Of a DNA stretch of 64,000 bases, positions 1 through 64,000 are shown piece after piece. Within the stretch, counting starts at the first letter, position 1. Every line of letters starts with the position of its first letter. This DNA is from an uncultured bacterium (GTDB taxonomy: Bacteria; Chlamydiota; Chlamydiia; Chlamydiales; SM23-39). The translations under genes were made by a program, and so were the position numbers. The notes beneath the pieces are model-generated. The model was not told the DNA's origin, made no database searches, and saw nothing but the letters and a program-made list of their open reading frames with translations. The stretch covers positions 5,670-69,669 of the forward strand of contig CAYPZU010000003.1 in the NCBI GenBank assembly GCA_964415395.1. The letters are read 5' to 3'.

Positions 1-287
1 CCCGTTTCGCCAACCGCCGCAAGCCGGCCGGCCAGCGCCGCCTTCTCAAAGGCCGAAAAAGCCGACTCTCCCTCGGTTTCCACATCGTGCGGCGTTGTGG
101 CTCCCGCATTTAAAATCTCCGGATATTCGTCAGCGAGCTTGAGACCTTCCTCGAGAGTCGGCACATCGGTGCAGATATTCAGGATTTTCGCGACCCCTGC
201 CGCCCGGGCGCGGGCCAGCACCTCGCGAATCTGAGGCAGAACGTCGGGAGAACTTAGGTGGGCATGGGAATCAAAATAACGGATCAT
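1..287 (-). CDS. TatD-family metal-dependent hydrolase, N-terminal portion (rest of gene lies outside the window)
   Basis: Edge-truncated, so absent from the ORF track. My minus-strand translation from ATG 287..285 gives MIRYFDSHAHLSSPDVLPQIREVLARARAAGVAKILNICTD... DSHAH is the N-terminal metal-binding motif of TatD/YcfH-type hydrolases. The ATG overlaps the stop of ORF 284..1162 (ATGA). Confidence 0.7.
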   Translation of the reverse strand, partial: MIRYFDSHAHLSSPDVLPQIREVLARARAAGVAKILNICTDVPTLEEGLKLADEYPEILNAGATTPHDVETEGESAFSAFEKAALAGRLAAVGET

Positions 288-1162
288 AACTCTAGCTCGA
301 TTTCTCTCCGGAATAATTCTTTTTCGCCGATCCTGAGGACGCTTCCGCATCCCTCTCCCTTTGCCAGAACGTCTACAGATAGAGGATCGAAAAATACCTC
401 TTGCACCGGCTCGAAATCGTCAGGGAGATCGAAGATTCTCTTCCCCGCGAACGTATCTTCAACCAGGCTATTCCAGTCGGCGTCGTTCCGGTGGCCCCAG
501 GTTCCCGTTTTCTGCAGACATTCCTCTTTCGTCCTCACCCAGCTGTAGTGGTGGAAGAGCGGCTTGCCGTCAAGTCCCAATACCTTGTCGATTTTCTGCC
601 CTGGATGGCTCAGAAAAGCGCCCAGGCGCTCCAGATCGTTGAGAAGCGTAAGCGGTCCAAAAGAGAAGCGCTTCACAAACAGCGTTGTGTTCGCCGCCTT
701 CTTCGAGCGGTAATTTGCGTGAAGCGCGTAGAGATACGCTCCGTGGCGGATTGCATCGAATCCGCGGTAGCCGCCGCTCTCAAGCCATTCTACAAAGCGA
801 TTTCCATCTGCGATCTCGTCGCTGTCGAGAAACAAAACGTATTCATTCGCCGGATCAGAGTAGCAATACCCGATATAGCGCGCCGTGGCGGCCCAGAAGA
901 TGGCCCAGTCGTCTCGATCCGGGCGATGATAGGGGCTGTAAATCCGTTCAGGATTGTAGGCAAATTCAATAAAACGGCAATCGGAATGGCGCCTGTAAGT
1001 CTCCTGCAAAAGATCCGCCCGCTCCGGAGAGCCGTCGAAAAAATGGTCGCAGACGGGAATGATGATTTCATTTGAAAATTTCTTCGCTTCCGCAATGCAC
1101 CGTCCAAGGAAGCGGAAATCGTTCGTGCAATAACTGATGACAGTGGAGATCTTGTAGCGCAT
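284..1162 (-). CDS. putative glycosyltransferase (nucleotide-diphospho-sugar transferase fold, GT17/GT2-like)
   Basis: 292-aa ORF. It has FSNEIIIPVCDHFFDGSPE near the N-terminus, an acidic DxD-like motif (VLFLDSDEIAD) and HHYSW...GTWGH near the C-terminus. The family call rests on pattern recognition only. Confidence 0.5.
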   Translation of the reverse strand: MRYKISTVISYCTNDFRFLGRCIAEAKKFSNEIIIPVCDHFFDGSPERADLLQETYRRHSDCRFIEFAYNPERIYSPYHRPDRDDWAIFWAATARYIGYCYSDPANEYVLFLDSDEIADGNRFVEWLESGGYRGFDAIRHGAYLYALHANYRSKKAANTTLFVKRFSFGPLTLLNDLERLGAFLSHPGQKIDKVLGLDGKPLFHHYSWVRTKEECLQKTGTWGHRNDADWNSLVEDTFAGKRIFDLPDDFEPVQEVFFDPLSVDVLAKGEGCGSVLRIGEKELFRREIELEL

Positions 1163-1219
1163 CTTGACAATTAGCTGTCTTTTAGACTATCCCTTCTAGG
1201 GTATTCAAGGCAAAAGGAT

Positions 1220-1981
1220 ATGCAATTTCTCGCTTCAGGAAATCCGTTCATCACCTCGTATCTCCAATCCGACTGGTTCGGGAAAGGGATCTTCTGGGGG
1301 CTTTTCCTTCTTTCGGCAGCTTCCTGGGCCGTCCTGATTCATAAAGCCTGGGTCTTTTCCCAGATCTCCCGCCTTTCCAGAGAATTCACCTCTCTGTTTT
1401 CAGAAAAAGATCCGCTCGGCATGCAAGTCACCCGCCCCCAAAAAGGGAGGCTCCTCGAAGTGCCCCACCCGTTCTTCGAGATCTATAAAGCACTGAAGCA
1501 GAAGACTTTGCAGATAATTGGACGAAACCACTTCTTCGCCCCGGTCCAGGAAGGGCCCGTCTTCCTCTCCGACGCAGACCTGGGCCTCATCGAATCGCAG
1601 GTTCAGACAGAGATTTCCACCCAGACCAAAACCCTCGAGAAAAACCTCTTCGTCCTCTCGACGATCGTGACCCTCGGCCCCTTCCTCGGCCTGCTCGGAA
1701 CCGTATGGGGCATTCTGCTTACATTTTCGCAGCTCAACGCCCGGGGCGTCTCGGCCGGCAACGCCGCCATGCTCTCCGGACTTTCCATGGCGCTCGCCAC
1801 CACGGTCATCGGCCTGGTCGTCGCAATTCCCGCTCTCGTCGGCTACAACTACCTTAAAAACGCCGGGCGCGAATATCGGCGCGAGATGGAAAATTTTTCC
1901 CAAACCCTTTTGAGCGCAGTCGAGCTCCAATACCGCAAGCCGGAACCTGTCCATGCGCAAAAGATTCCGACCGCTCCCTGA
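1220..1981 (+). CDS. tolQ: MotA/TolQ/ExbB-family proton channel (TolQ)
   Basis: 253 aa with three hydrophobic segments and the conserved C-terminal core LGPFLGLLGTVWGIL..F...LSMALATTVIGLVVAIPALVGYN. It is the first gene of a tolQRA-tolB-pal order. Confidence 0.9.
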   Translation: MQFLASGNPFITSYLQSDWFGKGIFWGLFLLSAASWAVLIHKAWVFSQISRLSREFTSLFSEKDPLGMQVTRPQKGRLLEVPHPFFEIYKALKQKTLQIIGRNHFFAPVQEGPVFLSDADLGLIESQVQTEISTQTKTLEKNLFVLSTIVTLGPFLGLLGTVWGILLTFSQLNARGVSAGNAAMLSGLSMALATTVIGLVVAIPALVGYNYLKNAGREYRREMENFSQTLLSAVELQYRKPEPVHAQKIPTAP

Positions 1982-2378
1982 TGACGATTCGGTCGAAGAG
2001 CCGCTCATCAATTTAACGCCGCTCATCGACGTCGTCTTCGTCGTCCTCATCAGCTTCATGCTGATCGCCCCGATCCTCGACGTCGATTCAATCGATCTCG
2101 CCCTCAGCGGCCCCGCTTCCCAAAAAGAAAGCGCCGAAGCGCAAAGCAGCCCCGTATCCGTTTCCGTGCGCGCCGACAATTCGATCTGGATCCGCGGCGC
2201 CCAAATTCAGCTCAAGCAGCTCGAAGCCCTCTTGCGCGATGAGAAAAAAAGACATCCGAAAGCCATTCCCCAGCTCATTCACGACAGCAGGGCCCAGTTT
2301 GGAACCTACCAGTCGATCAAGAATGCCTTTGAAGCCGCTGGATTCGAGCAAATGGATGTGATTTTAAAGCCGAATTGA
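1953..2378 (+). CDS. tolR: ExbD/TolR-family protein
   Basis: 141 aa. The N-terminal INLTPLIDVVFVVLISFML anchor is typical of ExbD/TolR. It overlaps the tolQ 3' end by 29 nt. Confidence 0.9.
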   Translation: MRKRFRPLPDDDSVEEPLINLTPLIDVVFVVLISFMLIAPILDVDSIDLALSGPASQKESAEAQSSPVSVSVRADNSIWIRGAQIQLKQLEALLRDEKKRHPKAIPQLIHDSRAQFGTYQSIKNAFEAAGFEQMDVILKPN

Positions 2379-3112
2379 TGAAGCTCCTCAACTGGTTTTT
2401 TTCTCTAACCCGCGCCCGCCAGATCGGCGTCTCCGTCGCCCTCGCTCATCTCCTGCTCGTCTTCGCCCTCTGCATCCACCATCTGGCAACCAGACGGGAG
2501 CCCCCCAAGCGCCCCATCGCCGTCCGAACCCGCATCCCTGCAATACAGCAGAAACCCCAGCCCCGTCCTGCCGCTCCGCAGAAAATCGCGCCCGCTCCAA
2601 CAGCGGCGGCCAAGCCCGCTAAAACAACCGCGAAACCCAAAGCGCAAAAACTCCAGGCGCCTCCCGCCAAAACAACCAAATCGATCCAGCCTGCAAAAAA
2701 AAACACCGACAAACAGCTTCTCGATGCAATCGCCGAAAGCCTGGAGCAAATCTCCGCTCCTGCGCCAGCGCCAGCTCCGCAATCGCGCCTTTCCCTCCCT
2801 TCGCTCCTCGCTCCGAAAAATCCCGTTGTCCAGCAGGAAGAGAGCGGCGACGAAAGCTACGGAGAGTTTTTGATCGGCTATCTCCAATCTGCGCTCGATC
2901 TTCCCGAAATCGGCGAAGTCATGGCCCGGATCGAAATCACCCGCGACGGGAAACTCGCATCCTGCGAAATCCTCTCTTCAAGAAGTCGGAAAAACAGCGA
3001 ATTCCTGAAAAACCGGTTGCCAGAGCTCTCCTATCCGTGTTTTAATGACTTCCGCCTGGATGAACCTTCATTGCAATTTACGATTACGTTTAGAAATGCG
3101 GACGCTTCTTAG
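2378..3112 (+). CDS. TolA/TonB-like protein (N-terminal anchor, Pro/Ala/Lys-rich spacer, TonB-C-like domain)
   Basis: It has a hydrophobic anchor (VSVALAHLLLVFALCI), a long PxxP/AKP/PAPAPAP spacer and a small C-terminal domain. The ATG at 2378 overlaps the tolR stop (TGATG). Position between tolR and tolB supports the call. Confidence 0.75.
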   Translation: MKLLNWFFSLTRARQIGVSVALAHLLLVFALCIHHLATRREPPKRPIAVRTRIPAIQQKPQPRPAAPQKIAPAPTAAAKPAKTTAKPKAQKLQAPPAKTTKSIQPAKKNTDKQLLDAIAESLEQISAPAPAPAPQSRLSLPSLLAPKNPVVQQEESGDESYGEFLIGYLQSALDLPEIGEVMARIEITRDGKLASCEILSSRSRKNSEFLKNRLPELSYPCFNDFRLDEPSLQFTITFRNADAS

Positions 3113-4442
3113 TTTTCTACTTCTTCCCCTCTTCCTCTTCAGCCAAGAGCTCGAAGTCCGGCTGCAGACCCGTTCGCCCCTGAAACCCGTTTATCTCAGC
3201 CGCCTCTCGACTCCGCCGAATCAAACCGACTGGCGCTACTACGACGAAATCCGCTCAATCCTCGAATTCGATTTCAACGCGAACGGCTTTTTTGCCGTCC
3301 TTGAAACAAAAGACAGCCTCGAAGACTCTCTCCGCATCCCCGATGCGCGGAGCCGCTTCGACGTTTCGCTCTGGAGGAAAGAAAAAACATCGTATGTTTT
3401 TTCGCTCCAGGCAGCGCAAAACAAGCTCAGTCTCACAGCCTTTAATATTGAGAAAGGCACCTCGAAAAAATATCCCGACGTGCCACTTACAGGCCGGATT
3501 GAAACCGACCGGGGAGCGCTCCACCGGCTCGCGGATGCGGTTCAAAAAGATCTTGTGGGCATCGAAGGAATTTCGTCGCTCAGGATTCTTTACGTCAACA
3601 GAATCAAGAACGCCGATTCAAAAGGGCCTGAATGGCTCTCGGAGGTCTGGCTTTGCGATTCGGATGGCGCCGCGCCGCGCCAGATCACGCGCGAAAACAG
3701 CTATTGCATTTCTCCTTCGTTCCTTCCTCAAAGCTCGTCGATAGATCCGGAATTTTTGTACGTGTCGTATAAAACAGGGCAGCCGAAAATCTACCGCGCC
3801 TCCCTTTCCCAGCCGAAAGGGGAGCCGCTGGTCTCCCTCCGCGGCAACCAGGCGCTCCCCGCTTTAAGCCGCAAAGGGAATCAGCTCGCCTTTATTTCGG
3901 ACGTGGCGGGACGCCCCGATCTGTTTCTGCAGACTCTCGACGCAGGCGGCCGAATGGTCGGCAAAGCGCGCCAACTCTACTCGTCGCCGCGGGCCACCCA
4001 AGCATCTCCCACCTTCAGCCCCGACGGGAAACAGGTTGCCTTCGTTTCAGATAAAGACGGCCCGCCCCGCGTCTATCTCCTCGACGTCCTCGGCCCCAAA
4101 GAAACCAAACGGGCCGCGCCCCGCCTCCTCACAAAAAAGAATCGGGAAAACACCGCCCCCGCCTGGTCCCCAGACGGCAAACGGATCGCCTATAGCGCGA
4201 AAACAGAAGGCGTCAGGCAAATCTACATCTACGATCTCTCCGCGGATGAAGAAATTCAGCTCACGACCGGGCCGGAAAATAAAGAAAACCCCGCTTGGGC
4301 GCCAGACAGCCTCCACCTCGTTTACAACACCGAAAGCGAAGATATCTGCGAACTCTATCTCCTCCATATCAACGATCCGCAGCCCCTTCTTCTCACAAAA
4401 GGCCCTGGACAAAAACGGTTCCCTTCTTGGGAACCCCGCTGA
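3096..4442 (+). CDS. tolB: TolB periplasmic beta-propeller protein
   Basis: I prefer the internal ATG at 3096 because it yields the signal peptide MRTLLSFLLLPLFLFS. The protein carries repeated SPDG/APAWSPDG propeller motifs (PTFSPDGKQVAFVSD, APAWSPDGKRIAYS, NPAWAPDSLHLVY). Confidence 0.9.
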   Translation: MRTLLSFLLLPLFLFSQELEVRLQTRSPLKPVYLSRLSTPPNQTDWRYYDEIRSILEFDFNANGFFAVLETKDSLEDSLRIPDARSRFDVSLWRKEKTSYVFSLQAAQNKLSLTAFNIEKGTSKKYPDVPLTGRIETDRGALHRLADAVQKDLVGIEGISSLRILYVNRIKNADSKGPEWLSEVWLCDSDGAAPRQITRENSYCISPSFLPQSSSIDPEFLYVSYKTGQPKIYRASLSQPKGEPLVSLRGNQALPALSRKGNQLAFISDVAGRPDLFLQTLDAGGRMVGKARQLYSSPRATQASPTFSPDGKQVAFVSDKDGPPRVYLLDVLGPKETKRAAPRLLTKKNRENTAPAWSPDGKRIAYSAKTEGVRQIYIYDLSADEEIQLTTGPENKENPAWAPDSLHLVYNTESEDICELYLLHINDPQPLLLTKGPGQKRFPSWEPR

Positions 4443-4512
4443 ATATTTTCTGCCGGCATTGCATAAGAATTCAGGTTTAAGATAAATTGAATCTAAGGTT
4501 TGAGGAAAAATT

Positions 4513-5190
4513 ATGAAGCGATTCTTTCCTGTTGTTCTCGGTTCGATCGTCTTACTCGCTGGAGGATGCGTCTCCAATAGCAGTCAATCATGGGAAGACG
4601 TGAAAACAGCCGGACGCTACATGTCTCGGGGCGTTAACGCCCTTGTCGGAAAAGATTACGAATCCCGCATGCTCACCTCCGATGAAGAATTCATCGGCCC
4701 GTACGACGACGAATTCATCCCCTTAAGAGACTCCGATCTGAGCGGCATGTTCGCTGCGAGCGACAGCGCGCTCCCGCAGCCTAAAGGAATTCCCGGAGAA
4801 AAAGGGATCCCCGGCCTGGGGCAGTTCTACGCTGCGCCCGATTCGATCAGCGGACTCTTCAACCCGGTTCACTTCGATACGGACGACCATATCGTGAGAG
4901 ATAAAGCCGAAATTTCCGCTCTGATCCAGCTGGCCAATTATCTGAAAAAGAACCCCTCCGTCTATCTGGTTGTCGAAGGCCACACCGATGAAAGGGCAGC
5001 TGCAAGCTACAACATGGCTTTGGGAATGCGCAGAGCCAACTATGTTCGCTCATTCCTTGTGAAAAACGGCGTCGATCTCAACAGGATCTATACTGTTTCT
5101 CGGGGAAAAGAACACCCCCTGGCCCAGGGCCATTCAGTGGATGACTGGAAAGTCAACCGCAGATCCGAATTCAAGATGTATCAGAAATAA
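4513..5190 (+). CDS. pal: peptidoglycan-associated lipoprotein (OmpA-C domain)
   Basis: It has a lipobox (LLAGGC). The OmpA-like C-terminal domain reads VHFDTDDHIV...VVEGHTDERAAASYNMALGMRRANYVRSFLV..G....I.TVSRGKEHP. Confidence 0.9.
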   Translation: MKRFFPVVLGSIVLLAGGCVSNSSQSWEDVKTAGRYMSRGVNALVGKDYESRMLTSDEEFIGPYDDEFIPLRDSDLSGMFAASDSALPQPKGIPGEKGIPGLGQFYAAPDSISGLFNPVHFDTDDHIVRDKAEISALIQLANYLKKNPSVYLVVEGHTDERAAASYNMALGMRRANYVRSFLVKNGVDLNRIYTVSRGKEHPLAQGHSVDDWKVNRRSEFKMYQK

Positions 5191-5192
5191 TC

Positions 5193-5861
5193 ATGCGCAC
5201 ATGCGGAATTCTGGCGGGGATTGCGATTCTTTGGACCGCTTCCTCCTGTTCCCCGCTCCGCTCTTCTCCTCTAGATGAAAGGCACCAGTGGGAATTGACG
5301 CTCCACGAAGTGCAAACCAATCTCGACGACCTCCGCCATGACATCAACTGCTTCCAAACTGAAATCCAAATTCTCGACGGCCGGATCAAATATTATGAAA
5401 ACGCGCTTGCTTCGCTGAAGCAGCAGGATCTGGAAAAACACCAGGTCAAAATCGACCAGCTTGCGCAGCAGATCCATGCTCTCGAAAAGAAATGGACCAG
5501 CCTGGACAAAAACCGCGAAGGAGACGCAGGAGAAATCCAGCAGCTTCTGTCCCACGCCAACGAGACGACGGCCGCTCTTTCCCAGTTCAAAGACCGGATC
5601 CAGGAGCTTGAGCAGGACATCCTTTCCCAAAACCGCAGATTCGACGAGATCGCAAAACTCCGCGGCAACATCGAGACGATTGCCAAAGGAATCCGCAACA
5701 GCGCCGACATTTCCTACAAAGTGTATAAAGTGAAGCCGGGCGATTCCCTTGAAAAGATCGCCAAAGCCCACAAGACGGCTGTCGAGCGGATTAAAAAAGC
5801 GAATGGACTTGAGCAGGACCTGATCGTGGTCGGACAAGAGCTCAAAATCCCCAATGAGTAG
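5193..5861 (+). CDS. coiled-coil lipoprotein with C-terminal LysM domain
   Basis: It has a lipobox (WTASSC), a roughly 150-aa heptad-rich region, and a C-terminal LysM (YKVKPGDSLEKIAKAHKTAVERIKKANGLEQDLIVVGQELKIP). It starts 3 nt after pal. Confidence 0.8.
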   Translation: MRTCGILAGIAILWTASSCSPLRSSPLDERHQWELTLHEVQTNLDDLRHDINCFQTEIQILDGRIKYYENALASLKQQDLEKHQVKIDQLAQQIHALEKKWTSLDKNREGDAGEIQQLLSHANETTAALSQFKDRIQELEQDILSQNRRFDEIAKLRGNIETIAKGIRNSADISYKVYKVKPGDSLEKIAKAHKTAVERIKKANGLEQDLIVVGQELKIPNE

Positions 5862-6705
5862 AGACCCTGTCCAGCCGATCGGGCTGTTCGACTCCGGATT
5901 CGGAGGATTGACCGTACTCAAACAGGTTCGCCGTCTCCTCCCTTACGAAAATACCGTCTACCTGGGAGACACAGCGCGCCTTCCCTACGGCAGCAAATCG
6001 CCTCAGACCATCCTCCGATTCGCGGAAGAGAACGCCAGTTTTCTTCTCGAAAAGAAAATCAAAATCCTGATCGTCGCCTGCCACACCGCCTGCTCCCATT
6101 CGTTTGAGATTTTAAAAACTAAGCTCCCAATCCCCGTGATCGGAGTGATCGAACCGGGAGCCAGACTTCTGGCTCAGGCGACAAAGACGAAGCGGGTTGC
6201 AGTGCTCGGAACTGCGAGCACGATCGGCTCGGGGATCTACCAGAATCTTTTCCAGTCCCGCTATCCGGAAATACAGATCTATCCCGTCTCCTGCCCTCTT
6301 TTCGTTCCCCTGGTCGAAGAGGGCTTTTACGCCCATCCCGCGGCCGCATCGATCGCTAAAGATTACCTGAGCCGCCTGGAAAGCACTGATATTGACGCAG
6401 CGCTTCTCGCATGCACACATTATCCTCTGATGCGCGCGATCATCCAGAAAACGCTCGGATCCCACGTTGAACTGATCGAACCAGCCCAGGCCGCGGCAGA
6501 GGAAGCTGCATCCGTTTTGCGGCAAATGAACCTTCTCAACGAAAGCCGCAAAGCGCCAGCCATCGAATTCTACGCCACTGACGATCCAGAAAAATTCCAA
6601 AGGCTAGGAAAAGCATTCCTGGACCGCGAGATCGAACGGGTGATTCTCAAAAAAAATTATGAGCCGGCTATTGAAAAAAAAAAAGAATTTATGAAATTAT
6701 TTTAA
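5854..6705 (+). CDS. murI: glutamate racemase
   Basis: The N-terminus IGLFDSGFGGLTV is typical of the family. The two catalytic-Cys contexts are present (ILIVACHTA, ALLACTHYP). Confidence 0.9.
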   Translation: MSRDPVQPIGLFDSGFGGLTVLKQVRRLLPYENTVYLGDTARLPYGSKSPQTILRFAEENASFLLEKKIKILIVACHTACSHSFEILKTKLPIPVIGVIEPGARLLAQATKTKRVAVLGTASTIGSGIYQNLFQSRYPEIQIYPVSCPLFVPLVEEGFYAHPAAASIAKDYLSRLESTDIDAALLACTHYPLMRAIIQKTLGSHVELIEPAQAAAEEAASVLRQMNLLNESRKAPAIEFYATDDPEKFQRLGKAFLDREIERVILKKNYEPAIEKKKEFMKLF

Positions 6706-6737
6706 ACGACGCCGAGCTCTTTCCCAAGAGGTATAAA

Positions 6738-7436
6738 ATGAGCCAAAAGAAGCGAATCCTGCTGATTGAAGATGAAGAAGACATCGCCGCACTGATCAAA
6801 CTCCAAGCTGAATTATCCGGCTACAAGCTCCACGTTGAAGTCGACGGCATCAACGGCTATCGAGCCATCGAGCGGGAAAAACCCGATCTCGTCATTCTCG
6901 ACATCATGCTGCCTGGAGAAAACGGACTTGATGTTTGCCGCAAAATGAAGAGCAACGCCGAACTGAAGAACATTCCAGTGATCATTCTCTCTGCAAAAGG
7001 GGAAGAGCTTGACGTCGTTCTCGGCCTTGAACTCGGAGCGGACGACTACGTGCCGAAACCATTCTCTCCCAAAGTTCTCTTCTCCCGCATCAAAGCGGTC
7101 ATGCGCCGCGGCAAAGAGCCGGAAAAAGTGGCTAAAACCGTCAAGTTCAGCGACTTCAACCTCGATATCGACCGCTATATTCTGCGGAAGGGGGACAAAA
7201 TCATTCCGCTCACCCTGTCTGAATTCGGAATCCTGCGCCGCCTCGTCACAAACCGGGGGAAAGTGCTGACCCGCAACCAGCTTCTGGATGATATCAACAA
7301 CGACGACGCATTCATTGTCGACCGGAATATTGACGTCCACATCGCCTCGCTCCGCAAAAAACTGGGTCCTTCCTTCGACTGGATCGAGACTGTGAGGGGC
7401 GTCGGCTACCGTTTCCGCGAAGAGCCTTCCATCTGA
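6738..7436 (+). CDS. OmpR/PhoB-family response regulator
   Basis: The receiver domain has acidic residues (LLIEDEED), the phospho-acceptor context (DLVILDIMLPG), and the S/T and K positions (ILSAKGE, YVPKPF). The C-terminus is a winged-helix domain (VDVHIASLRKKL...IETVRGVGYRF). Confidence 0.9.
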   Translation: MSQKKRILLIEDEEDIAALIKLQAELSGYKLHVEVDGINGYRAIEREKPDLVILDIMLPGENGLDVCRKMKSNAELKNIPVIILSAKGEELDVVLGLELGADDYVPKPFSPKVLFSRIKAVMRRGKEPEKVAKTVKFSDFNLDIDRYILRKGDKIIPLTLSEFGILRRLVTNRGKVLTRNQLLDDINNDDAFIVDRNIDVHIASLRKKLGPSFDWIETVRGVGYRFREEPSI

Positions 7437-7456
7437 TTCATTCACAAAGAGGGGAC

Positions 7457-8668
7457 TTGGATAAAAACCCATTCTATTGCTCCTTTTCCCCTCTTACAGT
7501 GCTGTTCCTCACCTATTTTTTTCAGGCGTTCGAAGTCTATCTCATCCTGCCGACTTTCCAGTATCTGGCAGCCCGATTCACCCCTTCCCCCCTGCTGGAC
7601 GCATCCCCGATCGGAATTTTATCGATCTCTCTAAGCCTGTATTTTGTAGGAACCATTCTGCTCACTCCCTATCTGGGCGCCTTCGCTGATTCGTTCGGCA
7701 AAAGAAAAGCTCTTCTCTTCATCGAAATCCTCCGTTTTACCAGCCTCTCTCTCTGCGGCCTCGGATTCTGGTCTGCCTACGCCGCATTCTATTTTTTCGG
7801 CCGCTTTATCTACGGCGTTTCTTCAGCCGTCTCCTTCGTAAGCCTCGCATCCATCGCCGACCTTTACGACGGAGTAAAGAGCCGCATCCGGGCATTCGGC
7901 CTCATCCGAATGATCGACGGCATCCTCCTCTCGTTCTATTTATATATGATCACGACTCTGCCTCACCCCTCTTTCGATCCGATCCCCACTCCCAATCAAA
8001 TCTATTTGATCGCCAGCCTGGTTTCCTTATTCGTCTTCTCTTTTCTCTACACCAATTTTAAAGAAACCCAGCCTCAGGTTCATGAGTGGAACGGGCCCTG
8101 GCTCCGCTGCTATAAAGGGTTCGGTCAAATTCTGAAAGAACCTCAACTTAAATTCCTTCTGCTTCTTTATATTATCTGGGCTTATTCTTTCGGGTGTTTA
8201 GCCAAATATGCAACTTCAAGCATCTACTTTCAATCTGGAGAATTCCTTCTGGTTATTTTCCTGTTTCTTTTCACATGCCTCCTCAGCGCGGCAGGATATT
8301 TCCTCGTGCCTCTCATCTTTCCCCGCATCGGCGCTAAACCCATCTTCCTCTTCAGCTTTGGAACGGCCGCTGTTTTATCCGCTCTCTACGGAATCGGGTA
8401 TTCCATTCCGCTGATCTCCCTTCTCCTCTCCGGATTTTCTATGGGCTTGCTCCTGACGCTCTTTCCTTGGCTCCTGAGCCAAATCATCCCCGCCGGCCTT
8501 CTCAGCAGAACCTTTTCGCTCAAACACGCTCTCTGGGGGGCAGGGCTTCTGACCAGCTACTACTTTCCCATCAATCCTCTGCCTCTCCTCCTCCTCTCCA
8601 TTATCCTCCTCATCCGCTTCCATCCGCGGCCTGAATTCTTCCCCCCAGCGGAATATGCTGGTGAATAA
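7457..8668 (+). CDS. MFS-type transporter (TTG start as drawn; start uncertain)
   Basis: 403 aa with about 12 hydrophobic segments. An MFS loop motif is present (GAFADSFGKRKALL). Confidence 0.7.
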   Translation: MDKNPFYCSFSPLTVLFLTYFFQAFEVYLILPTFQYLAARFTPSPLLDASPIGILSISLSLYFVGTILLTPYLGAFADSFGKRKALLFIEILRFTSLSLCGLGFWSAYAAFYFFGRFIYGVSSAVSFVSLASIADLYDGVKSRIRAFGLIRMIDGILLSFYLYMITTLPHPSFDPIPTPNQIYLIASLVSLFVFSFLYTNFKETQPQVHEWNGPWLRCYKGFGQILKEPQLKFLLLLYIIWAYSFGCLAKYATSSIYFQSGEFLLVIFLFLFTCLLSAAGYFLVPLIFPRIGAKPIFLFSFGTAAVLSALYGIGYSIPLISLLLSGFSMGLLLTLFPWLLSQIIPAGLLSRTFSLKHALWGAGLLTSYYFPINPLPLLLLSIILLIRFHPRPEFFPPAEYAGE

Positions 8669-8713
8669 TTAATTCCGGGACTAATTAGAAGTTGAGAAGA
8701 AGGTAGGCGGCTT

Positions 8714-9157
8714 ATGCGATTGATTCGGCACACTCTATTAATCATAACACTCTTAAGCTTAACGAATTGCGCCAGCAACACAGGAACAGGAGTTCTGGGA
8801 GGCGGAGTGGTTGGAGCGAGCATCGGCGGAGCGATCGGCGGCGGCAGCGGCGCGCTCATCGCCAGCGCAGCAGGCGTAGTAGCCGGAGGACTCATCGGCG
8901 CAGGTCTTGACGAACAAGACCGGAAAGTCATGGAGAAAAGCAGCCCCCGCACCGTCGACCGGATGGACCGCCGAGAGCCCCTGACAATCAACGACGTCAT
9001 CAAACTCAGCCAAAGCGGAGTCAACGACGACTCGATCATCCGCTATATCCGAGATACCGGAAGCGGATACAACTTGACCCAGACGCAAATCCGCAGGCTC
9101 CAGGATACCGGCGTAAGCCAACGAGTCATCAATTACATGGTCGACACCAGCAGGTAG
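8714..9157 (+). CDS. glycine-zipper lipoprotein
   Basis: It has a lipobox (LSLTNC). A Gly-zipper stretch follows (GVLGGGVVGASIGGAIGGGSGALIASAAGVVAGGLIGAG). The C-terminus carries two repeats of the G-V-x-D/Q-x-x-I-I/N-x-Y-I/M type. Confidence 0.75.
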   Translation: MRLIRHTLLIITLLSLTNCASNTGTGVLGGGVVGASIGGAIGGGSGALIASAAGVVAGGLIGAGLDEQDRKVMEKSSPRTVDRMDRREPLTINDVIKLSQSGVNDDSIIRYIRDTGSGYNLTQTQIRRLQDTGVSQRVINYMVDTSR

Positions 9158-9166
9158 CCAGCACCT

Positions 9167-9298
9167 ATGAACCTATCCGCAAATTATAACGTCGGTCTTC
9201 GGAAGCTTTTTGACCCCAGCGCCCCAAAATCAAATATTTTGATTCAAAAACCTCCTCGAATCCCTAACCCTCCTATTTTGCGGATAGGTTCTATGAAC
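9167..9298. repeat. inverted-repeat element (15-nt perfect arms, 93-nt spacer) abutting the ATG at 9293; related short copy at 40976..41013
   Basis: GAACCTATCCGCAAA (9169..9183) is the exact reverse complement of TTTGCGGATAGGTTC (9277..9291). TAT flanks both ends. A nested 7-bp palindrome AATCAAA/TTTGATT lies at 9228..9244. Confidence 0.7.
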
Positions 9299-10453
9299 GA
9301 GAAGCTTTCTTCTGGCTCGAATACAATTAAAAGTTTGTTGCTAAAAAAACAAAAAGCGCTTACATCTCATAGGTCAACGGCAACATCCAACCCATCGAAA
9401 AGACCTATGTCCACACAACTCGAAAATGACCGCGATTTCGACGACGCTTTCTTCCAGCATAACCTCCCGCAATATTACCGCTCGATCCTGAAAGAGTTCC
9501 GGAAAATCACCCACTCCTTCGTCTCGTTCAACGTCTTGTTTTCCGCTCTCTTCGCAGCTGAACTTTCCCTCTTTTTCTTCTTCCTCCCTTTCTTAAGCAA
9601 ATCCGCTGTATTCGCCTTTGCGCTCGGCGGCCTGTTTCTCACCTGTTTTTCCTATTTCGTCCTCCTCTTTTATTATCAGGCAAAAAAACCGGAGCAGCTG
9701 ATCCTGCTGAAAGATAAATTCGTCCAGTCGTGCCGCCAAATCCTCCCACTGCCTCCCGGAGAAGCGCAGCACCACCTCTCCCTGGCAGAAGCTCTCTCGA
9801 AACTCTCCACCTATCTCCAGGATTTCGAATGGAATTTCTATAAAACGCCGAAAGCCCTCCACTCATTCTCCCGGTTCATCGCCCGCTTTTCGGCTTACTG
9901 CTACTGGGAAGATGTTTTTAAAATGAAGCTCCTCCTGCTCCACGCCGCTGTCGAAGAGCACCTCAAGCAAATCCGCTCCACTCCTACAGACCTTGAAGTG
10001 CACGCTTCTCTTGCAAATACGTATGTGGCCCTCTCAAAAGTCTACACCGCCCCTTCCCATTCAGAGGGAACCCACCCGAGAGCCAGACGCTACTGGAAAA
10101 ACAAAGCCCTTTTCGAAGATAAATTCCGATCTGCCGCAAGACTTGCGATCGAAGAATTCCGCATCCTGAGCCAATACGCGCCTAACGATCCGTGGGTGCA
10201 TGAGCAGCTCGCCGTCGGCTATCGCGACCTCGGCATGCCCGAAGAAGAAGTGCGCGAAGTGGAAACCCTTTTGAAACTTCGCCCCCACGACAAAGAAATC
10301 CTCTTCCGGCTCGGAATGATTTATTTCGAGCAGGGTCAAAACGCAAAAGGCCTTCAAGTTTACGAAGAGCTGAAACAGGCCAATTTCAAAAAAGCGGAAG
10401 ATCTCATCTCGGTGTACGGGAAGACGCCCCTTAAAAATTCTCTGACCCAATAA
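9293..10453 (+). CDS. membrane protein with bilobed hydrophobic domain and C-terminal TPR repeats (Inc-like candidate)
   Basis: I prefer ATG 9293 (MNEKLSSGS...) because the ORF-track extension back to 9167 is the repeat element. The hydrophobic pair VSFNVLFSALFAAELSLFFFFLPFL-SKS-AVFAFALGGLFLTCFSYFVLLFYY sits at about residues 76-128. The C-terminus is TPR-like (QLAVGYRDLGMPEEEVREVETLLKLRPHDKEILFRLGMIYFEQGQNAKGLQVYEEL). Confidence 0.7.
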   Translation: MNEKLSSGSNTIKSLLLKKQKALTSHRSTATSNPSKRPMSTQLENDRDFDDAFFQHNLPQYYRSILKEFRKITHSFVSFNVLFSALFAAELSLFFFFLPFLSKSAVFAFALGGLFLTCFSYFVLLFYYQAKKPEQLILLKDKFVQSCRQILPLPPGEAQHHLSLAEALSKLSTYLQDFEWNFYKTPKALHSFSRFIARFSAYCYWEDVFKMKLLLLHAAVEEHLKQIRSTPTDLEVHASLANTYVALSKVYTAPSHSEGTHPRARRYWKNKALFEDKFRSAARLAIEEFRILSQYAPNDPWVHEQLAVGYRDLGMPEEEVREVETLLKLRPHDKEILFRLGMIYFEQGQNAKGLQVYEELKQANFKKAEDLISVYGKTPLKNSLTQ

Positions 10454-10508
10454 AAAAAGATTTCCTGAATAAATTTCCGATCCTTATGATGGCAAATCCA
10501 GGGTATAC

Positions 10509-12257
10509 ATGCATATGAATCGATTTGCGTTCCTTTTCCTAGTCGCCGCTCCCTTCGCTCTCCGCTCGCAATCTGTCGAAGCGCCTGAGCCCACCGCAGA
10601 CTGTTATTGCATCCAGGAGTGCGCCCCTTGCGTAGAAGAGCCTCCTCCTCCACCTCCGCCCCCTCCGCCGCCGGCTCCGAAACCAATCTGCTGTCTGAAG
10701 GGAATTTTACTCCTTCCGTGCGATACAGAGATCAATCCGGACGGCTACGAGAATATCGTCGGCATTCAAATACACGACGTCGATATCCCCGGCTCAGTGG
10801 ACGACTTTAAAAACTGGCTGAAAGAAGACTATGTAGGCCACGTCCTGACAAAAGAAAAAATCGACGCCATCAAGAAAGGGATCGCCTCTTATTACCGCCG
10901 CCACCACCGCCCGCTTGTCACAGTGATCGCTCCCCAGCAGGATATCACAGGGTGTGTCCTTCAACTCATCATCATCGAAGGAAAAGTCGGTCAAATCGAA
11001 GTGTGCGGCAACACCCATTTTTCCTCTGACAGGCTGTGCAACTATCTCCGCGTCATGCCAGGCGACTGCCTCCGCTCCGACAAGATCAACGAAGACCTCG
11101 TTTGGATGAACAAAAACCCTTTCCGCCAGGTCAGCCTCGTCTACAAACCTGGAGATTGCCTCGGGACGACCGACATCCAGATGCTCGTCCAGGACCGGAG
11201 AACCTACCGCTTCTACGGCGGGATCGACAACACAGGAAACGATTACACCGGCAACAACCGCCTTTTTGCAGGGTTCAACTCGGGCAACGTCTTCAACACA
11301 GACCACCTCCTCTCGTTCCAGTTCACTGCAAACCAGAATTTCAACCGGTTCAAGGCTTACACCCTTCATTATACCGTGCCTCTTCCCTGGCGCCACACGC
11401 TCACCATGTACGGCGGGTATTCAACCGTTGAATCGAAATTCGATATCACGGACATCGTCGGCGGTAAATTCCGCAACAGCGGATTCAGCGGACAGGCCTC
11501 CTTCCGCTATGATATGCCGTTCAGACCGATCTACAGCTTCCTGCAGGAATTTTCCTGGGGTTTCGATTGGAAACGAACCAACAACTCTCTCGAATTCGGC
11601 GCCCTGCCCGTCTTTTCGAAGAACGTCAACCTCACTCAGCTGATGGCCTCGTATAATATCGGCTATCAGACCAATAATCTGACCACTTCTTTTGAAATAG
11701 AAGGCTTCGCCTCCCCCCTGCGCTGGCTTCCGGATCAGTCGAACGCCGACTATCAGTCGCTCAGGCTCTATTCGAAATACAAATACTTCTATGCCCGCTC
11801 CTCGTTTGCCCTCACTTACCATTTCCACCGCTGGTTTTACTATAACATCTACATGAGAGGGCAGGCCGCGACCCGCAACCTGCTGCCCAGCGAAGAGTAC
11901 GGAGTAGGCGGCTATGACACCGTCAGAGGCTACAAAGAACGCGAAGTCAATGGCGACAGCGCTTTTGTCGCCAACTTCGAGCTGACCCACAGCCCCGTAG
12001 CTCTCAGCCGGATGTTCGGCATCGAAAGCGCGATCGACTCTCTGCAGCTCCTCGCATTCCTCGATTACGGAGCTGCGTTCATCCACCAGGCGGCTCCAGG
12101 TCAAAAGAAAAATTACCACCTCTACAGCGGCGGCCCCGGCCTCCGCTATAAGATCGGACCCTGGGTCTCGGTACGCACAGACTGGGGATTCCAGCTTCAT
12201 CCGGTCGCGGGCGGCCCTCGCCAAAGACTCCACTTCCAGGCGATCGCCAGCTACTGA
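10509..12257 (+). CDS. ShlB/FhaC/HecB-family outer-membrane transporter (TpsB type) with Cys-rich, poly-Pro N-terminal extension
   Basis: It has a signal peptide (MHMNRFAFLFLVAAPFALRS). A POTRA-like segment reads VLQLIIIEGKVGQIEVCGNTHFSSDRLCNYL, followed by the NKNPFRQV loop motif. A long beta-barrel ends ...LHFQAIASY. Confidence 0.8.
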   Translation: MHMNRFAFLFLVAAPFALRSQSVEAPEPTADCYCIQECAPCVEEPPPPPPPPPPPAPKPICCLKGILLLPCDTEINPDGYENIVGIQIHDVDIPGSVDDFKNWLKEDYVGHVLTKEKIDAIKKGIASYYRRHHRPLVTVIAPQQDITGCVLQLIIIEGKVGQIEVCGNTHFSSDRLCNYLRVMPGDCLRSDKINEDLVWMNKNPFRQVSLVYKPGDCLGTTDIQMLVQDRRTYRFYGGIDNTGNDYTGNNRLFAGFNSGNVFNTDHLLSFQFTANQNFNRFKAYTLHYTVPLPWRHTLTMYGGYSTVESKFDITDIVGGKFRNSGFSGQASFRYDMPFRPIYSFLQEFSWGFDWKRTNNSLEFGALPVFSKNVNLTQLMASYNIGYQTNNLTTSFEIEGFASPLRWLPDQSNADYQSLRLYSKYKYFYARSSFALTYHFHRWFYYNIYMRGQAATRNLLPSEEYGVGGYDTVRGYKEREVNGDSAFVANFELTHSPVALSRMFGIESAIDSLQLLAFLDYGAAFIHQAAPGQKKNYHLYSGGPGLRYKIGPWVSVRTDWGFQLHPVAGGPRQRLHFQAIASY

Positions 12258-12263
12258 TTCCTT

Positions 12264-12283
12264 CTCCCCCGCCCTCGGGGGAG
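12264..12283 (+). terminator. GC-rich hairpin just after the TpsB stop (candidate terminator)
   Basis: CTCCCCCG-CCCT-CGGGGGAG forms an 8-bp perfect stem starting 7 nt after the stop codon. The T6 run lies at 12300..12305, about 16 nt downstream, so this is not a textbook intrinsic terminator. Confidence 0.45.
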
Positions 12284-12550
12284 GCTCCCCAAACCAACTT
12301 TTTTCGAGACCGGAAAAAATCCTCTTTTATTAAATATCGGGGCAATCTTAATCTTTATACACAAATGAATTCGAAGGTTGGGAATATGACAAGGAGGCGC
12401 CCTGAGTTTGAGCCAGGCAAAGCTGGCGCCGAAGCAGCTAAACTTAAAAAGTTTAGCGATGCAGGCGGGATCAAAATCAGTGGCTGCCCGACGAAGTCAG
12501 AAACCAATTTTTGAGTTCCTTTGTGTATATCTCCTAAACCAAATGGATGC

Positions 12551-13798
12551 ATGCTGCAGTCCAATCGGCGTTCGCTCTTTAGCCTCTACCTCGCCTACTT
12601 TGCCGATTATTTCAGTTGGGGCGCAGCCATTACTTTCATCTACGTCTACGTCAGTTCTGAAACCACCTCCTTTAACCACCTCATCTGGAACGAAGAATTT
12701 TCCCTCGCCCTCGGACTTGCAGCCAACCCGATTGGAGAAGTCGCCGGATCTCCCATCCTCGGAGATCTCTCAGACTGGATCGGCAGAAAAAAAGTTTTGA
12801 TTTGGGGCCTTTGGGGCTCGATCGCCAGCATGGCTCTCTGCGCTTACTCGCTCTATCTGGGCAGCTTTCTCTTCTTCGTCCTCTGCCAGTTCCTCATCGG
12901 TTTCTTCTCCGGCAAACAGGCCATGGCGCAGGCTGCGATCGTGGAGACGCACGCCGGAGGCAAGGGGCAAAAGCTCGCCTTTCTCTCGGTTCTGGGCGGA
13001 ATCGCGTGGATCCTGGGACCTTTTCTGGGCGGCATTTTAATGGAAGATCCGTTCACCTCGCACGGCGGCTATATATGGCCCAGCCTCCTCGCCCTCGCCG
13101 TATACGTGATCACCCTCGTCTTCACCCATTACTATTACATAGATACCTACGAACCCCCGGAGAACACATTTGTTTTGGGTAAATTCCTCCACAGCGTAGG
13201 AGAAACCTTCCTTCTCACATTCAAAGAGAGGGTGTTTTTCGTCTTTCTTCTGAACCTTCTTGGGTGGTATCTCCTCGCTATCTCCCTCTCCGATTTCCTC
13301 CTCGTCCGCTTCCACCTCGCCGAAACGCAGATCGGAACCTTCAACAGCTACTTAAGCCTCTGCTTCACGCTCGGCGGCGTCATCGGAACTGCGTGGGTCC
13401 TCCACCACTGGAAAGCGAAAAACATCCTGTTCTGGTGCCTTCTGACAGGCTCGATCGGCCTTTTCCTCCTTTTCGGCGCAGACAAGGTAAGCGAGCTGTG
13501 GACCTACCTCGCCATCCCCGCGCTGACAGAAGCGTGGATCTATCCCGCCTATCAAACTGTTTTATCCGACCGGGCGAGCGATAAGGGACAAGGGAAACTC
13601 TTCGGGCTGATCGGCGCCAGCAACGGCGCCTGCCAATTCGTCACTTCGATCATTTTGACAGATATTTCGAGCCAGACTTCCATTCTGATCGCCGCCCTCC
13701 TGTTCCTTTCGAGCGCAGCGATCCTTCCGCTACTGATACGAAAAAAGGTCAGACAGGGATTCCCCGCGGGTCATCCGCAAAATAGCGTTAGCCAGTAA
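12551..13798 (+). CDS. MFS transporter (drug-efflux/TetA-like)
   Basis: ATG 12551 is preferred (MLQSNRRSLFSLYLAYFADYF...). It has 12 hydrophobic segments and the MFS motif GDLSDWIGRKKVL. Confidence 0.8.
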   Translation: MLQSNRRSLFSLYLAYFADYFSWGAAITFIYVYVSSETTSFNHLIWNEEFSLALGLAANPIGEVAGSPILGDLSDWIGRKKVLIWGLWGSIASMALCAYSLYLGSFLFFVLCQFLIGFFSGKQAMAQAAIVETHAGGKGQKLAFLSVLGGIAWILGPFLGGILMEDPFTSHGGYIWPSLLALAVYVITLVFTHYYYIDTYEPPENTFVLGKFLHSVGETFLLTFKERVFFVFLLNLLGWYLLAISLSDFLLVRFHLAETQIGTFNSYLSLCFTLGGVIGTAWVLHHWKAKNILFWCLLTGSIGLFLLFGADKVSELWTYLAIPALTEAWIYPAYQTVLSDRASDKGQGKLFGLIGASNGACQFVTSIILTDISSQTSILIAALLFLSSAAILPLLIRKKVRQGFPAGHPQNSVSQ

Positions 13799-14755
13799 AG
13801 GGGCGACAGAGACTTGCCGCAGGTTCGGAGGCGCCGCCCTGCATAAAGGAATCGTGTCGGTCACAACAATCTCCTCTATGCACGAATCGGCGATCCGCAT
13901 GCAGGCAGGCCCCGATAAAAGAGGATGGGTGATGCAGGCGAAAACCCGTCTTGCGCCCTGCTCTTTCAGCATCTTCGCCGCCTGGACAAGCGTTCCCGCC
14001 GTATCGCAGATATCGTCGACGATCACTGCGTCGCAGCCCTTCACTTTTCCGACCAGATTCATCGACTCGACTATTCCGGCTTCCGCACGCTGCTTGACGA
14101 ACATCGCCATTTTCGACGGAACTCCGAAACTCTGCAGCCCTTCGATAAACTGCCTGGCTCTCTCTACGCCGCCCGCATCCGGAGACACGACGACGAGATC
14201 CGAAAGACCCAATCTTGCGATATAGGGGACGAAAATCGTCGAGGCAAAGAGATTATCGACCGGCGCCTCATGGAAAAAGCCCTGGATCTGCCCGCAGTGG
14301 AGGTCGACTGAAATCACGTGGTCGGCGCCAGCCAGCTCGAAAAGCATCGCGACATCCGACGCCGAAATAGGGACGCGGCCCATCGTCTTCCGATCCTGCC
14401 GCGCATAGGCATAATAGGGAATCACCGCCGTCACGCTTTTGGCCGAAGCGCGCTTCATCGCCCGGATCATCAGATACAGCTCCATCAAATTGTCATTCAC
14501 GGTTCCGCCGGAGCTGACGCAGGTAGACTGGAGAATAAACACATCGCAGTTCCGGACGTTTTCCAGGATCTGAATCCGGATCTCCCCGTCGTTAAAGCGG
14601 CTCACCTTGGCCCGGCTCAAATCGACTCCCAGATTCTGAGCCACTTTTTCAGCCAGATCGATGTTCGCGTTTCCCGTAAACAGTTTAAATCCTGGCCCGC
14701 AGTCCCCGGAATAACCAGCCACTGCGCACGCGAGAAAAACAAGAATCAGCCGCAT
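13730..14755 (-). CDS. prs: ribose-phosphate pyrophosphokinase (PRPP synthetase) with hydrophobic N-terminal extension
   Basis: Family motifs are present: KLFTGNANIDLAEKVAQNLG, AVIPYYAYARQDRK, HVISVDLH, and the PRPP-binding loop VIVDDICDTAGT. The C-terminus reads GESLSDLF. Confidence 0.9.
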   Translation of the reverse strand: MRLILVFLACAVAGYSGDCGPGFKLFTGNANIDLAEKVAQNLGVDLSRAKVSRFNDGEIRIQILENVRNCDVFILQSTCVSSGGTVNDNLMELYLMIRAMKRASAKSVTAVIPYYAYARQDRKTMGRVPISASDVAMLFELAGADHVISVDLHCGQIQGFFHEAPVDNLFASTIFVPYIARLGLSDLVVVSPDAGGVERARQFIEGLQSFGVPSKMAMFVKQRAEAGIVESMNLVGKVKGCDAVIVDDICDTAGTLVQAAKMLKEQGARRVFACITHPLLSGPACMRIADSCIEEIVVTDTIPLCRAAPPNLRQVSVAPLLANAILRMTRGESLSDLFSYQ

Positions 14756-14765
14756 AGAAAGCCCC

Positions 14766-14783
14766 TGTCAAAAATTTTTGACA
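14766..14783. promoter_or_regulatory. perfect 18-bp palindrome TGTCAAAAATTTTTGACA (TGTCA-N8-TGACA), 11 nt upstream of the prs ATG
   Basis: Read directly from the sequence. The same half-sites and spacing recur at 34778..34795. Confidence 0.4.
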
Positions 14784-14861
14784 ACAGAGTAGGGGAAAAA
14801 CAGAAAAAAGGAAAGGGCGCCGCCCCGGCATTCAAACAGGCGGCAGATTAGCTGAATCGTT

Positions 14862-15458
14862 TCAGCGAAGGAGTTCGACTTTGCCTGTTCCGAGATGGTA
14901 ATAGGCGCCGACGACGCCGATTTTTTTCTCGGCGATCAGCTTCTTCATGTAGGGATTTTGCTTCAGCGCAGCCGTCATCGCCCGAACGTTAGCCTTGGTT
15001 GCCGACTCAAGGGTGTCTTTCTTCTTCACATTCGGCTGGATGAGCTCTGCGACCGCTTCGATATCGCCTGTCTGGCCGGCCAGCACAGCTTTGATCGCCC
15101 CGCACGCCTCATGCCCCATCACAACGACCAGAGAGGAGCCGAGGAATTTGGCGGAATAGTCAACGCTGTCCTGTTCGACAGGCCCGATCACGTTTCCGGC
15201 AACTCTCACAATAAAAAGATCTCCAAGACCCTGATCGAAAATAATTTCTGGAGGAACGCGTGAATCGGAACAGCCGACGATCGTCGCGAACGGCGTCTGC
15301 CCGGCCGTCAGCTCTTCCCTTCTTTCGGAAGTGCGGTCCGGATGGGCCAGAAGATCGCTCACATACCGCTCATTCCCTTCCATCAGCTGCTTAAGCGCCG
15401 ACTCAGGACTCACCGCAAATGCCGCGGAAAAGAAAAAAACCGCCAGGTACTTCATCAT
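14862..15458 (-). CDS. beta-class carbonic anhydrase with N-terminal signal peptide
   Basis: I use the internal start MMKYLAVFFFSAAFAVSPES at 15458. The upstream part of the 280-aa ORF overlaps the preceding gene and looks non-coding. Zinc-site motifs are present (GCSDSRVPPE, GHEACGAIKA). Confidence 0.85.
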   Translation of the reverse strand: MMKYLAVFFFSAAFAVSPESALKQLMEGNERYVSDLLAHPDRTSERREELTAGQTPFATIVGCSDSRVPPEIIFDQGLGDLFIVRVAGNVIGPVEQDSVDYSAKFLGSSLVVVMGHEACGAIKAVLAGQTGDIEAVAELIQPNVKKKDTLESATKANVRAMTAALKQNPYMKKLIAEKKIGVVGAYYHLGTGKVELLR

Positions 15459-15460
15459 AG

Positions 15461-16393
15461 TCAAAACCCGATCGCCGCGGCGACCGCCCTCCAGTCTACT
15501 GTCCCCACAATTAACCCAAACGCGCATAACTGGCAAGCTCTCCAGTTGACCTGCTCCTGGTAGAGCTTCTGTCCCCAGAGGTTCGAAAGGATGATCCCGA
15601 CGACGGAGAATACAGGGAAGATGACCGCATTTTCCAGAGGAGTGGCCGCCTCTGTCGCCCAAATCAGGAAAAAGGTACAGAGGCTGTTCGCCGCGCCGCC
15701 GCACACCCCGTGGAACGCTTCGATCGCTTTAGGAACTCTCCGTTCGGTCCGCAGATAAATGACAAGTTGGACAATCGCCGAAACCAGATACATGAACGGC
15801 ATGAACCATTCGCTTTTGATCTGTTCAGCGGAGAAAAATGAAGCGAGCTCTTCCGGATTCGGAAGATTCAAAAGAAGCGCGCGCCACTGCAGAAGGCCCA
15901 AAAGGAGAACATGGAGCCCGAACATCATCGCTGAGAAAATGAGCCAGGTCCGCTTTTCCTGCATTCCCTGCAGCCCTTTGCCGGCCCAGAAAAGCCCCGC
16001 GATGACCAGCAGCGATCCCAGTCCGTGCCACGCATTGTAGACAAATCCGTAAGCCGCGCCAAAAGCGAGCGCCATCAAAATTCCAGGCATGACCGTAGCC
16101 GCGTTCAGAATCGAAAAAGTGATCCCGGGAGGCCCTTTTTCCACAGCTCGGCCGAGCGCGTAAAGCATCAAAGCGAAAATAACGCCCGCGCCGATCCCGA
16201 GTCCTGCGATCGGCCAGTTCACGGCATAATTTCCCGTCCGCACCGGATTGAGCAGAATGGCGACGATAAACGCCACCGTCATCTGAAACACGAGAAACGC
16301 TTTTGCGCTCCCGCCGGCGTCAACGCTTTTGCGCATCGATAAATTCGAAAGAGCCACGAAGGCCGCTGCTACGAAAACCCAGAGAATCGCCAT
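15461..16393 (-). CDS. multi-pass membrane protein (DMT/EamA-like permease)
   Basis: About 10 hydrophobic segments, with the start taken at MAILWVFVAAAF (ATG 16393). Its stop lies 2 nt from the carbonic anhydrase start. Confidence 0.6.
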   Translation of the reverse strand: MAILWVFVAAAFVALSNLSMRKSVDAGGSAKAFLVFQMTVAFIVAILLNPVRTGNYAVNWPIAGLGIGAGVIFALMLYALGRAVEKGPPGITFSILNAATVMPGILMALAFGAAYGFVYNAWHGLGSLLVIAGLFWAGKGLQGMQEKRTWLIFSAMMFGLHVLLLGLLQWRALLLNLPNPEELASFFSAEQIKSEWFMPFMYLVSAIVQLVIYLRTERRVPKAIEAFHGVCGGAANSLCTFFLIWATEAATPLENAVIFPVFSVVGIILSNLWGQKLYQEQVNWRACQLCAFGLIVGTVDWRAVAAAIGF

Positions 16394-16430
16394 AAAAAAA
16401 TCCTTTTGATGGAGGGGCAATTATACAAGA

Positions 16431-16459
16431 TGGGCAAATTATTCGCCCGCCCGTATAAT
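16431..16459 (+). promoter_or_regulatory. candidate sigma-70/66-type promoter for the 921-aa TPR gene
   Basis: TGGGCA (16431..16436), a 17-nt spacer, then a perfect TATAAT (16454..16459), 28 nt upstream of ATG 16487. Confidence 0.35.
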
Positions 16460-16486
16460 CAACCTCACACGACGGATGGATCGATT

Positions 16487-19171
16487 ATGCGCCTGCGCTT
16501 CTTTCTGCATCTCCTCGCCCCTCTCCTTCTCCTTGCGGAAGAGGCGGCGCCGAGCCGGAGCCCCGAGTGGCCCATTGAGCAGCCCCAGAGCGAAAACGAG
16601 GCGCTCTTCCTGAGGCGGATCGCCGATTTTTGGCAGGAAGGGGAGTTCCAGATCGCCAAAGGCCAGATCGAAGAATTTCTGTCGCTCTATCCCGAAAGCT
16701 CTTTTTCCGGCGTTCTCTGCGCCGCCCTTGGGGACCTCTACCTGAGGGAAAAAAATTATTCCTCTGCGATGAGCTACTACGTTCGGGTTTCGGCGCCGGA
16801 ACTGTTCGACCGGGTGTTTTTGAACCGGATGCAATGCCTCTTCCACATGCAGTGGCATGCGACCCTCGCCGATGATTGCGAAGCGTATCTCAGCCGGGAA
16901 AATCTAACGGAAGAGCAGCAAATCAACGCCTCCTACTTCCTCGCCCTCTCGCTCTATCAGCAATGCCTGAACGCCGCCAAAGATCCCGAAGCTCTTGCAA
17001 AACTCGCCGAGCGGGCAAGCCCCTGTTTCCATCTCCTTCTTCAAAGCTCCCTTTCCGCAGAGATCGCTCCCGCCTACGCGCATCTCTCGTGCCTTCTCAA
17101 AGACTACTCGAATGCGGCGCAAATCTACCTGAACCTCGCAGCAGAAGATCCCGAAGCGAAAGAAGAGATGCTCTTTCAGGCAGCCCTGATCCAGTCGGAA
17201 TACGACAAGAATCTTGCGATCCAAACATTTTCCGAAATCGCCTCGATGAATCAGGAGCGAGCGAAAGAAGCCGCCTATAACAAGCTCGTCCTCTCTTTCG
17301 ACGCAGGGCTTCACGATCAGATCGTCTCGGACAGAGAAGACCTTCTGAAAGGAATTCCTGAAGAAAAAGAGCCGCTCGCCCGCCTCTTCCTCGGCAGGAG
17401 CTTCCTCGCTCTGAAAAAATATGCGGAAGCGACTCAGGAGCTCGAGCAGTACGTCCAAAACGCGATTTCCTCCGAGACGCTCCACGCCGCCCTGATCAGC
17501 CTCCTTGAATCGTCGTTCCAGTCGAACAACTTAACGGCGCTCAATCTCGGCATCCAGAAACTCTCCGACCACTTTCCCGAAGATCCCGAATTGCCGAAGG
17601 CGTATCTTTCCCGGGCGCAAATATTCAAAAAGAACCAACAGCTTGAGGAAGCGCGTTTCGAATTGGCCCAACTCATCGAGCGGTTTCCCCAGTTCCCGCA
17701 AAAACCGCAGGCCTCGTTCGAACTGGCCCATCTTGAATACCAGTCGAAATCGTGGGAGCCGTGCCGCGATGCGGCCCGCGCGTTCCTCTCACAATTTCCG
17801 AACCACGAGCTGGCTCTCTTCGCCCGCCGGTATCTGATCACCTCCTGCGCCGAAATTGCGTCGAGCCACCCTGGAAACCCGGCCCTGAAGGAGCAGCTCG
17901 CTCTCGAGCTCGAATCGCTTCTCAGAGAAAAAGAACTCCTTTCCCAAGCGGAACAGAGCGACTGGGAATTCCTTCTGGCCACGACCCAATTCGAATTGGG
18001 CCGCCACGAACAGACGTCGAAAACGCTACGCGCGCTCCTCTCAAGAGGGGGCTCGTTCCCCCAGGAAGCCAATGCTCTCCTCCTCCTCTCGCTCTGCAGC
18101 CGCGACGGGGCGAAAGACCTCAACTCGTTCTGCGAGCTGGCTGAACAGGCCCTCGCCAAAAAAGCGAACCTGATCGAGCCGGCCCAAATCCACACTTCGC
18201 TCTTCAACGCCTATCTCGAACGCTCCCATTCCTCTCCGCAGCTGATCGACAAGGCAGCGGCCCATCTCTACTCCGCCTTCGAAAGCAGGGCCGAGATCCA
18301 GAGCGAAAACCTCCTGTGGCTCGCCGATTGGACCTACAGCCAAATCCGCGAAGAGATTGAAAACGGAGGAGTTCCTGCTCTGCCCCTTGCGCAAAGAACC
18401 GCCTCGATCCTCGAGCAATTCCTCAAATCAGCTGATTCCAAAGCGCCGTTCTACGAGCCGGCCGTCTGCAAGCTCGCGCAACTCTACGGCGTCCTCGGCC
18501 GTCCCGCCGACCAGATTCAGCTCCTAGAAAAAACCTCCAGCCGCTCCTCCGGCCAAGAGACGCTTCTGCTTCTTGGCGAAGCGTACGTCAGAACCGGAAA
18601 CGAGGCGAAAGCGGCCCCTCTTTTCGACTCGATTCTGCAAGACAGCCCGACGCTGAAAAACAGGACGAGCGCAGCGGCAGCTTTGGAAAACGCCCGCCTC
18701 CGCTTCGGAAAAGCCCTGAAAAATAAATTAGGTTCTTCCCATCCCGAAGTGGTGAAAATCCTTTCCCGCCTGAAAGATCTGATCCTCCAGCGATCGCTCG
18801 CCAACGAGCCGATCCACCTCGAAGCGGCTCTCGACTACGTCGATTTCCAGACGCGCCTCGACGCCTCGAAAAACCCGTTTGAAAAAAGGCATCAGCTCCT
18901 CCTCAAAACAAAGGCTGACTTCGAGCGCGCAGACGATATTTTGTCGAAAGATTATCAGGAAGCTCGCGCAAAATGGCCCCGGAAAGAGAAGATCTACCAA
19001 AGCTACATGCGCTTCCTGGAAGCCGAAATCCTCTCCGCCGAAGCGGAACTGGCAAAAAACCCTGAAGCGCAAAAAGAGTTGCAAGCAAAAGCAAAAGGCC
19101 TTTTGCTTCAGATTGTAGACGAACAGGCCCATCCGTCCCTCGCCGGCCGGGTCCGTCAGCGATTAAAGTAG
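16487..19171 (+). CDS. large exported TPR-repeat protein
   Basis: ATG 16487 gives a signal peptide (MRLRFFLHLLAPLLLLAEEA). Helical TPR-like repeats run throughout (for example GDLYLREKNYSSAMSYYVRV and LGEAYVRTGNEAKAAPLFDSIL). Confidence 0.75.
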   Translation: MRLRFFLHLLAPLLLLAEEAAPSRSPEWPIEQPQSENEALFLRRIADFWQEGEFQIAKGQIEEFLSLYPESSFSGVLCAALGDLYLREKNYSSAMSYYVRVSAPELFDRVFLNRMQCLFHMQWHATLADDCEAYLSRENLTEEQQINASYFLALSLYQQCLNAAKDPEALAKLAERASPCFHLLLQSSLSAEIAPAYAHLSCLLKDYSNAAQIYLNLAAEDPEAKEEMLFQAALIQSEYDKNLAIQTFSEIASMNQERAKEAAYNKLVLSFDAGLHDQIVSDREDLLKGIPEEKEPLARLFLGRSFLALKKYAEATQELEQYVQNAISSETLHAALISLLESSFQSNNLTALNLGIQKLSDHFPEDPELPKAYLSRAQIFKKNQQLEEARFELAQLIERFPQFPQKPQASFELAHLEYQSKSWEPCRDAARAFLSQFPNHELALFARRYLITSCAEIASSHPGNPALKEQLALELESLLREKELLSQAEQSDWEFLLATTQFELGRHEQTSKTLRALLSRGGSFPQEANALLLLSLCSRDGAKDLNSFCELAEQALAKKANLIEPAQIHTSLFNAYLERSHSSPQLIDKAAAHLYSAFESRAEIQSENLLWLADWTYSQIREEIENGGVPALPLAQRTASILEQFLKSADSKAPFYEPAVCKLAQLYGVLGRPADQIQLLEKTSSRSSGQETLLLLGEAYVRTGNEAKAAPLFDSILQDSPTLKNRTSAAAALENARLRFGKALKNKLGSSHPEVVKILSRLKDLILQRSLANEPIHLEAALDYVDFQTRLDASKNPFEKRHQLLLKTKADFERADDILSKDYQEARAKWPRKEKIYQSYMRFLEAEILSAEAELAKNPEAQKELQAKAKGLLLQIVDEQAHPSLAGRVRQRLK

Positions 19172-19172
19172 A

Positions 19173-20888
19173 ATGAGACAAAGACAGAAAAAAATTCTCA
19201 GCGCGTGCCTCGTCCTCTCGTTCATTGCCCACATGTCCGCCCTCGTGTTCGTCCAGCGCCATTCGCTCTGGTTCCGCCCTCAAAGCCCTAAGACGGAAGC
19301 CCCCTGGCTCAGCCTCATCGACAAGAAAGAGCGGGATCAAATTCTGAAAGAAGCGTTCGCTCCTTCTCCCACAGGAGAAGGAATCGCCGCCGCTCCATCA
19401 CCCAAAGAGGAGAAGAAAAGCGCGCTCCCTCTCCGCTCGCCCCGAATCCATCCCGAAGAGACCGACCTTCTCAGCTACGCCCTTTTCCAGCCTCAGCTTC
19501 CCTTTCCCGCGGAGAATCTTCTCGCCTTGAGTTCGCTCCCCTCCTTTTCTTTCCCCGCGCAAGACAAACTCAATCTCTTCGACCACCTCCCGAAAGACCT
19601 GATTATTCCTGCGCCCGCGCCCTCGAAACAGCTTTCATCCCCCGCTCCGAAACCGGTCGACCTTCTTCCTACTCCCCCGCTCGAAGCGCCGCGGCCTGCC
19701 GTAAAAGAAGAAGTCCCTCTTCAAGCGCCCATCGCCTACGCAGAACCGCTTCTCCGCTCGCCCTCTGAGGAAAGACCCCAGCCTTCCCGCGCGGTCCTCC
19801 CGACCCGCGTTCCGGAACTCCCCCGAATCCCCACTCTCTCGGATCTCGATACGACTTCCTGCTCCGACTCTTTCGACGCCGACCTCGTCTTCCTTCCCCG
19901 CGAAGAGGGCGAAGGCTACATTTTCGCGCTCACCCTCATCCCGCGCCCTGACCTCGACCTGCCGAAACTCCAGCAAAATTTCACGTTCTTCATCGACCGC
20001 TCGAATACCATCCAGGCTGATCGGCTCGCCGCCACCAAATCCGCCATTTACAAAGCTCTCGAAGAAATGTCCCCCGACGACCATTTCAATATCGTCGCGT
20101 TCGACAGCAAGCTGGAAAAACTCTCTCCCTCGCCGCTTCCCTTCTCAGTGGAATCGCTCGCCCGCGCCGAAGCGTTCCTCGAAAAAATTTCCCTCGGCAG
20201 CTTTTTCTCCCAAGCCAATCTTTCGCGGCCCCTCATGCTCTCCGTTCCTGGCAACGGCCGCGATGAAGAGATCCATACGGCCATCCTCTTCACCGACTCG
20301 GAAAGCCTCGCCAAAAAGAACGACCAGAAAGCTCTGCTGTTCGACTGGACTCTGTACAACAGCGGCAAAGTCGCCCTGTTTACCGTCGGCCTCAACGGAG
20401 ACCGCCACCTGGGAACCCTCGACGCCGCCTCGGCGTTCAACCGCGGTAAAATCATCGAATCCCCCACGAAACGGGGCCTTAAGAGAAAAATTCTCAAGCT
20501 GATGAAGACGATCCAAAATCCGATCGGCAAAAATCTCGTCTGCCACGCCATCAGCCTCTCGCCGAAAGCGAAAATCGAGATCTTCCCAAAACCGATGCAA
20601 ATGCCCCATCTCTATCTCGAACAGCCCTACGTCATCCTCGGCAGCGCCGAGACGCTCGACGACTTCATCCTCTTCGTGCAGGGACGAATCAAAGGCAAGT
20701 GGCTCAACATCAAAAAAACCGTCTCCTTCCTCAACGCCAAAAAGGGGAACCAGTCTCTGAAAGGCGAATGGGCGCTCCAGAGAGCCTACGGCCTCTACGA
20801 ACTCTATCTCCGCGACGACAATCCCGGCCATCTGGCGGAAGCCCGCTCTCTCCTGGAACCCTACAATACCCAGATCGCATTCGAATGA
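19173..20888 (+). CDS. membrane-anchored VIT/VWA (von Willebrand factor A) domain protein
   Basis: It has an N-terminal anchor (ILSACLVLSFIAHMSALVFV) and a Pro-rich linker. The VWA core has a MIDAS-like DRSNT (FTFFIDRSNTIQADRLAATKSAIYKALEEMSPDDHFNIVAFDS). It starts 1 nt after the TPR gene stop. Confidence 0.75.
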   Translation: MRQRQKKILSACLVLSFIAHMSALVFVQRHSLWFRPQSPKTEAPWLSLIDKKERDQILKEAFAPSPTGEGIAAAPSPKEEKKSALPLRSPRIHPEETDLLSYALFQPQLPFPAENLLALSSLPSFSFPAQDKLNLFDHLPKDLIIPAPAPSKQLSSPAPKPVDLLPTPPLEAPRPAVKEEVPLQAPIAYAEPLLRSPSEERPQPSRAVLPTRVPELPRIPTLSDLDTTSCSDSFDADLVFLPREEGEGYIFALTLIPRPDLDLPKLQQNFTFFIDRSNTIQADRLAATKSAIYKALEEMSPDDHFNIVAFDSKLEKLSPSPLPFSVESLARAEAFLEKISLGSFFSQANLSRPLMLSVPGNGRDEEIHTAILFTDSESLAKKNDQKALLFDWTLYNSGKVALFTVGLNGDRHLGTLDAASAFNRGKIIESPTKRGLKRKILKLMKTIQNPIGKNLVCHAISLSPKAKIEIFPKPMQMPHLYLEQPYVILGSAETLDDFILFVQGRIKGKWLNIKKTVSFLNAKKGNQSLKGEWALQRAYGLYELYLRDDNPGHLAEARSLLEPYNTQIAFE

Positions 20889-21442
20889 CGCTCCGCATCA
20901 TCGGAGGCGCATATAAAGGACGCCTCCTTAAAACTCCTAAAGGCCCTTCGACGCGCCCCACGCAAGGGATGCTCCGCGAAGCTGTGTTCAATATCTGCCA
21001 AAACGAAATCGAAGGGGCCCGGTTCCTCGATCTCTTCGCCGGAAGCGGCGCGATGGCGTTCGAGGCCTTAAGCAGAGGAGCGTCCCATGTCGCGCTCGTT
21101 GAAGAAAACCGCAGCGCGATTGCCTGCATCAAGGAGAACCTGGCCCTTCTCAAAGCCGAAAATTCTGCCGTCCTCCTTCCCGTCAAAGCCGCAAGAGCTC
21201 TTCAAATTCTTTCCAAAGAGCGGTTCACGATCGTCTACATCGACCCTCCCTACGGCACTCCCACCGACCCGCTTCTCGACGCCATCGTCCCTCTCCTCTC
21301 TCCAAACGCCCTTGTATTCCTTGAAGAACGGTACACCCCGAAAGCGCAGAAGAAACCTTACGAACCCGCAAGCCTCGCTCTCCAAAGCTCCCGCCATTTC
21401 GGCGACGCCCTCTTACATGAATATCGGTTTTCAGTTACATAG
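20885..21442 (+). CDS. rsmD: 16S rRNA (guanine966-N2)-methyltransferase
   Basis: The N-terminus reads MTLRIIGGAYKGRLLKTPKGPSTRPT. An SAM motif (LDLFAGSGAMAFEALSRGA) and the DPPY motif (VYIDPPYG) are present. The start forms an ATGA overlap with the VWA gene stop. Confidence 0.85.
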   Translation: MTLRIIGGAYKGRLLKTPKGPSTRPTQGMLREAVFNICQNEIEGARFLDLFAGSGAMAFEALSRGASHVALVEENRSAIACIKENLALLKAENSAVLLPVKAARALQILSKERFTIVYIDPPYGTPTDPLLDAIVPLLSPNALVFLEERYTPKAQKKPYEPASLALQSSRHFGDALLHEYRFSVT

Positions 21443-21448
21443 TGTATT

Positions 21449-21928
21449 ATGGCTCGCATCGGTATCTTCCCAGGCACTTTCGACCCTCCCTCCAAAGGGC
21501 ACCTCGACATCATCCAGCGCGCCAGCCTCATCTGCGACAAACTCCTCATCGCGATCGCCGTGAAGCCTGATAAAAAAGCGCTCTTTTCTCCCGAAGAGAA
21601 AAAGGAAATGCTTCGGCTGATCACCCCTTCGATCCCGAATGTCCAAATTGAAATTTTTGAGGGACTCGTCGTCGACTTCGCCCGTTCTCACAAAGCCCAG
21701 TTCCTGATCCGGGGACTCCGCGCTTTTTCCGATTTCGAATATGAGTTCCAGATGGCGCTTGCTAACAGGCGTCTTTCCGGCATCGAAACGCTCTTCCTGA
21801 TGGCCGACGAGCGGCACACGCAGATCAGCTCCTCGCTCATCCGCGAAATCGCCTATTTCAAAGGGCCGCTCCGCGATTTCGTCCCCGCCGAAATCGAACT
21901 TCTTATCCGCAAGAAATTCGAAAATTAA
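21449..21928 (+). CDS. coaD: phosphopantetheine adenylyltransferase
   Basis: The nucleotidyltransferase signature GIFPGTFDPPSKGHLDII (T/HxGH type) is present, with ISSSLIRE near the C-terminus. Confidence 0.9.
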   Translation: MARIGIFPGTFDPPSKGHLDIIQRASLICDKLLIAIAVKPDKKALFSPEEKKEMLRLITPSIPNVQIEIFEGLVVDFARSHKAQFLIRGLRAFSDFEYEFQMALANRRLSGIETLFLMADERHTQISSSLIREIAYFKGPLRDFVPAEIELLIRKKFEN

Positions 21929-22064
21929 AATAATTTTTCAAATTTATTTTAATTCCAAAAATGATAAAAGGAGGTTTTAGTCTAGACGGATTGTTTTATG
22001 TTCCATTCAAAAGAATGCCAACTCTGCCGCACCAAAGGGAAGCAACTCAAATCGCCATTTGAGA

Positions 22065-22820
22065 TTAAAACTCTTGAACAGGGACGCTCCCTGGCAAACC
22101 ATTCAGCCACTCCAGCATCAGCGGGACGCCCCAAGGAAGATTGCGCAGCCCATGATCGCCGCCCGCAAACTCCCAATAGCTGACATTTGAAAATCCGAGA
22201 GCTCTCAAGGCGGCTAGCATCGCATAGCCCTGCTCAAGAGAGAGGAGCGGATCGGCAGTCCCCTGGATCAGCAGAATTGGAAGAGTCGTGCAGGGAATCG
22301 AGGAAACATGGAGCAGGGGATTCCTCTTGTCAATCCACTCCTGCGATCCATCAAAGCGGAATTGGCGCTTGAGGAGCGAAGCGAAGTCGGGATTCTCTTC
22401 AATCGCGAGATCGAGGTCGAGAAGTCCGGAGAGAGAAATTACCCGATCGAATTCCCCGCAAAGCTTGGGATAACGGGAAAAAGCAAGAAACATCTCCATC
22501 GCGCCGCGCCCCAGTCCGATCATCGACCTGCGGCCCGGCTCAAATGAAATTTGGAGATTTTCGGCGAGATAGGGAAGCGATTCAACCAGATGAAGGACAT
22601 CCTGCACATCTTTGCCTCCGAATTGATCTGTTCCCGGATTCACGCCGTCCCGATAGATTCCCAAAACGATAGTTGCGTTGCTGAGCCAAGCCAGCTCGTC
22701 GGGAAGATCTCCGCAGCCGAAGGCAGGGAGATCTATTTTTCTCGCTCCCTCCCGTAAAAAAACGATCAGCGGCTTTGGCCCAGGGCGCAAAACAAAAGAG
22801 ATCATTCCCTTGATCTGCAA
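22065..22820 (-). CDS. alpha/beta hydrolase (S9/DLH-like). Coordinates follow the first canonical start (TTG 22820), but the reading frame and homology-like sequence continue upstream to about 23084.
   Basis: The Asp and His contexts are retained (IQGTADPLL, GGDHGL). The nucleophile elbow reads GLGRG instead of GxSxG. The in-frame upstream extension encodes a signal-peptide-like segment (see findings). Confidence 0.7.
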   Translation of the reverse strand: MQIKGMISFVLRPGPKPLIVFLREGARKIDLPAFGCGDLPDELAWLSNATIVLGIYRDGVNPGTDQFGGKDVQDVLHLVESLPYLAENLQISFEPGRRSMIGLGRGAMEMFLAFSRYPKLCGEFDRVISLSGLLDLDLAIEENPDFASLLKRQFRFDGSQEWIDKRNPLLHVSSIPCTTLPILLIQGTADPLLSLEQGYAMLAALRALGFSNVSYWEFAGGDHGLRNLPWGVPLMLEWLNGLPGSVPVQEF

Positions 22821-23080
22821 ACCGCCGCTTGGATAAGAAAAGACGTAAAATTGCCGCTTCTGTTTTCGGAATTGGGTTTTGAATCCGCCGGGAAGCTCTG
22901 TCTGCTCGAAAATCCGTTCTGTAATATCGCGAAGAGTTTCGCCCCTCTCTAGAAAATAGAGCGACTCTTTGAATGAATAACTGCAATCATAAGAGAAAAG
23001 AGAAAAGGCGAAGAAGAGGAAAATGACTCGAGCAGACCCGAAAGTCTGCCCGAGAATAATTTTTTGCCGAAGGCTGCTGA

Positions 23081-23200
23081 TTATTTGCCTGGGACTTTTT
23101 GTTTTTGCTGAGGAGCTGGCGCTGGAGCTTGTGGTTTTTTCTCAGGGGCTTTGTTTGCTGGAGCCGCTGGTTGTGGTTTAGCTGGTTGCTTCATGTTCAT
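23081..23200 (-). CDS. 39-aa Lys/Pro/Ala/Gln-rich small protein (below the ORF-track size cut-off)
   Basis: My translation is MNMKQPAKPQPAAPANKAPEKKPQAPAPAPQQKQKVPGK*. A strong SD is present (cTAGGAGAAtaaattATG). It follows the terminator hairpin of the upstream gene, and its stop overlaps the hydrolase frame. Confidence 0.45.
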   Translation of the reverse strand: MNMKQPAKPQPAAPANKAPEKKPQAPAPAPQQKQKVPGK

Positions 23201-23270
23201 AATTTATTCTCCTAGTTGGAATGCGAATTTTGTTCGCAAAAACCACTTTACGCCTTTTGCAAAAAAAGGG

Positions 23271-23295
23271 AAGGGATTTTTTAAAAAAATCCCTT
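23271..23295 (-). terminator. intrinsic terminator of the MORN-repeat gene
   Basis: On the minus strand, AAGGGATTTTT-loop-AAAAATCCCTT forms an 11-bp stem. It is followed by CCCTTTTTTTGC and lies 23 nt downstream of the stop at 23318. Confidence 0.6.
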
Positions 23296-23317
23296 AACCC
23301 ACTGATTGCCAAAGACA

Positions 23318-25921
23318 TTATCTCGATTCAACGAGCTGCCCGCCTTCGTAATAAAGCACGGTGACATGGCCGTCCTTATCAAACTTCTTCTTCTCGCCTT
23401 CAGGCGTGTCGTAGACGAAAGTCTGCTCTAGATAAGGGCTTCCGTCGTCGTAATACTTGTTGAACTTTCCATGGCGGAGATTGTCCTGGTATTCGGCTTC
23501 GAAGACAAGAACGCCTTCCGGGTTCCAGCTTTGCGCCAGACCGTCCAAGAGATCGTTCCGGTAGCAGAAGATCGATGCGAGCCGTCCGTTTTCATGGTAT
23601 GTTTTTTCTTCGCCTTCCCGCTTATCGTCCATGTAATACGTTTCGCGGTAGACAGCCCCATTGGGGAAATATTGGACAAAGTATCCATTTTTCTTGTCTC
23701 CGGAAAACTCGATTGTCGCGCTGAGTTTTCCTTCTAGATTGTACGCGCGGGCGAGCCCTTGTTTCTGGCCGTTCACGTAAGGAGTTTCTGCGACCTTCAT
23801 TCCTTTATCCGTGTATTCTGAAGCCAATCCTTCGATCTGGTCATTCACGAATTCGATTTCGAGCGCCTTATGTTTTTCCCCTTTGGGATTCGGAGGATAG
23901 TAAACTGTATGAGGCCCGTTTTTCAGGTTGCCGCTGTAGAAGGTAACAACTTCTTTTCCGTCCTGGCTTCTCTGAAAGAACCGTCCCTCGAGCTTGCCGA
24001 GAACATAATTGGCTTCTTCCACGAGGTTCCCCTGAGGATCCCACATCTGCTTCGAACCGTTGACTAACCCGTGTTCATAAGCGAGCTGGGCCTGGAGTTT
24101 GCCTCCTTCATAGAAGGTTTTCTCGACCCCATGCAGCTTCCCTTCGTCGTCATACTGGAAGTAATGGGCAAGGCGGTCGGCATCTTTCTGCCCAGACGCC
24201 GTCTTCGGATAGTAGGTGAGGTGTTCTCCTACAGGCTTTCCCTCTTTGAAGCGCTGGATCGACTGGATCGAGCCGTCGGCATACCAGGAAAGGGCCTCCC
24301 CATCCATTCCGTCATCTTTAAATGAGGCGAACCGCTCTGGATTCCCATTCTGGTGATACCATTCGTGCTTGCCTGTTTTCTTCCCCTTCTCGAAGTGGAA
24401 TTTGGTTTTAATCTGATCCTGGCCCCACCAGGTCAAAACAGTTCCCTCGAGCTGGTCTTTATCGAAAAAGGCTTCAAATACCGGAGCCCCTTTCTCATTC
24501 CATTCGCGATGCCATCCCTGCTTGAGGCCGAAGGCGAATTCGGCTCTGCTTTTCAGCTGGCCGTTTTCATACCACTCGCTCTGGACGCCATCAGGATGGT
24601 CAGCCTGGAAGTATGCGTCGAGGCGGGCGTTGCCGTTCGCGTACCATTCGCCCATCTGCCCATCTTTGAGGCCTTCAGAGAAATGGACTCTGCGGGCCAA
24701 AACGCCGTTTTCGTGCCACTCTTCATGCAGCCCGTCTCTCTGCTGATTTTTGGTGCAGGTGGAGACTTTGATCTGCCCGGAAGGATAGTATTCTTTCTGT
24801 TCCCCTTCGAGCTGGCCGGCGGCATAGTTATATTCTGTCTTCAGCGTCCCGTCCGGATACCACTCTAAAAAGGGGCCGTCCAAACGTTCTCCCGCCATCG
24901 AGAACTGGCGGATTTTCTGTCCCTGGTCGTCGAATTCGGCGACCGGCTCAAGCAGCTGGCCCTTCGCATCGAAATGGGCGATATACGCTGCCGCGCCGTT
25001 CGGGTGGTTGCGCCAGTGTTTCCCCTGCGGGCGGCCCTCGGCGAACATCCCTTCGCCAATCAGCACGCCTTCGTCGCTGAAATACTGCTCTTTTCCTTCT
25101 TTCTTCCCGTTCCGGAAATTGACCCTGTAGGCCTCTTTGCCGTTAGCGTGGTACCGGATATGGAGGCCGACCGGCTGCCCTTCGCGGAAATCGACGACTT
25201 CGATCACGTTTCTCTGCTCGTCATAGCCGATCAGCGCAGGATTTTTCCCGTCTCCGTGCAGCATCCCCTGGAAAAACTGCCGCTGCAGTTTCAACAGGCC
25301 GGAAGCGAACCACTCGATCGCCGTCCCATGGACTTTTCCGTTTTTGTGCGGAAGAACTGCCGCTTTGGAGCCATTCTCATAATATTGGACGACATCCCCC
25401 TCCAGTTTCCCCTCTTCGTAGCTGGCTGTTTCTTTGATCTCGCCGCTTTCGTAAAAAGATTGAGCGGTTCCGTTCAATACTCCATCTCGATAGAAGACTG
25501 AAGTCTGAACCTTGCCGCTCGGGTAGAATGTTTTGCATTCGCCGGAGAGCTGGCCAAGTTCATAGCCGGAAATTTTAGCCAGCTTCCCATCCGCTGAAAA
25601 TTCTACGCGGGCGCCATGGGGAACAAGAGTCGAGTTCCACTGTTTTGCCGCAGCGGAATCCTCATCGACTGTGGCGATATCCATTTCAGACTGGATCCGG
25701 TTGTTTTCGAAAAAGACAACCTGCTTAACCGGGCGCTCGCCATCGAGATTGGGTTCATAGAATAGAACCGTCTGGGGCGTTCCCTGCGGGTAGGATTGGA
25801 CGATGTCGAATCTCCAGTTCGGCTGGCGGGGCTTCAGAGAAACAGCCGTTTGGGGAGGATTGGGCGCTTCCGCTGAAAGGGCGGCTGTGCAAAGGGTCAA
25901 AGCGACTAAAATCTTCTTCAT
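23318..25921 (-). CDS. exported MORN-repeat (YwqK-like repeat) protein
   Basis: ATG 25921 gives a signal peptide (MKKILVALTLCTAALSA). Dozens of roughly 23-aa repeats of the form YYxNGxxxxxxxYxxGxxxGxxxxW/Y occur (for example EWYENGQLKSRAEFAFGLKQGWHREW). Confidence 0.85.
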   Translation of the reverse strand: MKKILVALTLCTAALSAEAPNPPQTAVSLKPRQPNWRFDIVQSYPQGTPQTVLFYEPNLDGERPVKQVVFFENNRIQSEMDIATVDEDSAAAKQWNSTLVPHGARVEFSADGKLAKISGYELGQLSGECKTFYPSGKVQTSVFYRDGVLNGTAQSFYESGEIKETASYEEGKLEGDVVQYYENGSKAAVLPHKNGKVHGTAIEWFASGLLKLQRQFFQGMLHGDGKNPALIGYDEQRNVIEVVDFREGQPVGLHIRYHANGKEAYRVNFRNGKKEGKEQYFSDEGVLIGEGMFAEGRPQGKHWRNHPNGAAAYIAHFDAKGQLLEPVAEFDDQGQKIRQFSMAGERLDGPFLEWYPDGTLKTEYNYAAGQLEGEQKEYYPSGQIKVSTCTKNQQRDGLHEEWHENGVLARRVHFSEGLKDGQMGEWYANGNARLDAYFQADHPDGVQSEWYENGQLKSRAEFAFGLKQGWHREWNEKGAPVFEAFFDKDQLEGTVLTWWGQDQIKTKFHFEKGKKTGKHEWYHQNGNPERFASFKDDGMDGEALSWYADGSIQSIQRFKEGKPVGEHLTYYPKTASGQKDADRLAHYFQYDDEGKLHGVEKTFYEGGKLQAQLAYEHGLVNGSKQMWDPQGNLVEEANYVLGKLEGRFFQRSQDGKEVVTFYSGNLKNGPHTVYYPPNPKGEKHKALEIEFVNDQIEGLASEYTDKGMKVAETPYVNGQKQGLARAYNLEGKLSATIEFSGDKKNGYFVQYFPNGAVYRETYYMDDKREGEEKTYHENGRLASIFCYRNDLLDGLAQSWNPEGVLVFEAEYQDNLRHGKFNKYYDDGSPYLEQTFVYDTPEGEKKKFDKDGHVTVLYYEGGQLVESR

Positions 25922-26020
25922 AGATGTTCCACGCTTTTTTCTTGAGTTGAGTTGGAGGTTCAAGAGTAGAAAAAACTCCAAATTTTCACAAGGTTATCAT
26001 CCGAATGCTGCATTAATTTC

Positions 26021-26048
26021 TTGAAATCTGAGCCGATTTCCGTAAAAT
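26021..26048 (+). promoter_or_regulatory. candidate sigma-70/66-type promoter for ORF 26060..26818
   Basis: TTGAAA (26021..26026), a 16-nt spacer, then TAAAAT (26043..26048). ATG 26060 is only 12 nt downstream, which would make the transcript nearly leaderless. Confidence 0.3.
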
Positions 26049-26059
26049 CTTCGACCCTT

Positions 26060-26818
26060 ATGAGTTTGGAAGTCGATTCAGTCCGCTTTTGTTCTGCAAT
26101 TCCAGGGATTGCTCCCTTTTCCATAAAAGCCCGCGCTCCCAAAGGGCTTCTCCAGGGAAAAGATATTCTCGAAACGCCTCCGCAGCATCAAAAGCCGCCG
26201 CTCCTGCAGCGCGGGGCGATGGCGTTCGGACTTCTCGTCGTCCACGCTTTCACTTTGGGATACCGCCTTCTCTGCTGGATCCGCGACGCGGCTTGCGGCC
26301 CCTGCCGGCAAAGAAAGCTCTACAAGCAGCTTCTTCTCGCTGCGAAACAGGGGAAAGCGGAGACGTTCATCAAGGCGAATGCGCACCACCCCCACTTTGC
26401 AGGCTTTTTGATGCAGGAGCTGGAGGCGATGCCGGAACTCCATCCTCATTTGGAGGAAATCGTAAAAGGAGCGAATGTCCGGATCAAAGGAGATCAGGGG
26501 TTTTTCTGCTCTCATTGGCGCAAGCATCCGGAAGCGCGCCGGAGAATCTCTTCCCATAAATATCAGGAGAAACACTGCTATGAGCTTCATCATTTCGTCT
26601 TTTGGCTCGACCCCAAAGGGCACACCCGCTTCCAGCTTCAAAAATCCCCTTTAAAAGGGCTCCGCAGCTGCATCGAGCACCTGATCGATCTGCTCCGCTA
26701 CCGGAGAGACAACCGGCAGCAGGGACCGGCCGGATCTTCTCCCCGCACAGAAACTCACTGCATCACGGTAGATATTGATCCTCAAGACTATGCGACGCGG
26801 CGTCCGATTCAAATCTGA
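26060..26818 (+). CDS. hypothetical His/Cys/Arg-rich protein
   Basis: The reading frame is open from 26021 (TTG), and the first ATG is at 26060. Third-position C/G bias favours this strand over the antisense ORF 26078..26641. I recognised no family. Confidence 0.5.
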   Translation: MSLEVDSVRFCSAIPGIAPFSIKARAPKGLLQGKDILETPPQHQKPPLLQRGAMAFGLLVVHAFTLGYRLLCWIRDAACGPCRQRKLYKQLLLAAKQGKAETFIKANAHHPHFAGFLMQELEAMPELHPHLEEIVKGANVRIKGDQGFFCSHWRKHPEARRRISSHKYQEKHCYELHHFVFWLDPKGHTRFQLQKSPLKGLRSCIEHLIDLLRYRRDNRQQGPAGSSPRTETHCITVDIDPQDYATRRPIQI

Positions 26819-26857
26819 CGCCTTCCCTCCCTTCCTTTCTTGTGGTATACTGACGCC

Positions 26858-27514
26858 ATGAGAAAGCTGATCCAGGGTATTGTAGATTTTAGAAAAGGGC
26901 TGACTGAAGAGCGGCGGGAACTATTTGCCAAACTCGCTCTTGGTCAGAAACCCGACGCCCTCTTTATCGCCTGTTCGGACAGCAGGGTCGTCCCGAATCT
27001 CTTCGCTTCGACGAACCCGGGAGATCTTTTCGTCATCCGGAATATCGGCAACCTGGTTCCTCCTCCGACTCCAACCGAGGAAGACAACAGCGTCCCGGCG
27101 GCGATCGAGTTTTCCCTCTCGACGCTCAATGTTTCGAACATCATCGTCTGCGGACATTCCGACTGCGGGGCTATGCACGCCCTCGTAGCCGGAATCGACA
27201 CGGTTTGCTGCCCTCACCTTAAGTCCTGGCTTAAATACGGCGAAGAATCCCGAAGGAAAGTTGAAAGCGGAATGATTCTCGACCCTTCGCTCACCGTGGA
27301 AAACCAGATTTCCCAAATGAACGTCGTCGAACAGATGGAGCATATAAAGAGCTACCCCTCTGTGCAGGAGCGGATGGAGAAAAAAAAGCTCGGAGTCCAC
27401 GGCCTCTGGTTCGATATCGCGCACGCCGATGTCTATTGCTACGAGCAAAACCAGAACCGCTTCGTTCTCATCGATGAAGAAGAAGCGGATCAGATCTTTA
27501 AACGACTCAATTGA
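26858..27514 (+). CDS. beta-class carbonic anhydrase (cytoplasmic type)
   Basis: ATG 26858 (MRKLIQGIVDFRKG). Zinc-site motifs are present (ACSDSRVVPNL, CGHSDCGAMHA). Confidence 0.9.
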   Translation: MRKLIQGIVDFRKGLTEERRELFAKLALGQKPDALFIACSDSRVVPNLFASTNPGDLFVIRNIGNLVPPPTPTEEDNSVPAAIEFSLSTLNVSNIIVCGHSDCGAMHALVAGIDTVCCPHLKSWLKYGEESRRKVESGMILDPSLTVENQISQMNVVEQMEHIKSYPSVQERMEKKKLGVHGLWFDIAHADVYCYEQNQNRFVLIDEEEADQIFKRLN

Positions 27515-27995
27515 CCTCGTCCGGGTGGATAGGCCCGAGCTTTTCCCCCTCTTCAACAAGGAAAATCTGCGGCAGATCCCACTCTTCTTTCAGAGCATAT
27601 TTCTCTTCGCGGAAAAGAAGTTTCCCTTCGGGATGAATTTTCCCGGACGCAAAAAAATCGATCGGAATTTCCTCCAGCTTTTTCCCATTCAGCAGGATCG
27701 AGCCGATCTCGATTTTCAGCGGCGCGAATTTCCCCATGCGGGAACTGTCGACGCATCTCAGTTCGAAGACCCAGCCCTTGTTCTCCTTCCGCAAAACCCC
27801 GCTCCAGTCGGTCTGCGTCGAGGCGGCAAGCCTCTGGCACACCAAACAGCGGGAGCGGAGCCGGTCGAGATCGGAACGGAATTTCCTCTTCAAAAGGGCG
27901 TCTCTCATTTTCCACCCAGTCAGCCCGCTGGCGATGAGAAGGAGAGAAATGGCGATCATCCACTCAAGAAGGGTAAACGAGCGCTTATTCCTCAT
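27507..27995 (-). CDS. type II secretion pseudopilin (minor, GspH/I/J-like)
   Basis: It has a prepilin-type N-terminus (MRNKRSFTLLEWMIAISLLLIASG). It follows gspG with an 11-nt overlap. Confidence 0.7.
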   Translation of the reverse strand: MRNKRSFTLLEWMIAISLLLIASGLTGWKMRDALLKRKFRSDLDRLRSRCLVCQRLAASTQTDWSGVLRKENKGWVFELRCVDSSRMGKFAPLKIEIGSILLNGKKLEEIPIDFFASGKIHPEGKLLFREEKYALKEEWDLPQIFLVEEGEKLGPIHPDEVN

Positions 27996-28392
27996 TCGAA
28001 TCGGAGGTCTCTACGGAGATCCCCTTCTTCTTGTTGTACTTCTCGAGAGCCTCTGAGCGGACGAGGAAATCGGACTTGTCCTTGCTGACCGTGATCTGGA
28101 ATGGATTTTTCCAGCCGTCGAGAACAAGCCGATCCGGATCTTTCGCCAGGCCGGAGCGCTTGAGATATTCAGCTGGCTTTTTCGCAATCGCCTCGGCGTC
28201 GGCTTTTTCTTCGGAAGCGAGGCAGATGAGGAGGAGGTCGTGAAGCTGTTCTCTCGCCTGTTCGGTTCTAAACGCTCTGCCGCGGTCCAGCGTTCCCCGC
28301 ATATTATAGCCGATCGCCCCCGTGATGAGGGTGATGATGAAAATCACAATCATGATTTCGAGGAGCGTTAAAGACCGTTTTTTCTTCTTCAT
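27985..28392 (-). CDS. gspG: type II secretion major pseudopilin
   Basis: ATG 28392 (MKKKKRSLTLLEIMIVIFIITLITGAIG...). Only the last 135 codons of the 302-aa ORF are plausible, because the rest overlaps gspF out of frame. Confidence 0.8.
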   Translation of the reverse strand: MKKKKRSLTLLEIMIVIFIITLITGAIGYNMRGTLDRGRAFRTEQAREQLHDLLLICLASEEKADAEAIAKKPAEYLKRSGLAKDPDRLVLDGWKNPFQITVSKDKSDFLVRSEALEKYNKKKGISVETSDSNEE

Positions 28393-28412
28393 GGAATCAC
28401 CTAGTAAAACAA

Positions 28413-29600
28413 TTATCCTGTTGCAAACGAACTGACGTCGGTCAGCGGTATGAGTACGGAGAGGAGGACGAAGCCGATAATCGCTCCTAAAACAAGCAGC
28501 AGCACGGGCTGGGCCACTGTCGTAAAATGAGCGAGCGATCGCTCGAGTTCTTCTTCGTAGATTTGGGCGATCTGCCCCATCATGAACGGAAGCTTTCCCC
28601 CTTCTTCCGCGATCCCGAGCATCCGGGGAATCAGCGAGGGGATGAGCGGATGGTTCTGGAAAGGCGCATAGAGCGGCTCTCCTTGCGAAATTTTCTCCTC
28701 GGCTTCCAGGACAACCGCTTCCAGAAGGGGATGCTTCATTACAATCCGCGCTTGGCTGAAGGCCGCGATAACGGGCAATCCTCCTTCGAGAAGAGTCGCG
28801 GCAGCCCGGCAGAAGCGGACAAAAGCGACTTTCGCAAAAAGGGTCTTCAGAAAGGGGAGCTGATAGGAAAGGCGGGACAATTTTCCGCGCCATTTAGGGG
28901 AAACGTAGGCAAAGGCCGCAGCTCCCGCTAAAGAGAGGCAGAAAAATAGAAGAACCGTTTTTCCGTTGCAAGCGAGCGCGCTTGCGGCAAACACGATCCG
29001 CGTGAAGGGATGGAGATCGCGCCCATCGAAAAGCTCTCTTAAGGAAGGAATGACAAAAAATAAAAGGGAAGAGAGGACGACGAGGCAAAAGCCAGAGAGG
29101 AGAGCTGGGTACATCAGCGCCGAAACGAGTTGTTTTTTCACTTCGATCTGCCGCGAAAGAAGCTGCGCCAGTTCATTCAGAGCTGAACTCAAGCGGCCTG
29201 TCTTTTCCGCATTGGCTACCATTCCCACATACAAAAGATCGAAACTCCCTGGATGGGACGCAAGGCTTTGGGAAAACGACTGGCCGCTCCGCACCCGATC
29301 GCAAAGATCGAGCAGAAAACGGTGGGGTTTCTGCCCCTGGTATTTCTCTTCCAAAGCGGAGAGCGACTCGAAAAGGGGAAGCCCTGCCTGCAAAAGACGG
29401 GTCAGCTCCCGCGTAAGGTTTAAAACTTCGGCCTTCGAGAGCGCCGTTTTTTTCTGCTTTTCGCTGAGCGGATCAATCCGGATTGCGGCGATTTCGCGCC
29501 GGATGAGCTTGAGTTTGGCTTCCTGGATATTGTCAGCATCGACCGTCCCGGAGATTTTTTTTCCTCTTCCCGTGAGGGCCAGGTAGCGGTAAAGCGGCAT
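28413..29600 (-). CDS. gspF: type II secretion inner-membrane platform protein
   Basis: 395 aa with the duplicated GspF/PilC domain pattern (LTRELTRLLQAGLPLFESL, FCRAAATLLEGGLPVIAAF) and three TM segments. Confidence 0.9.
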   Translation of the reverse strand: MPLYRYLALTGRGKKISGTVDADNIQEAKLKLIRREIAAIRIDPLSEKQKKTALSKAEVLNLTRELTRLLQAGLPLFESLSALEEKYQGQKPHRFLLDLCDRVRSGQSFSQSLASHPGSFDLLYVGMVANAEKTGRLSSALNELAQLLSRQIEVKKQLVSALMYPALLSGFCLVVLSSLLFFVIPSLRELFDGRDLHPFTRIVFAASALACNGKTVLLFFCLSLAGAAAFAYVSPKWRGKLSRLSYQLPFLKTLFAKVAFVRFCRAAATLLEGGLPVIAAFSQARIVMKHPLLEAVVLEAEEKISQGEPLYAPFQNHPLIPSLIPRMLGIAEEGGKLPFMMGQIAQIYEEELERSLAHFTTVAQPVLLLVLGAIIGFVLLSVLIPLTDVSSFATG

Positions 29601-29603
29601 CGC

Positions 29604-31160
29604 CTACTCCCTTCCCTGGTCGATGCGCGTAACGCGCAAGAGTTCTGCGCTCGTGGTCGTCCCCTGGACAACCAGCCTAAGCCCCTGCTCGAATAATCCC
29701 GCCATATCCTGCGCGAGCGCCACGCGCCGCAGCTCTTCCGCATCCTGGCTTTTCAAAACCTGCGTCTTGATCCGCGCCGTTACCGGCATCAGCTCGTAGA
29801 TCCCGCAGCGCCCCTTATACCCGGTCCCAAAACACGCAGCGCAGCCCTTCCCTCTATAGAGTTTTTCCGCGGCGTCTTTTTTTATGCCCAGTTCCGCAAG
29901 CTCTTCCGAAGAGGGAGTATAGCTCGTCTTGCATCCGCTGCAAATGCACCGGACGAGTCTTTGAGCGATGACGCCCAGAATCGAAGAGGCGAGAAGATAG
30001 GGCTCGATCCCCATATCGGCAAGACGGGTCAGAGCCGAGGGAGCGTCGTTCGTGTGGAGGGTGCTGAGAACCAAGTGTCCTGTCAATGAGGCCTGGATCG
30101 CGATCTCCGCTGTTTCCCGGTCGCGAATCTCCCCGATCATAATCACATCGGGATCCTGGCGCAGGATATGGCGCAGCCCGCGGGCGAAATCGAGTTCGAT
30201 CTTCGAATTGACGTTCATCTGCGAGATTCCCGCCAGCTTGTACTCGACCGGATCCTCGACCGTGATGATATTCGTATCGGAGCCGTTGATTTCCGAGATC
30301 GCGCTGTAGAGCGTCGTCGTCTTCCCGCTCCCCGTAGGCCCCGTCACTAGGACGATCCCCTCGGGCAGGTTGATCAGCTTCCTGAACGATTTGACGGTCT
30401 TCTCATCCATTCCGATCCGGTCAAGCCCCAAAAGGACGTTCCCTTTGTCGAGAATCCGGAGAACGATCCTCTCCCCGTAAACAATCGGGAGGGTGCTGAC
30501 GCGGAAATCGATCTCCCGGCCGCCGTGGCGCAGTTTGATCCTTCCGTCCTGAGGCAAACGGTGCTCGGCGATATCCATTTTCGCCATCACCTTCACCCGC
30601 GTGAGCATTTGCGCCTGGACATCGCGAGGCGGGGCATGCCGTTTAAGCAGCACGCCGTCGATCCGGTAGCGGACGAGAAGACCTTCTTCAGCCGGCTCGA
30701 AATGGACGTCGGACGCCCCCTGCTGAATCGCCTCGACGAGAATCGAATTGATCATCCGGACGATCGGATTCTGGTCGGCCTGTTCGAGGAGATCGTACCC
30801 TTCCAGGGCATCTTCGCTTTGAACCGCCCCTTTGTCGAGGCCGCTGAACAGCTTTTTCGTCTCTTCTTCTTTCTGGTGGTAACAGCGCTCGATCGCAGAT
30901 TCTAGGGCGCCTTTGGGGCAATAGATCGGCAGAATCGGTTTTTTGAGAAGAAGGCGGAGTTCTTCAAGCGATTCGACGTCGAGCGGATCCGCGACGGCGA
31001 CAATCACCCCTTTCTCATTTTGCTCGATTGGGAGAAGCTTCTTCTGCTTGGCGAAAAGGTAGGGAACGATCGAAACCCTCTCTTTCACAAAAGCAAATTC
31101 GGCCACCTCATCGAAGATGGGGAGGCCGAATCGCTCCGCAATCGCCCGTTCATTGGACAT
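29604..31160 (-). CDS. gspE: type II secretion ATPase
   Basis: Walker A (GPTGSGKTTT), Asp box and Walker B (DPDVIMIGEIRD), His box (TGHLVLSTLHTN) and the tetracysteine motif (CSGC...CAAC) are all present. Confidence 0.95.
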   Translation of the reverse strand: MSNERAIAERFGLPIFDEVAEFAFVKERVSIVPYLFAKQKKLLPIEQNEKGVIVAVADPLDVESLEELRLLLKKPILPIYCPKGALESAIERCYHQKEEETKKLFSGLDKGAVQSEDALEGYDLLEQADQNPIVRMINSILVEAIQQGASDVHFEPAEEGLLVRYRIDGVLLKRHAPPRDVQAQMLTRVKVMAKMDIAEHRLPQDGRIKLRHGGREIDFRVSTLPIVYGERIVLRILDKGNVLLGLDRIGMDEKTVKSFRKLINLPEGIVLVTGPTGSGKTTTLYSAISEINGSDTNIITVEDPVEYKLAGISQMNVNSKIELDFARGLRHILRQDPDVIMIGEIRDRETAEIAIQASLTGHLVLSTLHTNDAPSALTRLADMGIEPYLLASSILGVIAQRLVRCICSGCKTSYTPSSEELAELGIKKDAAEKLYRGKGCAACFGTGYKGRCGIYELMPVTARIKTQVLKSQDAEELRRVALAQDMAGLFEQGLRLVVQGTTTSAELLRVTRIDQGRE

Positions 31161-31167
31161 AGATCAC

Positions 31168-33468
31168 CTAATACATATCGAACAGCATCTTAAGGCTTTG
31201 ATCGAACAGTTTTTTCCGCTCGCGCCTCTTCGCTTCGTCGATTCTCTGGAGAAATTCAGGAACATCCCCGGCGCGCATCTGGTATTCGCACTGCCGAATG
31301 CAGCGCAAATCGTCGACCGGGTCGTGGATGATCCGCGGCGTAATGAAAATGAACATCTCCGTGTTCGTTTCGGTCGTTTTCGCTGCGCCAAAGAGCTTCC
31401 CGATCCCCGGCAAATCACCCAGGAAAGGAATTTTTTCTCGGCTGTCTTCCTCGATCTTCCTTCTCAATCCGCCGAGAATAATCGTTTCGCCGTCGGCGAC
31501 GCGCACTTCGTTCTCGATATGGCGGCGGGTAACGGGAGGCCGGTCGTTGATCGTCGCCTGCGTCGTGTCGAATTCGAGATTTGTCTGCAGCGATACGAAG
31601 CCAGGGCTGCCCGGTTCGTCCGAATCGGGCATATGGATCGTCGGAGTGAGCAAAATCGTGATCCCGTACTGCGCCCGCGTGAAAGATTGCTCGACCGTGA
31701 CTCCAGCGGTCGTATCGAGCTGGATCGCGCCGTTGTTGATCGAAATCTCTTCTACAATCGATACCGTCGCGGGCGTCTGGTTGATCGCAAGGACAGACGG
31801 GTTGGCGTTGATCCGGATATCTTCCTGCGCCATGAGGAAATTATAGGTCAAATCAACTGCTGGCCAACCGTTGCTCGCGCGGCTGAAGATGTAGCTTAAA
31901 ACGCCTTTGTTGAAAGCCTTCTCGTTGGTGTCGAACGTAATCGCATTCTCTTTTTTGCCGCTCGAATTCGTCCCGAACTGGAGGAGGCTGAACCCGATCT
32001 GCTTCCGGTCGCGGAGTTTCTTCTCGACCAGCAGCACATCGAGCTGCACCATTCTTTTCGGCACATCGAGCCTCTTTAAAAGAGACTTGATCTTGCCCAA
32101 TTCTTCCCTTCGGACAACCATCAGGATCGAAGTCGTCTTGTTGTCGACAATGAAATTTCCGAAAGAGGATTTTTGGCTCTTTTCGATTGTCCCGGGCTGG
32201 ACGAAAGGAGCTCCCGCGGGCAGCACCGGATTGAACGCCGTGCTTCTGTCCGGAAAGGGGAAAACCTGCCCTGGATTCGGCTGATCCTGGGAAGGGACTG
32301 GCGGCGGCGGACCCTGAGGCGGCGGAGCCTCTCCCTTCTTCTCGAAATTCGATCCGATAAGCGAGTCGTAGACTTTCTCCAACACTTCGGCGACGTCTTC
32401 CGGATTCGAATGCTTGCACGCATACCAGTAGATCACTTTTTCGCCCGGATCTTCGAGCTGCCCTTCGAGTTCGGACAGAATCTTTTCGCCCCTTTCCACT
32501 GTGTCGTTTTCGCCGACGAGCACGAGGCCCTGCGGCAGAGTAAGGAACGTCAGCTCATCCGCTCCGGAAGGATAAAAAGTGGGGCGCGTTTTATTCCCGG
32601 GATCGGAAAAGACGGCCTTTAAAACTTTTTCAGCCTCCTGCGCCGTGATCTTGGATAGGCTCACCAGGCGGACAATCTTCCCCTTATTCTGCTCCCAGAC
32701 AGCGTGGTACAGCCCCAAAAGTTTATCTACCGTCTCCTTTGTAGAGACAATCGCCACTTTCGAACCAATCGACTGGATCGTGGTTTGCTTGGGGTCGGAA
32801 AAACGCTCGAAAAACGCCTGCACGGAGCGGATCTGCTCTGGAGGCGGAGAGAAAACATAGAAAAGACGGGCATGGTTGGAAAAAAGCTCGAGATCCGATT
32901 CCCGGTCTACGATCCCCTCGATGGCTGAAGGGTCGAGCTTCAAAATGTAAAGCTGCTTTGCAAACGGATTCAGCTTTTTGACCCCGATGCCGTTTTGGGC
33001 GAGGATCATCTCGATCATCTCGCTCCAGGTTTCATGCGGGAGTGGAATGCTGGAAAACAGGCTGATCTTCATCCCGCTCAATTCCTGGGGGATCACATAG
33101 AGGAAATCGTTTGCGCCGTATTCCATGATCAGCTGGGAAAGAGTCGTCTCTCCCACATCCCATAACGCGTAGGCTTCGTCGCCATGGGCTGCATCCTCGA
33201 CCGAACTCTTCCTCCACTTCTCTTCGAGATGGCGGATTTTGCTTTTCACTCCGCGGACATCGCCCAGGAGCTCTCTGAACTCTGTCTCTTTTCCTCCGGC
33301 GCGCGAAAGTTCGCCCGCTTTCTCGAATTTCTCCCTGAGTTCCGTCTTGTAAGAAGAGAGTGTGTCGTTAAATGCCTGGGCCCCTTCCATGTCGGCGCTT
33401 AAAACGGCCCCGTTTCCCAATAGCGCCCCGGCGCAAATGATCCCTGCAAAGAGAAACACCCTTTTCAT
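31168..33468 (-). CDS. gspD: type II secretion secretin
   Basis: It has a signal peptide, N-domains and the C-terminal secretin core (TIILGGLRRKIEEDSREKIPFLGDLPGIGKLFG). Confidence 0.9.
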   Translation of the reverse strand: MKRVFLFAGIICAGALLGNGAVLSADMEGAQAFNDTLSSYKTELREKFEKAGELSRAGGKETEFRELLGDVRGVKSKIRHLEEKWRKSSVEDAAHGDEAYALWDVGETTLSQLIMEYGANDFLYVIPQELSGMKISLFSSIPLPHETWSEMIEMILAQNGIGVKKLNPFAKQLYILKLDPSAIEGIVDRESDLELFSNHARLFYVFSPPPEQIRSVQAFFERFSDPKQTTIQSIGSKVAIVSTKETVDKLLGLYHAVWEQNKGKIVRLVSLSKITAQEAEKVLKAVFSDPGNKTRPTFYPSGADELTFLTLPQGLVLVGENDTVERGEKILSELEGQLEDPGEKVIYWYACKHSNPEDVAEVLEKVYDSLIGSNFEKKGEAPPPQGPPPPVPSQDQPNPGQVFPFPDRSTAFNPVLPAGAPFVQPGTIEKSQKSSFGNFIVDNKTTSILMVVRREELGKIKSLLKRLDVPKRMVQLDVLLVEKKLRDRKQIGFSLLQFGTNSSGKKENAITFDTNEKAFNKGVLSYIFSRASNGWPAVDLTYNFLMAQEDIRINANPSVLAINQTPATVSIVEEISINNGAIQLDTTAGVTVEQSFTRAQYGITILLTPTIHMPDSDEPGSPGFVSLQTNLEFDTTQATINDRPPVTRRHIENEVRVADGETIILGGLRRKIEEDSREKIPFLGDLPGIGKLFGAAKTTETNTEMFIFITPRIIHDPVDDLRCIRQCEYQMRAGDVPEFLQRIDEAKRRERKKLFDQSLKMLFDMY

Positions 33469-34697
33469 CGAGGCCTCCCTTTCCGCGCAGGCTTATCGGC
33501 AGATTCCTTTGCATAAAACGATTTCCGCATCGAATGCGCAGGGAGCTCCACCTGGACGGCCTGGGAGCGGCCTGGGTTGAAAAATTGTCCTCGGATGAGT
33601 TTCTGCCCCTGCTTCAATTCAATGCCCTCAAAGACGAATAGGTCTCCAAACAATTTGCCATTTAGGTAGCTTTCCCGCTCTTCTTTTTTCCTGAGGATCT
33701 TCCATTTCCCTTCATTTTTCAAAATCCAGTCGCCGGTTTTCAAAATCAGGCATTGTTTTTCAAGCATGCAGCTGATCTGTTTATCGGATCGGATCCGGAT
33801 CGAGGAGAACATCTCGTCTCCCTTGATCTTGAATGAAGGGCCTGCCGAGGGGGCAAGCGAAAGACGCACATGGGAATCGGCGTCCCACCCTTCAAGGACG
33901 AGGCATTTTCCCTGAACCGAATCAATCCTGGCAATCGGTTTTTTCCCATCGGCCGGATAAGGGCTTTTCTGCCATTTGCCCTCTTGCCACACCAGCCACT
34001 CTCCTTCCCGGATTTCAGCCAGTTCGCCATTGGGGAGGGCCCCGATTTCAAGCCGCTCGAACAAAACCCCGTCGCCGAATTTTTCCCGGAAAAGATCTTT
34101 TCCCCACCAGCGGGCTTCGCCCAAATGCCGAAACGGGCTCCCTTCCGCAAATTCCTGCGCGCTTTGGATCGGGCTCTCTTGCGGAGCTGCGAAAAAAGGA
34201 ACTCCTTCGATTTTCCCCTCGGGCGGGCAATCGATGAACACCTTCCCCTCGATCTGCCCTCCCGGAGCGGGAGATAATTCGACCCAAAAAGAAGATTCTC
34301 CTGGATGGAACAGGAGGGTTTCTCCGTCCGCGAATTGCAAATCGAGCCGGCAGGGAAGGCTAACCCGTTTTGATTGCGCCCCTCTCTTCAGCCGAACCAT
34401 CAGCTGCTGCTGCCTCGCAGCTCCGTCAGGCCGGGGCGGGTCGTAAGAGAATGAGATCTCGCCATCGAGGCGGGGAATCGGCAGCGCCGAAGGATTTGCG
34501 CACCCTCCCAGAACAAACTGGATTGGCGCCCCCTTTCTTTCCCCGTTGGAAAAACTTTTGGCCGTCTCGAATGCAGCCCCTCCGCCTGAAATCATAATCC
34601 ATAGAGGAAGCTCGATCGCAATAACGCCGGCCAAAATTGCGAAGCCGATCCATAGAATTCTGTCTGGATGAAAGAGGAGGCGGTTCTGGAAGGCCAT
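33465..34697 (-). CDS. bitopic membrane protein in the gspC position (GspC-like candidate)
   Basis: It has a single N-terminal TM segment (ILWIGFAILAGVIAIELPLWIMI) and forms an ATGA overlap with the gspD start. I saw no PDZ-like motif. Confidence 0.45.
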   Translation of the reverse strand: MAFQNRLLFHPDRILWIGFAILAGVIAIELPLWIMISGGGAAFETAKSFSNGERKGAPIQFVLGGCANPSALPIPRLDGEISFSYDPPRPDGAARQQQLMVRLKRGAQSKRVSLPCRLDLQFADGETLLFHPGESSFWVELSPAPGGQIEGKVFIDCPPEGKIEGVPFFAAPQESPIQSAQEFAEGSPFRHLGEARWWGKDLFREKFGDGVLFERLEIGALPNGELAEIREGEWLVWQEGKWQKSPYPADGKKPIARIDSVQGKCLVLEGWDADSHVRLSLAPSAGPSFKIKGDEMFSSIRIRSDKQISCMLEKQCLILKTGDWILKNEGKWKILRKKEERESYLNGKLFGDLFVFEGIELKQGQKLIRGQFFNPGRSQAVQVELPAHSMRKSFYAKESADKPARKGRPR

Positions 34698-34777
34698 TAT
34701 TATTTCATTCCCAAAGCATCACAGGAGTTTAGGAGATCGAATAAAAAAAGATAAAGCTTGAACAAACAACGATTGAA

Positions 34778-34795
34778 TGTCAAGAGGATGTGACA
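34778..34795. promoter_or_regulatory. TGTCA-N8-TGACA inverted repeat in the divergent promoter region between the T2SS operon and ORF 34891
   Basis: The sequence TGTCAagaggatgTGACA is read directly. Half-sites and spacing are identical to 14766..14783. Confidence 0.35.
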
Positions 34796-34890
34796 AAAAA
34801 TCTCTCTAAAAAGAGGCTTCTCCGGGATTGCAAATAATTTTATTAAACGTTTAAATACGGGATAAGGCTGAATCTCGGAGGAACGCCTAT

Positions 34891-35343
34891 ATGGACAAGA
34901 AAGACATCATGGGAAAACTAAAAGACGGGATTTCAGTCCAGGAAATGGAAGATTTCGCCCGAAAATACGTGACGGAAATCTTCACAGTCGCCGCGATTGC
35001 GATTGGCGCAATCTCCAGCATGTTCGATTTTTTTACAGGCCCAAGCCTTACGATTCTCTTTCTTGCGATTGGCGCGATCATCGGGATTTTCTTCCCCTCG
35101 CAAACGGAAAAAGGGCTGAAGCAGATCTACACTTTCGCATTTAAGCAGGAGAAGATGACCCAGATGATTCTCGGCGGCGTGAAAATCGTCGTCGCTCTGT
35201 TCATCCCCTTCCTTCTGTTCGGATTGATCGGCCTGCTCGCCGGCACCTCGTACCATTATTACACCCGCCACGCGCAGATGATGGGCGACGCGAAATCATC
35301 CAAAAAGATCCCGCGCCCCTCGCTCGATGACGAGCACGACTGA
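34891..35343 (+). CDS. hypothetical membrane protein (3-4 TM)
   Basis: 150 aa with hydrophobic segments (IFTVAAIAIGAISSMF, LTILFLAIGAIIGIFF, IVVALFIPFLLFGLIGLLAG). The start has an SD (GGAGGaacgcctatATG). Confidence 0.6.
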   Translation: MDKKDIMGKLKDGISVQEMEDFARKYVTEIFTVAAIAIGAISSMFDFFTGPSLTILFLAIGAIIGIFFPSQTEKGLKQIYTFAFKQEKMTQMILGGVKIVVALFIPFLLFGLIGLLAGTSYHYYTRHAQMMGDAKSSKKIPRPSLDDEHD

Positions 35344-35346
35344 TCT

Positions 35347-36039
35347 CTAAAGACTCTTCTTCCGCTCGGCGATGTAGGAGTTCAGGTCGATCTTTTTCTC
35401 CGAAAAGCTGCCCAAAACCAGGTCGGACACAGCCGACTTGGGCTGCAGAAACGCTTCAAGCTCTTCCCACGCCGCTTTTTCACCCGGCCTGTTTCTGAGC
35501 TCCTGCTGCAGAAAAGCGATCCTCAGCAAGTTGTGCGCATAGAGAAGCGCGCCTCCAGCCAGCGAATCGCTTTGGAAAGATCCGCTCATCTGCTCTTTGA
35601 GCCGCACCGCTTTTTCCAGAGCCTCCTGATAAGACCCCTGCTCGATCAAAAGAGAACCGGCCGCAAACGCAGTATGGTAAGGGACTTCGTCCTTCACCCG
35701 GGCCAGGCTCTTTCCTGCGAGTTTCAGAGCGTCCTCCGTCCTCTCGACGTCGAGCAGTTTTTGCACGATCACAGCCTCGTATTTTTTCTGCAAAGCTGGA
35801 ACTTTGCGCACGGCATCCCTCATTTTCTCATAGAGATCTTGATCGCTTGGCGCCGCTTGCCATCGATTGAACGCTTCCTGAGCTTGCGCATATGCGGCAG
35901 CTTTCGGCCCTGACTGGAAATAAACAATCAGAATCGAGATTCCCGCCAGAACAGAAACCGTTCCGATCAAGATCTCTTTCTTTTTCAATAGCAGCGTCTG
36001 GATCCAGGAAGAAGCTTCCAATTCGATCACTTTGCTCAT
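35347..36039 (-). CDS. membrane-anchored helical-repeat (TPR-like, YfgM-like architecture) protein
   Basis: 230 aa with one TM segment (ILIGTVSVLAGISILIVYF) followed by an all-helical domain. The family call is weak. Confidence 0.5.
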   Translation of the reverse strand: MSKVIELEASSWIQTLLLKKKEILIGTVSVLAGISILIVYFQSGPKAAAYAQAQEAFNRWQAAPSDQDLYEKMRDAVRKVPALQKKYEAVIVQKLLDVERTEDALKLAGKSLARVKDEVPYHTAFAAGSLLIEQGSYQEALEKAVRLKEQMSGSFQSDSLAGGALLYAHNLLRIAFLQQELRNRPGEKAAWEELEAFLQPKSAVSDLVLGSFSEKKIDLNSYIAERKKSL

Positions 36040-36235
36040 AGACGACCCCGTTTAATTCGAAGAAATTCTATCGCTTGGAACTTTTCCCCACAATTCGAAA
36101 AGTCCATCGCGCGTCTTGCGCCAAGGGATTTTTTAAAAAAATCTTGATTTAAAATTAATTTTTTACGCACGATTGAGTCCATCAAGAATTTCCTGATATC
36201 GGGATTCCAAAAATCAAAAAACAAAGGAGTTAAGA

Positions 36236-36763
36236 ATGAAAATGCGGGCTTTGGGAATCGCAATCGCGAGCCTTTTTCTAACCTCTTCGCTGATGGCTCA
36301 GACGCCGTCTTCCAGCTCATCGGCAAACATTTACAGCCAGGTGAACCAAACCATTCTTCCGAACGGGACTGTAAAATTCGAGGGAATCAACGTCCAAAAT
36401 TCCAAAATCAATACCTCGGCCGCCGCTACAACAGGCGCAGTCACCTTCACATCGAACGCGGTCTACCTCATCACATACAAACTGGAATGCCACCTCACTC
36501 CGCCCTTTCCAATCCCTGTGCCGGCTTTCTCTTTCGGCCTGACATTGAATAACAATGTGGTTCCGGGAAGCGTTTCAGGCGATTACATCACCTCTCCTAA
36601 TGAAATCGTCCGGGTCATTACAGGTTCGGTTGTTGTGAAAGTGAATTCGGGGCAAACTCTCCGACTGGTCAACACCTCTCTGAATCCTGTTGACCTGATC
36701 GCTGACGCTTATGGATCGAGCGTACGGCTGGCTTCAGCTTCGATCACCTTCTCTGCGATGTAA
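36236..36763 (+). CDS. secreted protein with C1q/TNF-like (BclA C-terminal-like) jelly-roll pattern
   Basis: It has a signal peptide (MKMRALGIAIASLFLTSSLMAQ) and a Ser-rich linker. Strand patterns follow: VTFTSNAVYLITYKLE, FSFGLTLNNNVVPGSVSG, GSVVVKVNSGQTLRLVN and ASASITF. A good SD is present (AAAGGAGttaagaATG). Confidence 0.6.
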   Translation: MKMRALGIAIASLFLTSSLMAQTPSSSSSANIYSQVNQTILPNGTVKFEGINVQNSKINTSAAATTGAVTFTSNAVYLITYKLECHLTPPFPIPVPAFSFGLTLNNNVVPGSVSGDYITSPNEIVRVITGSVVVKVNSGQTLRLVNTSLNPVDLIADAYGSSVRLASASITFSAM

Positions 36764-36774
36764 TTTTCGTCTCA

Positions 36775-36796
36775 GCCCCTGCGCATTTGCGGGGGC
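36775..36796. terminator. bidirectional hairpin between convergent genes (C1q-like gene and copA)
   Basis: GCCCCTGC-GCATTT-GCGGGGGC forms an 8-bp stem with one G-U pair. It lies 12 nt after the plus-strand stop and 7 nt after the copA stop. Confidence 0.5.
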
Positions 36797-36802
36797 ATTC
36801 AT

Positions 36803-38824
36803 TTAAATTTTGGCTCTTTTCAGCCTCAGCGAATTCACTACGACCGACAAAGAACTCAGCGTCATCGCCGCGCTGGCCAAAACAGGACTCATCAAGATCC
36901 CGAAAAAGGGATAAAAAATCCCTGCGGCGACCGGCACTCCCAGCGAATTATAGAGGAAAGCAAACCAAAGGTTCTGCCGGATATTTTTCAACACTTCGCG
37001 GCTTAAAGATCTCGCAGACGCGATCCCTCGCAAATCTCCCTTTACAAGCGTTGCCTGCGCGCTCTCCATCGCAATGTCGGCACCCGTTCCCATCGCGATT
37101 CCCACATCGGCCTGAGCCAGGGCCGGCGCATCGTTGATCCCGTCGCCAGCCATCGCCACCAGATGCCCCTCATTCTGCAGCTTCCTGACGACCTTGCTTT
37201 TCTCCTCGGGCAAAACCCCTCCCATCGCCAGATCGATTCCCAGTTTTTTGCCGACCGCTTCTGCGACTTTCTGCCGATCTCCCGATACAAGAGCGATCTT
37301 CACGCCTTCCCGATGGAGTCTTTCAACCGCCTCAAAAGAAGAAGGCTTTATTGGATCGGAGACGCTTAATATTCCCGCCAGCTTGCCGCCCCATGAGGCG
37401 AAAAATACCGAATGGCCTTCGCTTTCCAGTCTTTGAATTTCCCCTGCCAAAGGAGCCAGATCGATCCCGCTATCGGTGAAATATCTCTCGTTTCCAATCG
37501 CCATCTCTTTTCCTTTGACCGTTCCCGACACGCCCCTCCCTGGCGCAGCCCGGAATTGATCTACTGGAACCAGATCGAGATTCATTTCGCGCGCCTTTTC
37601 TAGAACCGCCTTCGAGATCGGATGCTCGCTCGCCGCCTCCAGGCTCGCTGCCAATTGAAGAAACAGTCCTTTCTCCATCCCCGCCGCCGGAACGATTTCC
37701 TCGAGCTTGGCTTTCCCTTCGGTCAAAGTTCCCGTTTTATCGACGACCAGCCAATCGACAGAACACAATTTTTCAAGGGCGGCCCCATTCTTGATCAGGA
37801 TTCCCTGCTTCGCTCCCAGTCCGATCCCGACAGTTAAAGAGAGGGGAGTGGCCAATCCCAGCGCGCAAGGGCAGGCGATGATGAGGACGGCTACAGCATT
37901 GATGATCCCATGAGCAAGCTTGGGCTCCGGCCCCCACAAAACCCAGACGGCGAATGTGGAAATTGCAATCAGGATGACAGCCGGAACGAAATAGGACGAA
38001 ACTCTGTCGGCCAGATTCTGGATCGGCGCGCGGCTCGCCTGCGCTTCTTTCACAAGACGGACGATTTGAAATAAAAGAGTATCTTCGCCTACGCGGACCG
38101 CTTCCATGACGAACCCGCCTGCGCCATTTAATGAAGCCCCCGAAACTCTATCCCCCTTTTGCTTCTCCGCGAAAAGGGATTCCCCTGTAATCATCGATTC
38201 GTCGATGGATGAGAATCCTTCTGCGATCACACCGTCCACAGGGATCCTTTCTCCAGGGCGGACTCTCAGCAGGTCTCCCTTTTTCACATCGTGCACCGGG
38301 ATCGTTTTTTCGGTTCCGTCAGGGAGGAGCAGGCGAGCCGTTTCCGGGATCAGCGCGAGAAGCTCGCGGATCGCCGCGTTCGTTTTTTTTCTCGCCCTCA
38401 ACTCTAAAACTTGGCCCAGCAAGACCAGCACGGTAATCCCCGCAGCAGCCTCGAAATACAAGTCGAGATGGTTCCAAAGAGCGAAAAGACTGTAGAAATA
38501 AGCCGCGCCCACTCCGATCGAAATCAAAGTGAACATATTGAGACTCCGGAAAACGATCGATTTCCATCCGCGGACGAAAAGAGGAAGCGCCCCCCATAAA
38601 ACAACCGGGCTTGCCAAAACAGCTTGCAGCGGGGGAGAGATCTGCATCGAAAACAGGAGCGGAAGCGAAAGAACAAGGCAGACCCAAAAACGGACGGTCC
38701 AGCTTTTCAGCTCCCGGTCTTCCTCGGACACAGGAATCCACGGTTCTAAAGACATCCCGCAAATAGGACAAATCCCAGGCCCCTCTTGCCGGATCTGAGG
38801 GTGCATGGGACAGGTATAGATCAT
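36803..38824 (-). CDS. copA: copper-translocating P1B-type ATPase
   Basis: CPC ([13 protein letters not shown]), DKTGTLT and [10 protein letters not shown] are present, along with TGES (SMITGESL). The N-terminus is a Cys-rich metal-binding module, [26 protein letters not shown], rather than a classical GMTCxxC HMA domain. Confidence 0.9.
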
Positions 38825-39930
38825 TCAGCCAAGACCTGTTTGTAAGCCTTTTCCATCTCGTCGAGAGTATGCCGGAAGGTAAAATGCCCTTCGACAAGCT
38901 CCCTGGCCTTCCTTCCCAATTGAGAGCGCAATTCCCCATTTTCTTTCAACCGGATAACGGCTTGGGCGACCTGATCCGGAGAAAAAGGAGCCACTTGAAA
39001 ACCCGTCTCTCCATCCAAGCACACCTCTCCAAGCCCCCCCACTGCAGTGGCGATCAAAGGCTTCGCCAGAAACGCCGCTTGCAGAATCGCCTGCGAGACT
39101 CCTTCATGAGCCGTGCTCAGCAGCGCAAACGCATCGAGTCCGGCAAGCGCCGGAAAGGGATTGGCCAAATGCCCTGTGAATTGGACGATGCCGTCAAGCT
39201 TCAGCTCCTTCGCCCTCTGCCGATACGTTTCCGCGTGCCCGCCGCCGATAATCACCCACTTTAATCCAGGAGTTTCTCTCAACCGGTCGGCCGCCTTCAG
39301 AAAATCGTCGATCCCTTTCCAGGAGCGCATAAAACAGGCGGTTCCCACAAGAAACTCTTCCGACTTCGCGCCGATCTCCTCCCTGAACCGCTTCGACTCA
39401 GAAGCGCTGACCACAATCCGGGAGGGATCGACCCCCGTGGCCACCGAACGGCAAAGCTCGATCTTTTTTCCAGACTGGCTGCAGATCATCGGGATGATCC
39501 CTTTGCAGGTCGTAACGACGAAATCGGCCAGCCTTCCATATAAAAGACGGCTATTCCATCCGGCCTTAATCGGAGTTGAAAGATGCCGGGTCCGCACGAC
39601 AGGCCGGCGGGCGATCCGTGCAGCAATCCCCCCGATCCATCCATCCAGCGACGAATGGGTATTCACAACGTCGATCCGGTGGCGCAAAATAATCCAGAGC
39701 AGCTGCAGCAGACAGATCGGCCAGGCCGGCTGGCGGAAATTCAGCTCATAAACTGTAAATCCAGCTTTGCGCGCCTGCTCGACCAACCCGCCGCCCCGCA
39801 TCACCCCCATCACAACGCGATGGCCCCTTTGAACCATCCCCTCCGATTCGCGGAGGATCCGGATCTCCTGTCCGCCCCAGCCGGGCGACGCCTCTAAATG
39901 TAAGATTTGCATGGGCTTCCGCATTTTCAC
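38821..39930 (-). CDS. GT4-family (GT-B fold) glycosyltransferase
   Basis: The N-terminus is typical ([16 protein letters not shown]), and the C-terminal EX7E-type region reads [34 protein letters not shown]. Candidate starts are GTG 39930 or ATG 39912. The stop forms an ATGA overlap with copA. Confidence 0.8.
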
Positions 39931-40964
39931 GAAGTTAAAGAGTTCTCTTTTATAATTGCAACCTTCAGAATTTTTCTATGTCCTGAAGAAAACGGCAGCT
40001 CATGAAGCCTCTCTTTTTCAATCCAGATATGGCCGGCCACTTCCCGCATCTCGGCGCGAACCATAAACGGCTTCAGATAGGCTTTGAACCGGGTGAATGT
40101 ATGAGTCACTTCAGGAAGGCGCCTGATAACCCGCCACTGTTTAAAGCCGAGCCTGAAATTCTCCGTCCTCTCTTCAGTGTAAGGAAATTCGTACAAATCG
40201 GCCATCACGCGCCCCGCTTCGCCCTTTCTGACCAGCACTTTCCCTTCGGCTTCGATCCAAAAAACAATCCGATCCAGCTCGATTGTCTTCGCCTCTTCAT
40301 TTTTGATCGGAAGCGCTTCGGCTTTCCGCTCTGAAAACGCCTTGCAGCCCGATTGAAGCGGACACCCCTCGCAGCGGGGCCTTGGTGCGCAATGGGTCGC
40401 CCCCAGTTCGATCAGCGCCTCTGCAGTCACCCACGGCTCCTTCTCATCCAAAAGCCTTTCCGCTCTCGCCTGAAGCTCTCTCTTCACAGCCGCTTTGGAC
40501 ACATTCTCCTCGATGAGGAAATAACGGCTGAGAACCCGGACGACATTCCCGTCGACCGCAGCAGCCCGCTTGTGGAATCCAAAACTTAAAATCGCTCCTA
40601 CCGTGTAAGGGCCCAGCCCGCGGATCGATTCGAGATCTTCTTTCCGATCTGGAATTTCGCCGCCAAACCTCTCGGCAATTTCTCTCGCCCCCGCATGCAA
40701 ATTTCTCGCGCGGCTGTAATATCCGAGCCCCTCCCACGCCTTGATCACCGCGTCCAAAGGCGCTGCCGCCAACGCTTCCACATCCGGGAATCGCTCCATC
40801 CAGCGCTCAAAATAGGGGATGACGACCGCGGCGCGCGTCTGCTGCAGCATCACCTCGGAAATCCATACCCGGTAGGGGGTCTTTTCCCGGCGCCAGGGAA
40901 AATCCCTCCGATTCCGCTCAAACCACAGGTGCAATTCCTTCATAGAAAAAACCCAATTCTGCAA
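39927..40964 (-). CDS. mutY: A/G-specific adenine DNA glycosylase
   Basis: The HhH-GPD core reads PYRVWISEVMLQQTRAAVVIPYFERW and LGYYSRARNL. The 4Fe-4S Cys cluster is present (CAPRPRCEGCPLQSGC), followed by a NUDIX-like C-terminal domain. An alternative start is ATG 40943. Confidence 0.9.
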   Translation of the reverse strand: MQNWVFSMKELHLWFERNRRDFPWRREKTPYRVWISEVMLQQTRAAVVIPYFERWMERFPDVEALAAAPLDAVIKAWEGLGYYSRARNLHAGAREIAERFGGEIPDRKEDLESIRGLGPYTVGAILSFGFHKRAAAVDGNVVRVLSRYFLIEENVSKAAVKRELQARAERLLDEKEPWVTAEALIELGATHCAPRPRCEGCPLQSGCKAFSERKAEALPIKNEEAKTIELDRIVFWIEAEGKVLVRKGEAGRVMADLYEFPYTEERTENFRLGFKQWRVIRRLPEVTHTFTRFKAYLKPFMVRAEMREVAGHIWIEKERLHELPFSSGHRKILKVAIIKENSLTS

Positions 40965-40975
40965 TGATAGATCTT

Positions 40976-41013
40976 ATGAACCTATAACCCCTCTACTTTG
41001 CGGATAGATTCAT
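40976..41013. repeat. short copy of the 9167..9298 element, ending on the ATG of the first TagF-like gene
   Basis: The sequence is ATGAACCTATAACCCCTCTACTTTGCGGATAGATTCAT. It shares TATGAACCTAT and ACCC.TC.TA.TTTGCGGATAG.TTC with the first locus. The arms GAACCTAT/ATAGATTC pair with one mismatch. Confidence 0.6.
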
Positions 41014-42004
41014 GGAACCCGCCGGACTCATTTACGACGACTCGCCCCACTACATCGACCACCTCGCCCCCTTTTGCGCCCAAATGAATTGGCCGCTCTG
41101 GGTTTGCGAGCCGGCAGTGGCCGATCTTTGCCGCGCCTATTATCCAGATCTGGACGTTGTCGAAAAAGACCTTTTCACGCTCTCCCTTCCAAATCCTCTT
41201 CTCGCCTGCGATCCCCTGGCGCTCCTCAGCGCCTCATTTCCAGGCAAACCGATCCGCTCCCTCTGGCTCCCCCACGGCAATTCCGACAAAGGCTGGAGAG
41301 GCCCGTTCTTCGAGGCGCTCTCTCCTTCGGAAACAGCGCTCGTGTACGGCCAGAAAATGATCGACTTCCTAAACCAGAAACAGGTTTCCGCCCAAACCGT
41401 CTCTGTCGGAAACTTTCGCGCCTCCTACTGGGAATCGCACCGCTCCTTTTACACTCCTATCCTGAAAGAAAAAATCCTCTCCCGGCTCCCCGCAAACCCG
41501 ATCTATCTCTACGCTCCCACCTGGAGCGACCAGGAAGATAACGGCTCTTTCTGGCGCGCCTTCCCTGAACTTGCGGATGCTTTGCCGCCCGCTCTCAATC
41601 TCGTCGTCAAACTCCACCCCAACATCCGCCGCAAAGACGAAATCCGACTCGAAATCCTCCTCGGGCGCTATGAAAATCGCCCCAACATCCTCTTTCTCGA
41701 AGATTTCCCTCCCGTCTATCCGCTTCTCAGCCTCGCGTCCGCCTACATCGGAGACATGTCTTCCGTCGGCTACGATTTTCTCTATTTCAACAAACCGATG
41801 TACTTTCTGAACCCCAATCGAAGAGACGCACAATCCGATCCCGGACTCTACCTTTTTCGGTGCGGCGTCGAAACGAACCCGGCCCAGGCATTCCTCTTAG
41901 GGCAAAATGAAGACCCCCTCCAGAATGTCAGAGAGGAAACGTATCGCTATACCTTCGGCCCCGCACCTGACTGGACCGAACTCAAAAAAAAGCTCGCCCC
42001 ATGA
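41012..42004 (+). CDS. CDP-glycerol glycerophosphotransferase-family (TagB/TagF-like) protein, paralog 1
   Basis: Family motifs are present: IYLYAPTWSD, VVKLHPNI and YIGDMSSVGYDFLYFNKPMYFLNP. Confidence 0.7.
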   Translation: MEPAGLIYDDSPHYIDHLAPFCAQMNWPLWVCEPAVADLCRAYYPDLDVVEKDLFTLSLPNPLLACDPLALLSASFPGKPIRSLWLPHGNSDKGWRGPFFEALSPSETALVYGQKMIDFLNQKQVSAQTVSVGNFRASYWESHRSFYTPILKEKILSRLPANPIYLYAPTWSDQEDNGSFWRAFPELADALPPALNLVVKLHPNIRRKDEIRLEILLGRYENRPNILFLEDFPPVYPLLSLASAYIGDMSSVGYDFLYFNKPMYFLNPNRRDAQSDPGLYLFRCGVETNPAQAFLLGQNEDPLQNVREETYRYTFGPAPDWTELKKKLAP

Positions 42005-43023
42005 ACTTCCGATGCGCCGCCCTCAACACAGGCTCCGACATCCACCTGCTCGACCACATCGCGCCTCTGGCCAGTCTTCTCGAAATGCCGCTCATCATAA
42101 CCGAAGAACTCAACTACAGCCTCGCAACAAAATACTACCCCCAGATCGAAACACTCTACGAGCCGGATCTGGAGCACAAACTCGGAGATCTCGCCGCCTC
42201 CTACGACGTCCTCTTCGAATGCAAATACTGGGCTCCTCATCTCAAGCTTCTCTTCCGGCAGCTCTTCAACAAAGAAATGCGGCTCGTTTTCTGCCCTCAT
42301 GGCCAATCCGATAAAGGCTATCAAAGCCCTCTTCTCGCTCCCTACGTCCAGCAAGACCGGGTTCTCCTGTACGGGGAGCTTCTCCATCAGATGCTCAACG
42401 AACTCGAACTTCCGCTCCCGCCATCAGCCGCAATCGGAAACTACCGCCTCAATTTTTACAAAAAACACCGCCCTTTCTACGACGCGCTGGCTGAAGCCGA
42501 AATTTTTTCCAGGCTCCCGCGCGGCAACCCCATCCTTCTTTACGCCCCCACGTGGAAAGATGCCGACTGCTCTACTTCCTTCTTCGACTGGACGCCTGAA
42601 CTTCTTGCTCAGCTCCCTCCCCGCTGGAATCTGATCATCAAACTCCACCCTCTTCTCGAGCAACGAGATCCAGCCCGCTTCTATTCGCTCGCCGCCCGAG
42701 CTGAAAATCAACCCAATGTCGTTTTGCTCTCCGAATTTCCTCCTGTCTACCCGATCCTCTCCCGCGTCGACTGTTATCTGGGCGACGCCTCTTCGGTCGG
42801 GTACGATATGCTTCCCTTTGAGAAGCCCCTTTTCTTTACTCCCGGCCCCCCGCGCCGACTCCATTCGTGCGGTGAAATCGTAGACTCCCCCGCGGCCCTC
42901 TTCCAAAAAAATCTCACAACTCCCTTCCGCAAACAGCAGAAGGAACTCTATGCGCGCGCGTTCACTCCCATCACCGATGCGGAAGCCAAAAAAAACATTG
43001 TTACAATTCTAATCGGCGCTTAG
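42001..43023 (+). CDS. CDP-glycerol glycerophosphotransferase-family (TagB/TagF-like) protein, paralog 2
   Basis: The same motifs occur: ILLYAPTWKD, IIKLHPLL and YLGDASSVGYDMLPFEKPLFFTPG. The start forms an ATGA overlap with paralog 1. Confidence 0.7.
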   Translation: MNFRCAALNTGSDIHLLDHIAPLASLLEMPLIITEELNYSLATKYYPQIETLYEPDLEHKLGDLAASYDVLFECKYWAPHLKLLFRQLFNKEMRLVFCPHGQSDKGYQSPLLAPYVQQDRVLLYGELLHQMLNELELPLPPSAAIGNYRLNFYKKHRPFYDALAEAEIFSRLPRGNPILLYAPTWKDADCSTSFFDWTPELLAQLPPRWNLIIKLHPLLEQRDPARFYSLAARAENQPNVVLLSEFPPVYPILSRVDCYLGDASSVGYDMLPFEKPLFFTPGPPRRLHSCGEIVDSPAALFQKNLTTPFRKQQKELYARAFTPITDAEAKKNIVTILIGA

Positions 43024-44133
43024 AGAGGGGAGAATGAAAAGAGTCCGCAGATCGTTGAGGCAATAGGCCGCAGGGCGCACTTCGATTTCGTACGCGTAGC
43101 TTCCTTCCTTGAGAGGAGCGATCCAGGAAACCGTCCCCGTCAATAGCCCGGCAGGGAAAACTCCATCCAATCCTGAAGTAACGAGCAAGTCGCCCTCTTT
43201 CAGAATCGGCTGCGCCGGCAGGCTAGAACCAACTGCACGCCCAGTCCTCAGATCTCGCGCAGGACCTTCCTCGTCAGCATAATCGTAGTTAAACCCAACG
43301 CCTGACAATACCAGGCCCCGGGATCTCCAAAATGGGGCGCTGCTTCCATGCAGCTCTCCTTTGGCCAGATAGCTTTCCTCAAGCGCAGGGTCGAGCTTCG
43401 ACTTCAGCCCGTCCAGCCGAGTTAAAATAGACTGCTTCTCTTCGAAGCTGGCAAACAGGTCTTCGCGCACTTCAAGCCGGCTCAAGAGGCCATTTAAAAT
43501 CAGCCCCAGCTCCCGGTTCTGGATCCCTCCGCGGACAGCTCTGACGGCGGGGGAGAGTCCCGAGTCGGTGATGAGGCGAACCCGCGACTGCTTTTCCCCG
43601 ACATAATCAACCACCCCTACGAGAGCGCAGCCGGAAACCACGGGACTGTTTTTAGAAATGACCTTTCTTCCTAAAGCCCTGTTGTCTTCTTCTCCCGCAT
43701 ACACCCATAGGCTGCTGCTCCAGGAGCTGGGATCGCGGTAAATCACCTCAGCAGGGAAGGAGAGCAGCTGGCTCTCCAGCTTGCCGCGGAGCTGCGCCGC
43801 GCGCCGCTTGAAAAACTCATTTTTCGGCACAGCTTTCAAAACCTCGAGCTGGTCTCCGATCTGCGCCTCAAAATGGATCCAATCCTGCGCCGATTCAATC
43901 CGCGCCCTCAGATTCTGATTTTCCCACTGGAGGCGGGCGATTTCCTTCCCGCTATCGACAGATCTGCGATCCTGAAATAGCCTGCCCCAGCCTTTCCAGA
44001 TCGGCGAAAAAGAGGCGACCGCAAAGGAGCGGAGAGAGTCGGAAGCTGCCCGCGGCAAACTGATCCAGCAGAAAAGGAAAATCCCCAGTACGAAATAAGG
44101 ATAGGAAACGGTTCTTCGACTCATGCCCCGCAC
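43009..44133 (-). CDS. mreC: rod-shape-determining protein MreC
   Basis: It has an N-terminal TM segment and a coiled coil (LQWENQNLRARIESAQ). The beta domains read GCALVGVVDYVGEKQSRVRLITDSGLSPAV and GDLLVTSGLDGVFPAGLLTGTV. Confidence 0.85.
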   Translation of the reverse strand: MRGMSRRTVSYPYFVLGIFLFCWISLPRAASDSLRSFAVASFSPIWKGWGRLFQDRRSVDSGKEIARLQWENQNLRARIESAQDWIHFEAQIGDQLEVLKAVPKNEFFKRRAAQLRGKLESQLLSFPAEVIYRDPSSWSSSLWVYAGEEDNRALGRKVISKNSPVVSGCALVGVVDYVGEKQSRVRLITDSGLSPAVRAVRGGIQNRELGLILNGLLSRLEVREDLFASFEEKQSILTRLDGLKSKLDPALEESYLAKGELHGSSAPFWRSRGLVLSGVGFNYDYADEEGPARDLRTGRAVGSSLPAQPILKEGDLLVTSGLDGVFPAGLLTGTVSWIAPLKEGSYAYEIEVRPAAYCLNDLRTLFILPSLSAD

Positions 44134-45317
44134 ACTGTAAGAATATTTTCGGCAACATATCCGAGATTTTTTGCGGTCAATCCCGCAACATTGATCCGCC
44201 CGCTGTCGAGCAGATAGATTCCGAAACGGTCGATCAACTGCTGGGTCTGGCTTTTATCCAGATCGACGTAGGAAAACATCCCCTTATGTTTCTTAAGGTA
44301 GCTGAAATCGATCTTTTTTGAGCCTGCGCTCAGCCTCTGGATCAGCGCTTCCCGCATCATCACAAGGCGGTGGCGCATCCCTTCAAGGTCTTTGAGCCAC
44401 CCTTTTTTCAGCTCGCTATCCTTCAGAATTTCAAGAACGATGTTGGCTCCATGAGCGGGAGGATTGGAGTAGAGAGCCCTGATCACCCGCTTCACCTGGC
44501 TCCCGATCCGCGTCTTGCCTGCCGCATTCCCGCCGACGACAAAAAGCGCCCCGACCCGCTGGCAATACAAGCTGAAATTTTTCGAGCATGAATAGGCAAT
44601 CAGCATCTCATGCCCCTCTTGAAGAAAGGCCCGGATCGGAGCCGCATCTCTTTCCATCCCATCGCCCAATCCCTGGTAGGCCAGATCAAAAAAAGGCAGC
44701 AGTTTTTTCCGCTTCAAGATCTGGGAAATCGCTTTCCATTCATCGGGCGTCGGATCGCAGCCTGTCGGATTATGGCAGCACCCGTGCAGCACTACAACGG
44801 TCTTTTCCGGCAGCGCTTCGAGACATTTTTCCATCGCAGCGAAATCGAATCCCTTCATCCCGCGCGAATAGTAATCGTAACTGCTTACCGTTGCGCCCGC
44901 CCGCTCGAAAATCATCCGGTGGTTCGGCCAGGTAGGATGGGAAATGGCAGCCAAACGCCCGACTTCCTGCGTCAAAAATTCGGCGCCGACCCGCAAAGCC
45001 CCTGTTCCGCCAGCGGTTTGCGCGCCATAGATCCGCGCGCGATTTTCTTTCCAAAGCTCTTCGCCAAAAACCAGAGCGCCGATCGCTTCTGCAAATTCCT
45101 GGATTCCATCCATCGGCAAATAATCAGCAAGGATATCGGTTCCTAAAATCCGCTCTTTCGCTTTTCTCACCGTGGGAAGAAGTTCGGAACGGAGATGCTC
45201 ATCTTTGAAAATTCCCACCAGAAGATTCACTTTCTGGGGGCGCGGATCGGACTGGAAGACGCTTGTGAGACCGAAAACAGGGTCGGGAGGGCCCTCGGGA
45301 ACATGATCAAAAAACAT
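44121..45317 (-). CDS. aspC: class-I aspartate/aromatic aminotransferase
   Basis: The PLP-lysine context SCSKNFSLYCQRVGAL is present, with LLHGCCHNPTG, FFDLAYQGL and GRINVAGL. Confidence 0.9.
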   Translation of the reverse strand: MFFDHVPEGPPDPVFGLTSVFQSDPRPQKVNLLVGIFKDEHLRSELLPTVRKAKERILGTDILADYLPMDGIQEFAEAIGALVFGEELWKENRARIYGAQTAGGTGALRVGAEFLTQEVGRLAAISHPTWPNHRMIFERAGATVSSYDYYSRGMKGFDFAAMEKCLEALPEKTVVVLHGCCHNPTGCDPTPDEWKAISQILKRKKLLPFFDLAYQGLGDGMERDAAPIRAFLQEGHEMLIAYSCSKNFSLYCQRVGALFVVGGNAAGKTRIGSQVKRVIRALYSNPPAHGANIVLEILKDSELKKGWLKDLEGMRHRLVMMREALIQRLSAGSKKIDFSYLKKHKGMFSYVDLDKSQTQQLIDRFGIYLLDSGRINVAGLTAKNLGYVAENILTVCGA

Positions 45318-45379
45318 GGGGAACCGAATGGTTTTGAACCCATTCTAGCTCCCCAAGAATTTTCATGACAATCAAGAGC

Positions 45380-45409
45380 TTGAATCAAAATAGGGAAACG
45401 CCCTAAAAT
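45380..45409 (+). promoter_or_regulatory. candidate promoter of tRNA-Ala
   Basis: TTGAAT (45380..45385), an 18-nt spacer, then TAAAAT (45404..45409), 12 nt before the tRNA 5' end. Confidence 0.4.
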
Positions 45410-45421
45410 CTTGGCCTTTAT

Positions 45422-45494
45422 GGGGCGTTAGCTCAGTTGGTAGAGCGCAACAATGGCATTGTTGAGGCCATCGGTTCGACTCCGATACGCTCCA
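45422..45494 (+). tRNA. tRNA-Ala (anticodon GGC)
   Basis: I folded the cloverleaf manually. The acceptor stem is GGGGCGT/ACGCTCC with the G3:U70 alanine identity pair. The D arm is GCTC-AGTTGGTA-GAGC. The anticodon stem CAACA/TGTTG carries the loop ATGGCAT. The T arm is ATCGG-TTCGACT-CCGAT. No CCA end is encoded. Confidence 0.95.
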
Positions 45495-45495
45495 A

Positions 45496-45723
45496 TTACT
45501 TCTTGCGGCAGAACACGACCAAAGCCGCCCCTACGATCACAAAAGCAATCCCCGACACCAGATATCTAGAAGTCCCTTCCGAATATCCGTTTTCGCGCAT
45601 GACTTGCTTCTTGATTTTTTCAATTCCTGAAGACTGGTTTGAGCGATGAGCGAAAACCATCAGCACGACCCCTGCGACAATCAAAATTCCGCCGATCAGC
45701 TGCTTCATATTGCAACATTTCAT
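45496..45723 (-). CDS. small two-TM membrane protein
   Basis: 75 aa with two hydrophobic helices (LIGGILIVAGVVLMVF and LVSGIAFVIVGAALVVF). Confidence 0.5.
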   Translation of the reverse strand: MKCCNMKQLIGGILIVAGVVLMVFAHRSNQSSGIEKIKKQVMRENGYSEGTSRYLVSGIAFVIVGAALVVFCRKK

Positions 45724-45807
45724 AAATCCCCCTGGTAAAATAGATCAAAGATCCTTTTGCTCCTTCTAGCAAAGAGGAAGGGGAATGTAAAGCGGCTTTA
45801 CACAGAA

Positions 45808-45837
45808 AACCCCTGATCGGATTGACCGTCAGGGGTT
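45808..45837 (-). terminator. hairpin downstream of rpoD (candidate terminator)
   Basis: AACCCCTGA...TCAGGGGTT forms a 9-bp stem with an inner CGG/CCG extension, 14 nt after the rpoD stop. A second small hairpin, TGTAAAG-CGG-CTTTACA, lies at 45786..45802. Confidence 0.5.
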
Positions 45838-45850
45838 AAAAGAGAATGGA

Positions 45851-47509
45851 TTATTCGCCTTCGAGAAGATCGAGAAAGGCCTGGAGCTGCTTCGCGCGGG
45901 TCGGGTGCCTCATCTTGCGCAAAGCTTTCGCTTCGATCTGGCGGACCCGCTCGCGGGTAACTTTGAAGCGGACGCCCACTTCTTCGAGAGTTTTGGGCTT
46001 GCCGTCCAAAAGACCGAATCGCTCAATCAAAACGGTTCTCTCCCTGTCGGTCAGGGTGGCGAGAACCTCATTCATTTTGTCTTTGAGGATCGCATAGCCG
46101 GTCGCTTCAGCCGGGGACTCGATCGCGGTGTCTTCAAGGAAGTCTCCGAACTGGCTTTCGCCGCCGTCGCCCACCTCTGCCTGCAGAGAAATCGGGTGCT
46201 GGGCGATCTTGTAGATTTCGCGGACCCGCTCGGGAGTCAATCCCAGCTCGTTCGCCAATTCTTCGGGCGTCGGCTCTCTTCCGGTCTCCATCATGAGCTT
46301 TTTCGCTCCGCGGAGAACCTTGTTGATCGTCTCGATCATGTGGACCGGAATCCGGATCGTCCGCGCCTGGTCGGCGATCGCCCGCGTCACAGCCTGCCGG
46401 ATCCACCATGTGGCATAGGTAGAAAACTTATAGCCGCGGCGGTATTCGAATTTCTCGACCGCCTTCATCAGGCCCATGTTCCCTTCCTGAATCAAATCCA
46501 GGAACGAAAGGCCCCTATTGGTGTATTTTTTCGCGATCGAGATGACGAGCCTTAAGTTGGACTCAACCATCTCCCGCTTCGCTTCCTGGCTCTTGTCCAT
46601 CCAGCGCTGAAGCATCCGGACGTCTTTCTTGAATTCTTCCAGGCTGCGTCCAGCGGCAAGCTCCCGTTTATAGAGCTTCCGCTTGGCCGCCGCCAGCTTC
46701 CCGGCAGCGAATTTATTTTTCTCGGCGCGCGGAGTGAGCTCCTGAATTTCCTTCTCCAGCTGCAGAAAGCGGTCGTAAGCGGAAAGAATGACTTCGCCGA
46801 AGTCTTCGATGATGTTGTGTCTGCAGCAGAATCTTCTCAAATAAGCTTGGGCGCGAATCCGGCATTTCTCGATTGTCTCGAGAAGCTGGGCTCTCTCTTC
46901 TTTTTTGAGATTCGGGTCGCGCATCTGAACCAGCAGCTCTTCGAGCATCTGGTCTTCGCCCTTCATCAGGTCGCAAAGCTTGGGCAGCAAATTGATGAAA
47001 TGAACTTTATCAGCGACTTCCTTTTCAGCGACGATCTTATCAAAGCGCTCTTTGCCGGAGATCAGGTAGCCTGCGATCGAAATCGCTTCGCGGATCGAAT
47101 AGCGGAAGCGCATGATGATTTTTTCGATCTGGATCTGGGCTTTTTCGATTCTCTTCGAGATCTCCACCTCTTCTTCGCGGGTAAGAAGGGGAACCGAACC
47201 CATTTCTTTTAGGTACATCCGGACAGGGTCGTCGGAAGTACCCTCGGTCCTCTTGGGGAGGCCTTCGAGCTCTTTCGCTTCTTTCTTCCGTTCTTTCTGC
47301 CGCTCGACTTCCGCCTGGTTCAAGACCTGGATGTCCATCCCGCTCAAGTAGATCAACACCTGGTCGATCTGCTCGGGGGAATCGAAGGTCATAGGAAGAA
47401 TTTCGTTGATCTCCTCGTACGTGAGGTAGCCTTGTTCTTTGGCGATCGCAACGAGCTCTTCGATTTTCTGCTGATGCTGGGGGTTGCTGAAAGATGTCGT
47501 GCCGGTCAT
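45851..47509 (-). CDS. rpoD: primary sigma factor (sigma-70 family, chlamydial sigma-66 type)
   Basis: Region 2 reads [56 protein letters not shown]. Region 4 reads [30 protein letters not shown]. Confidence 0.95.
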
Positions 47510-47545
47510 GCTCTCCTATGCCAGGATGGGAAAAAATCTGGGGTT

Positions 47546-47561
47546 TGGTATACGCTTTGCA
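47546..47561 (+). promoter_or_regulatory. sigma-54-type promoter candidate (TGGTAT-N5-TTGCA) upstream of the CoiA-like gene
   Basis: The sequence TGGTATacgctTTGCA has GG and GC separated by exactly 10 nt, as in the TGGCAC-N5-TTGCA consensus. It lies about 100 nt upstream of ATG 47664. Confidence 0.35.
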
Positions 47562-47663
47562 AAAAATTGATTTTTCGCGAAGGAAAACGAAAATATTGTG
47601 AAGGAACCCCCCCTTCCTGTCAACATCATATAATCTTGGCGATTAATTGCAATCAGAACTTAT

Positions 47664-48524
47664 ATGGCTCTCTACGCAACTGACACCGACGACGTGATCT
47701 TCGCCTCAGACGCCGACCCGCAGGGTCGGTACTGGTGCCTCGAATGCTTCGGCCCCGTAAAAGTCCGGAAAGGGAAGGAGCGCTTCCCCCACTTCTACCA
47801 CGTCAAAACAACGCCGCAGTGCCGCCTCTATAGTAAAAGCGAAGACCACATGAGAGTCCAGGTCGAACTGAAAAAACTCTTTCCCCCCAACGAAATCGCC
47901 CTGGAAAAAGCCTTCCCTTCGCTCAGCCGGGTCGCCGACGCCCTCTGGGAAAAAGAAAAAATTGCGTTCGAAATCCAGTGCTCTCCGATCCAGCCCCCCG
48001 AAGCCGAAGCCAGGATCCGGGATTACCGCTCGGCGGGCTACGAAACGATCTGGCTTCTCGACGAGAGGCTTTACAACAAACGAACCGTTCGTCCCTCGGA
48101 AGAACTCCTCCGCTCCCACAGCGCCTACTACCTCTCGATCCCGAGAGGGCGCCCCTTTTCCGCCTACGACCAGTTTGAAATCTTCGCCTCAGGCGCCCGC
48201 GTTAAAAAAGGGCGGCCCCTCTCGATCGACCTCCGGAACGCCCGCACCCTGAGAACCCTTCCTCCTTCGGAAAAACTACCTGATCAGATCGTCCGCAGGG
48301 CGCTCGGCAGCCCACGCCACTTCCAAAACGACCGCCTTGCGAGAGCCGCGCAGTCGATCCGCTTTCCCTCTCTCGCCCTCTCGCTTCAAAACTGGAAAGC
48401 GCTTGAAGAGCATCTAGGGAAAAGCCCTCCGCCCCCGCCGCCCTGGAAAGAGTGGCTGCGGCGCTATCTGTTCGAGCCTTACCTGGAGTGGCTCGTAAAA
48501 GTTCACATTTGGCTTAACGATTGA
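47664..48524 (+). CDS. CoiA-like competence-family protein (zinc-ribbon plus PD-(D/E)xK-like nuclease core)
   Basis: A zinc-ribbon-like segment reads YWCLECFGPVKVRKGKERFPHFYH. The CoiA-type core reads HMRVQVEL...VADALWEKEKIAFEIQCSPI...R...Y...GYETIWLL. Confidence 0.65.
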   Translation: MALYATDTDDVIFASDADPQGRYWCLECFGPVKVRKGKERFPHFYHVKTTPQCRLYSKSEDHMRVQVELKKLFPPNEIALEKAFPSLSRVADALWEKEKIAFEIQCSPIQPPEAEARIRDYRSAGYETIWLLDERLYNKRTVRPSEELLRSHSAYYLSIPRGRPFSAYDQFEIFASGARVKKGRPLSIDLRNARTLRTLPPSEKLPDQIVRRALGSPRHFQNDRLARAAQSIRFPSLALSLQNWKALEEHLGKSPPPPPPWKEWLRRYLFEPYLEWLVKVHIWLND

Positions 48525-48882
48525 AATAGAGGCTGGGATGGATAAAAAGCCCCATCAGAAGTCTTAGAAAACAGGCTCCGACCGCAAAAGGAAGGAGAAC
48601 CCAGTCGGCGAGATCTTTGGCGAGCTTGCCGACCCGCTCGACAAAAAAGGCTCTTGCGCCGCCGAAAGTGACGAGGAGCAACGCCGCTGAAAGACAAAGT
48701 CCGGCCGTCCTCAAAATTGTTCTATATGTCTTCAAAACCAATGCGAGCGGCAGCAGGCAGAGCTTCTTCAAAAAATCTTTCACACAAAGAAAGCGGCCGC
48801 GGAATGAATCGAAATGGAACGATTCACTCTGAGCGGAAATTTCAAAATAAGTCTGAGACTCGGCGTAAGACTTGAATTCCAT
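48514..48882 (-). CDS. hypothetical small membrane protein
   Basis: 122 aa with hydrophobic segments (LCLLPLALVL, TAGLCLSAALLLVTFGG, WVLLPFAVGACFLRLLMGLFI). Confidence 0.5.
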   Translation of the reverse strand: MEFKSYAESQTYFEISAQSESFHFDSFRGRFLCVKDFLKKLCLLPLALVLKTYRTILRTAGLCLSAALLLVTFGGARAFFVERVGKLAKDLADWVLLPFAVGACFLRLLMGLFIHPSLYFNR

Positions 48883-48926
48883 TTTTATTCCAGATTGATT
48901 TCGTTTAATTATATAATAAACAAATA

Positions 48927-49364
48927 TTACAAATCAATACTTCGAATTTTCCTTATTAGGAACCCAAAATAGACGGCAACCCCATAGCAGGCCGCCATCC
49001 GGAAGAGAAGATTGAAAGGGAACGCCTTTTCCAGAGCGGAACGGCCCGGATTTGAAGGGTCGTACCAGACAACCCACTCCTGTTTCGCCATTTCCTTAAG
49101 GGAAGCAAAAGCCGCCGCCTCGCTCTGATACTCCCGCTTAAATTGCCAGCTCCCCTCGAAAGGTAGCTCGCCAAATAAATATTTTGCTTGCACCAGAAAT
49201 TTACCGGAGACCTCCTCGATTTCCCACTGGGAGATCCGGGCTTTTGCCTGGGCCTGAAGGGGCCATGTTTCGAGCCACGCCCCTCCAAAACGGACCGTGA
49301 AATAGAGGGCGATCGCCAGGACTCCGGCAAGCAAAAATGATAGAGAGCGGGTTTTAGAGCGCAT
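48927..49364 (-). CDS. DUF3592-like membrane protein
   Basis: 145 aa. An N-terminal TM segment is followed by a beta-rich middle (GKFLVQAKYLF...WVVWYDPSNPGRSALE) and a C-terminal TM segment, which is the typical DUF3592 layout. Confidence 0.55.
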   Translation of the reverse strand: MRSKTRSLSFLLAGVLAIALYFTVRFGGAWLETWPLQAQAKARISQWEIEEVSGKFLVQAKYLFGELPFEGSWQFKREYQSEAAAFASLKEMAKQEWVVWYDPSNPGRSALEKAFPFNLLFRMAACYGVAVYFGFLIRKIRSIDL

Positions 49365-49438
49365 GAAGCCTTTACGAATTAAGGGAGAGGGATTATAGTA
49401 GTGCCATTTAAAATTCGCAATTCGAACATCGAGGAAAT

Positions 49439-49750
49439 ATGGCAGAAGCCGATAAGAAGTCTGGAGACAAGAAGAAAGGCGAAGGGCTTGTCAAGCGCCC
49501 CTCCGCTCTCAAAAGAGATATGCAGAACGAAAAGCAGCGCCTGAGAAACCGCTCTTTCCGCGCTGAGGTTCTCACCTCTATCCGGGGCCTTCAAAACTCC
49601 ATCTCTCAAAAAGAACCCGCCGAAGTGTTAAAAACAAAATTGAACGAAATCTACAGCCTGGTAGACAAAGGCGTAAAAAGAGGCGTTTACAAGCCCAATA
49701 AAGCAGCGCGCACCAAATCGCGCCTCGCTGCCCGCACAGTGAAAGCCTAA
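49439..49750 (+). CDS. rpsT: 30S ribosomal protein S20
   Basis: 103 aa and basic. The S20 core reads RPSALKRDMQNEKQRLRNRSFRAEVLTSIRGL...GVYKPNKAARTKSRLA. Confidence 0.9.
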   Translation: MAEADKKSGDKKKGEGLVKRPSALKRDMQNEKQRLRNRSFRAEVLTSIRGLQNSISQKEPAEVLKTKLNEIYSLVDKGVKRGVYKPNKAARTKSRLAARTVKA

Positions 49751-49757
49751 TCTCTCC

Positions 49758-49780
49758 GCCCCCAACTTTCTTTTGGGGGC
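49758..49780 (+). terminator. hairpin after rpsT (candidate terminator)
   Basis: GCCCCCAA-CTTTCTT-TTGGGGGC forms an 8-bp perfect stem 8 nt after the stop. No clean U-tract follows. Confidence 0.5.
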
Positions 49781-49885
49781 TATATCCATAAACTTTTTAG
49801 TTCACATTTATAGTTTGTTCTTCAATAGAATTCAATCTCCATTTTGATTATAATAATTCTAAATTAAAATAAATTCGGAATTATT

Positions 49886-51490
49886 ATGGCAAATCCAGTA
49901 TTAGCAGCCCAACAAGCGGTTCAAGCATATTCTGCCCACTTACAAACTGAGCAACAATTTCTTCAAAACGACTGCTTCCCAACTCCGCCAGGAAGAGTGA
50001 AGAGCTTTTTGCACGCCATTTCGTGCGGCTGTTATAGATATCAACCTCTTAGAGGCGACCGCCTTCTCCAACGGTTTACTCAAATTAAGCAGCAGCGCAC
50101 CCCGCTTTTAACAGCCGCAAGAACTACTTTGGCCGCAGTGCCTGATGCCAATCCTCAAAAAGGCGCAATCCAGCAAGCCTTTGCAAAAGCGATCGAGCAG
50201 GGAAACCAGATCGACGAACGGCGAATCCGCGTTATGCCGCGTTTTCAAGCAGCAGCTCGGGCTGACATGCGAACCATTGAAGAGGAAAGAGACCTTGAAG
50301 ATGAAAAAATAGAAGAAGCTCGCGCGCGTTTCACCAACCATTTCGACGGAAGAGTCCAGCATGTCACAAACCTCTTAACCCCCTTGGAAGCTGAATTGGC
50401 TGCTTATGAAAGGCTGCACGGCCCCAGAGCTCCAGCTCCCCGCCCTGAAGGCTCTCTTTCCAAACTCCGTAAGAAAGCAACTACAGCGTTTAAAGCAGGC
50501 GCCGTCATCAACACCGCCGCTGAAGTATCGAGCGCCCTCGGATTCAATCCTCCTGCAACCATCCCCACAATCCTCGAAGGCGGCCAGGCTCTCTTTAACA
50601 CAGGACTTTCCGCAGCAGGACTCGCAGCGCAAACAGCCGCAAAAGGCGTTTCCAGCGCAATCGCCCTTCATCAAGGGGAGAATATCGCCTCAACGACCAT
50701 CGACACACTGACAAGCTGGGGAACGATTGCAGGCAAAGCCGTTTTCGACGGCGGAGCCGTTCAGCATGCAGTGACAACCTACGTCGCAACAACCACTGTC
50801 GCTAACGCTGTTGAACGGAGAGGCCTTCGCAGAACAGCGAAAGCCATCCGCGCAGCTGGCGGCGCAGCCGTAGTCATCCCTGCTGTAAAAACCGCAGGCG
50901 TCGCTCTCGGATTAGTCCAGAAAACCGCCACTGTAGCTTCGGAGCCTTCTGCATGGCAGCCTGTTGTAGAAGCCGTGAAGCAGGGTTACAATACCGTCGC
51001 CGCATCTGAAATGGTGCAGAGCGTTGTGAACGCGACCGCTAGCACGGTCGGACCTGTAGCCGAAACTGTGAAAGCCGCTGTTGTCAGCATTGCAACCAAT
51101 CCGGAAAATGCTCTCGGCGCAGCGAAAGCTGTCGTCCAGACCGCAGCCGGCATTTTGTCTCCTTTCGTGCCGCCGGTAGGCGCTGCGATCGGCGCAATTG
51201 CTGAGCAGGCAAACGAGCACCCGACCGCCGCCGCAATTGCGACTGGAGTAGGCCTCGTTGGTTTAAGCGCCGCCGCTTACAAGTATGGCGTCACAGAGCC
51301 GGCTAAGAAAGCCGTCCGCGCCGTTCTGGTGAATAACTCGAAATACACGATCCCTGCAGCCGTTGCCGCGATCGGAGCCGGAGCTGCCTTTGCAGCGCCT
51401 GCAGTGATCGGTACTGGCGCAGCCTTCCTTCTGATGAAGACAGGGTCGCTGATCAGCCAAGCGCAAGACGCTCTCTTCAAGAAAGCTTAA
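49886..51490 (+). CDS. hypothetical Ala/Val/Thr-rich protein with two C-terminal hydrophobic segments
   Basis: 534 aa, preceded by a strongly AT-rich 135-bp spacer. The C-terminus carries AAAIATGVGLVGLSAAAY and IPAAVAAIGAGAAFAAPAVIGTGAAFLLM. I recognised no family. Confidence 0.65.
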   Translation: MANPVLAAQQAVQAYSAHLQTEQQFLQNDCFPTPPGRVKSFLHAISCGCYRYQPLRGDRLLQRFTQIKQQRTPLLTAARTTLAAVPDANPQKGAIQQAFAKAIEQGNQIDERRIRVMPRFQAAARADMRTIEEERDLEDEKIEEARARFTNHFDGRVQHVTNLLTPLEAELAAYERLHGPRAPAPRPEGSLSKLRKKATTAFKAGAVINTAAEVSSALGFNPPATIPTILEGGQALFNTGLSAAGLAAQTAAKGVSSAIALHQGENIASTTIDTLTSWGTIAGKAVFDGGAVQHAVTTYVATTTVANAVERRGLRRTAKAIRAAGGAAVVIPAVKTAGVALGLVQKTATVASEPSAWQPVVEAVKQGYNTVAASEMVQSVVNATASTVGPVAETVKAAVVSIATNPENALGAAKAVVQTAAGILSPFVPPVGAAIGAIAEQANEHPTAAAIATGVGLVGLSAAAYKYGVTEPAKKAVRAVLVNNSKYTIPAAVAAIGAGAAFAAPAVIGTGAAFLLMKTGSLISQAQDALFKKA

Positions 51491-53010
51491 TAGCGCTCGC
51501 TGAATCCTGAGTTTCTGCGGGAACGATGCATGAGCATCTCCCGCAGCACTCCTTCTTCCGCAATCAGCTCCACTTTCTTCTTAGCCCGAGTAACCGCCGT
51601 ATAGAGAGCCTCTCTCCCAAAATTCTCGCTCCCTTTTGGGAAAAGCGCGAGCACCCGCTCAAACTCGCTTCCCTGGCTTTTATGAATCGATAGACAGAAC
51701 CCCGCTTCGAAAGGGGGAAGATTCCGGTATGCCCTAAGCCCTTCGGCCTGGGGAAAATAAGCGGTGCCTTCCCGCAAATGTAAAGCGCCTTTACATCGTC
51801 CGATTAAGACACCGGCGCTGCCGTTATAAAGATCGAGCCGCGGCTCGTTCGCCGTAATCAGGATCGGAACGGCCCACCATTGCCCCGGGCGGATCCGCCT
51901 CGCCATCCTCTGCACGATCTCCTGGTTCATCCGATCGATCCCATAAGGCCCCTGCCTCAAAGCCCCGAGCACCCGAAACCCGTCGATCGCCCTCAAACAC
52001 TTCTCCGGCTCCGGTTCCTCCCAGGAAATCAGGGGATTCAACGCTTCGTACAAACGATCGAAGATCTCTTCATCGAAAAGCCAGGGGAGAAAAGAACCTT
52101 TTTCCACTCCAGCGAGATCGCCTCGGTTGACCGCAGAGGCCAGCTCAGTCAAAGCCCCCTCCTCCATCCGGATCGAACGGTTCAGCCTGACGCCAAAGAG
52201 ATCGGCCATCTCAGCAAAGAGGCTGCCCGCTTCGACAGGGGGAAGCTGCTCAGGGTCTCCCATCAGAACCAGCCGCGTCTCGCTCCCGACTGCCTCCAAA
52301 AGATGGCAGAGGAGAGGGACGTCGATCATCGAAGCTTCATCGACTAAAACCAGGTCGGCGTCAATCTCCCCCCCCGAAAACAGCCGCGTTTCCCCCGCCT
52401 GGAGCCGAAGAAGGCGATGGAGCGTGGCCGCCTCGAATTGCAGCCTCTTGTCCAGCTCCCCGCGGCTCAGCAGCGTTTTCTGCAAATGAGCCGACGCTTT
52501 GCCCGTCGGAGCTGCCAAACATACCTTATAGCGGTCCCCCTGGAACGACTTCATCAGCAGCCGGATCAACATCCCCGCCGTATAGGTTTTTCCCGTGCCC
52601 GGCCCGCCGCAGATCACCGTAAAAGACTTCTGATAAACAGTCCGGATCGCCTCCCTCTGCTCAGGTAGAACGTTGGCTCCGGCGAGAGCCGCCTCGAAAA
52701 CATCCCGGTCGAAACTTCCCGCCGGCTCTCGATCTTTCAGCCTGCGGACCTGCTTCAAAATGTAGGTTTCGCAGACCCAGTTTTTCTGCAAATAGGCTCG
52801 ATCGCCGTGTAGAACAACCGGATCTTTGGGAAACGCCTCTTCGTCATCTACCGGAGTTCCTTCCTTGACGCCTTTTAAACACAGATGTCCTTCCCGCGCG
52901 CTTTTCGACAGCTCTTTCAAAAAAGAGACGCCAAGTCCGGTCTTCGCCGCAATCCGCCGAGCGAAAAACTCATCGAGGGCATTCAGTTCAGTCGAAGCGG
53001 AATTTTCCAT
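51487..53010 (-). CDS. recD: exodeoxyribonuclease V alpha subunit
   Basis: Walker A (GGPGTGKTYTA), LAAPTGKASAHL, the Walker B context (LVLVDEASMID) and the C-terminal SIHKSQGSEFERV are present. Confidence 0.9.
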   Translation of the reverse strand: MENSASTELNALDEFFARRIAAKTGLGVSFLKELSKSAREGHLCLKGVKEGTPVDDEEAFPKDPVVLHGDRAYLQKNWVCETYILKQVRRLKDREPAGSFDRDVFEAALAGANVLPEQREAIRTVYQKSFTVICGGPGTGKTYTAGMLIRLLMKSFQGDRYKVCLAAPTGKASAHLQKTLLSRGELDKRLQFEAATLHRLLRLQAGETRLFSGGEIDADLVLVDEASMIDVPLLCHLLEAVGSETRLVLMGDPEQLPPVEAGSLFAEMADLFGVRLNRSIRMEEGALTELASAVNRGDLAGVEKGSFLPWLFDEEIFDRLYEALNPLISWEEPEPEKCLRAIDGFRVLGALRQGPYGIDRMNQEIVQRMARRIRPGQWWAVPILITANEPRLDLYNGSAGVLIGRCKGALHLREGTAYFPQAEGLRAYRNLPPFEAGFCLSIHKSQGSEFERVLALFPKGSENFGREALYTAVTRAKKKVELIAEEGVLREMLMHRSRRNSGFSERY

Positions 53011-56000
53011 TGCAGTTCCTGATCAGGTTGAAGTCGGGCTGGAAAAAGAGGGCCCGGTTGCCCCTCACAAAAAAATAAAAGACTCCGCCGAAACGGCTTT
53101 CGAACTCCGGTCCCAGATGCCTTCTGAGGGCTTCCCCATAAAGAGCCGCCTGCAAATAGTAGTCGTGATCCCGCATCGCGCGGTCCATCGCTTCCTCGGT
53201 ATATTCTTCAAGCCAGTTCGTTTTCCAGTCGGCCAGATAATAGATGCCCCCGCGCTGGAAAACCAGGTCGATGAATCCCTTTACATAATGGGGCGGCAGG
53301 GCAAACAGGAACTCCATCTCGGCCCTTGCATCCTTCGGCTGAAGTTCCGCAAGAGTGAAAAACTCCCCTTGGCCCTGCAGAGGATAGGAAAGGGTCTGTT
53401 CGACCATCTTCCGGATCGGATCTTCCCACAAGGCAAGCGCCGTATAAGCCGTCTCCTCCGAAACAAGAGTATGAATCGCCTTCCGCTCTCTGAAAACCCG
53501 TTCGAAAATCGTATGGACGACGACGCCCGTGTCCGCGCCCCGGGGCAGCGTCTGCAGGCTGATTTCTTTCGCCAATTCAACCTGGATCCGCTCCCTTTCT
53601 TTTTTCTGTGCAAGAGCGGTAAATGATGAGAGGAATGAAGGAGAGAATCCTGTTGAAGGAGGAGCAAAGGGAGCGAGTCCCTTTTCCATCTTCCGTTTCG
53701 GCGCGGGCATTACATCCAGAACCTTTTCAAAAGTGACGCTCTCCTTTTGAAGCAGCGAAGCGAGACGGACGGATAATTCCCCTTCGCCTTTCACTGTGCG
53801 GCCAAAGAGCTCGATCGGGGACCCTTCTTCTCCTAGCGGAACGTACAGCCTTCTCTTCGCGCGGGTCATCGCAACATACAAAAGCCTAAGCTTCTCCGCC
53901 TCGATCTCTTCGTCTCCATCAGGGGTCTTTCTTCCAAGCCCCAGGCCAAATACGACATCGAACTCAAGCCCCTTGCTCACATGCAGGGTCATGACCTGAA
54001 CCGCATCGGGCTCTGATTCGACCCTCCTGCGGCCCCCTTCCTCCGGATCCAGTTCCTCCAAGTAAACCAGAGCGCGAGTCAGCGCCTCGAACGAAAAACC
54101 TTCCCTTTTTTCCCAAAGGAAAAGCCATTCGAAAATCTGCAAAACGTCTCGGTAAAAGCCCAAATCAAAGGCAGAGATCCTCTCTCTCACCGTTTGCCCT
54201 TCAAGCTCCGTATCAAAAAACTGCCTGGCGAAACCCACAATCCCTTTTTCATCGAGCAGCTGCTTGAACTCCGCAAATCCCAGCTCATCCTCAAGAGATC
54301 CGAAAGGCCCCGCAGCCACGACTTTCCCTTTTCCGAAATCATGAGGGGCATAGATCGCCTCAAAAAGTTCGCGGATCGATTGGAAGGCGAGCGTCTGGCC
54401 CAACGGCGTTTGACTCCTCGCAGCCGCAGGAACTCCATGCGCTTTTAAATATTGAACCGCTTCCTCTGCCTGGGTGCGGTTATTGATCAGCACCGCAATC
54501 CGGCTTAAATTCTCTACTTTCGCCTCAAGAGAGCGGATCTCCTGAAGCACGTAAGGGAGCGGATCTTCTGCAGCAAAAAAATGGAGAGCCCCTTTCCCAT
54601 CCCCGAACTCCGAATCAGCGCTCGATCCAGCCTGGATCGGCAGATAGGGGAGGACTTGCTTGGCCTTGGGCAAAGCCATCCAATCTCCGGAGAAGAATGC
54701 GTTCAGCGCTCCAATCAGGGCCTTGGAAGAGCGGAAATTCGTGTCGAGATAGTAAGTCCGCTCCTCTCCCAACAACTGGCGAGCCTCGAGATAGGTATAA
54801 ACGTCCGCTTTTCGGAACCGGTAGATCGATTGCTTCGGATCGCCCACGAAAAAGAGCGCCTTCAGATCCTCGTGAGCCAGAAAAAGGGCCCGGAAAATGT
54901 CCCATTGCACCGCATCGGTATCCTGAAACTCATCAATCACAACGGCTTTATATTTTTTGCGGATCCTCTGGGCAAACGATTCGATCTGGATCGCTTTGCG
55001 CATTTGAAGCAGCAGTTCGTCGGGATCGAAATAATCCTCTTCGGCGGCGATTCTCTCGCCCACCTGATTCCATGCAGCCTGGATCGTCTGGATGACCTTC
55101 TTCTTATCTTTTGCCAAAAGAGGCGCCAGGGCTGTCGAAGCCCAATCGAAAAATCCGGGATAGCGAAGAGAAACAGGCGCTGTTTTTTTCTTTAGATTCG
55201 ACGGGAGAAGGAATTTGAAAAGCTGCGTGCCGAGCAGCGCTCTGAAATGAACCGGATTTTCAGGATCGGAAAGGCTTCTCGCCAAAGCGCGAACCTGCGG
55301 CGCGAACTCCTCGCTATAACTTTTATAATTGATCCTGAGCTGTGAAAAATCATCTGCTAAAAAAGCCTCTTCGACCGGCTCTTTCCAGCCTTTTAGAGCC
55401 TCTTTGTAGCGCCCAAAGAGCTGGGAGAAGGGGATCCCCTCCGATTTTTCGCTTTTCAACAGTTTTTCCTTCAATTTCTCAAGCGAGCCGATTTCCTGGC
55501 AGAGCCAGGAACACTGCTCGAGCGAGATCAGCTCTTCCGAAATGCCCCACCGGATAAAATCATCGGCCGCTTCTTTCAATCTTTGCGGCGCGCCCCGCTC
55601 CTTGTCAGGATCTGGAAGCGAAAACCCGATTTTCGCCTCGAAAGCGTATTCGCGAAGCATCCTGAAGCAAAAACTGTGAGTGGTGAAAACCTGGCATCGA
55701 TCAAAAACGGCTAGGGCATCGGAGAGTTTCCGGATCGCTGTTTCAGACCCGAGATAAGAGGCTAAATAGGGCCAGGGAGCTTCTCCTTTCTGCAAAAAAT
55801 GAAGCGCCTTTTCAAGATTCGACCGGATCCGCGCCTTTAGCTCTCTTGCAGCTGCGCGGGTAAACGTCACGGCTAAAATGGCTTCAGCCTCTATCGATTC
55901 CAGAACGAGGCGGGCATAGATGTGCTCGATCGAGAAGGTCTTTCCAGTCCCGGCCGAAGCTTCAAGCAGATGCGGGCCGAAGAGGGAACATTCCTTTGAG

Positions 56001-56020
56001 AGGCAGTCAAACCGCTGCAT
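52988..56020 (-). CDS. recB: exodeoxyribonuclease V beta subunit (UvrD-type helicase plus C-terminal PD-(D/E)xK nuclease)
   Basis: LLEASAGTGKTFSI, VVIDEFQDTD and the helicase motif VQVMTLHVSKGLEFDVVF are present. The nuclease motif reads GFIDLVFQRGGIYYLADWKTNWL. Confidence 0.9.
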   Translation of the reverse strand: MQRFDCLSKECSLFGPHLLEASAGTGKTFSIEHIYARLVLESIEAEAILAVTFTRAAARELKARIRSNLEKALHFLQKGEAPWPYLASYLGSETAIRKLSDALAVFDRCQVFTTHSFCFRMLREYAFEAKIGFSLPDPDKERGAPQRLKEAADDFIRWGISEELISLEQCSWLCQEIGSLEKLKEKLLKSEKSEGIPFSQLFGRYKEALKGWKEPVEEAFLADDFSQLRINYKSYSEEFAPQVRALARSLSDPENPVHFRALLGTQLFKFLLPSNLKKKTAPVSLRYPGFFDWASTALAPLLAKDKKKVIQTIQAAWNQVGERIAAEEDYFDPDELLLQMRKAIQIESFAQRIRKKYKAVVIDEFQDTDAVQWDIFRALFLAHEDLKALFFVGDPKQSIYRFRKADVYTYLEARQLLGEERTYYLDTNFRSSKALIGALNAFFSGDWMALPKAKQVLPYLPIQAGSSADSEFGDGKGALHFFAAEDPLPYVLQEIRSLEAKVENLSRIAVLINNRTQAEEAVQYLKAHGVPAAARSQTPLGQTLAFQSIRELFEAIYAPHDFGKGKVVAAGPFGSLEDELGFAEFKQLLDEKGIVGFARQFFDTELEGQTVRERISAFDLGFYRDVLQIFEWLFLWEKREGFSFEALTRALVYLEELDPEEGGRRRVESEPDAVQVMTLHVSKGLEFDVVFGLGLGRKTPDGDEEIEAEKLRLLYVAMTRAKRRLYVPLGEEGSPIELFGRTVKGEGELSVRLASLLQKESVTFEKVLDVMPAPKRKMEKGLAPFAPPSTGFSPSFLSSFTALAQKKERERIQVELAKEISLQTLPRGADTGVVVHTIFERVFRERKAIHTLVSEETAYTALALWEDPIRKMVEQTLSYPLQGQGEFFTLAELQPKDARAEMEFLFALPPHYVKGFIDLVFQRGGIYYLADWKTNWLEEYTEEAMDRAMRDHDYYLQAALYGEALRRHLGPEFESRFGGVFYFFVRGNRALFFQPDFNLIRNCNGKFRFD

Positions 56021-59000
56021 CGGATTCCCCTTTTTTCGCTCTCGTTGGAAAAAGTCCCGAGAGCTCTGAGAATACTTCTTTCAAATAGCCAGACCATTCG
56101 CGATGGATCGCCTGGGGATCTGGCAGCTCGGTTCTCATTCTAACCCACTGAAAAATCGGATCCTCGTCTTCATCGCTTTCTAAAGCGTCCTCCATTTCTT
56201 CCGGGCCTTTTCTGAGCAAACCGTCGGCCCAATTCGGAATTAAAGGCGAAACAACGCTCCGGCAGCGGAAATAGTATTCGAGCAAACGTTTCAGCGAACC
56301 GGACGGATCTTCGATCGTTTTAGTTTTTCCTGTATCGGCTAAAAACAGCTCGGAAGATTCCAAAACGGAAAAAGCCGCCAGAGCCTGCGGCCATAACTTT
56401 AAAACCGGTTTGATTTTATTCTTTCCCAGATGAACGATTCCCTTGGCTGCCGCCTGGCGAACCTCGCCGACAAGAAGCACTTTCAATTTTCCTTCCCACA
56501 CAATCTCGATGGGCGGAGACGCCATCAGATTTTCAGATTCCCATTTCCTCTCTTTGCACCGCTCTTGCAAATGAATTGAAAATGTCTTTTCGACGCCCAA
56601 TTTTTTCAGTTCTTCTCTCCAATTCAGCGCCGTCTCCTCAATTTCTCTTCGCAGCGATAGCCCTAAAAGGCCTTCGGGGAGCTCATCGAAGATTCTCTCA
56701 TTGGGCCGGGAAAAAACGGCTCTCGCCAAGAGCGCTTTTTGCAGATGAAATGCCTCTTCGAGAGAATCGTTTAAATACATCCCATGCCCTTTCCTCAGAT
56801 AGTAGTTCCATGGATGGCGCACGAATGAGGAGAGATCGGATAGCGAAACGATTTGCTCTCCTTCCGGCAATTGGGGCGGCGGGAGGCGGGAAAGATCGGG
56901 CCAGAAAGGGAGTTTGCGCTTCGGGCCGAGCAGCCGTTCGGCGATCCGGTAATCGCTAAAAGAGCGGCTTTGCGCCTCTCCCGGCTCGAAGCATTTCGGA
57001 TCGAACGGACTTGAAGAAGGCGCTTCGATCGGCGGATTTTCAATTTGGTTAAGCCATTCCTGGACGACAATCGAAGGGTTTACAGGCTTTCCTTCATCCG
57101 GAGAGAGATGGCCGTAGCTGATCCGGATCGATTCGGACGCCGCAAACAGCGCCTGGAGAAATAGATACCGGTCCTGATCAGCGGTTTCAGGAACGGGGAT
57201 TTTCTCTCTCCGCAAAAGATCGAGCGAACTGTGCAAAGGCAGGCGGGGAAAACTCTCTTCATCCATGCCGATCAAAAAGAGCGCTTTGGCTGGAATTAAA
57301 GCGCCTTCTTCAAGAGGAGCGAACCGGACAGCATGGAGATGGGAGGCGTGGATCTGTCCCGGAAAAGAGCGGCTCAGAAATCGCTGCAAAACATCGAACG
57401 GGAACTGAATCCCGCTCAGCTTGAGGTCGGCTTTGCGGAGATCCCGGATCACGCGCTGAAATGCCGAATAAAATAACGTATCCGCCTCATCTTCAGCATC
57501 TAAGAACAGATACAGATCAGCCGCTATTTCAAGCCTATCGGCCCAAACGCGCAAAGAAGCCTCGTTCCGGAATTCGGCTAAATTCGCTTTCAAAGATTCG
57601 TATACTGACAGCAGCGAAGCGAACGGATCGTCCTGAATTTTTAGCCGGCGTCCTTCAGGAAACAGGAAAATCCAATCCTCGAGAAAACGATCCAATCCCT
57701 GTTCCCAGGTTCCGCGCTCCAGGCCGTGTTCGGCTCCGACCGTTTCACTCAGCGCCGTGCGCCGGTGCCCTGCGTCTTTCCCCCAATCGATCCCAGCCTC
57801 GCGCACCCAAGTCCGAACCTGCTCCCTCTTTTCGCCATCCCAGCCCAGCTTTCGGTAAAAAGAGGGCGTTTCAAAAAGAGTTAAGACCTCTTCAGCGCCC
57901 CATCTCCCTCCCGCCAGCTTCAGCAGCCTCAAGAGTCCCTGGTAAAACGAGCTCTGCCGGCTAAGATCGTATCCTTGAATCCGGAAGGGGATTTGCGCCT
58001 CGGAAAAAACGAATTCGATGAGAGGAATATACGGTTCGATATCGGGAGCCAAAACAGACATTTCCTGAAAAAGAACGCCCCGGCCCGCTTCCTTCAAAAT
58101 CTGGTCGCGTAAAATCTCCACTTCCCGAAGACGGGAAGAGCCTGTTTGCAGGACGAGGAAACTTTCGTCCTCCGCCCGGAATTTCTCGGCGGGATTCTCA
58201 AAAGATAAAATTCCGTTCTGGATCCGCTTGAGAAGACTTCCGTCATCCGAATCGGCATAGGCTTCTTTTTCGACGCTTTCAAATCCATCGAGAACCCGGT
58301 TTGTCTCGCGGCCAAGCTTTCCCCAACCCGCAAGAAGAGGCGGAGCCTCCTTGAAAAATTCTTCCAGCTTGCGATGGACTTCCGAGGAAATTTTTTTCTT
58401 CTTCAAAAGCGCCTTTTTTTCCCCTTCCGTCGTAAGGTCGCCCCAGTACTCTGCGCAAGGAGAAAAGGAATAGATGGAGAGAGCGGGAGAGCGGAATAAA
58501 AACTCCCAAAACAACGGAGGAAGCGCGTCGATGCCGAAGCAATGGATCGGATCGGAAGGCGCAGGAGCGTCTTTCAGAAGCTGGATTGGAAGACGCCACG
58601 GGCCATCCACGAAGAGCTGCTGAAGGATTTTTTCCTGCCAATCGGGATTGCCGCTCTTTTTAAATAGCATTTCTCCGTAGCGCCCGTAGCGGAAGAAAAG
58701 AGAGGAGAGCTGCTGTGAAAGATCGCTGAGCCTCTTTTTTTTTCCGTCGAGATAGCTGAGCAATTCCGGATCTTTGCATTGCCGCAGCGCGTCATAGACA
58801 AGGCAAAAAAGTTCGAGAGAATTGGGGGAAGAGGGCAAAAGCATTCCAAAGCCTTCCTGCACGGCAAGAATCTCGATCCCCATGAAGATTCCCTTCTTCC
58901 GGGCAATTTCAAGCGAAAGCCACTGCTTCACAGAGGAATTCGGGACGAACACGACCGGGCTTTCCAAGAAGGAGCCCTTTTCCGATTCGAGCTGCTGAAT

Positions 59001-59168
59001 CAGACAATCCGCTAGCGAAGAAAGATTTTGGCTTTTGTAAAGAATCGGGGCGCGCTTCACTGCATTCTCCAGGAGAAGCGAGTATGGCAAAATTCCTTCC
59101 TGGCTGCAATGGGAAAGCCGATTTTTCCTGTTGCAAAGAGCTCGCCGGAGCAGATAACCTTGGTTCAA
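56007..59168 (-). CDS. recC: exodeoxyribonuclease V gamma subunit
   Basis: A roughly 1050-aa ORF directly upstream of and overlapping recB. The N-terminal region (ILYKSQNLSSLADCLIQQL...VVFVPNSSVKQWLSLEIA) aligns by eye with the RecC N-terminus. The start is uncertain (TTG 59168 or GTG 59060). Confidence 0.8.
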   Translation of the reverse strand: MNQGYLLRRALCNRKNRLSHCSQEGILPYSLLLENAVKRAPILYKSQNLSSLADCLIQQLESEKGSFLESPVVFVPNSSVKQWLSLEIARKKGIFMGIEILAVQEGFGMLLPSSPNSLELFCLVYDALRQCKDPELLSYLDGKKKRLSDLSQQLSSLFFRYGRYGEMLFKKSGNPDWQEKILQQLFVDGPWRLPIQLLKDAPAPSDPIHCFGIDALPPLFWEFLFRSPALSIYSFSPCAEYWGDLTTEGEKKALLKKKKISSEVHRKLEEFFKEAPPLLAGWGKLGRETNRVLDGFESVEKEAYADSDDGSLLKRIQNGILSFENPAEKFRAEDESFLVLQTGSSRLREVEILRDQILKEAGRGVLFQEMSVLAPDIEPYIPLIEFVFSEAQIPFRIQGYDLSRQSSFYQGLLRLLKLAGGRWGAEEVLTLFETPSFYRKLGWDGEKREQVRTWVREAGIDWGKDAGHRRTALSETVGAEHGLERGTWEQGLDRFLEDWIFLFPEGRRLKIQDDPFASLLSVYESLKANLAEFRNEASLRVWADRLEIAADLYLFLDAEDEADTLFYSAFQRVIRDLRKADLKLSGIQFPFDVLQRFLSRSFPGQIHASHLHAVRFAPLEEGALIPAKALFLIGMDEESFPRLPLHSSLDLLRREKIPVPETADQDRYLFLQALFAASESIRISYGHLSPDEGKPVNPSIVVQEWLNQIENPPIEAPSSSPFDPKCFEPGEAQSRSFSDYRIAERLLGPKRKLPFWPDLSRLPPPQLPEGEQIVSLSDLSSFVRHPWNYYLRKGHGMYLNDSLEEAFHLQKALLARAVFSRPNERIFDELPEGLLGLSLRREIEETALNWREELKKLGVEKTFSIHLQERCKERKWESENLMASPPIEIVWEGKLKVLLVGEVRQAAAKGIVHLGKNKIKPVLKLWPQALAAFSVLESSELFLADTGKTKTIEDPSGSLKRLLEYYFRCRSVVSPLIPNWADGLLRKGPEEMEDALESDEDEDPIFQWVRMRTELPDPQAIHREWSGYLKEVFSELSGLFPTRAKKGESDAAV

Positions 59169-59232
59169 GCTAGACAGGAATTTGCTGGCAGCTTAGAGAG
59201 TCGATCTTAAATGAGCCTCTAGAAAGGATTGC

Positions 59233-60933
59233 ATGCGCTGGCTATTCCGCTCTGATTTTCGCTCTTTTTATCTATTGAATGCGACTCAGTTCCTGGGAGC
59301 TCTCAACGACAACGTCTTCAAGCTCCTCGTCATTTATCTCCTGATCTACGTGAAAGGCCCTGCATCCGCCAACTCGATTCTTTCGATTGCAGGAGCCGTA
59401 TTTGTCATGCCGTTTCTCTTCTTCTCCTCAAGCGCAGGGATCCTGGCCGACCGGATCAGCAAGAGAACCATCATCGTAGCCACTAAAGTTCTCGAGCTCG
59501 TCATCATGGCCTTCGGACTTTTGTGCGTTTACTACGAATGGGAATTCGGCCTCTACACAGCCCTCTTTTTCATGGCGACCCAGAGCACTCTCTTCGGCCC
59601 CTCCAAATACGGGATCATCCCGGAGCTTGTAGAGGGGAAAATGGTCTCAAAAGCGAATGGGTCGATGACCTCCTTCACCTATCTGGCGATCATTCTCGGC
59701 ACCTTTCTCGCCTCGTTCATAACGGACATCACCGACAAGAATTTTATTCTCGAATCGTATTTCTGCATTCTGATCGCTTTGATCGGAGTCCTCACGAGCT
59801 TAGGGATCCGGCGCACAGCCCCTCAAAATTCGCCAAAGAAAATCAATCCTTTTTTCCTCTATGAAGTGTATCAAACTCTCAAGGTGAGCTGGAACATCCC
59901 GCATCTGCTTCCAGCTATTTTGGGATCCTCCTTTTTTCTCTTCATCGGAGCCTTCACGCAGCTCAACATTATCCCGTTCGCCATGCAGTCTCTTGGCTTA
60001 AGCGAAGTGGGCGGGGGGTACCTCTTCCTGGCAACCGCAGTGGGGATCGCCATCGGAGCGGTCATCTCAGGCCAGCTCTCGAAAGACCGGGTTGAACCGG
60101 GCATCTCCTGCATAGCGGGATTTTTCATCGCATTTTTCTTCCTCTGCCTCTGTCTCTTTTCTTTCTCACTGATTATGACGATCATTATTCTTAGCCTGCT
60201 GGGACTCTTCGGCGGAGCCTATCTGATCCCTTTCGACTCGTTTCTCCAAGTCAATAGCCCTGACGAAAAAAGGGGGCAAGTCATCGCAACATCAAATTTC
60301 TTCAGTTTTTTCGGCGTGCTGATGGCTTCCTTCGCCCTCTATTTCATCAGCGAGGAGCTGGAATTCACTGCGGCCAGCGGATTTGCCCTGATGGGACTCC
60401 TGACGCTGATTGCGAACATCATCATCACAGGGCGCCTCTCCGCGCTATTCCTTCCCTTTTTCGTCCAAAGAGTCCTTAAGAAGTTCAGAAGGCTCAAACT
60501 CGCCTCGCCCATCCCCCTGCCGAGCCAAGTGATCATCCTCCAGAGCAATTCGTGGTGGGACGCCCTGCTCCTATTCTCCTGCGTCCCGAAACTGAAAATT
60601 CTGCTGCCCGACCGCTATTTCCGCCGCTTTCCCTGGTTCAACGGCCTCGTTGCTTCCATGCGGATTGTTCCCCCGGAACCGGATATCGACTCCACTCTAG
60701 AAATGCTTTTAGGGCAGGCGAAGCGGATACAGGATCAAAACTGCACAGCCTGCCTATTCTTCCACAGAAGAGAAGACAGCACTGAGATTATTCATTCGTA
60801 TAAGAAAGTGTTTGGACGGTTGAAATATGAGATTGTGTTCGCTCATGGCATCAAAGAGCGGACGCCGAAGAAATTCCTCTTCTTCAACTACTTCCAGAAA
60901 CAGATCACAATGACATTCACAAAAGAGCCTTAA
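59233..60933 (+). CDS. LplT-like MFS lysophospholipid transporter fused to a C-terminal PlsC/Aas-like acyltransferase-type domain
   Basis: The N-terminus is LplT-like (FRSFYLLNATQFLGALNDNVFKLLVIYLL) with about 12 TM segments. The C-terminal 150 aa or so align by eye with the Aas acyltransferase domain, but HX4D reads S-NSWW-D. Confidence 0.7.
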   Translation: MRWLFRSDFRSFYLLNATQFLGALNDNVFKLLVIYLLIYVKGPASANSILSIAGAVFVMPFLFFSSSAGILADRISKRTIIVATKVLELVIMAFGLLCVYYEWEFGLYTALFFMATQSTLFGPSKYGIIPELVEGKMVSKANGSMTSFTYLAIILGTFLASFITDITDKNFILESYFCILIALIGVLTSLGIRRTAPQNSPKKINPFFLYEVYQTLKVSWNIPHLLPAILGSSFFLFIGAFTQLNIIPFAMQSLGLSEVGGGYLFLATAVGIAIGAVISGQLSKDRVEPGISCIAGFFIAFFFLCLCLFSFSLIMTIIILSLLGLFGGAYLIPFDSFLQVNSPDEKRGQVIATSNFFSFFGVLMASFALYFISEELEFTAASGFALMGLLTLIANIIITGRLSALFLPFFVQRVLKKFRRLKLASPIPLPSQVIILQSNSWWDALLLFSCVPKLKILLPDRYFRRFPWFNGLVASMRIVPPEPDIDSTLEMLLGQAKRIQDQNCTACLFFHRREDSTEIIHSYKKVFGRLKYEIVFAHGIKERTPKKFLFFNYFQKQITMTFTKEP

Positions 60934-61958
60934 AGAAGGCCTTTTTTCACAAAATAAAGATCGAGAAGCCGATAGAGCAGCACATATTGGGCTTTTTGCC
61001 CAACCATATGGAAACGCTGCAGGGAAAGCTGGCTGACGATTTCATCAACGCTCAGTTGAATCTCCTCCAGTTTTTTCCCCGCATTCAGCTGCTCTTCCGC
61101 CATCTGGATGAGTGTGAAAGCGGCAATAAAGGTCCCTGTTCGGCCGACGCCTGCGCTGCAATGGACAGCGATCAGATCTTTTTCAGGGCTATAGCCTGCC
61201 CGAACCTTCTGAACCAATTGATAAAGAAGCTCCGGATGGGTTCCGTGATTATCGACCCAGTCTTCGCAAACGTAATAGGGGAGATCCACTGAATAACTAT
61301 CCCTACGAGGAACAGAGAGAATCCATTCATCCTGCCCAGAAACCGGAGCCATTCTCCCCTCCCAATAGGGATGACACTTCTTTTGCGCTCCATCGTAGCT
61401 AGGAGTCAATCGGACAAGGCGGCTTGCATGAGAATTGAGGAGCAGCCGAAAGAATCCAGCCTCGTCTTTCGAGCGCGTTCCTTCCATCGCAAGAAACCGA
61501 AGCCCTTCGATGTTGATATTGCTCGAATTGTAATAGTCGCAGCTCTTGTTGTAATCGAAAGCGACGCAATTAGGGACCCGGACATGGTCGCCTACAATCA
61601 ATTCTTCAGCGATTGCAAAGTCTGGATGCACCTCGCGGACAGGATCTTTCAAACTCACATACCAGGCGAGCGTACGGTCTTCAAAAATCCGCAGAAACTC
61701 TGCTTCGATTTCCTGCTGCGGCCTATGCGGCGACCAAGCGCGGAAAATTTTTCCAGCCCGGAATCGATCCCATCGTTTCTCAAATTCAGCCCGCGCTATC
61801 TGAAATCGGGCATCTACAGCTCCTTTTGATTGGACAGCAGGACCCTGATCGAATAAATGAAGCTTGGCTGACTCTAACCAATCTGAATTCTGGGAAAAAC
61901 CTGCAACGGAAATGAGAAAAAGAGCCGCTTTAGAAAGCGTAGATAAATTCGAGTTCAT
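60930..61958 (-). CDS. secreted classical protein-tyrosine phosphatase
   Basis: It has a signal peptide (MNSNLSTLSKAALFLISVAGFS). The P-loop is VHCSAGVGRTGTF (CX5R), a WPD-like loop reads EDWVDNHGTHP, and a CHPYW motif is present. Confidence 0.85.
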   Translation of the reverse strand: MNSNLSTLSKAALFLISVAGFSQNSDWLESAKLHLFDQGPAVQSKGAVDARFQIARAEFEKRWDRFRAGKIFRAWSPHRPQQEIEAEFLRIFEDRTLAWYVSLKDPVREVHPDFAIAEELIVGDHVRVPNCVAFDYNKSCDYYNSSNINIEGLRFLAMEGTRSKDEAGFFRLLLNSHASRLVRLTPSYDGAQKKCHPYWEGRMAPVSGQDEWILSVPRRDSYSVDLPYYVCEDWVDNHGTHPELLYQLVQKVRAGYSPEKDLIAVHCSAGVGRTGTFIAAFTLIQMAEEQLNAGKKLEEIQLSVDEIVSQLSLQRFHMVGQKAQYVLLYRLLDLYFVKKGLL

Positions 61959-63261
61959 ATTGTTTGAAGTGGATGTCGGGACCGATACTCTTGTTCAGCG
62001 TATCGGAATATTTGAACGTTTGCTGAATAACCAGGTTGTTGGTGAGCGCGTAAAGACCTTCCAACTCAAAACCCTTATAATTGCACGCTCCAGTTGCGGT
62101 AGCCTGAGTCGTCGGACCGCCGCTTCCGTTCACATTATTCGTGTAGAGGCCCACTTTCGCGGCGTTGCCCCTTCCGATCCCAAGCACATCGTAATCAGGA
62201 ACCGTTTGAGCCTGAACCCACTGGTAGTTCGCATCGATCGCCCAGTCGCCGGCTTTTCTGGCGACGCCTATTGAGAATCCCGCGTACCAGCCCCAGTTTT
62301 GTTTTTTGCCGCCCGTCTGTTCAACGCCGTGGGCCAGGTGGTTCGTAAGACCCGCCCCGTAGATTTTCAACAACCGCTTCCCAAGCCACTGAGGGTAAGC
62401 TTGATAGTAAATAAGAACCTGGGAAACTAAATATTTGAAACGGAGTTCGGTCAAAGCCGTTTCCTCAGCCGTCTGCCCCTGCTCATATTCTCCACCTGGC
62501 CTGTACCAATCGATCAGAGAATACTTAGCATTCATCGGAGAGCTTCCGATCTTCAGAGCGCCCATTTCCTGGACAAAGCCATAGTGGTTTGTCATATCGT
62601 TAACGAGGAAGGCGCCGAGATTGTAGTAATAATCCCCAATGCTCTCGAAAGCTTTGTTGAAGCGCAGCAAAAGCCCGTCGTAAATCGAGGAAAACTCGAT
62701 CTTCGACTCAAATACGTTAAAAAGGTATCTCCTGCCGATCTCGCCGTCGAAGGTGAAAGTGTCGCCGGCGACCATCCGGCCCCCGAGATAAGCCTTTTCG
62801 AGTTTGATATGGTCTACGGTTCCGCTGCGCAGCCCCATATCGTTGTCGAATTCAATTTTCACAGCGGCCCAGGTTCTGTCTGTGCGATAGTCGATCATCA
62901 GATTGAATTCGACGTCCCAGGCATACATCGGCTTCGCTTTCGGATAATTCGGAGCGAGTTCCGGATCGTTATACTGCTGGATTCCGTTCCTTCTCTCATT
63001 CCCGACCTGAAACTCGGTCCGGACTTCGCCGCTCAGAGATAAATCGCCGCCGATTTCTTTTACAGAAACCAGCCGCTTGTCTCTCAGCCAGCGGCGCAAA
63101 GCATCCATGTCTTTGCTTTCATTATCGCTTTTCTGGTCGAATTGAACGTCTGCTGTTTGCGCAATCGTCCCTTGGGAAGCAACAGGAGGTTCCGCCTGCT
63201 GTGCAAGAAGAGGCAAACTGAAAAGAGGCGCAGCGAAAAGGAAGCGAAGGAACTTGAACAT
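61930..63261 (-). CDS. outer-membrane beta-barrel protein (porin-like)
   Basis: It has a signal peptide (MFKFLRFLFAAPLFSLPLLAQQ). Alternating amphipathic strands follow, with an aromatic C-terminus (...YELEFIYAF). Confidence 0.7.
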   Translation of the reverse strand: MFKFLRFLFAAPLFSLPLLAQQAEPPVASQGTIAQTADVQFDQKSDNESKDMDALRRWLRDKRLVSVKEIGGDLSLSGEVRTEFQVGNERRNGIQQYNDPELAPNYPKAKPMYAWDVEFNLMIDYRTDRTWAAVKIEFDNDMGLRSGTVDHIKLEKAYLGGRMVAGDTFTFDGEIGRRYLFNVFESKIEFSSIYDGLLLRFNKAFESIGDYYYNLGAFLVNDMTNHYGFVQEMGALKIGSSPMNAKYSLIDWYRPGGEYEQGQTAEETALTELRFKYLVSQVLIYYQAYPQWLGKRLLKIYGAGLTNHLAHGVEQTGGKKQNWGWYAGFSIGVARKAGDWAIDANYQWVQAQTVPDYDVLGIGRGNAAKVGLYTNNVNGSGGPTTQATATGACNYKGFELEGLYALTNNLVIQQTFKYSDTLNKSIGPDIHFKQYELEFIYAF

Positions 63262-63316
63262 TACATGCCTACTAAACGAATGAAAGAATATAGGGAAGAT
63301 CTCTTTTAAAGGGAAG

Positions 63317-64000
63317 TCAGAATCTCACCTGCGCCGACACAGATGCGCCCTGCTCAAACCAGCCCCGGTATTCGGCGCTTAAAAAAAAGCGGGAGCCATT
63401 GGAAATCGTGCAGCCCGCAAAAGGTCCTGAGAGAATCAGCGCCCGAAAACTGATTTGCTCCGCCTTGAAATTCGTGCCGTTGAACGTCCAGCCTGCATAG
63501 GGCGCGAGAAATCGGAACTTATGCGACAGGGCAAACGCACCCTGCCAGTAGGAATATTCAGCTCCAGAGTCTTTCCAGATCCCCGCCTGTCCATCGGCGG
63601 CAAATACGGTATCTTGGGCTTCGAGCAGCACAAGCTTGATATCGCCGCCCAGAAAAAAACCCGATCCTGAGCCTCTAATCGACTGGCGCTGATCGTTCCA
63701 CCGCCATTTAAAACGGGCCGACCCCAGATTCATCTGTATGTTGAGTTTCTCCCGTATGCACCAAACAAGATTTGCAATCTGGGAATTTCCCTCCATCTTG
63801 ATCTTAGAAAGAGGAAGATGGGAAAATTTTTTTGCAGGCATCAGTTTTTTTTGGATCAGAAAATCTTGCGTGGCTCCAGCCTGGACATTCGACCAAAAGG
63901 TGTCAGGGATCCAAAATCCTTCGTCCAGGAGAACAGGGTTTGCGGGATTGCCCACAGGGGCCGAGAACAGCGGAAGAGCAAGCAGGCAGAAGAGCAATTT
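63317..64000 (-). CDS. MOMP-like outer-membrane protein (5' end may lie beyond the window edge)
   Basis: The N-terminal region LPLFSAPVGNPANPVLLDEGFWIPD resembles the chlamydial MOMP N-terminus (VGNPAEPSL..DG..WEG). The beta-barrel ends ...SAQVRF. The reading frame is still open at position 64000. Confidence 0.7.
   Translation of the reverse strand, partial: KLLFCLLALPLFSAPVGNPANPVLLDEGFWIPDTFWSNVQAGATQDFLIQKKLMPAKKFSHLPLSKIKMEGNSQIANLVWCIREKLNIQMNLGSARFKWRWNDQRQSIRGSGSGFFLGGDIKLVLLEAQDTVFAADGQAGIWKDSGAEYSYWQGAFALSHKFRFLAPYAGWTFNGTNFKAEQISFRALILSGPFAGCTISNGSRFFLSAEYRGWFEQGASVSAQVRF

What the first reader, a model, noticed from the sequence alone, without database searches (positions are those of the whole stretch)
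9167..9298. A 123-bp inverted-repeat element sits on a start codon, and a second copy lies upstream of an unrelated gene
GAACCTATCCGCAAA (9169..9183) and TTTGCGGATAGGTTC (9277..9291) are perfect 15-nt reverse complements separated by 93 nt. TAT flanks both sides, and a nested 7-bp palindrome lies at 9228..9244. The right arm ends 1 nt before ATG 9293 of the Inc-like TPR gene and covers the only purine-rich RBS-like stretch (GGATAGG). A shortened version occurs at 40976..41013 in front of the first TagF-like gene. That copy shares TATGAACCTAT and ACCC.TC.TA.TTTGCGGATAG.TTC, again ending on the ATG.

I see two readings. The element could be a miniature TIR element (MITE-like) with a TA(T) target duplication. 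Alternatively it could be a shared leader hairpin that occludes the RBS and start codon and co-regulates two envelope or host-interaction genes. I do not recognise it as any described motif.
Basis: seen in the sequence. Interest (0 to 1): 0.55.

Follow-up and report, generated by a model that had tools for sequence, protein, structure and literature searches.

The report
Miniature transposon at chlamydial gene starts
The inverted repeat is a small non-coding mobile element (a MITE) of environmental chlamydiae, present here as one 123-bp copy and one 34-bp remnant, each inserted exactly in front of a gene's start codon; it is a new family of a well-known kind of element, not a regulatory leader shared by the two genes.

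Summary
A perfect 15-nt inverted repeat sits at 9169-9183 / 9277-9291, and a third arm with 1 mismatch sits at 40997-41011; shuffles give 0 such matches. Both sites are insertions. Orthologous loci of related Chlamydiota lack about 170 nt at the first site, and the closest relative lacks exactly 36 nt at the second. Homologous elements lie at unrelated loci in other chlamydial contigs. They come as ~190-nt full forms, 123-128-nt internally deleted forms (copy 1) and remnants (copy 2, 34 nt). They show filled/empty polymorphism, including a reciprocal pair inside one dcw cluster, and short flanking duplications (mostly AT). The element folds into a long hairpin kept by compensatory changes, is not protein-coding and matches no Rfam family. 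Copy 2 cannot form the hairpin, so a shared leader structure is excluded. One feature is unexpected. In 9 of 10 evaluable copies the right end abuts a real start codon, always co-oriented, and the left end often restores the upstream gene's TGA. The parent transposase and the genome-wide copy number could not be determined. Verdict: a new MITE family (known kind), with a possibly novel fit to gene junctions.

The parts
9169..9291 (+). Copy 1: a 123-bp internally deleted member of the element family. It consists of the inverted-repeat ends, the conserved left 60 nt and the conserved right ~50 nt.
   Evidence: Aligns with L113 and with the ~190-nt copies L119-L124. nhmmer E = 3e-20 (left part) and 4e-11 (right part). 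RNA fold -35.2 kcal/mol, z = -6.2.
9169..9183 (+). Left terminal inverted repeat, GAACCTATCCGCAAA.
9277..9291 (+). Right terminal inverted repeat, TTTGCGGATAGGTTC. It contains the purine-rich GGATAGG.
9166..9168 (.). Left copy of the flanking TAT (target-site duplication). AT plus the element's first G makes ATG 9167.
9292..9294 (.). Right copy of the flanking TAT. Its AT is the first two bases of ATG 9293.
9228..9244 (.). Central small palindrome AATCAAA-TAT-TTTGATT, the variable apical hairpin of the element.
   Evidence: The equivalent apical hairpins differ in sequence between copies.
9158..9327 (+). The stretch absent from the orthologous loci L005, L007, L009 and L010. It comprises the element, 8 nt on its left and 12 codons of the gene's N-terminal region on its right.
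   Evidence: Alignment A1. The stop codons of the upstream gene align, and the conserved block TAAAAGTTTGTTG follows directly in the relatives.
8714..9157 (+). Upstream glycine-zipper gene. Its stop codon TAG (9155-9157) lies 11 nt before the element.
   Evidence: Pfam; synteny.
9293..10453 (+). Downstream TPR / bilobed-hydrophobic ('Inc-like') gene. The start is ATG 9293 (386 aa) or the universally conserved ATG 9407 (348 aa).
40978..41011 (+). Copy 2: a 34-bp remnant made of 8 nt of the left end (GAACCTAT) joined to the last ~27 nt of the right end.
   Evidence: Clean 36-nt insertion relative to L115. Matches HMM positions 160-194, E = 3.5e-4. No significant fold.
40976..40977 (.). Left copy of the AT duplication of copy 2.
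   Evidence: The empty site in L115 has AT once, and the flank lengths match.
41012..41013 (.). Right copy of the AT duplication of copy 2, which is the first two bases of the start codon of the TagF-like gene.
   Evidence: The N-termini of homologues confirm the start.
41012..42004 (+). TagF-like (CDP-glycerol glycerophosphotransferase family) gene whose ATG abuts copy 2.
39927..40943 (-). Divergent MutY-like gene. Copy 2 lies in the 68-nt divergent spacer, which is 32 nt in the relative L115.

Best explanation
The feature is a non-autonomous transposable element with terminal inverted repeats (a MITE) that circulates in environmental Chlamydiota.

What the copies are. Full-length members are about 190 bp. 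Copy 1 (9169-9291) is a 123-bp member that has lost the central ~65-bp stem-loop module. Copy 2 (40978-41011) is a decayed 34-bp remnant.

Shown. Both are insertions. Homologous copies sit at unrelated loci in other genomes and are flanked by short duplications (AT in most, TAT in copy 1). The sequence is not constrained as a protein. It forms a long hairpin that is kept by compensatory substitutions.

Inferred. A transposase supplied in trans binds the 15-17-bp ends (core CCTATCCGCAAA), cuts the target with a 2-bp (sometimes 3-bp) stagger and inserts the element.

Inferred. In these ~93%-coding genomes, the copies that persist are those that land on the AT of a start codon. The element begins with GA and ends with TC, so the duplicated AT rebuilds an ATG for the downstream gene. 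At ATGA or TGATG overlaps it also rebuilds the TGA of the upstream gene, so both reading frames stay intact.

Inferred. Once co-transcribed, the hairpin buries GGATAGG and the base of the ATG, so it probably modulates translation or mRNA stability of the downstream gene. Nothing shows that the host uses it.
For: 1. Insertion at site 1. Four orthologous loci (TPR protein 80-83% identical, same gene order) lack ~170 nt that include the element, and they contain no copy of the arm.
2. Insertion at site 2. The closest relative L115 (TagF-like protein 87% identical, identical synteny) lacks exactly 36 nt, which equals the 34-nt element plus AT.
3. Family. DNA pattern scans and a search with the element's translated frame found homologous copies at unrelated loci:
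- trkA|trkH (L113)
- LysM-protein|ftsW (L119)
- murF|mraY (L123)
- NUDIX|epimerase (L124-126)
- upstream of an 879-aa gene (L121)
- after a 321-aa gene (L122)
- next to gyrB/parE (L120)
- upstream of a permease
.
4. Reciprocal polymorphism in one gene cluster. L119 is filled at LysM|ftsW and empty at murF|mraY; L123 is the reverse.
5. Flanking duplications equal on both sides: AT/AT in most copies and TAT/TAT in copy 1. In sister families that share the end core they are AG/AG (L109), TT/TT (L116), CT/CT (L118) and TAA/TAA (L106).
6. More than one copy per contig or assembly:
- the window has two
- L113 has a full copy plus a solo end
- L116 has two
- the Abditibacteriales genome (metagenome-assembled) has two
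- two copies lie on different contigs of assembly ERZ27296333
7. Not coding. Variable sites fall 14/14/16 over the three codon positions.
8. Structure. z = -6.2 and -5.7. Eight pairs show double changes, against 2.5 +/- 1.2 in shuffles (0 of 500) and 0-1 in slid controls.
9. No Rfam family matches.
10. Size classes, long stem-loop and contiguous open frames are standard for bacterial MITEs (PMC2229807).
Against: 1. No autonomous element or transposase with matching ends was found. None lies among the window ORFs tested or next to sister elements.
2. Copy number in the source genome is unknown. A family HMM found only these two copies in 64 kb and one per 5-20-kb locus elsewhere.
3. Exact-arm scans of 596 Gb of genomes and of the JGI metagenomes gave few hits, so the family is low-copy or its arms diverge.
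4. For copy 1 there is no true empty site. The relatives also lack 47 nt of flank.
5. Six copies were found through called ORFs, which biases statements about frame and context.
6. The constant AT could be a target plus cleavage motif of a different (single-strand) transposition mechanism rather than a duplication.
Confidence: 0.85

Rival explanations
1. A shared cis-regulatory leader. The two arms pair in the mRNA, hide the ribosome-binding site and start codon, and co-regulate the TPR gene and the TagF-like gene.
For: Copy 1 folds into a stable hairpin that sequesters GGATAGG directly upstream of ATG 9293. The family hairpin shows compensatory changes. Both copies end at an ATG.
Against: Orthologous loci of both genes lack the sequence. 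Copy 2 has only 8 nt of the left arm and folds like shuffled sequence (z = +0.22). The same element precedes unrelated genes (ftsW, mraY, trkH, an epimerase, a permease) in other genomes. No Rfam family matches.
Confidence: 0.04
2. A hairpin element of the REPIN / palindrome-associated type. It would be moved as single-stranded DNA by a tyrosine (HUH, IS200/RAYT-like) transposase. The AT on the left would be the target and the AT on the right the element's own cleavage site, with no true duplication.
For: The whole element is one hairpin kept by compensatory changes. All copies are co-oriented with their neighbouring genes. The dinucleotide is the same (AT) at nearly every junction of the main family. 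Within-hairpin compensation is the signature reported for REPINs (PMC3116915, abstract seen; details from my own knowledge).
Against: Sister families with the same end core carry other dinucleotides that are nevertheless identical on both sides: AG/AG, TT/TT, CT/CT, TAA/TAA. That is what a staggered cut and repair gives. The ends are a perfect 15-17-bp terminal inverted repeat rather than separate subterminal hairpins. There is no GTAG/CGTC tetranucleotide (sequence; the criterion is from the abstract of PMC3733652).
Confidence: 0.08
3. A real small gene (~62 aa, MNLSANYNVGLRKLF...LLCG), or in copy 1 a genuine N-terminal extension of the TPR protein starting at ATG 9167.
For: An open frame runs from the left ATG to a TAG in the right end in L113 and L119-L124, and in copy 1 into the TPR gene. 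Gene callers predicted it in at least 12 assemblies. Length differences are multiples of three or are compensated.
Against: Substitutions are spread evenly over codon positions (14/14/16). L120 and the short forms read the second half in another frame, giving an unrelated peptide. Other members leave the right end in all three frames. No Pfam family is on record for these ORFs. Homologues of the TPR protein have no such extension.
Confidence: 0.02
4. Paired operator sites for a DNA-binding regulator that controls envelope genes.
For: A 15-bp sequence is repeated three times upstream of two genes.
Against: The arms are 93 nt apart and belong to a 123-190-bp unit that is conserved as a whole. 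The unit is absent from orthologous promoters. It is found in front of functionally unrelated genes.
Confidence: 0.01

Closest known systems
Correia elements / NEMIS (CREE) of Neisseria
   Same: Both are small non-autonomous elements with terminal inverted repeats and a dinucleotide duplication. Both have two size classes that differ by an internal segment: 107 vs 155 bp there, 123-128 vs ~190 bp here. Both give a long stem-loop transcript and sit beside genes, whose expression Correia elements can alter (PMC2229807; PMC2649163 abstract).
   Different: The sequences are unrelated. The ends here are 15-17 bp rather than 24-26 bp, and the duplication is AT rather than TA. Copy number appears low rather than hundreds. 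Correia junctions create promoters; these junctions recreate start and stop codons. RNase III or IHF involvement was not tested.
ERIC / YPAL elements of enterobacteria and Yersinia
   Same: Both are imperfect palindromes of 127-168 bp in transcribed intergenic spacers. ERIC/YPAL elements are co-transcribed (some co-translated) with flanking genes, have orientation-dependent effects and carry contiguous open frames (PMC2229807).
   Different: There is no sequence relation and the host phylum differs. ERIC is not reported to sit exactly on start codons. Transcription of the present element has not been shown.
Rickettsia palindromic elements (RPE)
   Same: Both are palindromic ~100-150-bp repeats of obligate intracellular bacteria that keep an open reading frame and can fuse in frame with host genes (PMC10969869). 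Copy 1 is in frame with the TPR gene.
   Different: RPEs are typically inside genes and encode a conserved peptide. These elements sit at gene boundaries and show no codon-position bias.
RUP of Streptococcus pneumoniae (mobilised by IS630-Spn1)
   Same: Both are ~100-bp elements with terminal inverted repeats and a fixed dinucleotide target. RUP is a model for mobilisation in trans by an insertion sequence with matching ends (PMC2229807).
   Different: RUP has stop codons in all frames and TA targets, and its parent insertion sequence is known. Here the parent is unknown and the target is AT(G).
REPINs (REP doublets moved by RAYT transposases)
   Same: Both are ~100-nt hairpin-forming extragenic elements whose stem is kept by compensatory changes.
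   Different: REPINs have no target duplication, are made of two short REP units with a conserved tetranucleotide, and occur in hundreds of copies. Here the flanks are duplicated and the ends are a long perfect inverted repeat.

Membership tests
Bacterial MITE (non-autonomous TIR transposon) | Small size (under ~300 bp) and no transposase gene. | tested here: met
   Sizes are 123 bp (copy 1), 34 bp (copy 2) and 179-194 bp (full copies). There is no protein-type substitution pattern.
Bacterial MITE (non-autonomous TIR transposon) | Terminal inverted repeats. | tested here: met
   Copy 1 has 15 nt perfect (18 nt at 94%). All 8 aligned copies keep the paired ends, and L119 changes both ends together (GAGCC/GGCTC).
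Bacterial MITE (non-autonomous TIR transposon) | Target-site duplication, shown by comparing filled and empty sites. | tested here: met
   Copy 2 against L115: AT occurs once in the empty site and twice in the filled site, and the flank lengths agree. L119 against L123 gives the same length logic. Identical flanking di- or trinucleotides are seen in 9 of the 11 DNA copies with both flanks on record.
Bacterial MITE (non-autonomous TIR transposon) | Several copies at unrelated loci; presence/absence polymorphism. | tested here: met
   At least 9 distinct loci across chlamydial contigs, and reciprocal filled/empty sites. Within the source genome only two copies could be seen, because only 64 kb is available.
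Bacterial MITE (non-autonomous TIR transposon) | A related autonomous insertion sequence with matching ends. | tested here: inconclusive
   None found in the window or the fetched loci. The whole-genome and metagenome scan quotas were used on the two-arm pattern, which cannot span a full insertion sequence.
Cis-regulatory RNA leader (riboswitch/attenuator-type) | Conserved at orthologous loci upstream of the regulated gene. | tested here: not met
   Absent from L005, L007, L009, L010 and L115.
Cis-regulatory RNA leader (riboswitch/attenuator-type) | Every copy can adopt the defining structure. | tested here: not met
   Copy 2 has z = +0.22. Copy 1 has z = -6.2.
Cis-regulatory RNA leader (riboswitch/attenuator-type) | Match to a described RNA family. 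| tested here: not met
   Rfam at gathering threshold on the window gives only a tRNA. Rfam at E <= 1 on L121 and L124 gives nothing over the element.
Correia / NEMIS family | Homologous 24-26-bp ends and a TA duplication. | tested here: not met
   The duplication is AT, not TA. The ends are 15-17 bp, against the 24 bp tabulated in PMC2229807.
Rickettsia palindromic elements | Insertion inside genes in frame, with a conserved encoded peptide. | tested here: not met
   All copies lie at gene boundaries. The peptide is not conserved across frames and there is no codon-position bias.
REPIN / RAYT-associated repeats | No target duplication; REP units with a conserved GTAG or CGTC end; an associated RAYT gene. 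| tested here: not met
   Variable but matching flanking dinucleotides occur in sister families. No GTAG/CGTC at the ends (sequence). The RAYT gene could not be tested.
Integron attC site | Boundaries RYYYAAC ... GTTRRRY (consensus from my own knowledge). | tested here: not met
   The right boundary reads GTTCATG, with C where a purine is required. This was considered only because one sister element precedes a tyrosine recombinase gene.

The most novel reading that the evidence does not exclude
The family is adapted to operon gene junctions.

- It inserts into (or survives only at) the AT of a start codon, in one orientation.
- Its GA...TC termini plus the AT duplication rebuild both the upstream TGA and the downstream ATG at ATGA/TGATG overlaps.
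- Its internal open frame runs from the left ATG to a TAG 4 nt before the downstream ATG. That frame would let ribosomes coming off the upstream gene melt the hairpin that buries the downstream initiation site.
- Translational coupling would therefore be preserved across a 120-190-nt insertion.

If true, this would be a mobile element whose sequence is shaped to be invisible to operon translation. The evidence does not exclude it, and the junction pattern favours at least the first two points.
Probability: 0.3. Interest if true: 0.65.

Novelty: new member of a known kind. Interest (0 to 1): 0.4.

Why it matters
No MITE family has, to my knowledge, been described in Chlamydiota. A 2024 review of prokaryotic MITEs does not mention the phylum, and full-text searches for the end sequence found only unrelated primers.

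The element matters in four practical ways:
- It gives a marker of recent DNA mobility in environmental chlamydiae.
- It explains spurious 50-65-aa 'hypothetical proteins' and start-codon ambiguity in their genome annotations.
- It may break short-read assemblies at these sites.
- It changes the sequence immediately upstream of cell-wall, envelope and host-interaction genes (ftsW, mraY, the TagF-like gene, the TPR/Inc-like gene).

If the junction-specific, frame-preserving behaviour is real, it would show how a transposon can persist in a genome that is more than 90% coding without breaking operons. It would also provide a natural system for studying translational coupling across a structured spacer.

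Tried and rejected
1. Single-arm 15-mer scan of a large collection. In viral contigs it gave 93 hits, all explained by chance or by conserved phage genes, with none in an inverted pair. This showed that one arm alone is uninformative at that scale.
2. A conserved 26-mer of the element in viral contigs: no hit.
3. A full-length element against plasmids (blastn): no hit.
4. Full-text literature searches for the end sequences returned only eukaryotic primers.
5. The idea that the 35 nt right of copy 1 (9292-9330) is a second, degenerate tandem copy. Local alignment to the family consensus is no better than shuffles (p = 0.26-0.33). It is more likely native N-terminal coding sequence.
6. An 8-bp duplication (CTATGAAC in copy 1, GATAGAT in copy 2). 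The two would imply different element boundaries, so I rejected it in favour of the AT/TAT duplication, which fits all copies.
7. Promoter reading. One sigma-70-like match lies inside copy 1 (TTGACC-17-AATATT, 9210-9238), but full-length copies read TTGGTC there. No terminator-like site was found.
8. Search for a transposase. ORFs of the window and ORFs next to sister elements gave none. One sister element precedes a XerC/D-type recombinase, but the other copy in the same genome does not.
9. The DapE protein listed in one cluster with an element ORF (P0253) shows no element sequence and is a clustering artefact.
10. Assignment of the parent to an IS family rests only on my recollection of IS5-type ends beginning GAG/GAA with 2-4-bp duplications. 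It was not testable here, so I make no claim.

Full report
**Observation**

The sequence is as described.
- GAACCTATCCGCAAA (9169-9183) and TTTGCGGATAGGTTC (9277-9291) are perfect reverse complements. The pairing extends to 18 nt at 94%.
- TAT flanks both sides.
- A 7-nt palindrome lies at 9228-9244.
- ATG 9293 follows the right arm after one base.
- A third arm with one mismatch lies at 40997-41011 and ends directly on ATG 41012.
- At up to one mismatch the 15-mer occurs three times in the window, against none in 100 shuffles.
- ATG 9167, made from the left flank and the element's first G, opens a frame that runs through the element into the downstream gene.

**Organism and genes**

- Homologues of the downstream proteins are labelled Chlamydiales, Parachlamydiales or Chlamydiota metagenome-assembled genomes.
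- Site 1 lies between a glycine-zipper gene (8714-9157) and a TPR protein with a bilobed hydrophobic segment. A ShlB-type transporter follows.
- Site 2 lies in the divergent spacer between a MutY-like gene and the first of two TagF-like genes.
- The window is core genome (RpoD, RecBCD, type II secretion). No transposase was found among the ORFs tested.

**Both copies are insertions**

Site 1.
- Four orthologous loci have the same gene order and a TPR protein 80-83% identical.
- They align through the upstream gene's stop codon and resume at a conserved block, TAAAAGTTTGTTG.
- The window has about 170 extra bases in between (9158-9327; alignment A1).
- None of these loci contains the arm.

Site 2.
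- The closest relative is L115 (TagF-like protein 87% identical, identical synteny).
- It differs by a clean 36-nt gap (alignment A3).
- The empty site reads GATAGATTCG-AT-GGAACCC. The filled site reads GATAGATCTT-AT-[34 nt]-AT-GGAACCC.
- The lengths agree only if AT was duplicated.

**A family at unrelated loci**

Pattern scans.
- A two-arm pattern scan of one genome per species found ten loci.
- L113 is a clear homologue of copy 1 over its whole length, in the other orientation of the record (alignment A2).
- L109 (a Chlamydiales genome) and L108 share the ends and general layout.
- Elements in other phyla share only the core CCTATCCGCAAA, placed 4-5 nt from the outer end. They include two copies of one element in an Abditibacteriales genome.
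- The metagenome scan added three loci.

Search by translated frame.
- Gene callers often predict a small ORF in the element, so I searched the protein collection with the element's translated frame.
- This returned twelve 53-65-aa 'proteins', all starting MNLSANYNVGLRKLF and most ending LLCG.
- Their DNA shows full-length elements of 179-194 nt (alignment A6).

Relation of the window copies to the full form.
- Copy 1 and L113 lack the central ~65 nt. Their apical loops resemble different full-length variants, so the deletion may have occurred more than once.
- Copy 2 is 8 nt of the left end joined to the last ~27 nt of the right end (HMM positions 160-194).
- L119 and L123 are the same dcw cluster from two organisms. 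L119 carries the element between the LysM-protein gene and ftsW, and has none between murF and mraY. L123 is the reverse.
- A family HMM found no further copy in the window or in the orthologous loci.

**Ends and duplications**

- Main family: AT/AT in most copies and TAT/TAT in copy 1. L120 has AT on one side only.
- Sister families have other, but matching, pairs: AG/AG, TT/TT, CT/CT and TAA/TAA.
- Matching but variable flanks indicate a staggered cut followed by repair, that is, a true target duplication of 2 (sometimes 3) bp.

**Nature of the sequence**

- Copy 1 and a full copy fold far better than shuffles (z = -6.2 and -5.7).
- On eight copies the consensus hairpin has 54 pairs, 97% of cells paired. 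Eight pairs changed on both sides, against 2.5 +/- 1.2 in shuffles (0 of 500) and 0-1 when partners are slid.
- The hairpin itself is therefore maintained.
- Variable sites are spread 14/14/16 over codon positions of the open frame.
- The second half of the 'peptide' is read in different frames in different copies. It is not a protein gene.
- No Rfam family matches.
- Copy 2 has no significant fold (z = +0.22). This excludes a common leader structure for the two genes.

**Position relative to genes**

Right end. In the main family it is followed at once by ATG. This is the start of a real, co-oriented gene in nine copies:

| Copy | Downstream gene | Evidence |
|---|---|---|
| Copy 2 | TagF-like | N-termini of homologues agree, |
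| L113 | trkH | Pfam match from residue 46; open 209 codons to the contig end; |
| L119 | ftsW | |
| L123 | mraY | the caller missed this start, but the N-terminus aligns with L119's MraY; |
| L121 | 879-aa gene | |
| L124-126 | epimerase beginning MKKKYLVTGGTGF | |
| Contig of ERZ27296333 | permease | by coordinates, |
| P0256 | lipoprotein whose signal peptide follows the element in a read-through product | |
| Copy 1 | TPR / Inc-like gene | see below |

- For copy 1, ATG 9293 gives a 386-aa protein. It aligns from residue 7 with a 67%-identical, 386-aa homologue (alignment A5). The only start shared by all homologues is ATG 9407, and the closest relatives lack the first 12 codons.
- The one evaluable exception held as DNA is L120. 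Three further read-through peptides (P0259, P0260, P0266) also lack the ATG.

Left end.
- ATGAACC supplies the TGA of the upstream gene in L122, L123 and L124.
- The reconstructed pre-insertion sites are ATGA or TGATG stop/start overlaps in L113, L123 and L124.

Rough null.
- The window is about 93% coding. About one third of the ATG sites where an insertion would not break a gene are start codons.
- Nine of ten then has p of about 4e-4, and seven of eight (DNA in hand) about 0.003.

Caveats.
- Six copies were found through called ORFs.
- Copies 1 and 2 were flagged because of their position.
- L113 is the only fully unbiased case.
- Sister families (L108, L109, L116, L117) do not abut start codons.

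**Mechanism**

Shown: insertion, duplication, family, hairpin, non-coding.

Inferred:
- The element is mobilised in trans by a transposase that recognises the 15-17-bp ends.
- Copies persist where the termini (GA...TC) plus the AT duplication rebuild the ATG and the TGA.
- Once co-transcribed, the hairpin buries GGATAGG and the first two bases of the ATG, so it probably influences downstream translation or mRNA stability, as reported for Correia and ERIC elements (PMC2229807).

More speculative: the internal frame (left ATG to a TAG 4 nt before the downstream ATG) is kept by multiples-of-three or compensated indels. It could relay ribosomes across the hairpin.

**Comparison with known elements**

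- Size, inverted ends, duplication, stem-loop, long and short variants and open frames are the standard features of bacterial MITEs.
- The closest analogues are Correia/NEMIS, ERIC/YPAL, RPE and RUP. None is related in sequence.
- I found no description of a chlamydial MITE.
- The parent insertion sequence is unknown.

**Verdict**

The finding is real. The MITE reading is right and the shared-leader reading is wrong. The start-codon position is a genuine and somewhat unusual family trait that needs an unbiased genome-wide census.

Noticed in passing
L105-L107, L110, L111, L118 (element coordinates): The end core CCTATCCGCAAA, placed 4-5 nt from the outer end, also bounds otherwise unrelated 100-130-nt palindromic elements in genomes labelled Abditibacteriales (two copies of one element), Dysgonomonadaceae, Bifidobacteriales and Acidobacteria, and on a JGI contig. 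This suggests one widespread transposase lineage with a conserved end-recognition motif.
   Followed up: partly
L106:2483-3448: One Abditibacteriales copy lies directly upstream of a XerC/XerD-type tyrosine recombinase ORF (Phage_integrase, E = 7e-50). The second copy in the same genome does not.
   Followed up: partly
L113:7155-7169 and L116:2031-2083: Extra relics lie on the same contigs as full copies. L113 has a solo end, GAACCTATCCGAATA, about 35 nt upstream of an ATG preceded by GGAGG. L116 has a 53-nt mini-palindrome with diverged ends (GAACTTATCTGCAAAG...).
   Followed up: partly
window 9293-9406 (and 9328-9400): The region upstream of the universally conserved ATG 9407 of the TPR/Inc-like gene is conserved at protein level (K.LL.KK.KELTRY.ST) in many homologues. 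In the closest relatives, however, the upstream gene's stop codon abuts it. The start codon (ATG, TTG or GTG) and the N-terminal length evidently differ between lineages, and gene callers disagree (323-386 aa).
   Followed up: partly
window 9165-9172 / 9291-9298; 40966-40972 / 41003-41009; L123 about 2358-2369: Fragments resembling the element's own ends lie next to three insertion sites: ATGAAC to the right of copy 1, GATAGAT to the left of copy 2, and GAACCTACT to the left of the L123 copy. The empty site in L115 (GATAGATTCGATGGAACC) resembles an end-to-end junction of the two ends. This could be a target preference for end-like sequence or scars of earlier insertions; it is unexplained.
   Followed up: partly
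window 41012-42004 and 42001-43023: Two tandem TagF-like (CDP-glycerol glycerophosphotransferase family) paralogues overlap by ATGA, in an organism of a phylum not known for teichoic acids.
   Followed up: no
L109:4439-5605 and 5842-7035: In the Chlamydiales genome MFD00008.bin.2.19 the sister element sits between two tandem paralogous ~390-aa genes and overlaps the stop codon of the upstream one.
   Followed up: no
L007:12400-21011: In one relative the TPR locus is followed by an island with AbiEi-, SLFN/AlbA- and AAA-type genes and two tyrosine integrases. The ShlB gene present in the window is missing there.
   Followed up: no
window 1-64000: GC skew is negative in almost every 2-kb bin (cumulative -3.7), so the whole window lies on one replication arm. 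tRNA-Ala (GGC) is at 45421-45495. An 887-aa MORN-repeat protein is encoded at 23318-25981 (-).
   Followed up: no
L122 (contig end at 10198), L003 (contig start 48 nt before the TagF-like ATG): Some short-read contigs end exactly at, or within a few bases of, the element. This is expected if the repeat breaks assemblies, and it is indirect support for multiple copies per genome.
   Followed up: no

Follow-up and report, generated by a model that had tools for sequence, protein, structure and literature searches.

Chlamydiae are usually pictured with an envelope of LOS and a reduced or ring-like peptidoglycan; we know of no teichoic-acid-like or polyol-phosphate component in that picture. What, then, do two adjacent transferase genes of the teichoic-acid type contribute to a chlamydial genome? 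The window (the whole stretch of DNA analysed, 64,000 nucleotides) carries both on the + strand, gene A at 41012..42004 (330 aa) and gene B at 42001..43023 (340 aa). A preliminary description had read them as a tandem pair of glycerophosphotransferases lying between mutY/GT4/copA and mreC. The ORF coordinates and a direct reading of the junction bear out the tandem arrangement and the ATGA stop/start overlap (42001..42004, + strand). The junction sequence is GCCCCATGAACTTCC, in which the ATG of B (42001-42003) overlaps the TGA of A (42002-42004), and this overlap suggests translational coupling. A spacing could be computed for 27 related loci; in 23 of them A and B were an estimated -41 to +15 nt apart. 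The neighbours were also as described: copA (36803-38824), a GT4 gene (38821-39930) and mutY (39927-40964) on one side, mreC (43009-44133) and an aromatic aminotransferase gene (44121-45317) on the other, all on the - strand. The GT4 gene had only generic GT4 matches and was not counted as part of the A/B system. The mutY and A genes diverge from a short intergenic stretch (40965..41011), the presumed A-B promoter region; a promoter scan found no consensus promoter in it, and the promoter and terminator scan was at background level.

Gene A was assigned as a minimal TagF-like (PF04464) GT-B phosphotransferase from its ORF, Pfam, AF2, Foldseek, hhalign and orthologues. Gene B was assigned as a paralogue of A from its ORF, Pfam, BLASTP, AF2, hhalign and its neighbour-joining clade; the two proteins share 36% identity from end to end (E 5e-64, BLASTP). 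Membership of the Glyphos_transf family, as first proposed, held up: with a gathering score of 22.1, PF04464 gave A 47.4 bits (E 1.8e-12) and B 39.2 bits (E 5.2e-10), both far above chance level, in a match that spans profile positions 188-307 of 367 only. Precomputed PF04464 matches are recorded for all listed A/B homologues. A profile of A found TarL (7.5e-7), Bcs3-CroT (2.7e-6), TagF (1.8e-4) and Cps3D (2.4e-4) in the PDB, and hhalign against a canonical alignment gave 97.1% probability for A (E 5e-11) and 97.9% for B (E 3.2e-13). Standard local alignment reaches just the C-terminal half of A and B, and the match around the N-domain His is seen only with global or low-stringency hhalign.

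Aligned with the canonical enzymes, both proteins have the expected active-site residues, and the motifs quoted in the preliminary description are present (LYAPTWSD, KLHP and GDMSSVGYDFLYFNKPMYF in A; LYAPTWKD, KLHP and GDASSVGYDMLPFEKPLFF in B). In the N-domain of A, residues 87-94 (PHGNSDKG, 41270..41293, + strand) hold H88, the putative catalytic base (TagF H444), with WLPHGNSDK aligned to TWHGTPLK. K93, five residues after this His, is the putative pyrophosphate-binding Lys (CroT K101, TagF K449), and N90-S91-D92 would occupy the predicted donor-alcohol pocket. The B equivalents are residues 99-106 (PHGQSDKG, 42295..42318, + strand), with H100 as the base and K105. The second catalytic His, located by HMMER and hhalign, lies in KLHP, at A residues 200-203 (H202; 41609..41620, + strand) and B residues 214-217 (H216; 42640..42651, + strand). 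KLHP aligns with RMH/KMH, and H202 and H216 would correspond to TagF H584 (a position fixed from PDB variant sequences), TarL H433 and CroT H233. The nucleotide-binding loop is YAPTWSD in A (residues 167-173, 41510..41530, + strand) and YAPTWKD in B (residues 181-187, 42541..42561, + strand); A168, P169, T170 and W171 are kept in at least 95% of representatives and position 172 is variable. The canonical (T/S)DYSS motif appears as GDMSSVGYD in A (residues 247-255, 41750..41776, + strand) and GDASSVGYD in B (residues 261-269, 42781..42807, + strand). By hhalign, GNFR of A (residues 133-136, 41408..41419, + strand) aligns with canonical GxPRxD, and its invariant R136 with the PRND Arg of TagF. 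Family alignments also gave IDHLAP in A (residues 15-20, 41054..41071, + strand), in which D16-H17 is a family-specific conserved pair without a counterpart in canonical TagF; its equivalent in B is L17-D18-H19. Conservation was scored in 141 family representatives, at most 50% identical, and in alignments of both paralogues. Both His and the pyrophosphate Lys are invariant throughout. The preliminary description had named two outcomes as fatal to it, a failure of profile searches to place the ORFs in Glyphos_transf and a lack of the catalytic His in a proper alignment; both were checked, and neither occurred.

The AF2 models (A, pLDDT 93.4 and pTM 0.91; B, pLDDT 94.5) have alternating beta/alpha elements in two halves, and A and B are predicted to adopt a GT-B fold of two Rossmann-type domains. 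TagF was the top Foldseek match for A and among the top matches for B (E 4e-9 and 1.3e-10 respectively, TM about 0.6). UDP-GlcNAc 2-epimerases, HepE and GT4 enzymes score equal to TagF; Foldseek against the PDB cannot tell TagF from epimerases or GT4 enzymes, and the fold was not used as family evidence. These equal scores would be expected if the proteins were epimerases, GT4-like enzymes or other generic GT-B proteins that Pfam had misassigned. One or both proteins might also be inactive, with B for example a regulatory or scaffold partner of A, and about one lineage in four does indeed manage without B. Against both versions, the sequence profiles match TagF-like proteins only, and neither clade, A or B, shows any change in the catalytic and nucleotide-binding residues, deeply diverged as its members are. 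We consider it extremely unlikely that either protein is inactive or misassigned; judged by these residues, A and B are probably both catalytically active.

Outside the catalytic residues, A and B depart from the characterised enzymes in three places. The base His of the known enzymes is TagF H444, TarL H300 and CroT H96 (residue roles from PMC10901376 and PMC10299916), and in TagF and TarL it is preceded by a Trp that stacks on the imidazole (PMC10901376). This Trp (TagF W443, TarL W299) is replaced by Pro in A (P87) and B (P99); the Pro is kept in 96% of representatives, and A has a Trp only at -3. The donor is reported to be encoded in the loop after the His, with Pro-Leu for glycerol-phosphate and Gly-Ala-Phe for ribitol-phosphate (PMC10901376), or with Pro versus Gly as the marker (PMC10299916). 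The loop reads HGNSDK in A and HGQSDK in B and fits neither the Pro-Leu (glycerol) nor the Gly-Ala-Phe/Gly (ribitol) code; Ser is invariant in the A/B family at the Pro/Gly position (TagF P447). The A/B family also lacks the Arg after APT(W/F/Y), having S, K or Q there; this criterion was derived from alignment, the Arg being invariant in the canonical sequences examined, including TagF, TarL and CroT. The assignment as glycerophosphotransferases thus stood as far as the TagF-like family is concerned, but glycerol was overstated.

Might A and B nevertheless be ordinary CDP-glycerol glycerophosphotransferases, a TagB/TarF-like primase pair that equips a lipid-linked glycan with one or two glycerol-phosphate units, with TagD encoded elsewhere in the genome? 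Automated annotation does label the A/B homologues 'CDP-glycerol glycerophosphotransferase family protein', the loop from base His to Lys has the length found in TagF (HGTPLK versus HGNSDK) and not that of the longer ribitol loop of TarL, and in size and in having one domain the proteins are like TagB, TarF and CpsA. The invariant Ser in place of the glycerol-marker Pro speaks against this possibility, as does the failure of both proteins to match any NCBIfam equivalog, Tag or Tar. The genomic context points the same way. In the canonical clusters examined tagD or cps7B adjoins the transferase, whereas a search of 751 kb of DNA (the window plus related loci) yielded no TagD-type motif. The only PF01467 (cytidylyltransferase-fold) gene of the window, at 21449-21928, is CoaD (TIGR01510, 187.8 bits, cut-off 103.3), in agreement with the earlier remark that no TagD-like gene is visible there. 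We regard an ordinary CDP-glycerol primase pair of this kind as unlikely.

A different donor class was also weighed. LOS-making chlamydiae all produce CMP-Kdo, and KpsC/KpsS, WbbB and sialyltransferases share an 'HP' motif. A and B could then be glycosyltransferases with a CMP-sugar as donor, CMP-Kdo being the most plausible one, and with attack at the anomeric carbon as in those enzymes. The KLHP motif, the loss of the canonical Arg after APTW and the want of a linked CDP-polyol synthase would all suit such an activity, and one family member (P0039) has a precomputed match to PF05159 (the KpsC/KpsS family) besides PF04464. The profile searches contradict it: at E<=10 the A profile matched only TagF-like PDB chains and no KpsC, WbbB or sialyltransferase, and at E<=1 Pfam gave PF04464 as the sole family for both A and B. 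The His-His-Lys triad of the CroT type is, moreover, fully kept. CMP-sugar transfer is accordingly very improbable for this pair.

The reading that we favour, and hold to be probable with moderate confidence, is that A and B are anciently duplicated minimal TagF-like phosphotransferases, both active, each making a single addition from a CDP-X donor. We infer the chemistry from homology. Each protein would bind CDP-X (a cytidine-diphosphate-activated alcohol) in its C-terminal Rossmann domain, and the N-domain His (H88 in A, H100 in B) would deprotonate an acceptor hydroxyl, which would attack the beta-phosphorus of CDP-X. The Lys at His+5 and the second His (H202/H216) would assist the departure of CMP, and an acceptor-O-phospho-X phosphodiester would result. 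In CroT the H96/H233/K101 triad, equivalent to H88/H202/K93 of A, is said to hold the donor pyrophosphate (PMC10299916).

Whether such enzymes polymerise depends on what surrounds the catalytic domain. TagF, TarL and TarK would share this domain and mechanism with A and B, but the polymerases of the family bear an extra N-terminal domain, together with amphipathic membrane helices and polymer-retaining basic clusters (PMC10901376), none of which was evident in the sequences and models of A or B. The AF2 models predict no N-terminal extension, no long terminal helix and no evident amphipathic membrane helices. As A and B (330-340 aa) consist of a GT-B domain and nothing more, with no N-terminal domain of the polymerase kind, single addition is most likely, and each would add one unit in the manner of TagB, TarF or CpsA. 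The proposal that the pair builds or decorates a polymer is narrowed by this result, a long polymer being less likely than single additions. Both proteins lack a signal peptide and transmembrane segments (maximum KD19 1.4); they are apparently soluble and, lacking these segments, would be expected to act on the cytoplasmic side.

The closest parallels in build are TagB, TarB and TarF, the single-addition glycerol-phosphate transferases of wall teichoic acid. They too are PF04464 proteins with a single GT-B domain of similar size (TarF, 388 aa). Both catalytic His recur in them, as do the APTW loop, the D-x-S-S motif and the Lys at His+5; they likewise occur as several paralogues, which act in sequence within one pathway, as A and B would. 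Unlike these enzymes, A and B have Pro for Trp, no Arg after APTW and a predicted pocket of NSD/QSD instead of TPL, and are about 50 aa shorter. They are also more acidic (pI 5.1 and 6.0, compared with 7.6-8.7 for five canonical sequences retrieved), a comparison that is not decisive. No tagD, tagO, tagA or tagGH lies near A/B, and the host is a diderm intracellular bacterium. Among diderm bacteria, CroT of Bcs3 (H. influenzae type b capsule; residues 1-373) and CgoT of Cps3D are compact TagF-like GT-B modules, as A and B are, but form domains of multi-enzyme polymerases. A Gly marks ribitol-phosphate transfer in CroT (PMC10299916), where the A/B family has Ser.

For the acceptor, we turn to a Gram-negative comparison. 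Chlamydial LOS ends in Kdo. CpsA, the 'transition transferase' of Actinobacillus pleuropneumoniae group 2 capsules, is a PF04464 enzyme that adds one glycerol-phosphate to Kdo (PMC11666461). It belongs, as A and B do, to a Gram-negative bacterium, and acts on the cytoplasmic side with a second transferase. By analogy with CpsA, our leading guess is that the acceptor may be a Kdo-terminated glycolipid such as LOS; peptidoglycan or lipid II would be the second guess. The two systems differ in several respects. The gene for CpsA lies in a capsule cluster that also encodes Cps7B, a CDP-glycerol synthase, and CpsA works with CpsC, a polymerase of the LicD family and not a paralogue (PMC11666461), whereas A and B are paralogues with mutY, GT4, mreC and aspC as neighbours. 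Cps7A has a predicted long basic C-terminal helix (PMC11666461), which the A/B models lack. No capsule export or kps genes were found in the window, and the A/B locus is not a group 2 capsule cluster, which would bring kpsMT/kpsCS together with a gene for a CDP-glycerol synthase.

The distribution of the pair was then considered. A single scan of genome contigs, seeded by exact query peptide words, recovered the block mutY <> A-B <> mreC-aspC in the genomes of 42 Chlamydiota species, with Parachlamydiales, Simkaniaceae, Rhabdochlamydiaceae and Anoxychlamydiales among them, so that the locus, for which mapping across the phylum had been proposed, is not peculiar to one genome. Carriers of A/B include NZ_OZ244056.1 (Simkania sp.), OZ247587.1 (Neptunochlamydia sp.) and the 1.92-Mb contig ERZ25039529 contig_180. 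All named A/B homologues are from Chlamydiota; together with the gene order shared with these 42 genomes, this confirms that the DNA is chlamydial, as it had first appeared. Gene A, the first of the pair, was found in every related locus (42 loci), and B, the second, is absent from about one quarter of them. The pair forms a vertically inherited, phylum-wide feature of environmental Chlamydiota, and its constant place in the gene order is older than the divergence of Anoxychlamydiales, Simkaniaceae, Rhabdochlamydiaceae and Parachlamydiales. Horizontal transfer was rejected, the GC content of the region being unremarkable and the synteny phylum-wide. In a neighbour-joining tree A and B formed two separate paralogue clades, by which the duplication is judged to be ancient. 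The family stands apart as a group of its own, with 414 clusters (at 50% identity) at E<=1e-30 and 609 at E<=1e-10, and is, as far as could be seen, restricted to Chlamydiota. Should Chlamydiaceae prove to lack the pair, genome reduction in that family would have removed it.

In other loci, the ORFs inserted between mutY, A, B and mreC are transposase-like or encode an AAA ATPase, a McsB-like kinase or a conserved coiled-coil protein; all are unrelated, and they were rejected as pathway partners. One lineage has glgC and Metallophos genes ahead of A, and no functional link was seen for these either. The literature search, which took in the supplement of a chlamydial pangenome paper, found nothing tying PF04464, TagF or teichoic acid to Chlamydiae and no biochemical or genetic paper on members of the A/B family.

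The constant neighbour mreC raises a further possibility, namely that A and B make a teichoic-acid-like substituent attached to peptidoglycan, the adjacency reflecting a cell-wall link. A-B always adjoins mreC in the related loci, and Protochlamydia peptidoglycan is reported in a review to bear 'unidentified chemical modifications' (PMC5814848), which might be this substituent. The order of the whole block is conserved, however, taking in mutY, aspC and rpoD as well, and the adjacency consequently says little on function. Simkania-lineage genomes have two or three A/B copies, yet no sacculus could be isolated from Simkania (PMC5814848). Nor were TagO, TagA, TagGH or LCP-type genes found among the Pfam-scanned ORFs of the window. 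A peptidoglycan-attached product of this kind is decidedly improbable.

Within the favoured reading of A and B as single-addition phosphotransferases, a more specific proposal can be made, although it is quite unlikely to be right in all its parts: the pair may install a phosphodiester substituent on the Kdo region of LOS or on the peptidoglycan of environmental chlamydiae, from a donor that is neither CDP-glycerol nor CDP-ribitol. One possibility under this proposal is a housekeeping CDP-alcohol, such as CDP-methylerythritol from IspD, which would explain why a dedicated cytidylyltransferase is missing from the locus. Protochlamydia peptidoglycan, too, is a candidate site, and its 'unidentified chemical modification' could be this substituent.

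Judged by their sequences, A and B are a divergent form of the TagF-like family, set apart from the canonical enzymes by the donor loop, the Pro before the base His, the lost Arg and the bare domain. The conservation of an apparently active pair implies that a phosphodiester-linked, unstudied molecule has been maintained, and the pair points to a phosphate-linked component in the envelope of environmental chlamydiae. Identifying the product would add a component to the model of the Chlamydiota envelope; it might account for the reported peptidoglycan modifications and would widen the known donor range of TagF-like enzymes.

Genes A (41012-42004, plus strand, 330 aa) and B (42001-43023, plus strand, 340 aa) were found exactly where the preliminary description had placed two tandem ORFs, on the same strand. 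Their junction reads GCCCCATGAACTTCC, and the proposed ATGA overlap, in which the ATG of B overlaps the TGA of A, was confirmed. The two proteins are 36% identical across their full length (E 5e-64), and all of the motifs quoted for the pair are present in both. The neighbours are also as described: genes for a copper P-type ATPase (copA), a GT4 glycosyltransferase and MutY lie upstream of A on the minus strand, while those for MreC and an aromatic aminotransferase lie downstream, convergent with B, followed by RpoD. A Tol-Pal cluster, type II secretion genes, recBCD and a MOMP-like fragment, all in the window, fit a chlamydial genome.

Several other genes of the window may be of host-interaction or envelope interest: those for a ShlB/FhaC-type two-partner secretion transporter (10509-12257, plus strand), an 887-aa MORN-repeat protein (23318-25981, minus strand), a eukaryote-like protein tyrosine phosphatase (60930-61958, minus strand) and the MOMP-like fragment, a weak match at the window edge (63317-63997, minus strand). 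Two beta-class carbonic anhydrase genes (14862-15704, minus strand, and 26840-27514, plus strand) lie less than 12 kb apart. A MurI-like Asp/Glu racemase gene (5854-6705, plus strand; PF01177, E 1.7e-17) comes after tolQ..tolB-pal and a LysM protein gene (1220-5861). Pathogenic Chlamydia are reported to lack MurI (PMC5814848), so the lineage of the window may produce D-Glu by the standard route.

Both proteins belong to Glyphos_transf (PF04464), as had been proposed, with 47.4 bits for A and 39.2 bits for B (threshold 22.1), the match being confined to the C-terminal Rossmann half. The NCBIfam search returned no Tag or Tar equivalog for either. In the PDB, every chain matched by a profile of 45 A-type sequences was TagF-like (TarL, 7.5e-7; the CroT domain of Bcs3, residues 1-373, 2.7e-6; TagF, 1.8e-4; Cps3D, 2.4e-4). 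Profile-profile comparison with a canonical reference, built from annotated plasmid genes and picking up TagF at 6.6e-123, gave probabilities of 97.1% for A and 97.9% for B. The AlphaFold models were confident (pLDDT 93.4 and pTM 0.91 for A, 94.5 and 0.92 for B) and showed two beta/alpha domains. Foldseek ranked TagF first or close to it, yet UDP-GlcNAc 2-epimerases and one GT4 enzyme scored equally, so the fold indicates GT-B without specificity for TagF. The predicted TagF-like membership of A and B is based on sequence profiles and motifs.

In PDB variant sequences, the TagF residues H444 and H584 are located in QTWHG and LRMHY. The title of entry 3L7M reads 'H548A', yet its sequence departs from wild-type TagF at His584 (LRMAY instead of LRMHY), and the title seems to be misprinted. 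H202 of A (KLHP) fell on TagF H584 already in the default local alignment; the match reached the N-terminal domain only with global or low-stringency hhalign. In that mode SLWLPHGNSDK aligned with YIQTWHGTPLK, placing A H88 on H444 and K93 on K449, DDSPHY near the N-terminus aligned with SDSPKY, and GNFR with GYPRND. In the AlphaFold model H88 lies in the loop directly after strand 83-85. Among 141 family representatives, at most 50% identical to one another, P87, H88, G89, S91, D92, K93, G133, R136, P169, T170, W171, K200, H202, P203, D248, S250, S251, Y254 and D255 (A numbering) were at least 96% conserved, and the B-type alignment gave the identical set. In characterised enzymes the two His, together with the Lys at His+5, serve to activate the nucleophile and to keep the donor pyrophosphate in place (PMC10901376, PMC10299916). 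Both His are kept in A and B. The proposal would have failed had profiles not placed the ORFs in Glyphos_transf or had the catalytic His been missing; each condition was checked, and neither applied. We regard an inactive or misassigned pair as barely plausible. A CMP-Kdo glycosyltransferase is very unlikely too: this pyrophosphate triad is conserved, and neither Pfam nor the PDB search with the A profile revealed similarity to KpsC or WbbB.

Three homologue searches gave 1203, 1266 and 728 matches; wherever these carried an organism name it was chlamydial, bar a few MAGs labelled Verrucomicrobia. Three such MAGs (L007, L037 and L040) have the chlamydial mutY/A-B/mreC/aspC order, and where rpoD was in range (L007 and L040) RpoD was 94-96% identical to that of the window; they are probably mislabelled Chlamydiota. 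One genome per species gave 42 loci spanning Parachlamydiales, Simkaniaceae, Rhabdochlamydiaceae, Anoxychlamydiales and Neptunochlamydia, nearly all with the order GT4-mutY, A-B on the opposite strand, and mreC-aspC. A was present in every locus, B was absent from about a quarter, and two loci had three copies. Of the 27 loci that had both genes and allowed the A-B spacing to be computed, 23 gave an estimate of -41 to +15 nt. In a neighbour-joining tree, first-gene and second-gene copies formed two clades; as each contains Anoxychlamydiales, Simkaniaceae, Rhabdochlamydiaceae and the group of the window, the duplication predates all four. Among 1.84 billion cluster representatives, the number of clusters matched by the A profile was 414 at E<=1e-30, 609 at E<=1e-10 and no more than 3527 at E<=1e-3. 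These counts set the family apart as a discrete branch. The GC content was unremarkable and the synteny is phylum-wide; A and B are taken as vertically inherited, and a genomic island origin was rejected.

The family differs from characterised enzymes at several positions. Where TagF and TarL have a Trp stacked on the base His, the family has Pro, and S, K or Q takes the place of the Arg that all canonical sequences examined show after APT(W/F/Y). An additional Asp-His pair is conserved near the N-terminus. The donor-alcohol pocket loop is HG(N/Q)SDKG, of glycerol-type length with an invariant Ser-Asp, whereas Pro-Leu specifies glycerol-phosphate and Gly or Gly-Ala-Phe ribitol-phosphate (PMC10901376, PMC10299916). 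A canonical PF04464 gene on a Segatella copri plasmid (L054 1-3109), with the loop WHGNPIK, directly follows phosphonopyruvate decarboxylase and phosphonoacetaldehyde reductase genes, which hints that some family members transfer units other than glycerol- or ribitol-phosphate. Family polymerases carry an additional N-terminal domain, and members attach to membranes via amphipathic helices (PMC10901376). Unlike TarL-type polymerases, A and B comprise nothing beyond the GT-B domain (330-340 aa; pI 5.1 and 6.0), and a sequence scan found no hydrophobic segment in either.

The expectation that the window lacks a TagD-like gene was borne out: its only cytidylyltransferase-fold gene (21449-21928, plus strand, after rsmD at 20699-21442) was rejected as an activating enzyme and identified as coaD (TIGR01510, 187.8 bits), and no TagD-type motif turned up in the 751 kb made up by the window and every locus fetched. 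In the canonical clusters examined tagD or cps7B adjoins the transferase. With tagD missing from the window and those loci, and Ser where the glycerol code has Pro, a plain CDP-glycerol primase pair seems unlikely, if the strongest of the alternatives.

Genes inserted beside A or B in other lineages were unrelated to glycan synthesis. In one Chlamydiales lineage (L047/L048 7947-10001) A is preceded on its own strand by glgC and a gene for a 250-aa metallophosphoesterase, whose stop overlaps the A start. In more divergent chlamydial lineages (L016, L018-L021, L024, L026, L029, L035 and L041; e.g. L018 4257-4844) a conserved coiled-coil ORF of 165-210 aa with the motif KEIxLMREILANMHQEE directly precedes A on the same strand; it had no Pfam or NCBIfam match and was not at the equivalent position in the window. 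The GT4 neighbour gave generic matches only, and adjacency to mreC is weak evidence because the whole block is syntenic.

A peptidoglycan-linked polymer is improbable: Protochlamydia peptidoglycan does bear unidentified chemical modifications, but A/B genes also occur in Simkania-lineage genomes, and from Simkania no sacculus could be isolated (PMC5814848). We consider it rather probable that A and B both function as TagF-like phosphotransferases, each transferring a single phospho-alcohol unit from a CDP-activated donor. On the cytoplasmic side, the target would be a hydroxyl group carried by a non-protein acceptor, and the two proteins would act in succession or as a complex. Kdo is the terminus of chlamydial LOS. 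Among diderms, the nearest functional precedent is Actinobacillus CpsA, a member of PF04464 that attaches a single glycerol-3-phosphate to the Kdo of the capsule glycolipid, which a second enzyme then extends (PMC11666461). By this analogy, LOS would be a reasonable candidate acceptor for A and B.
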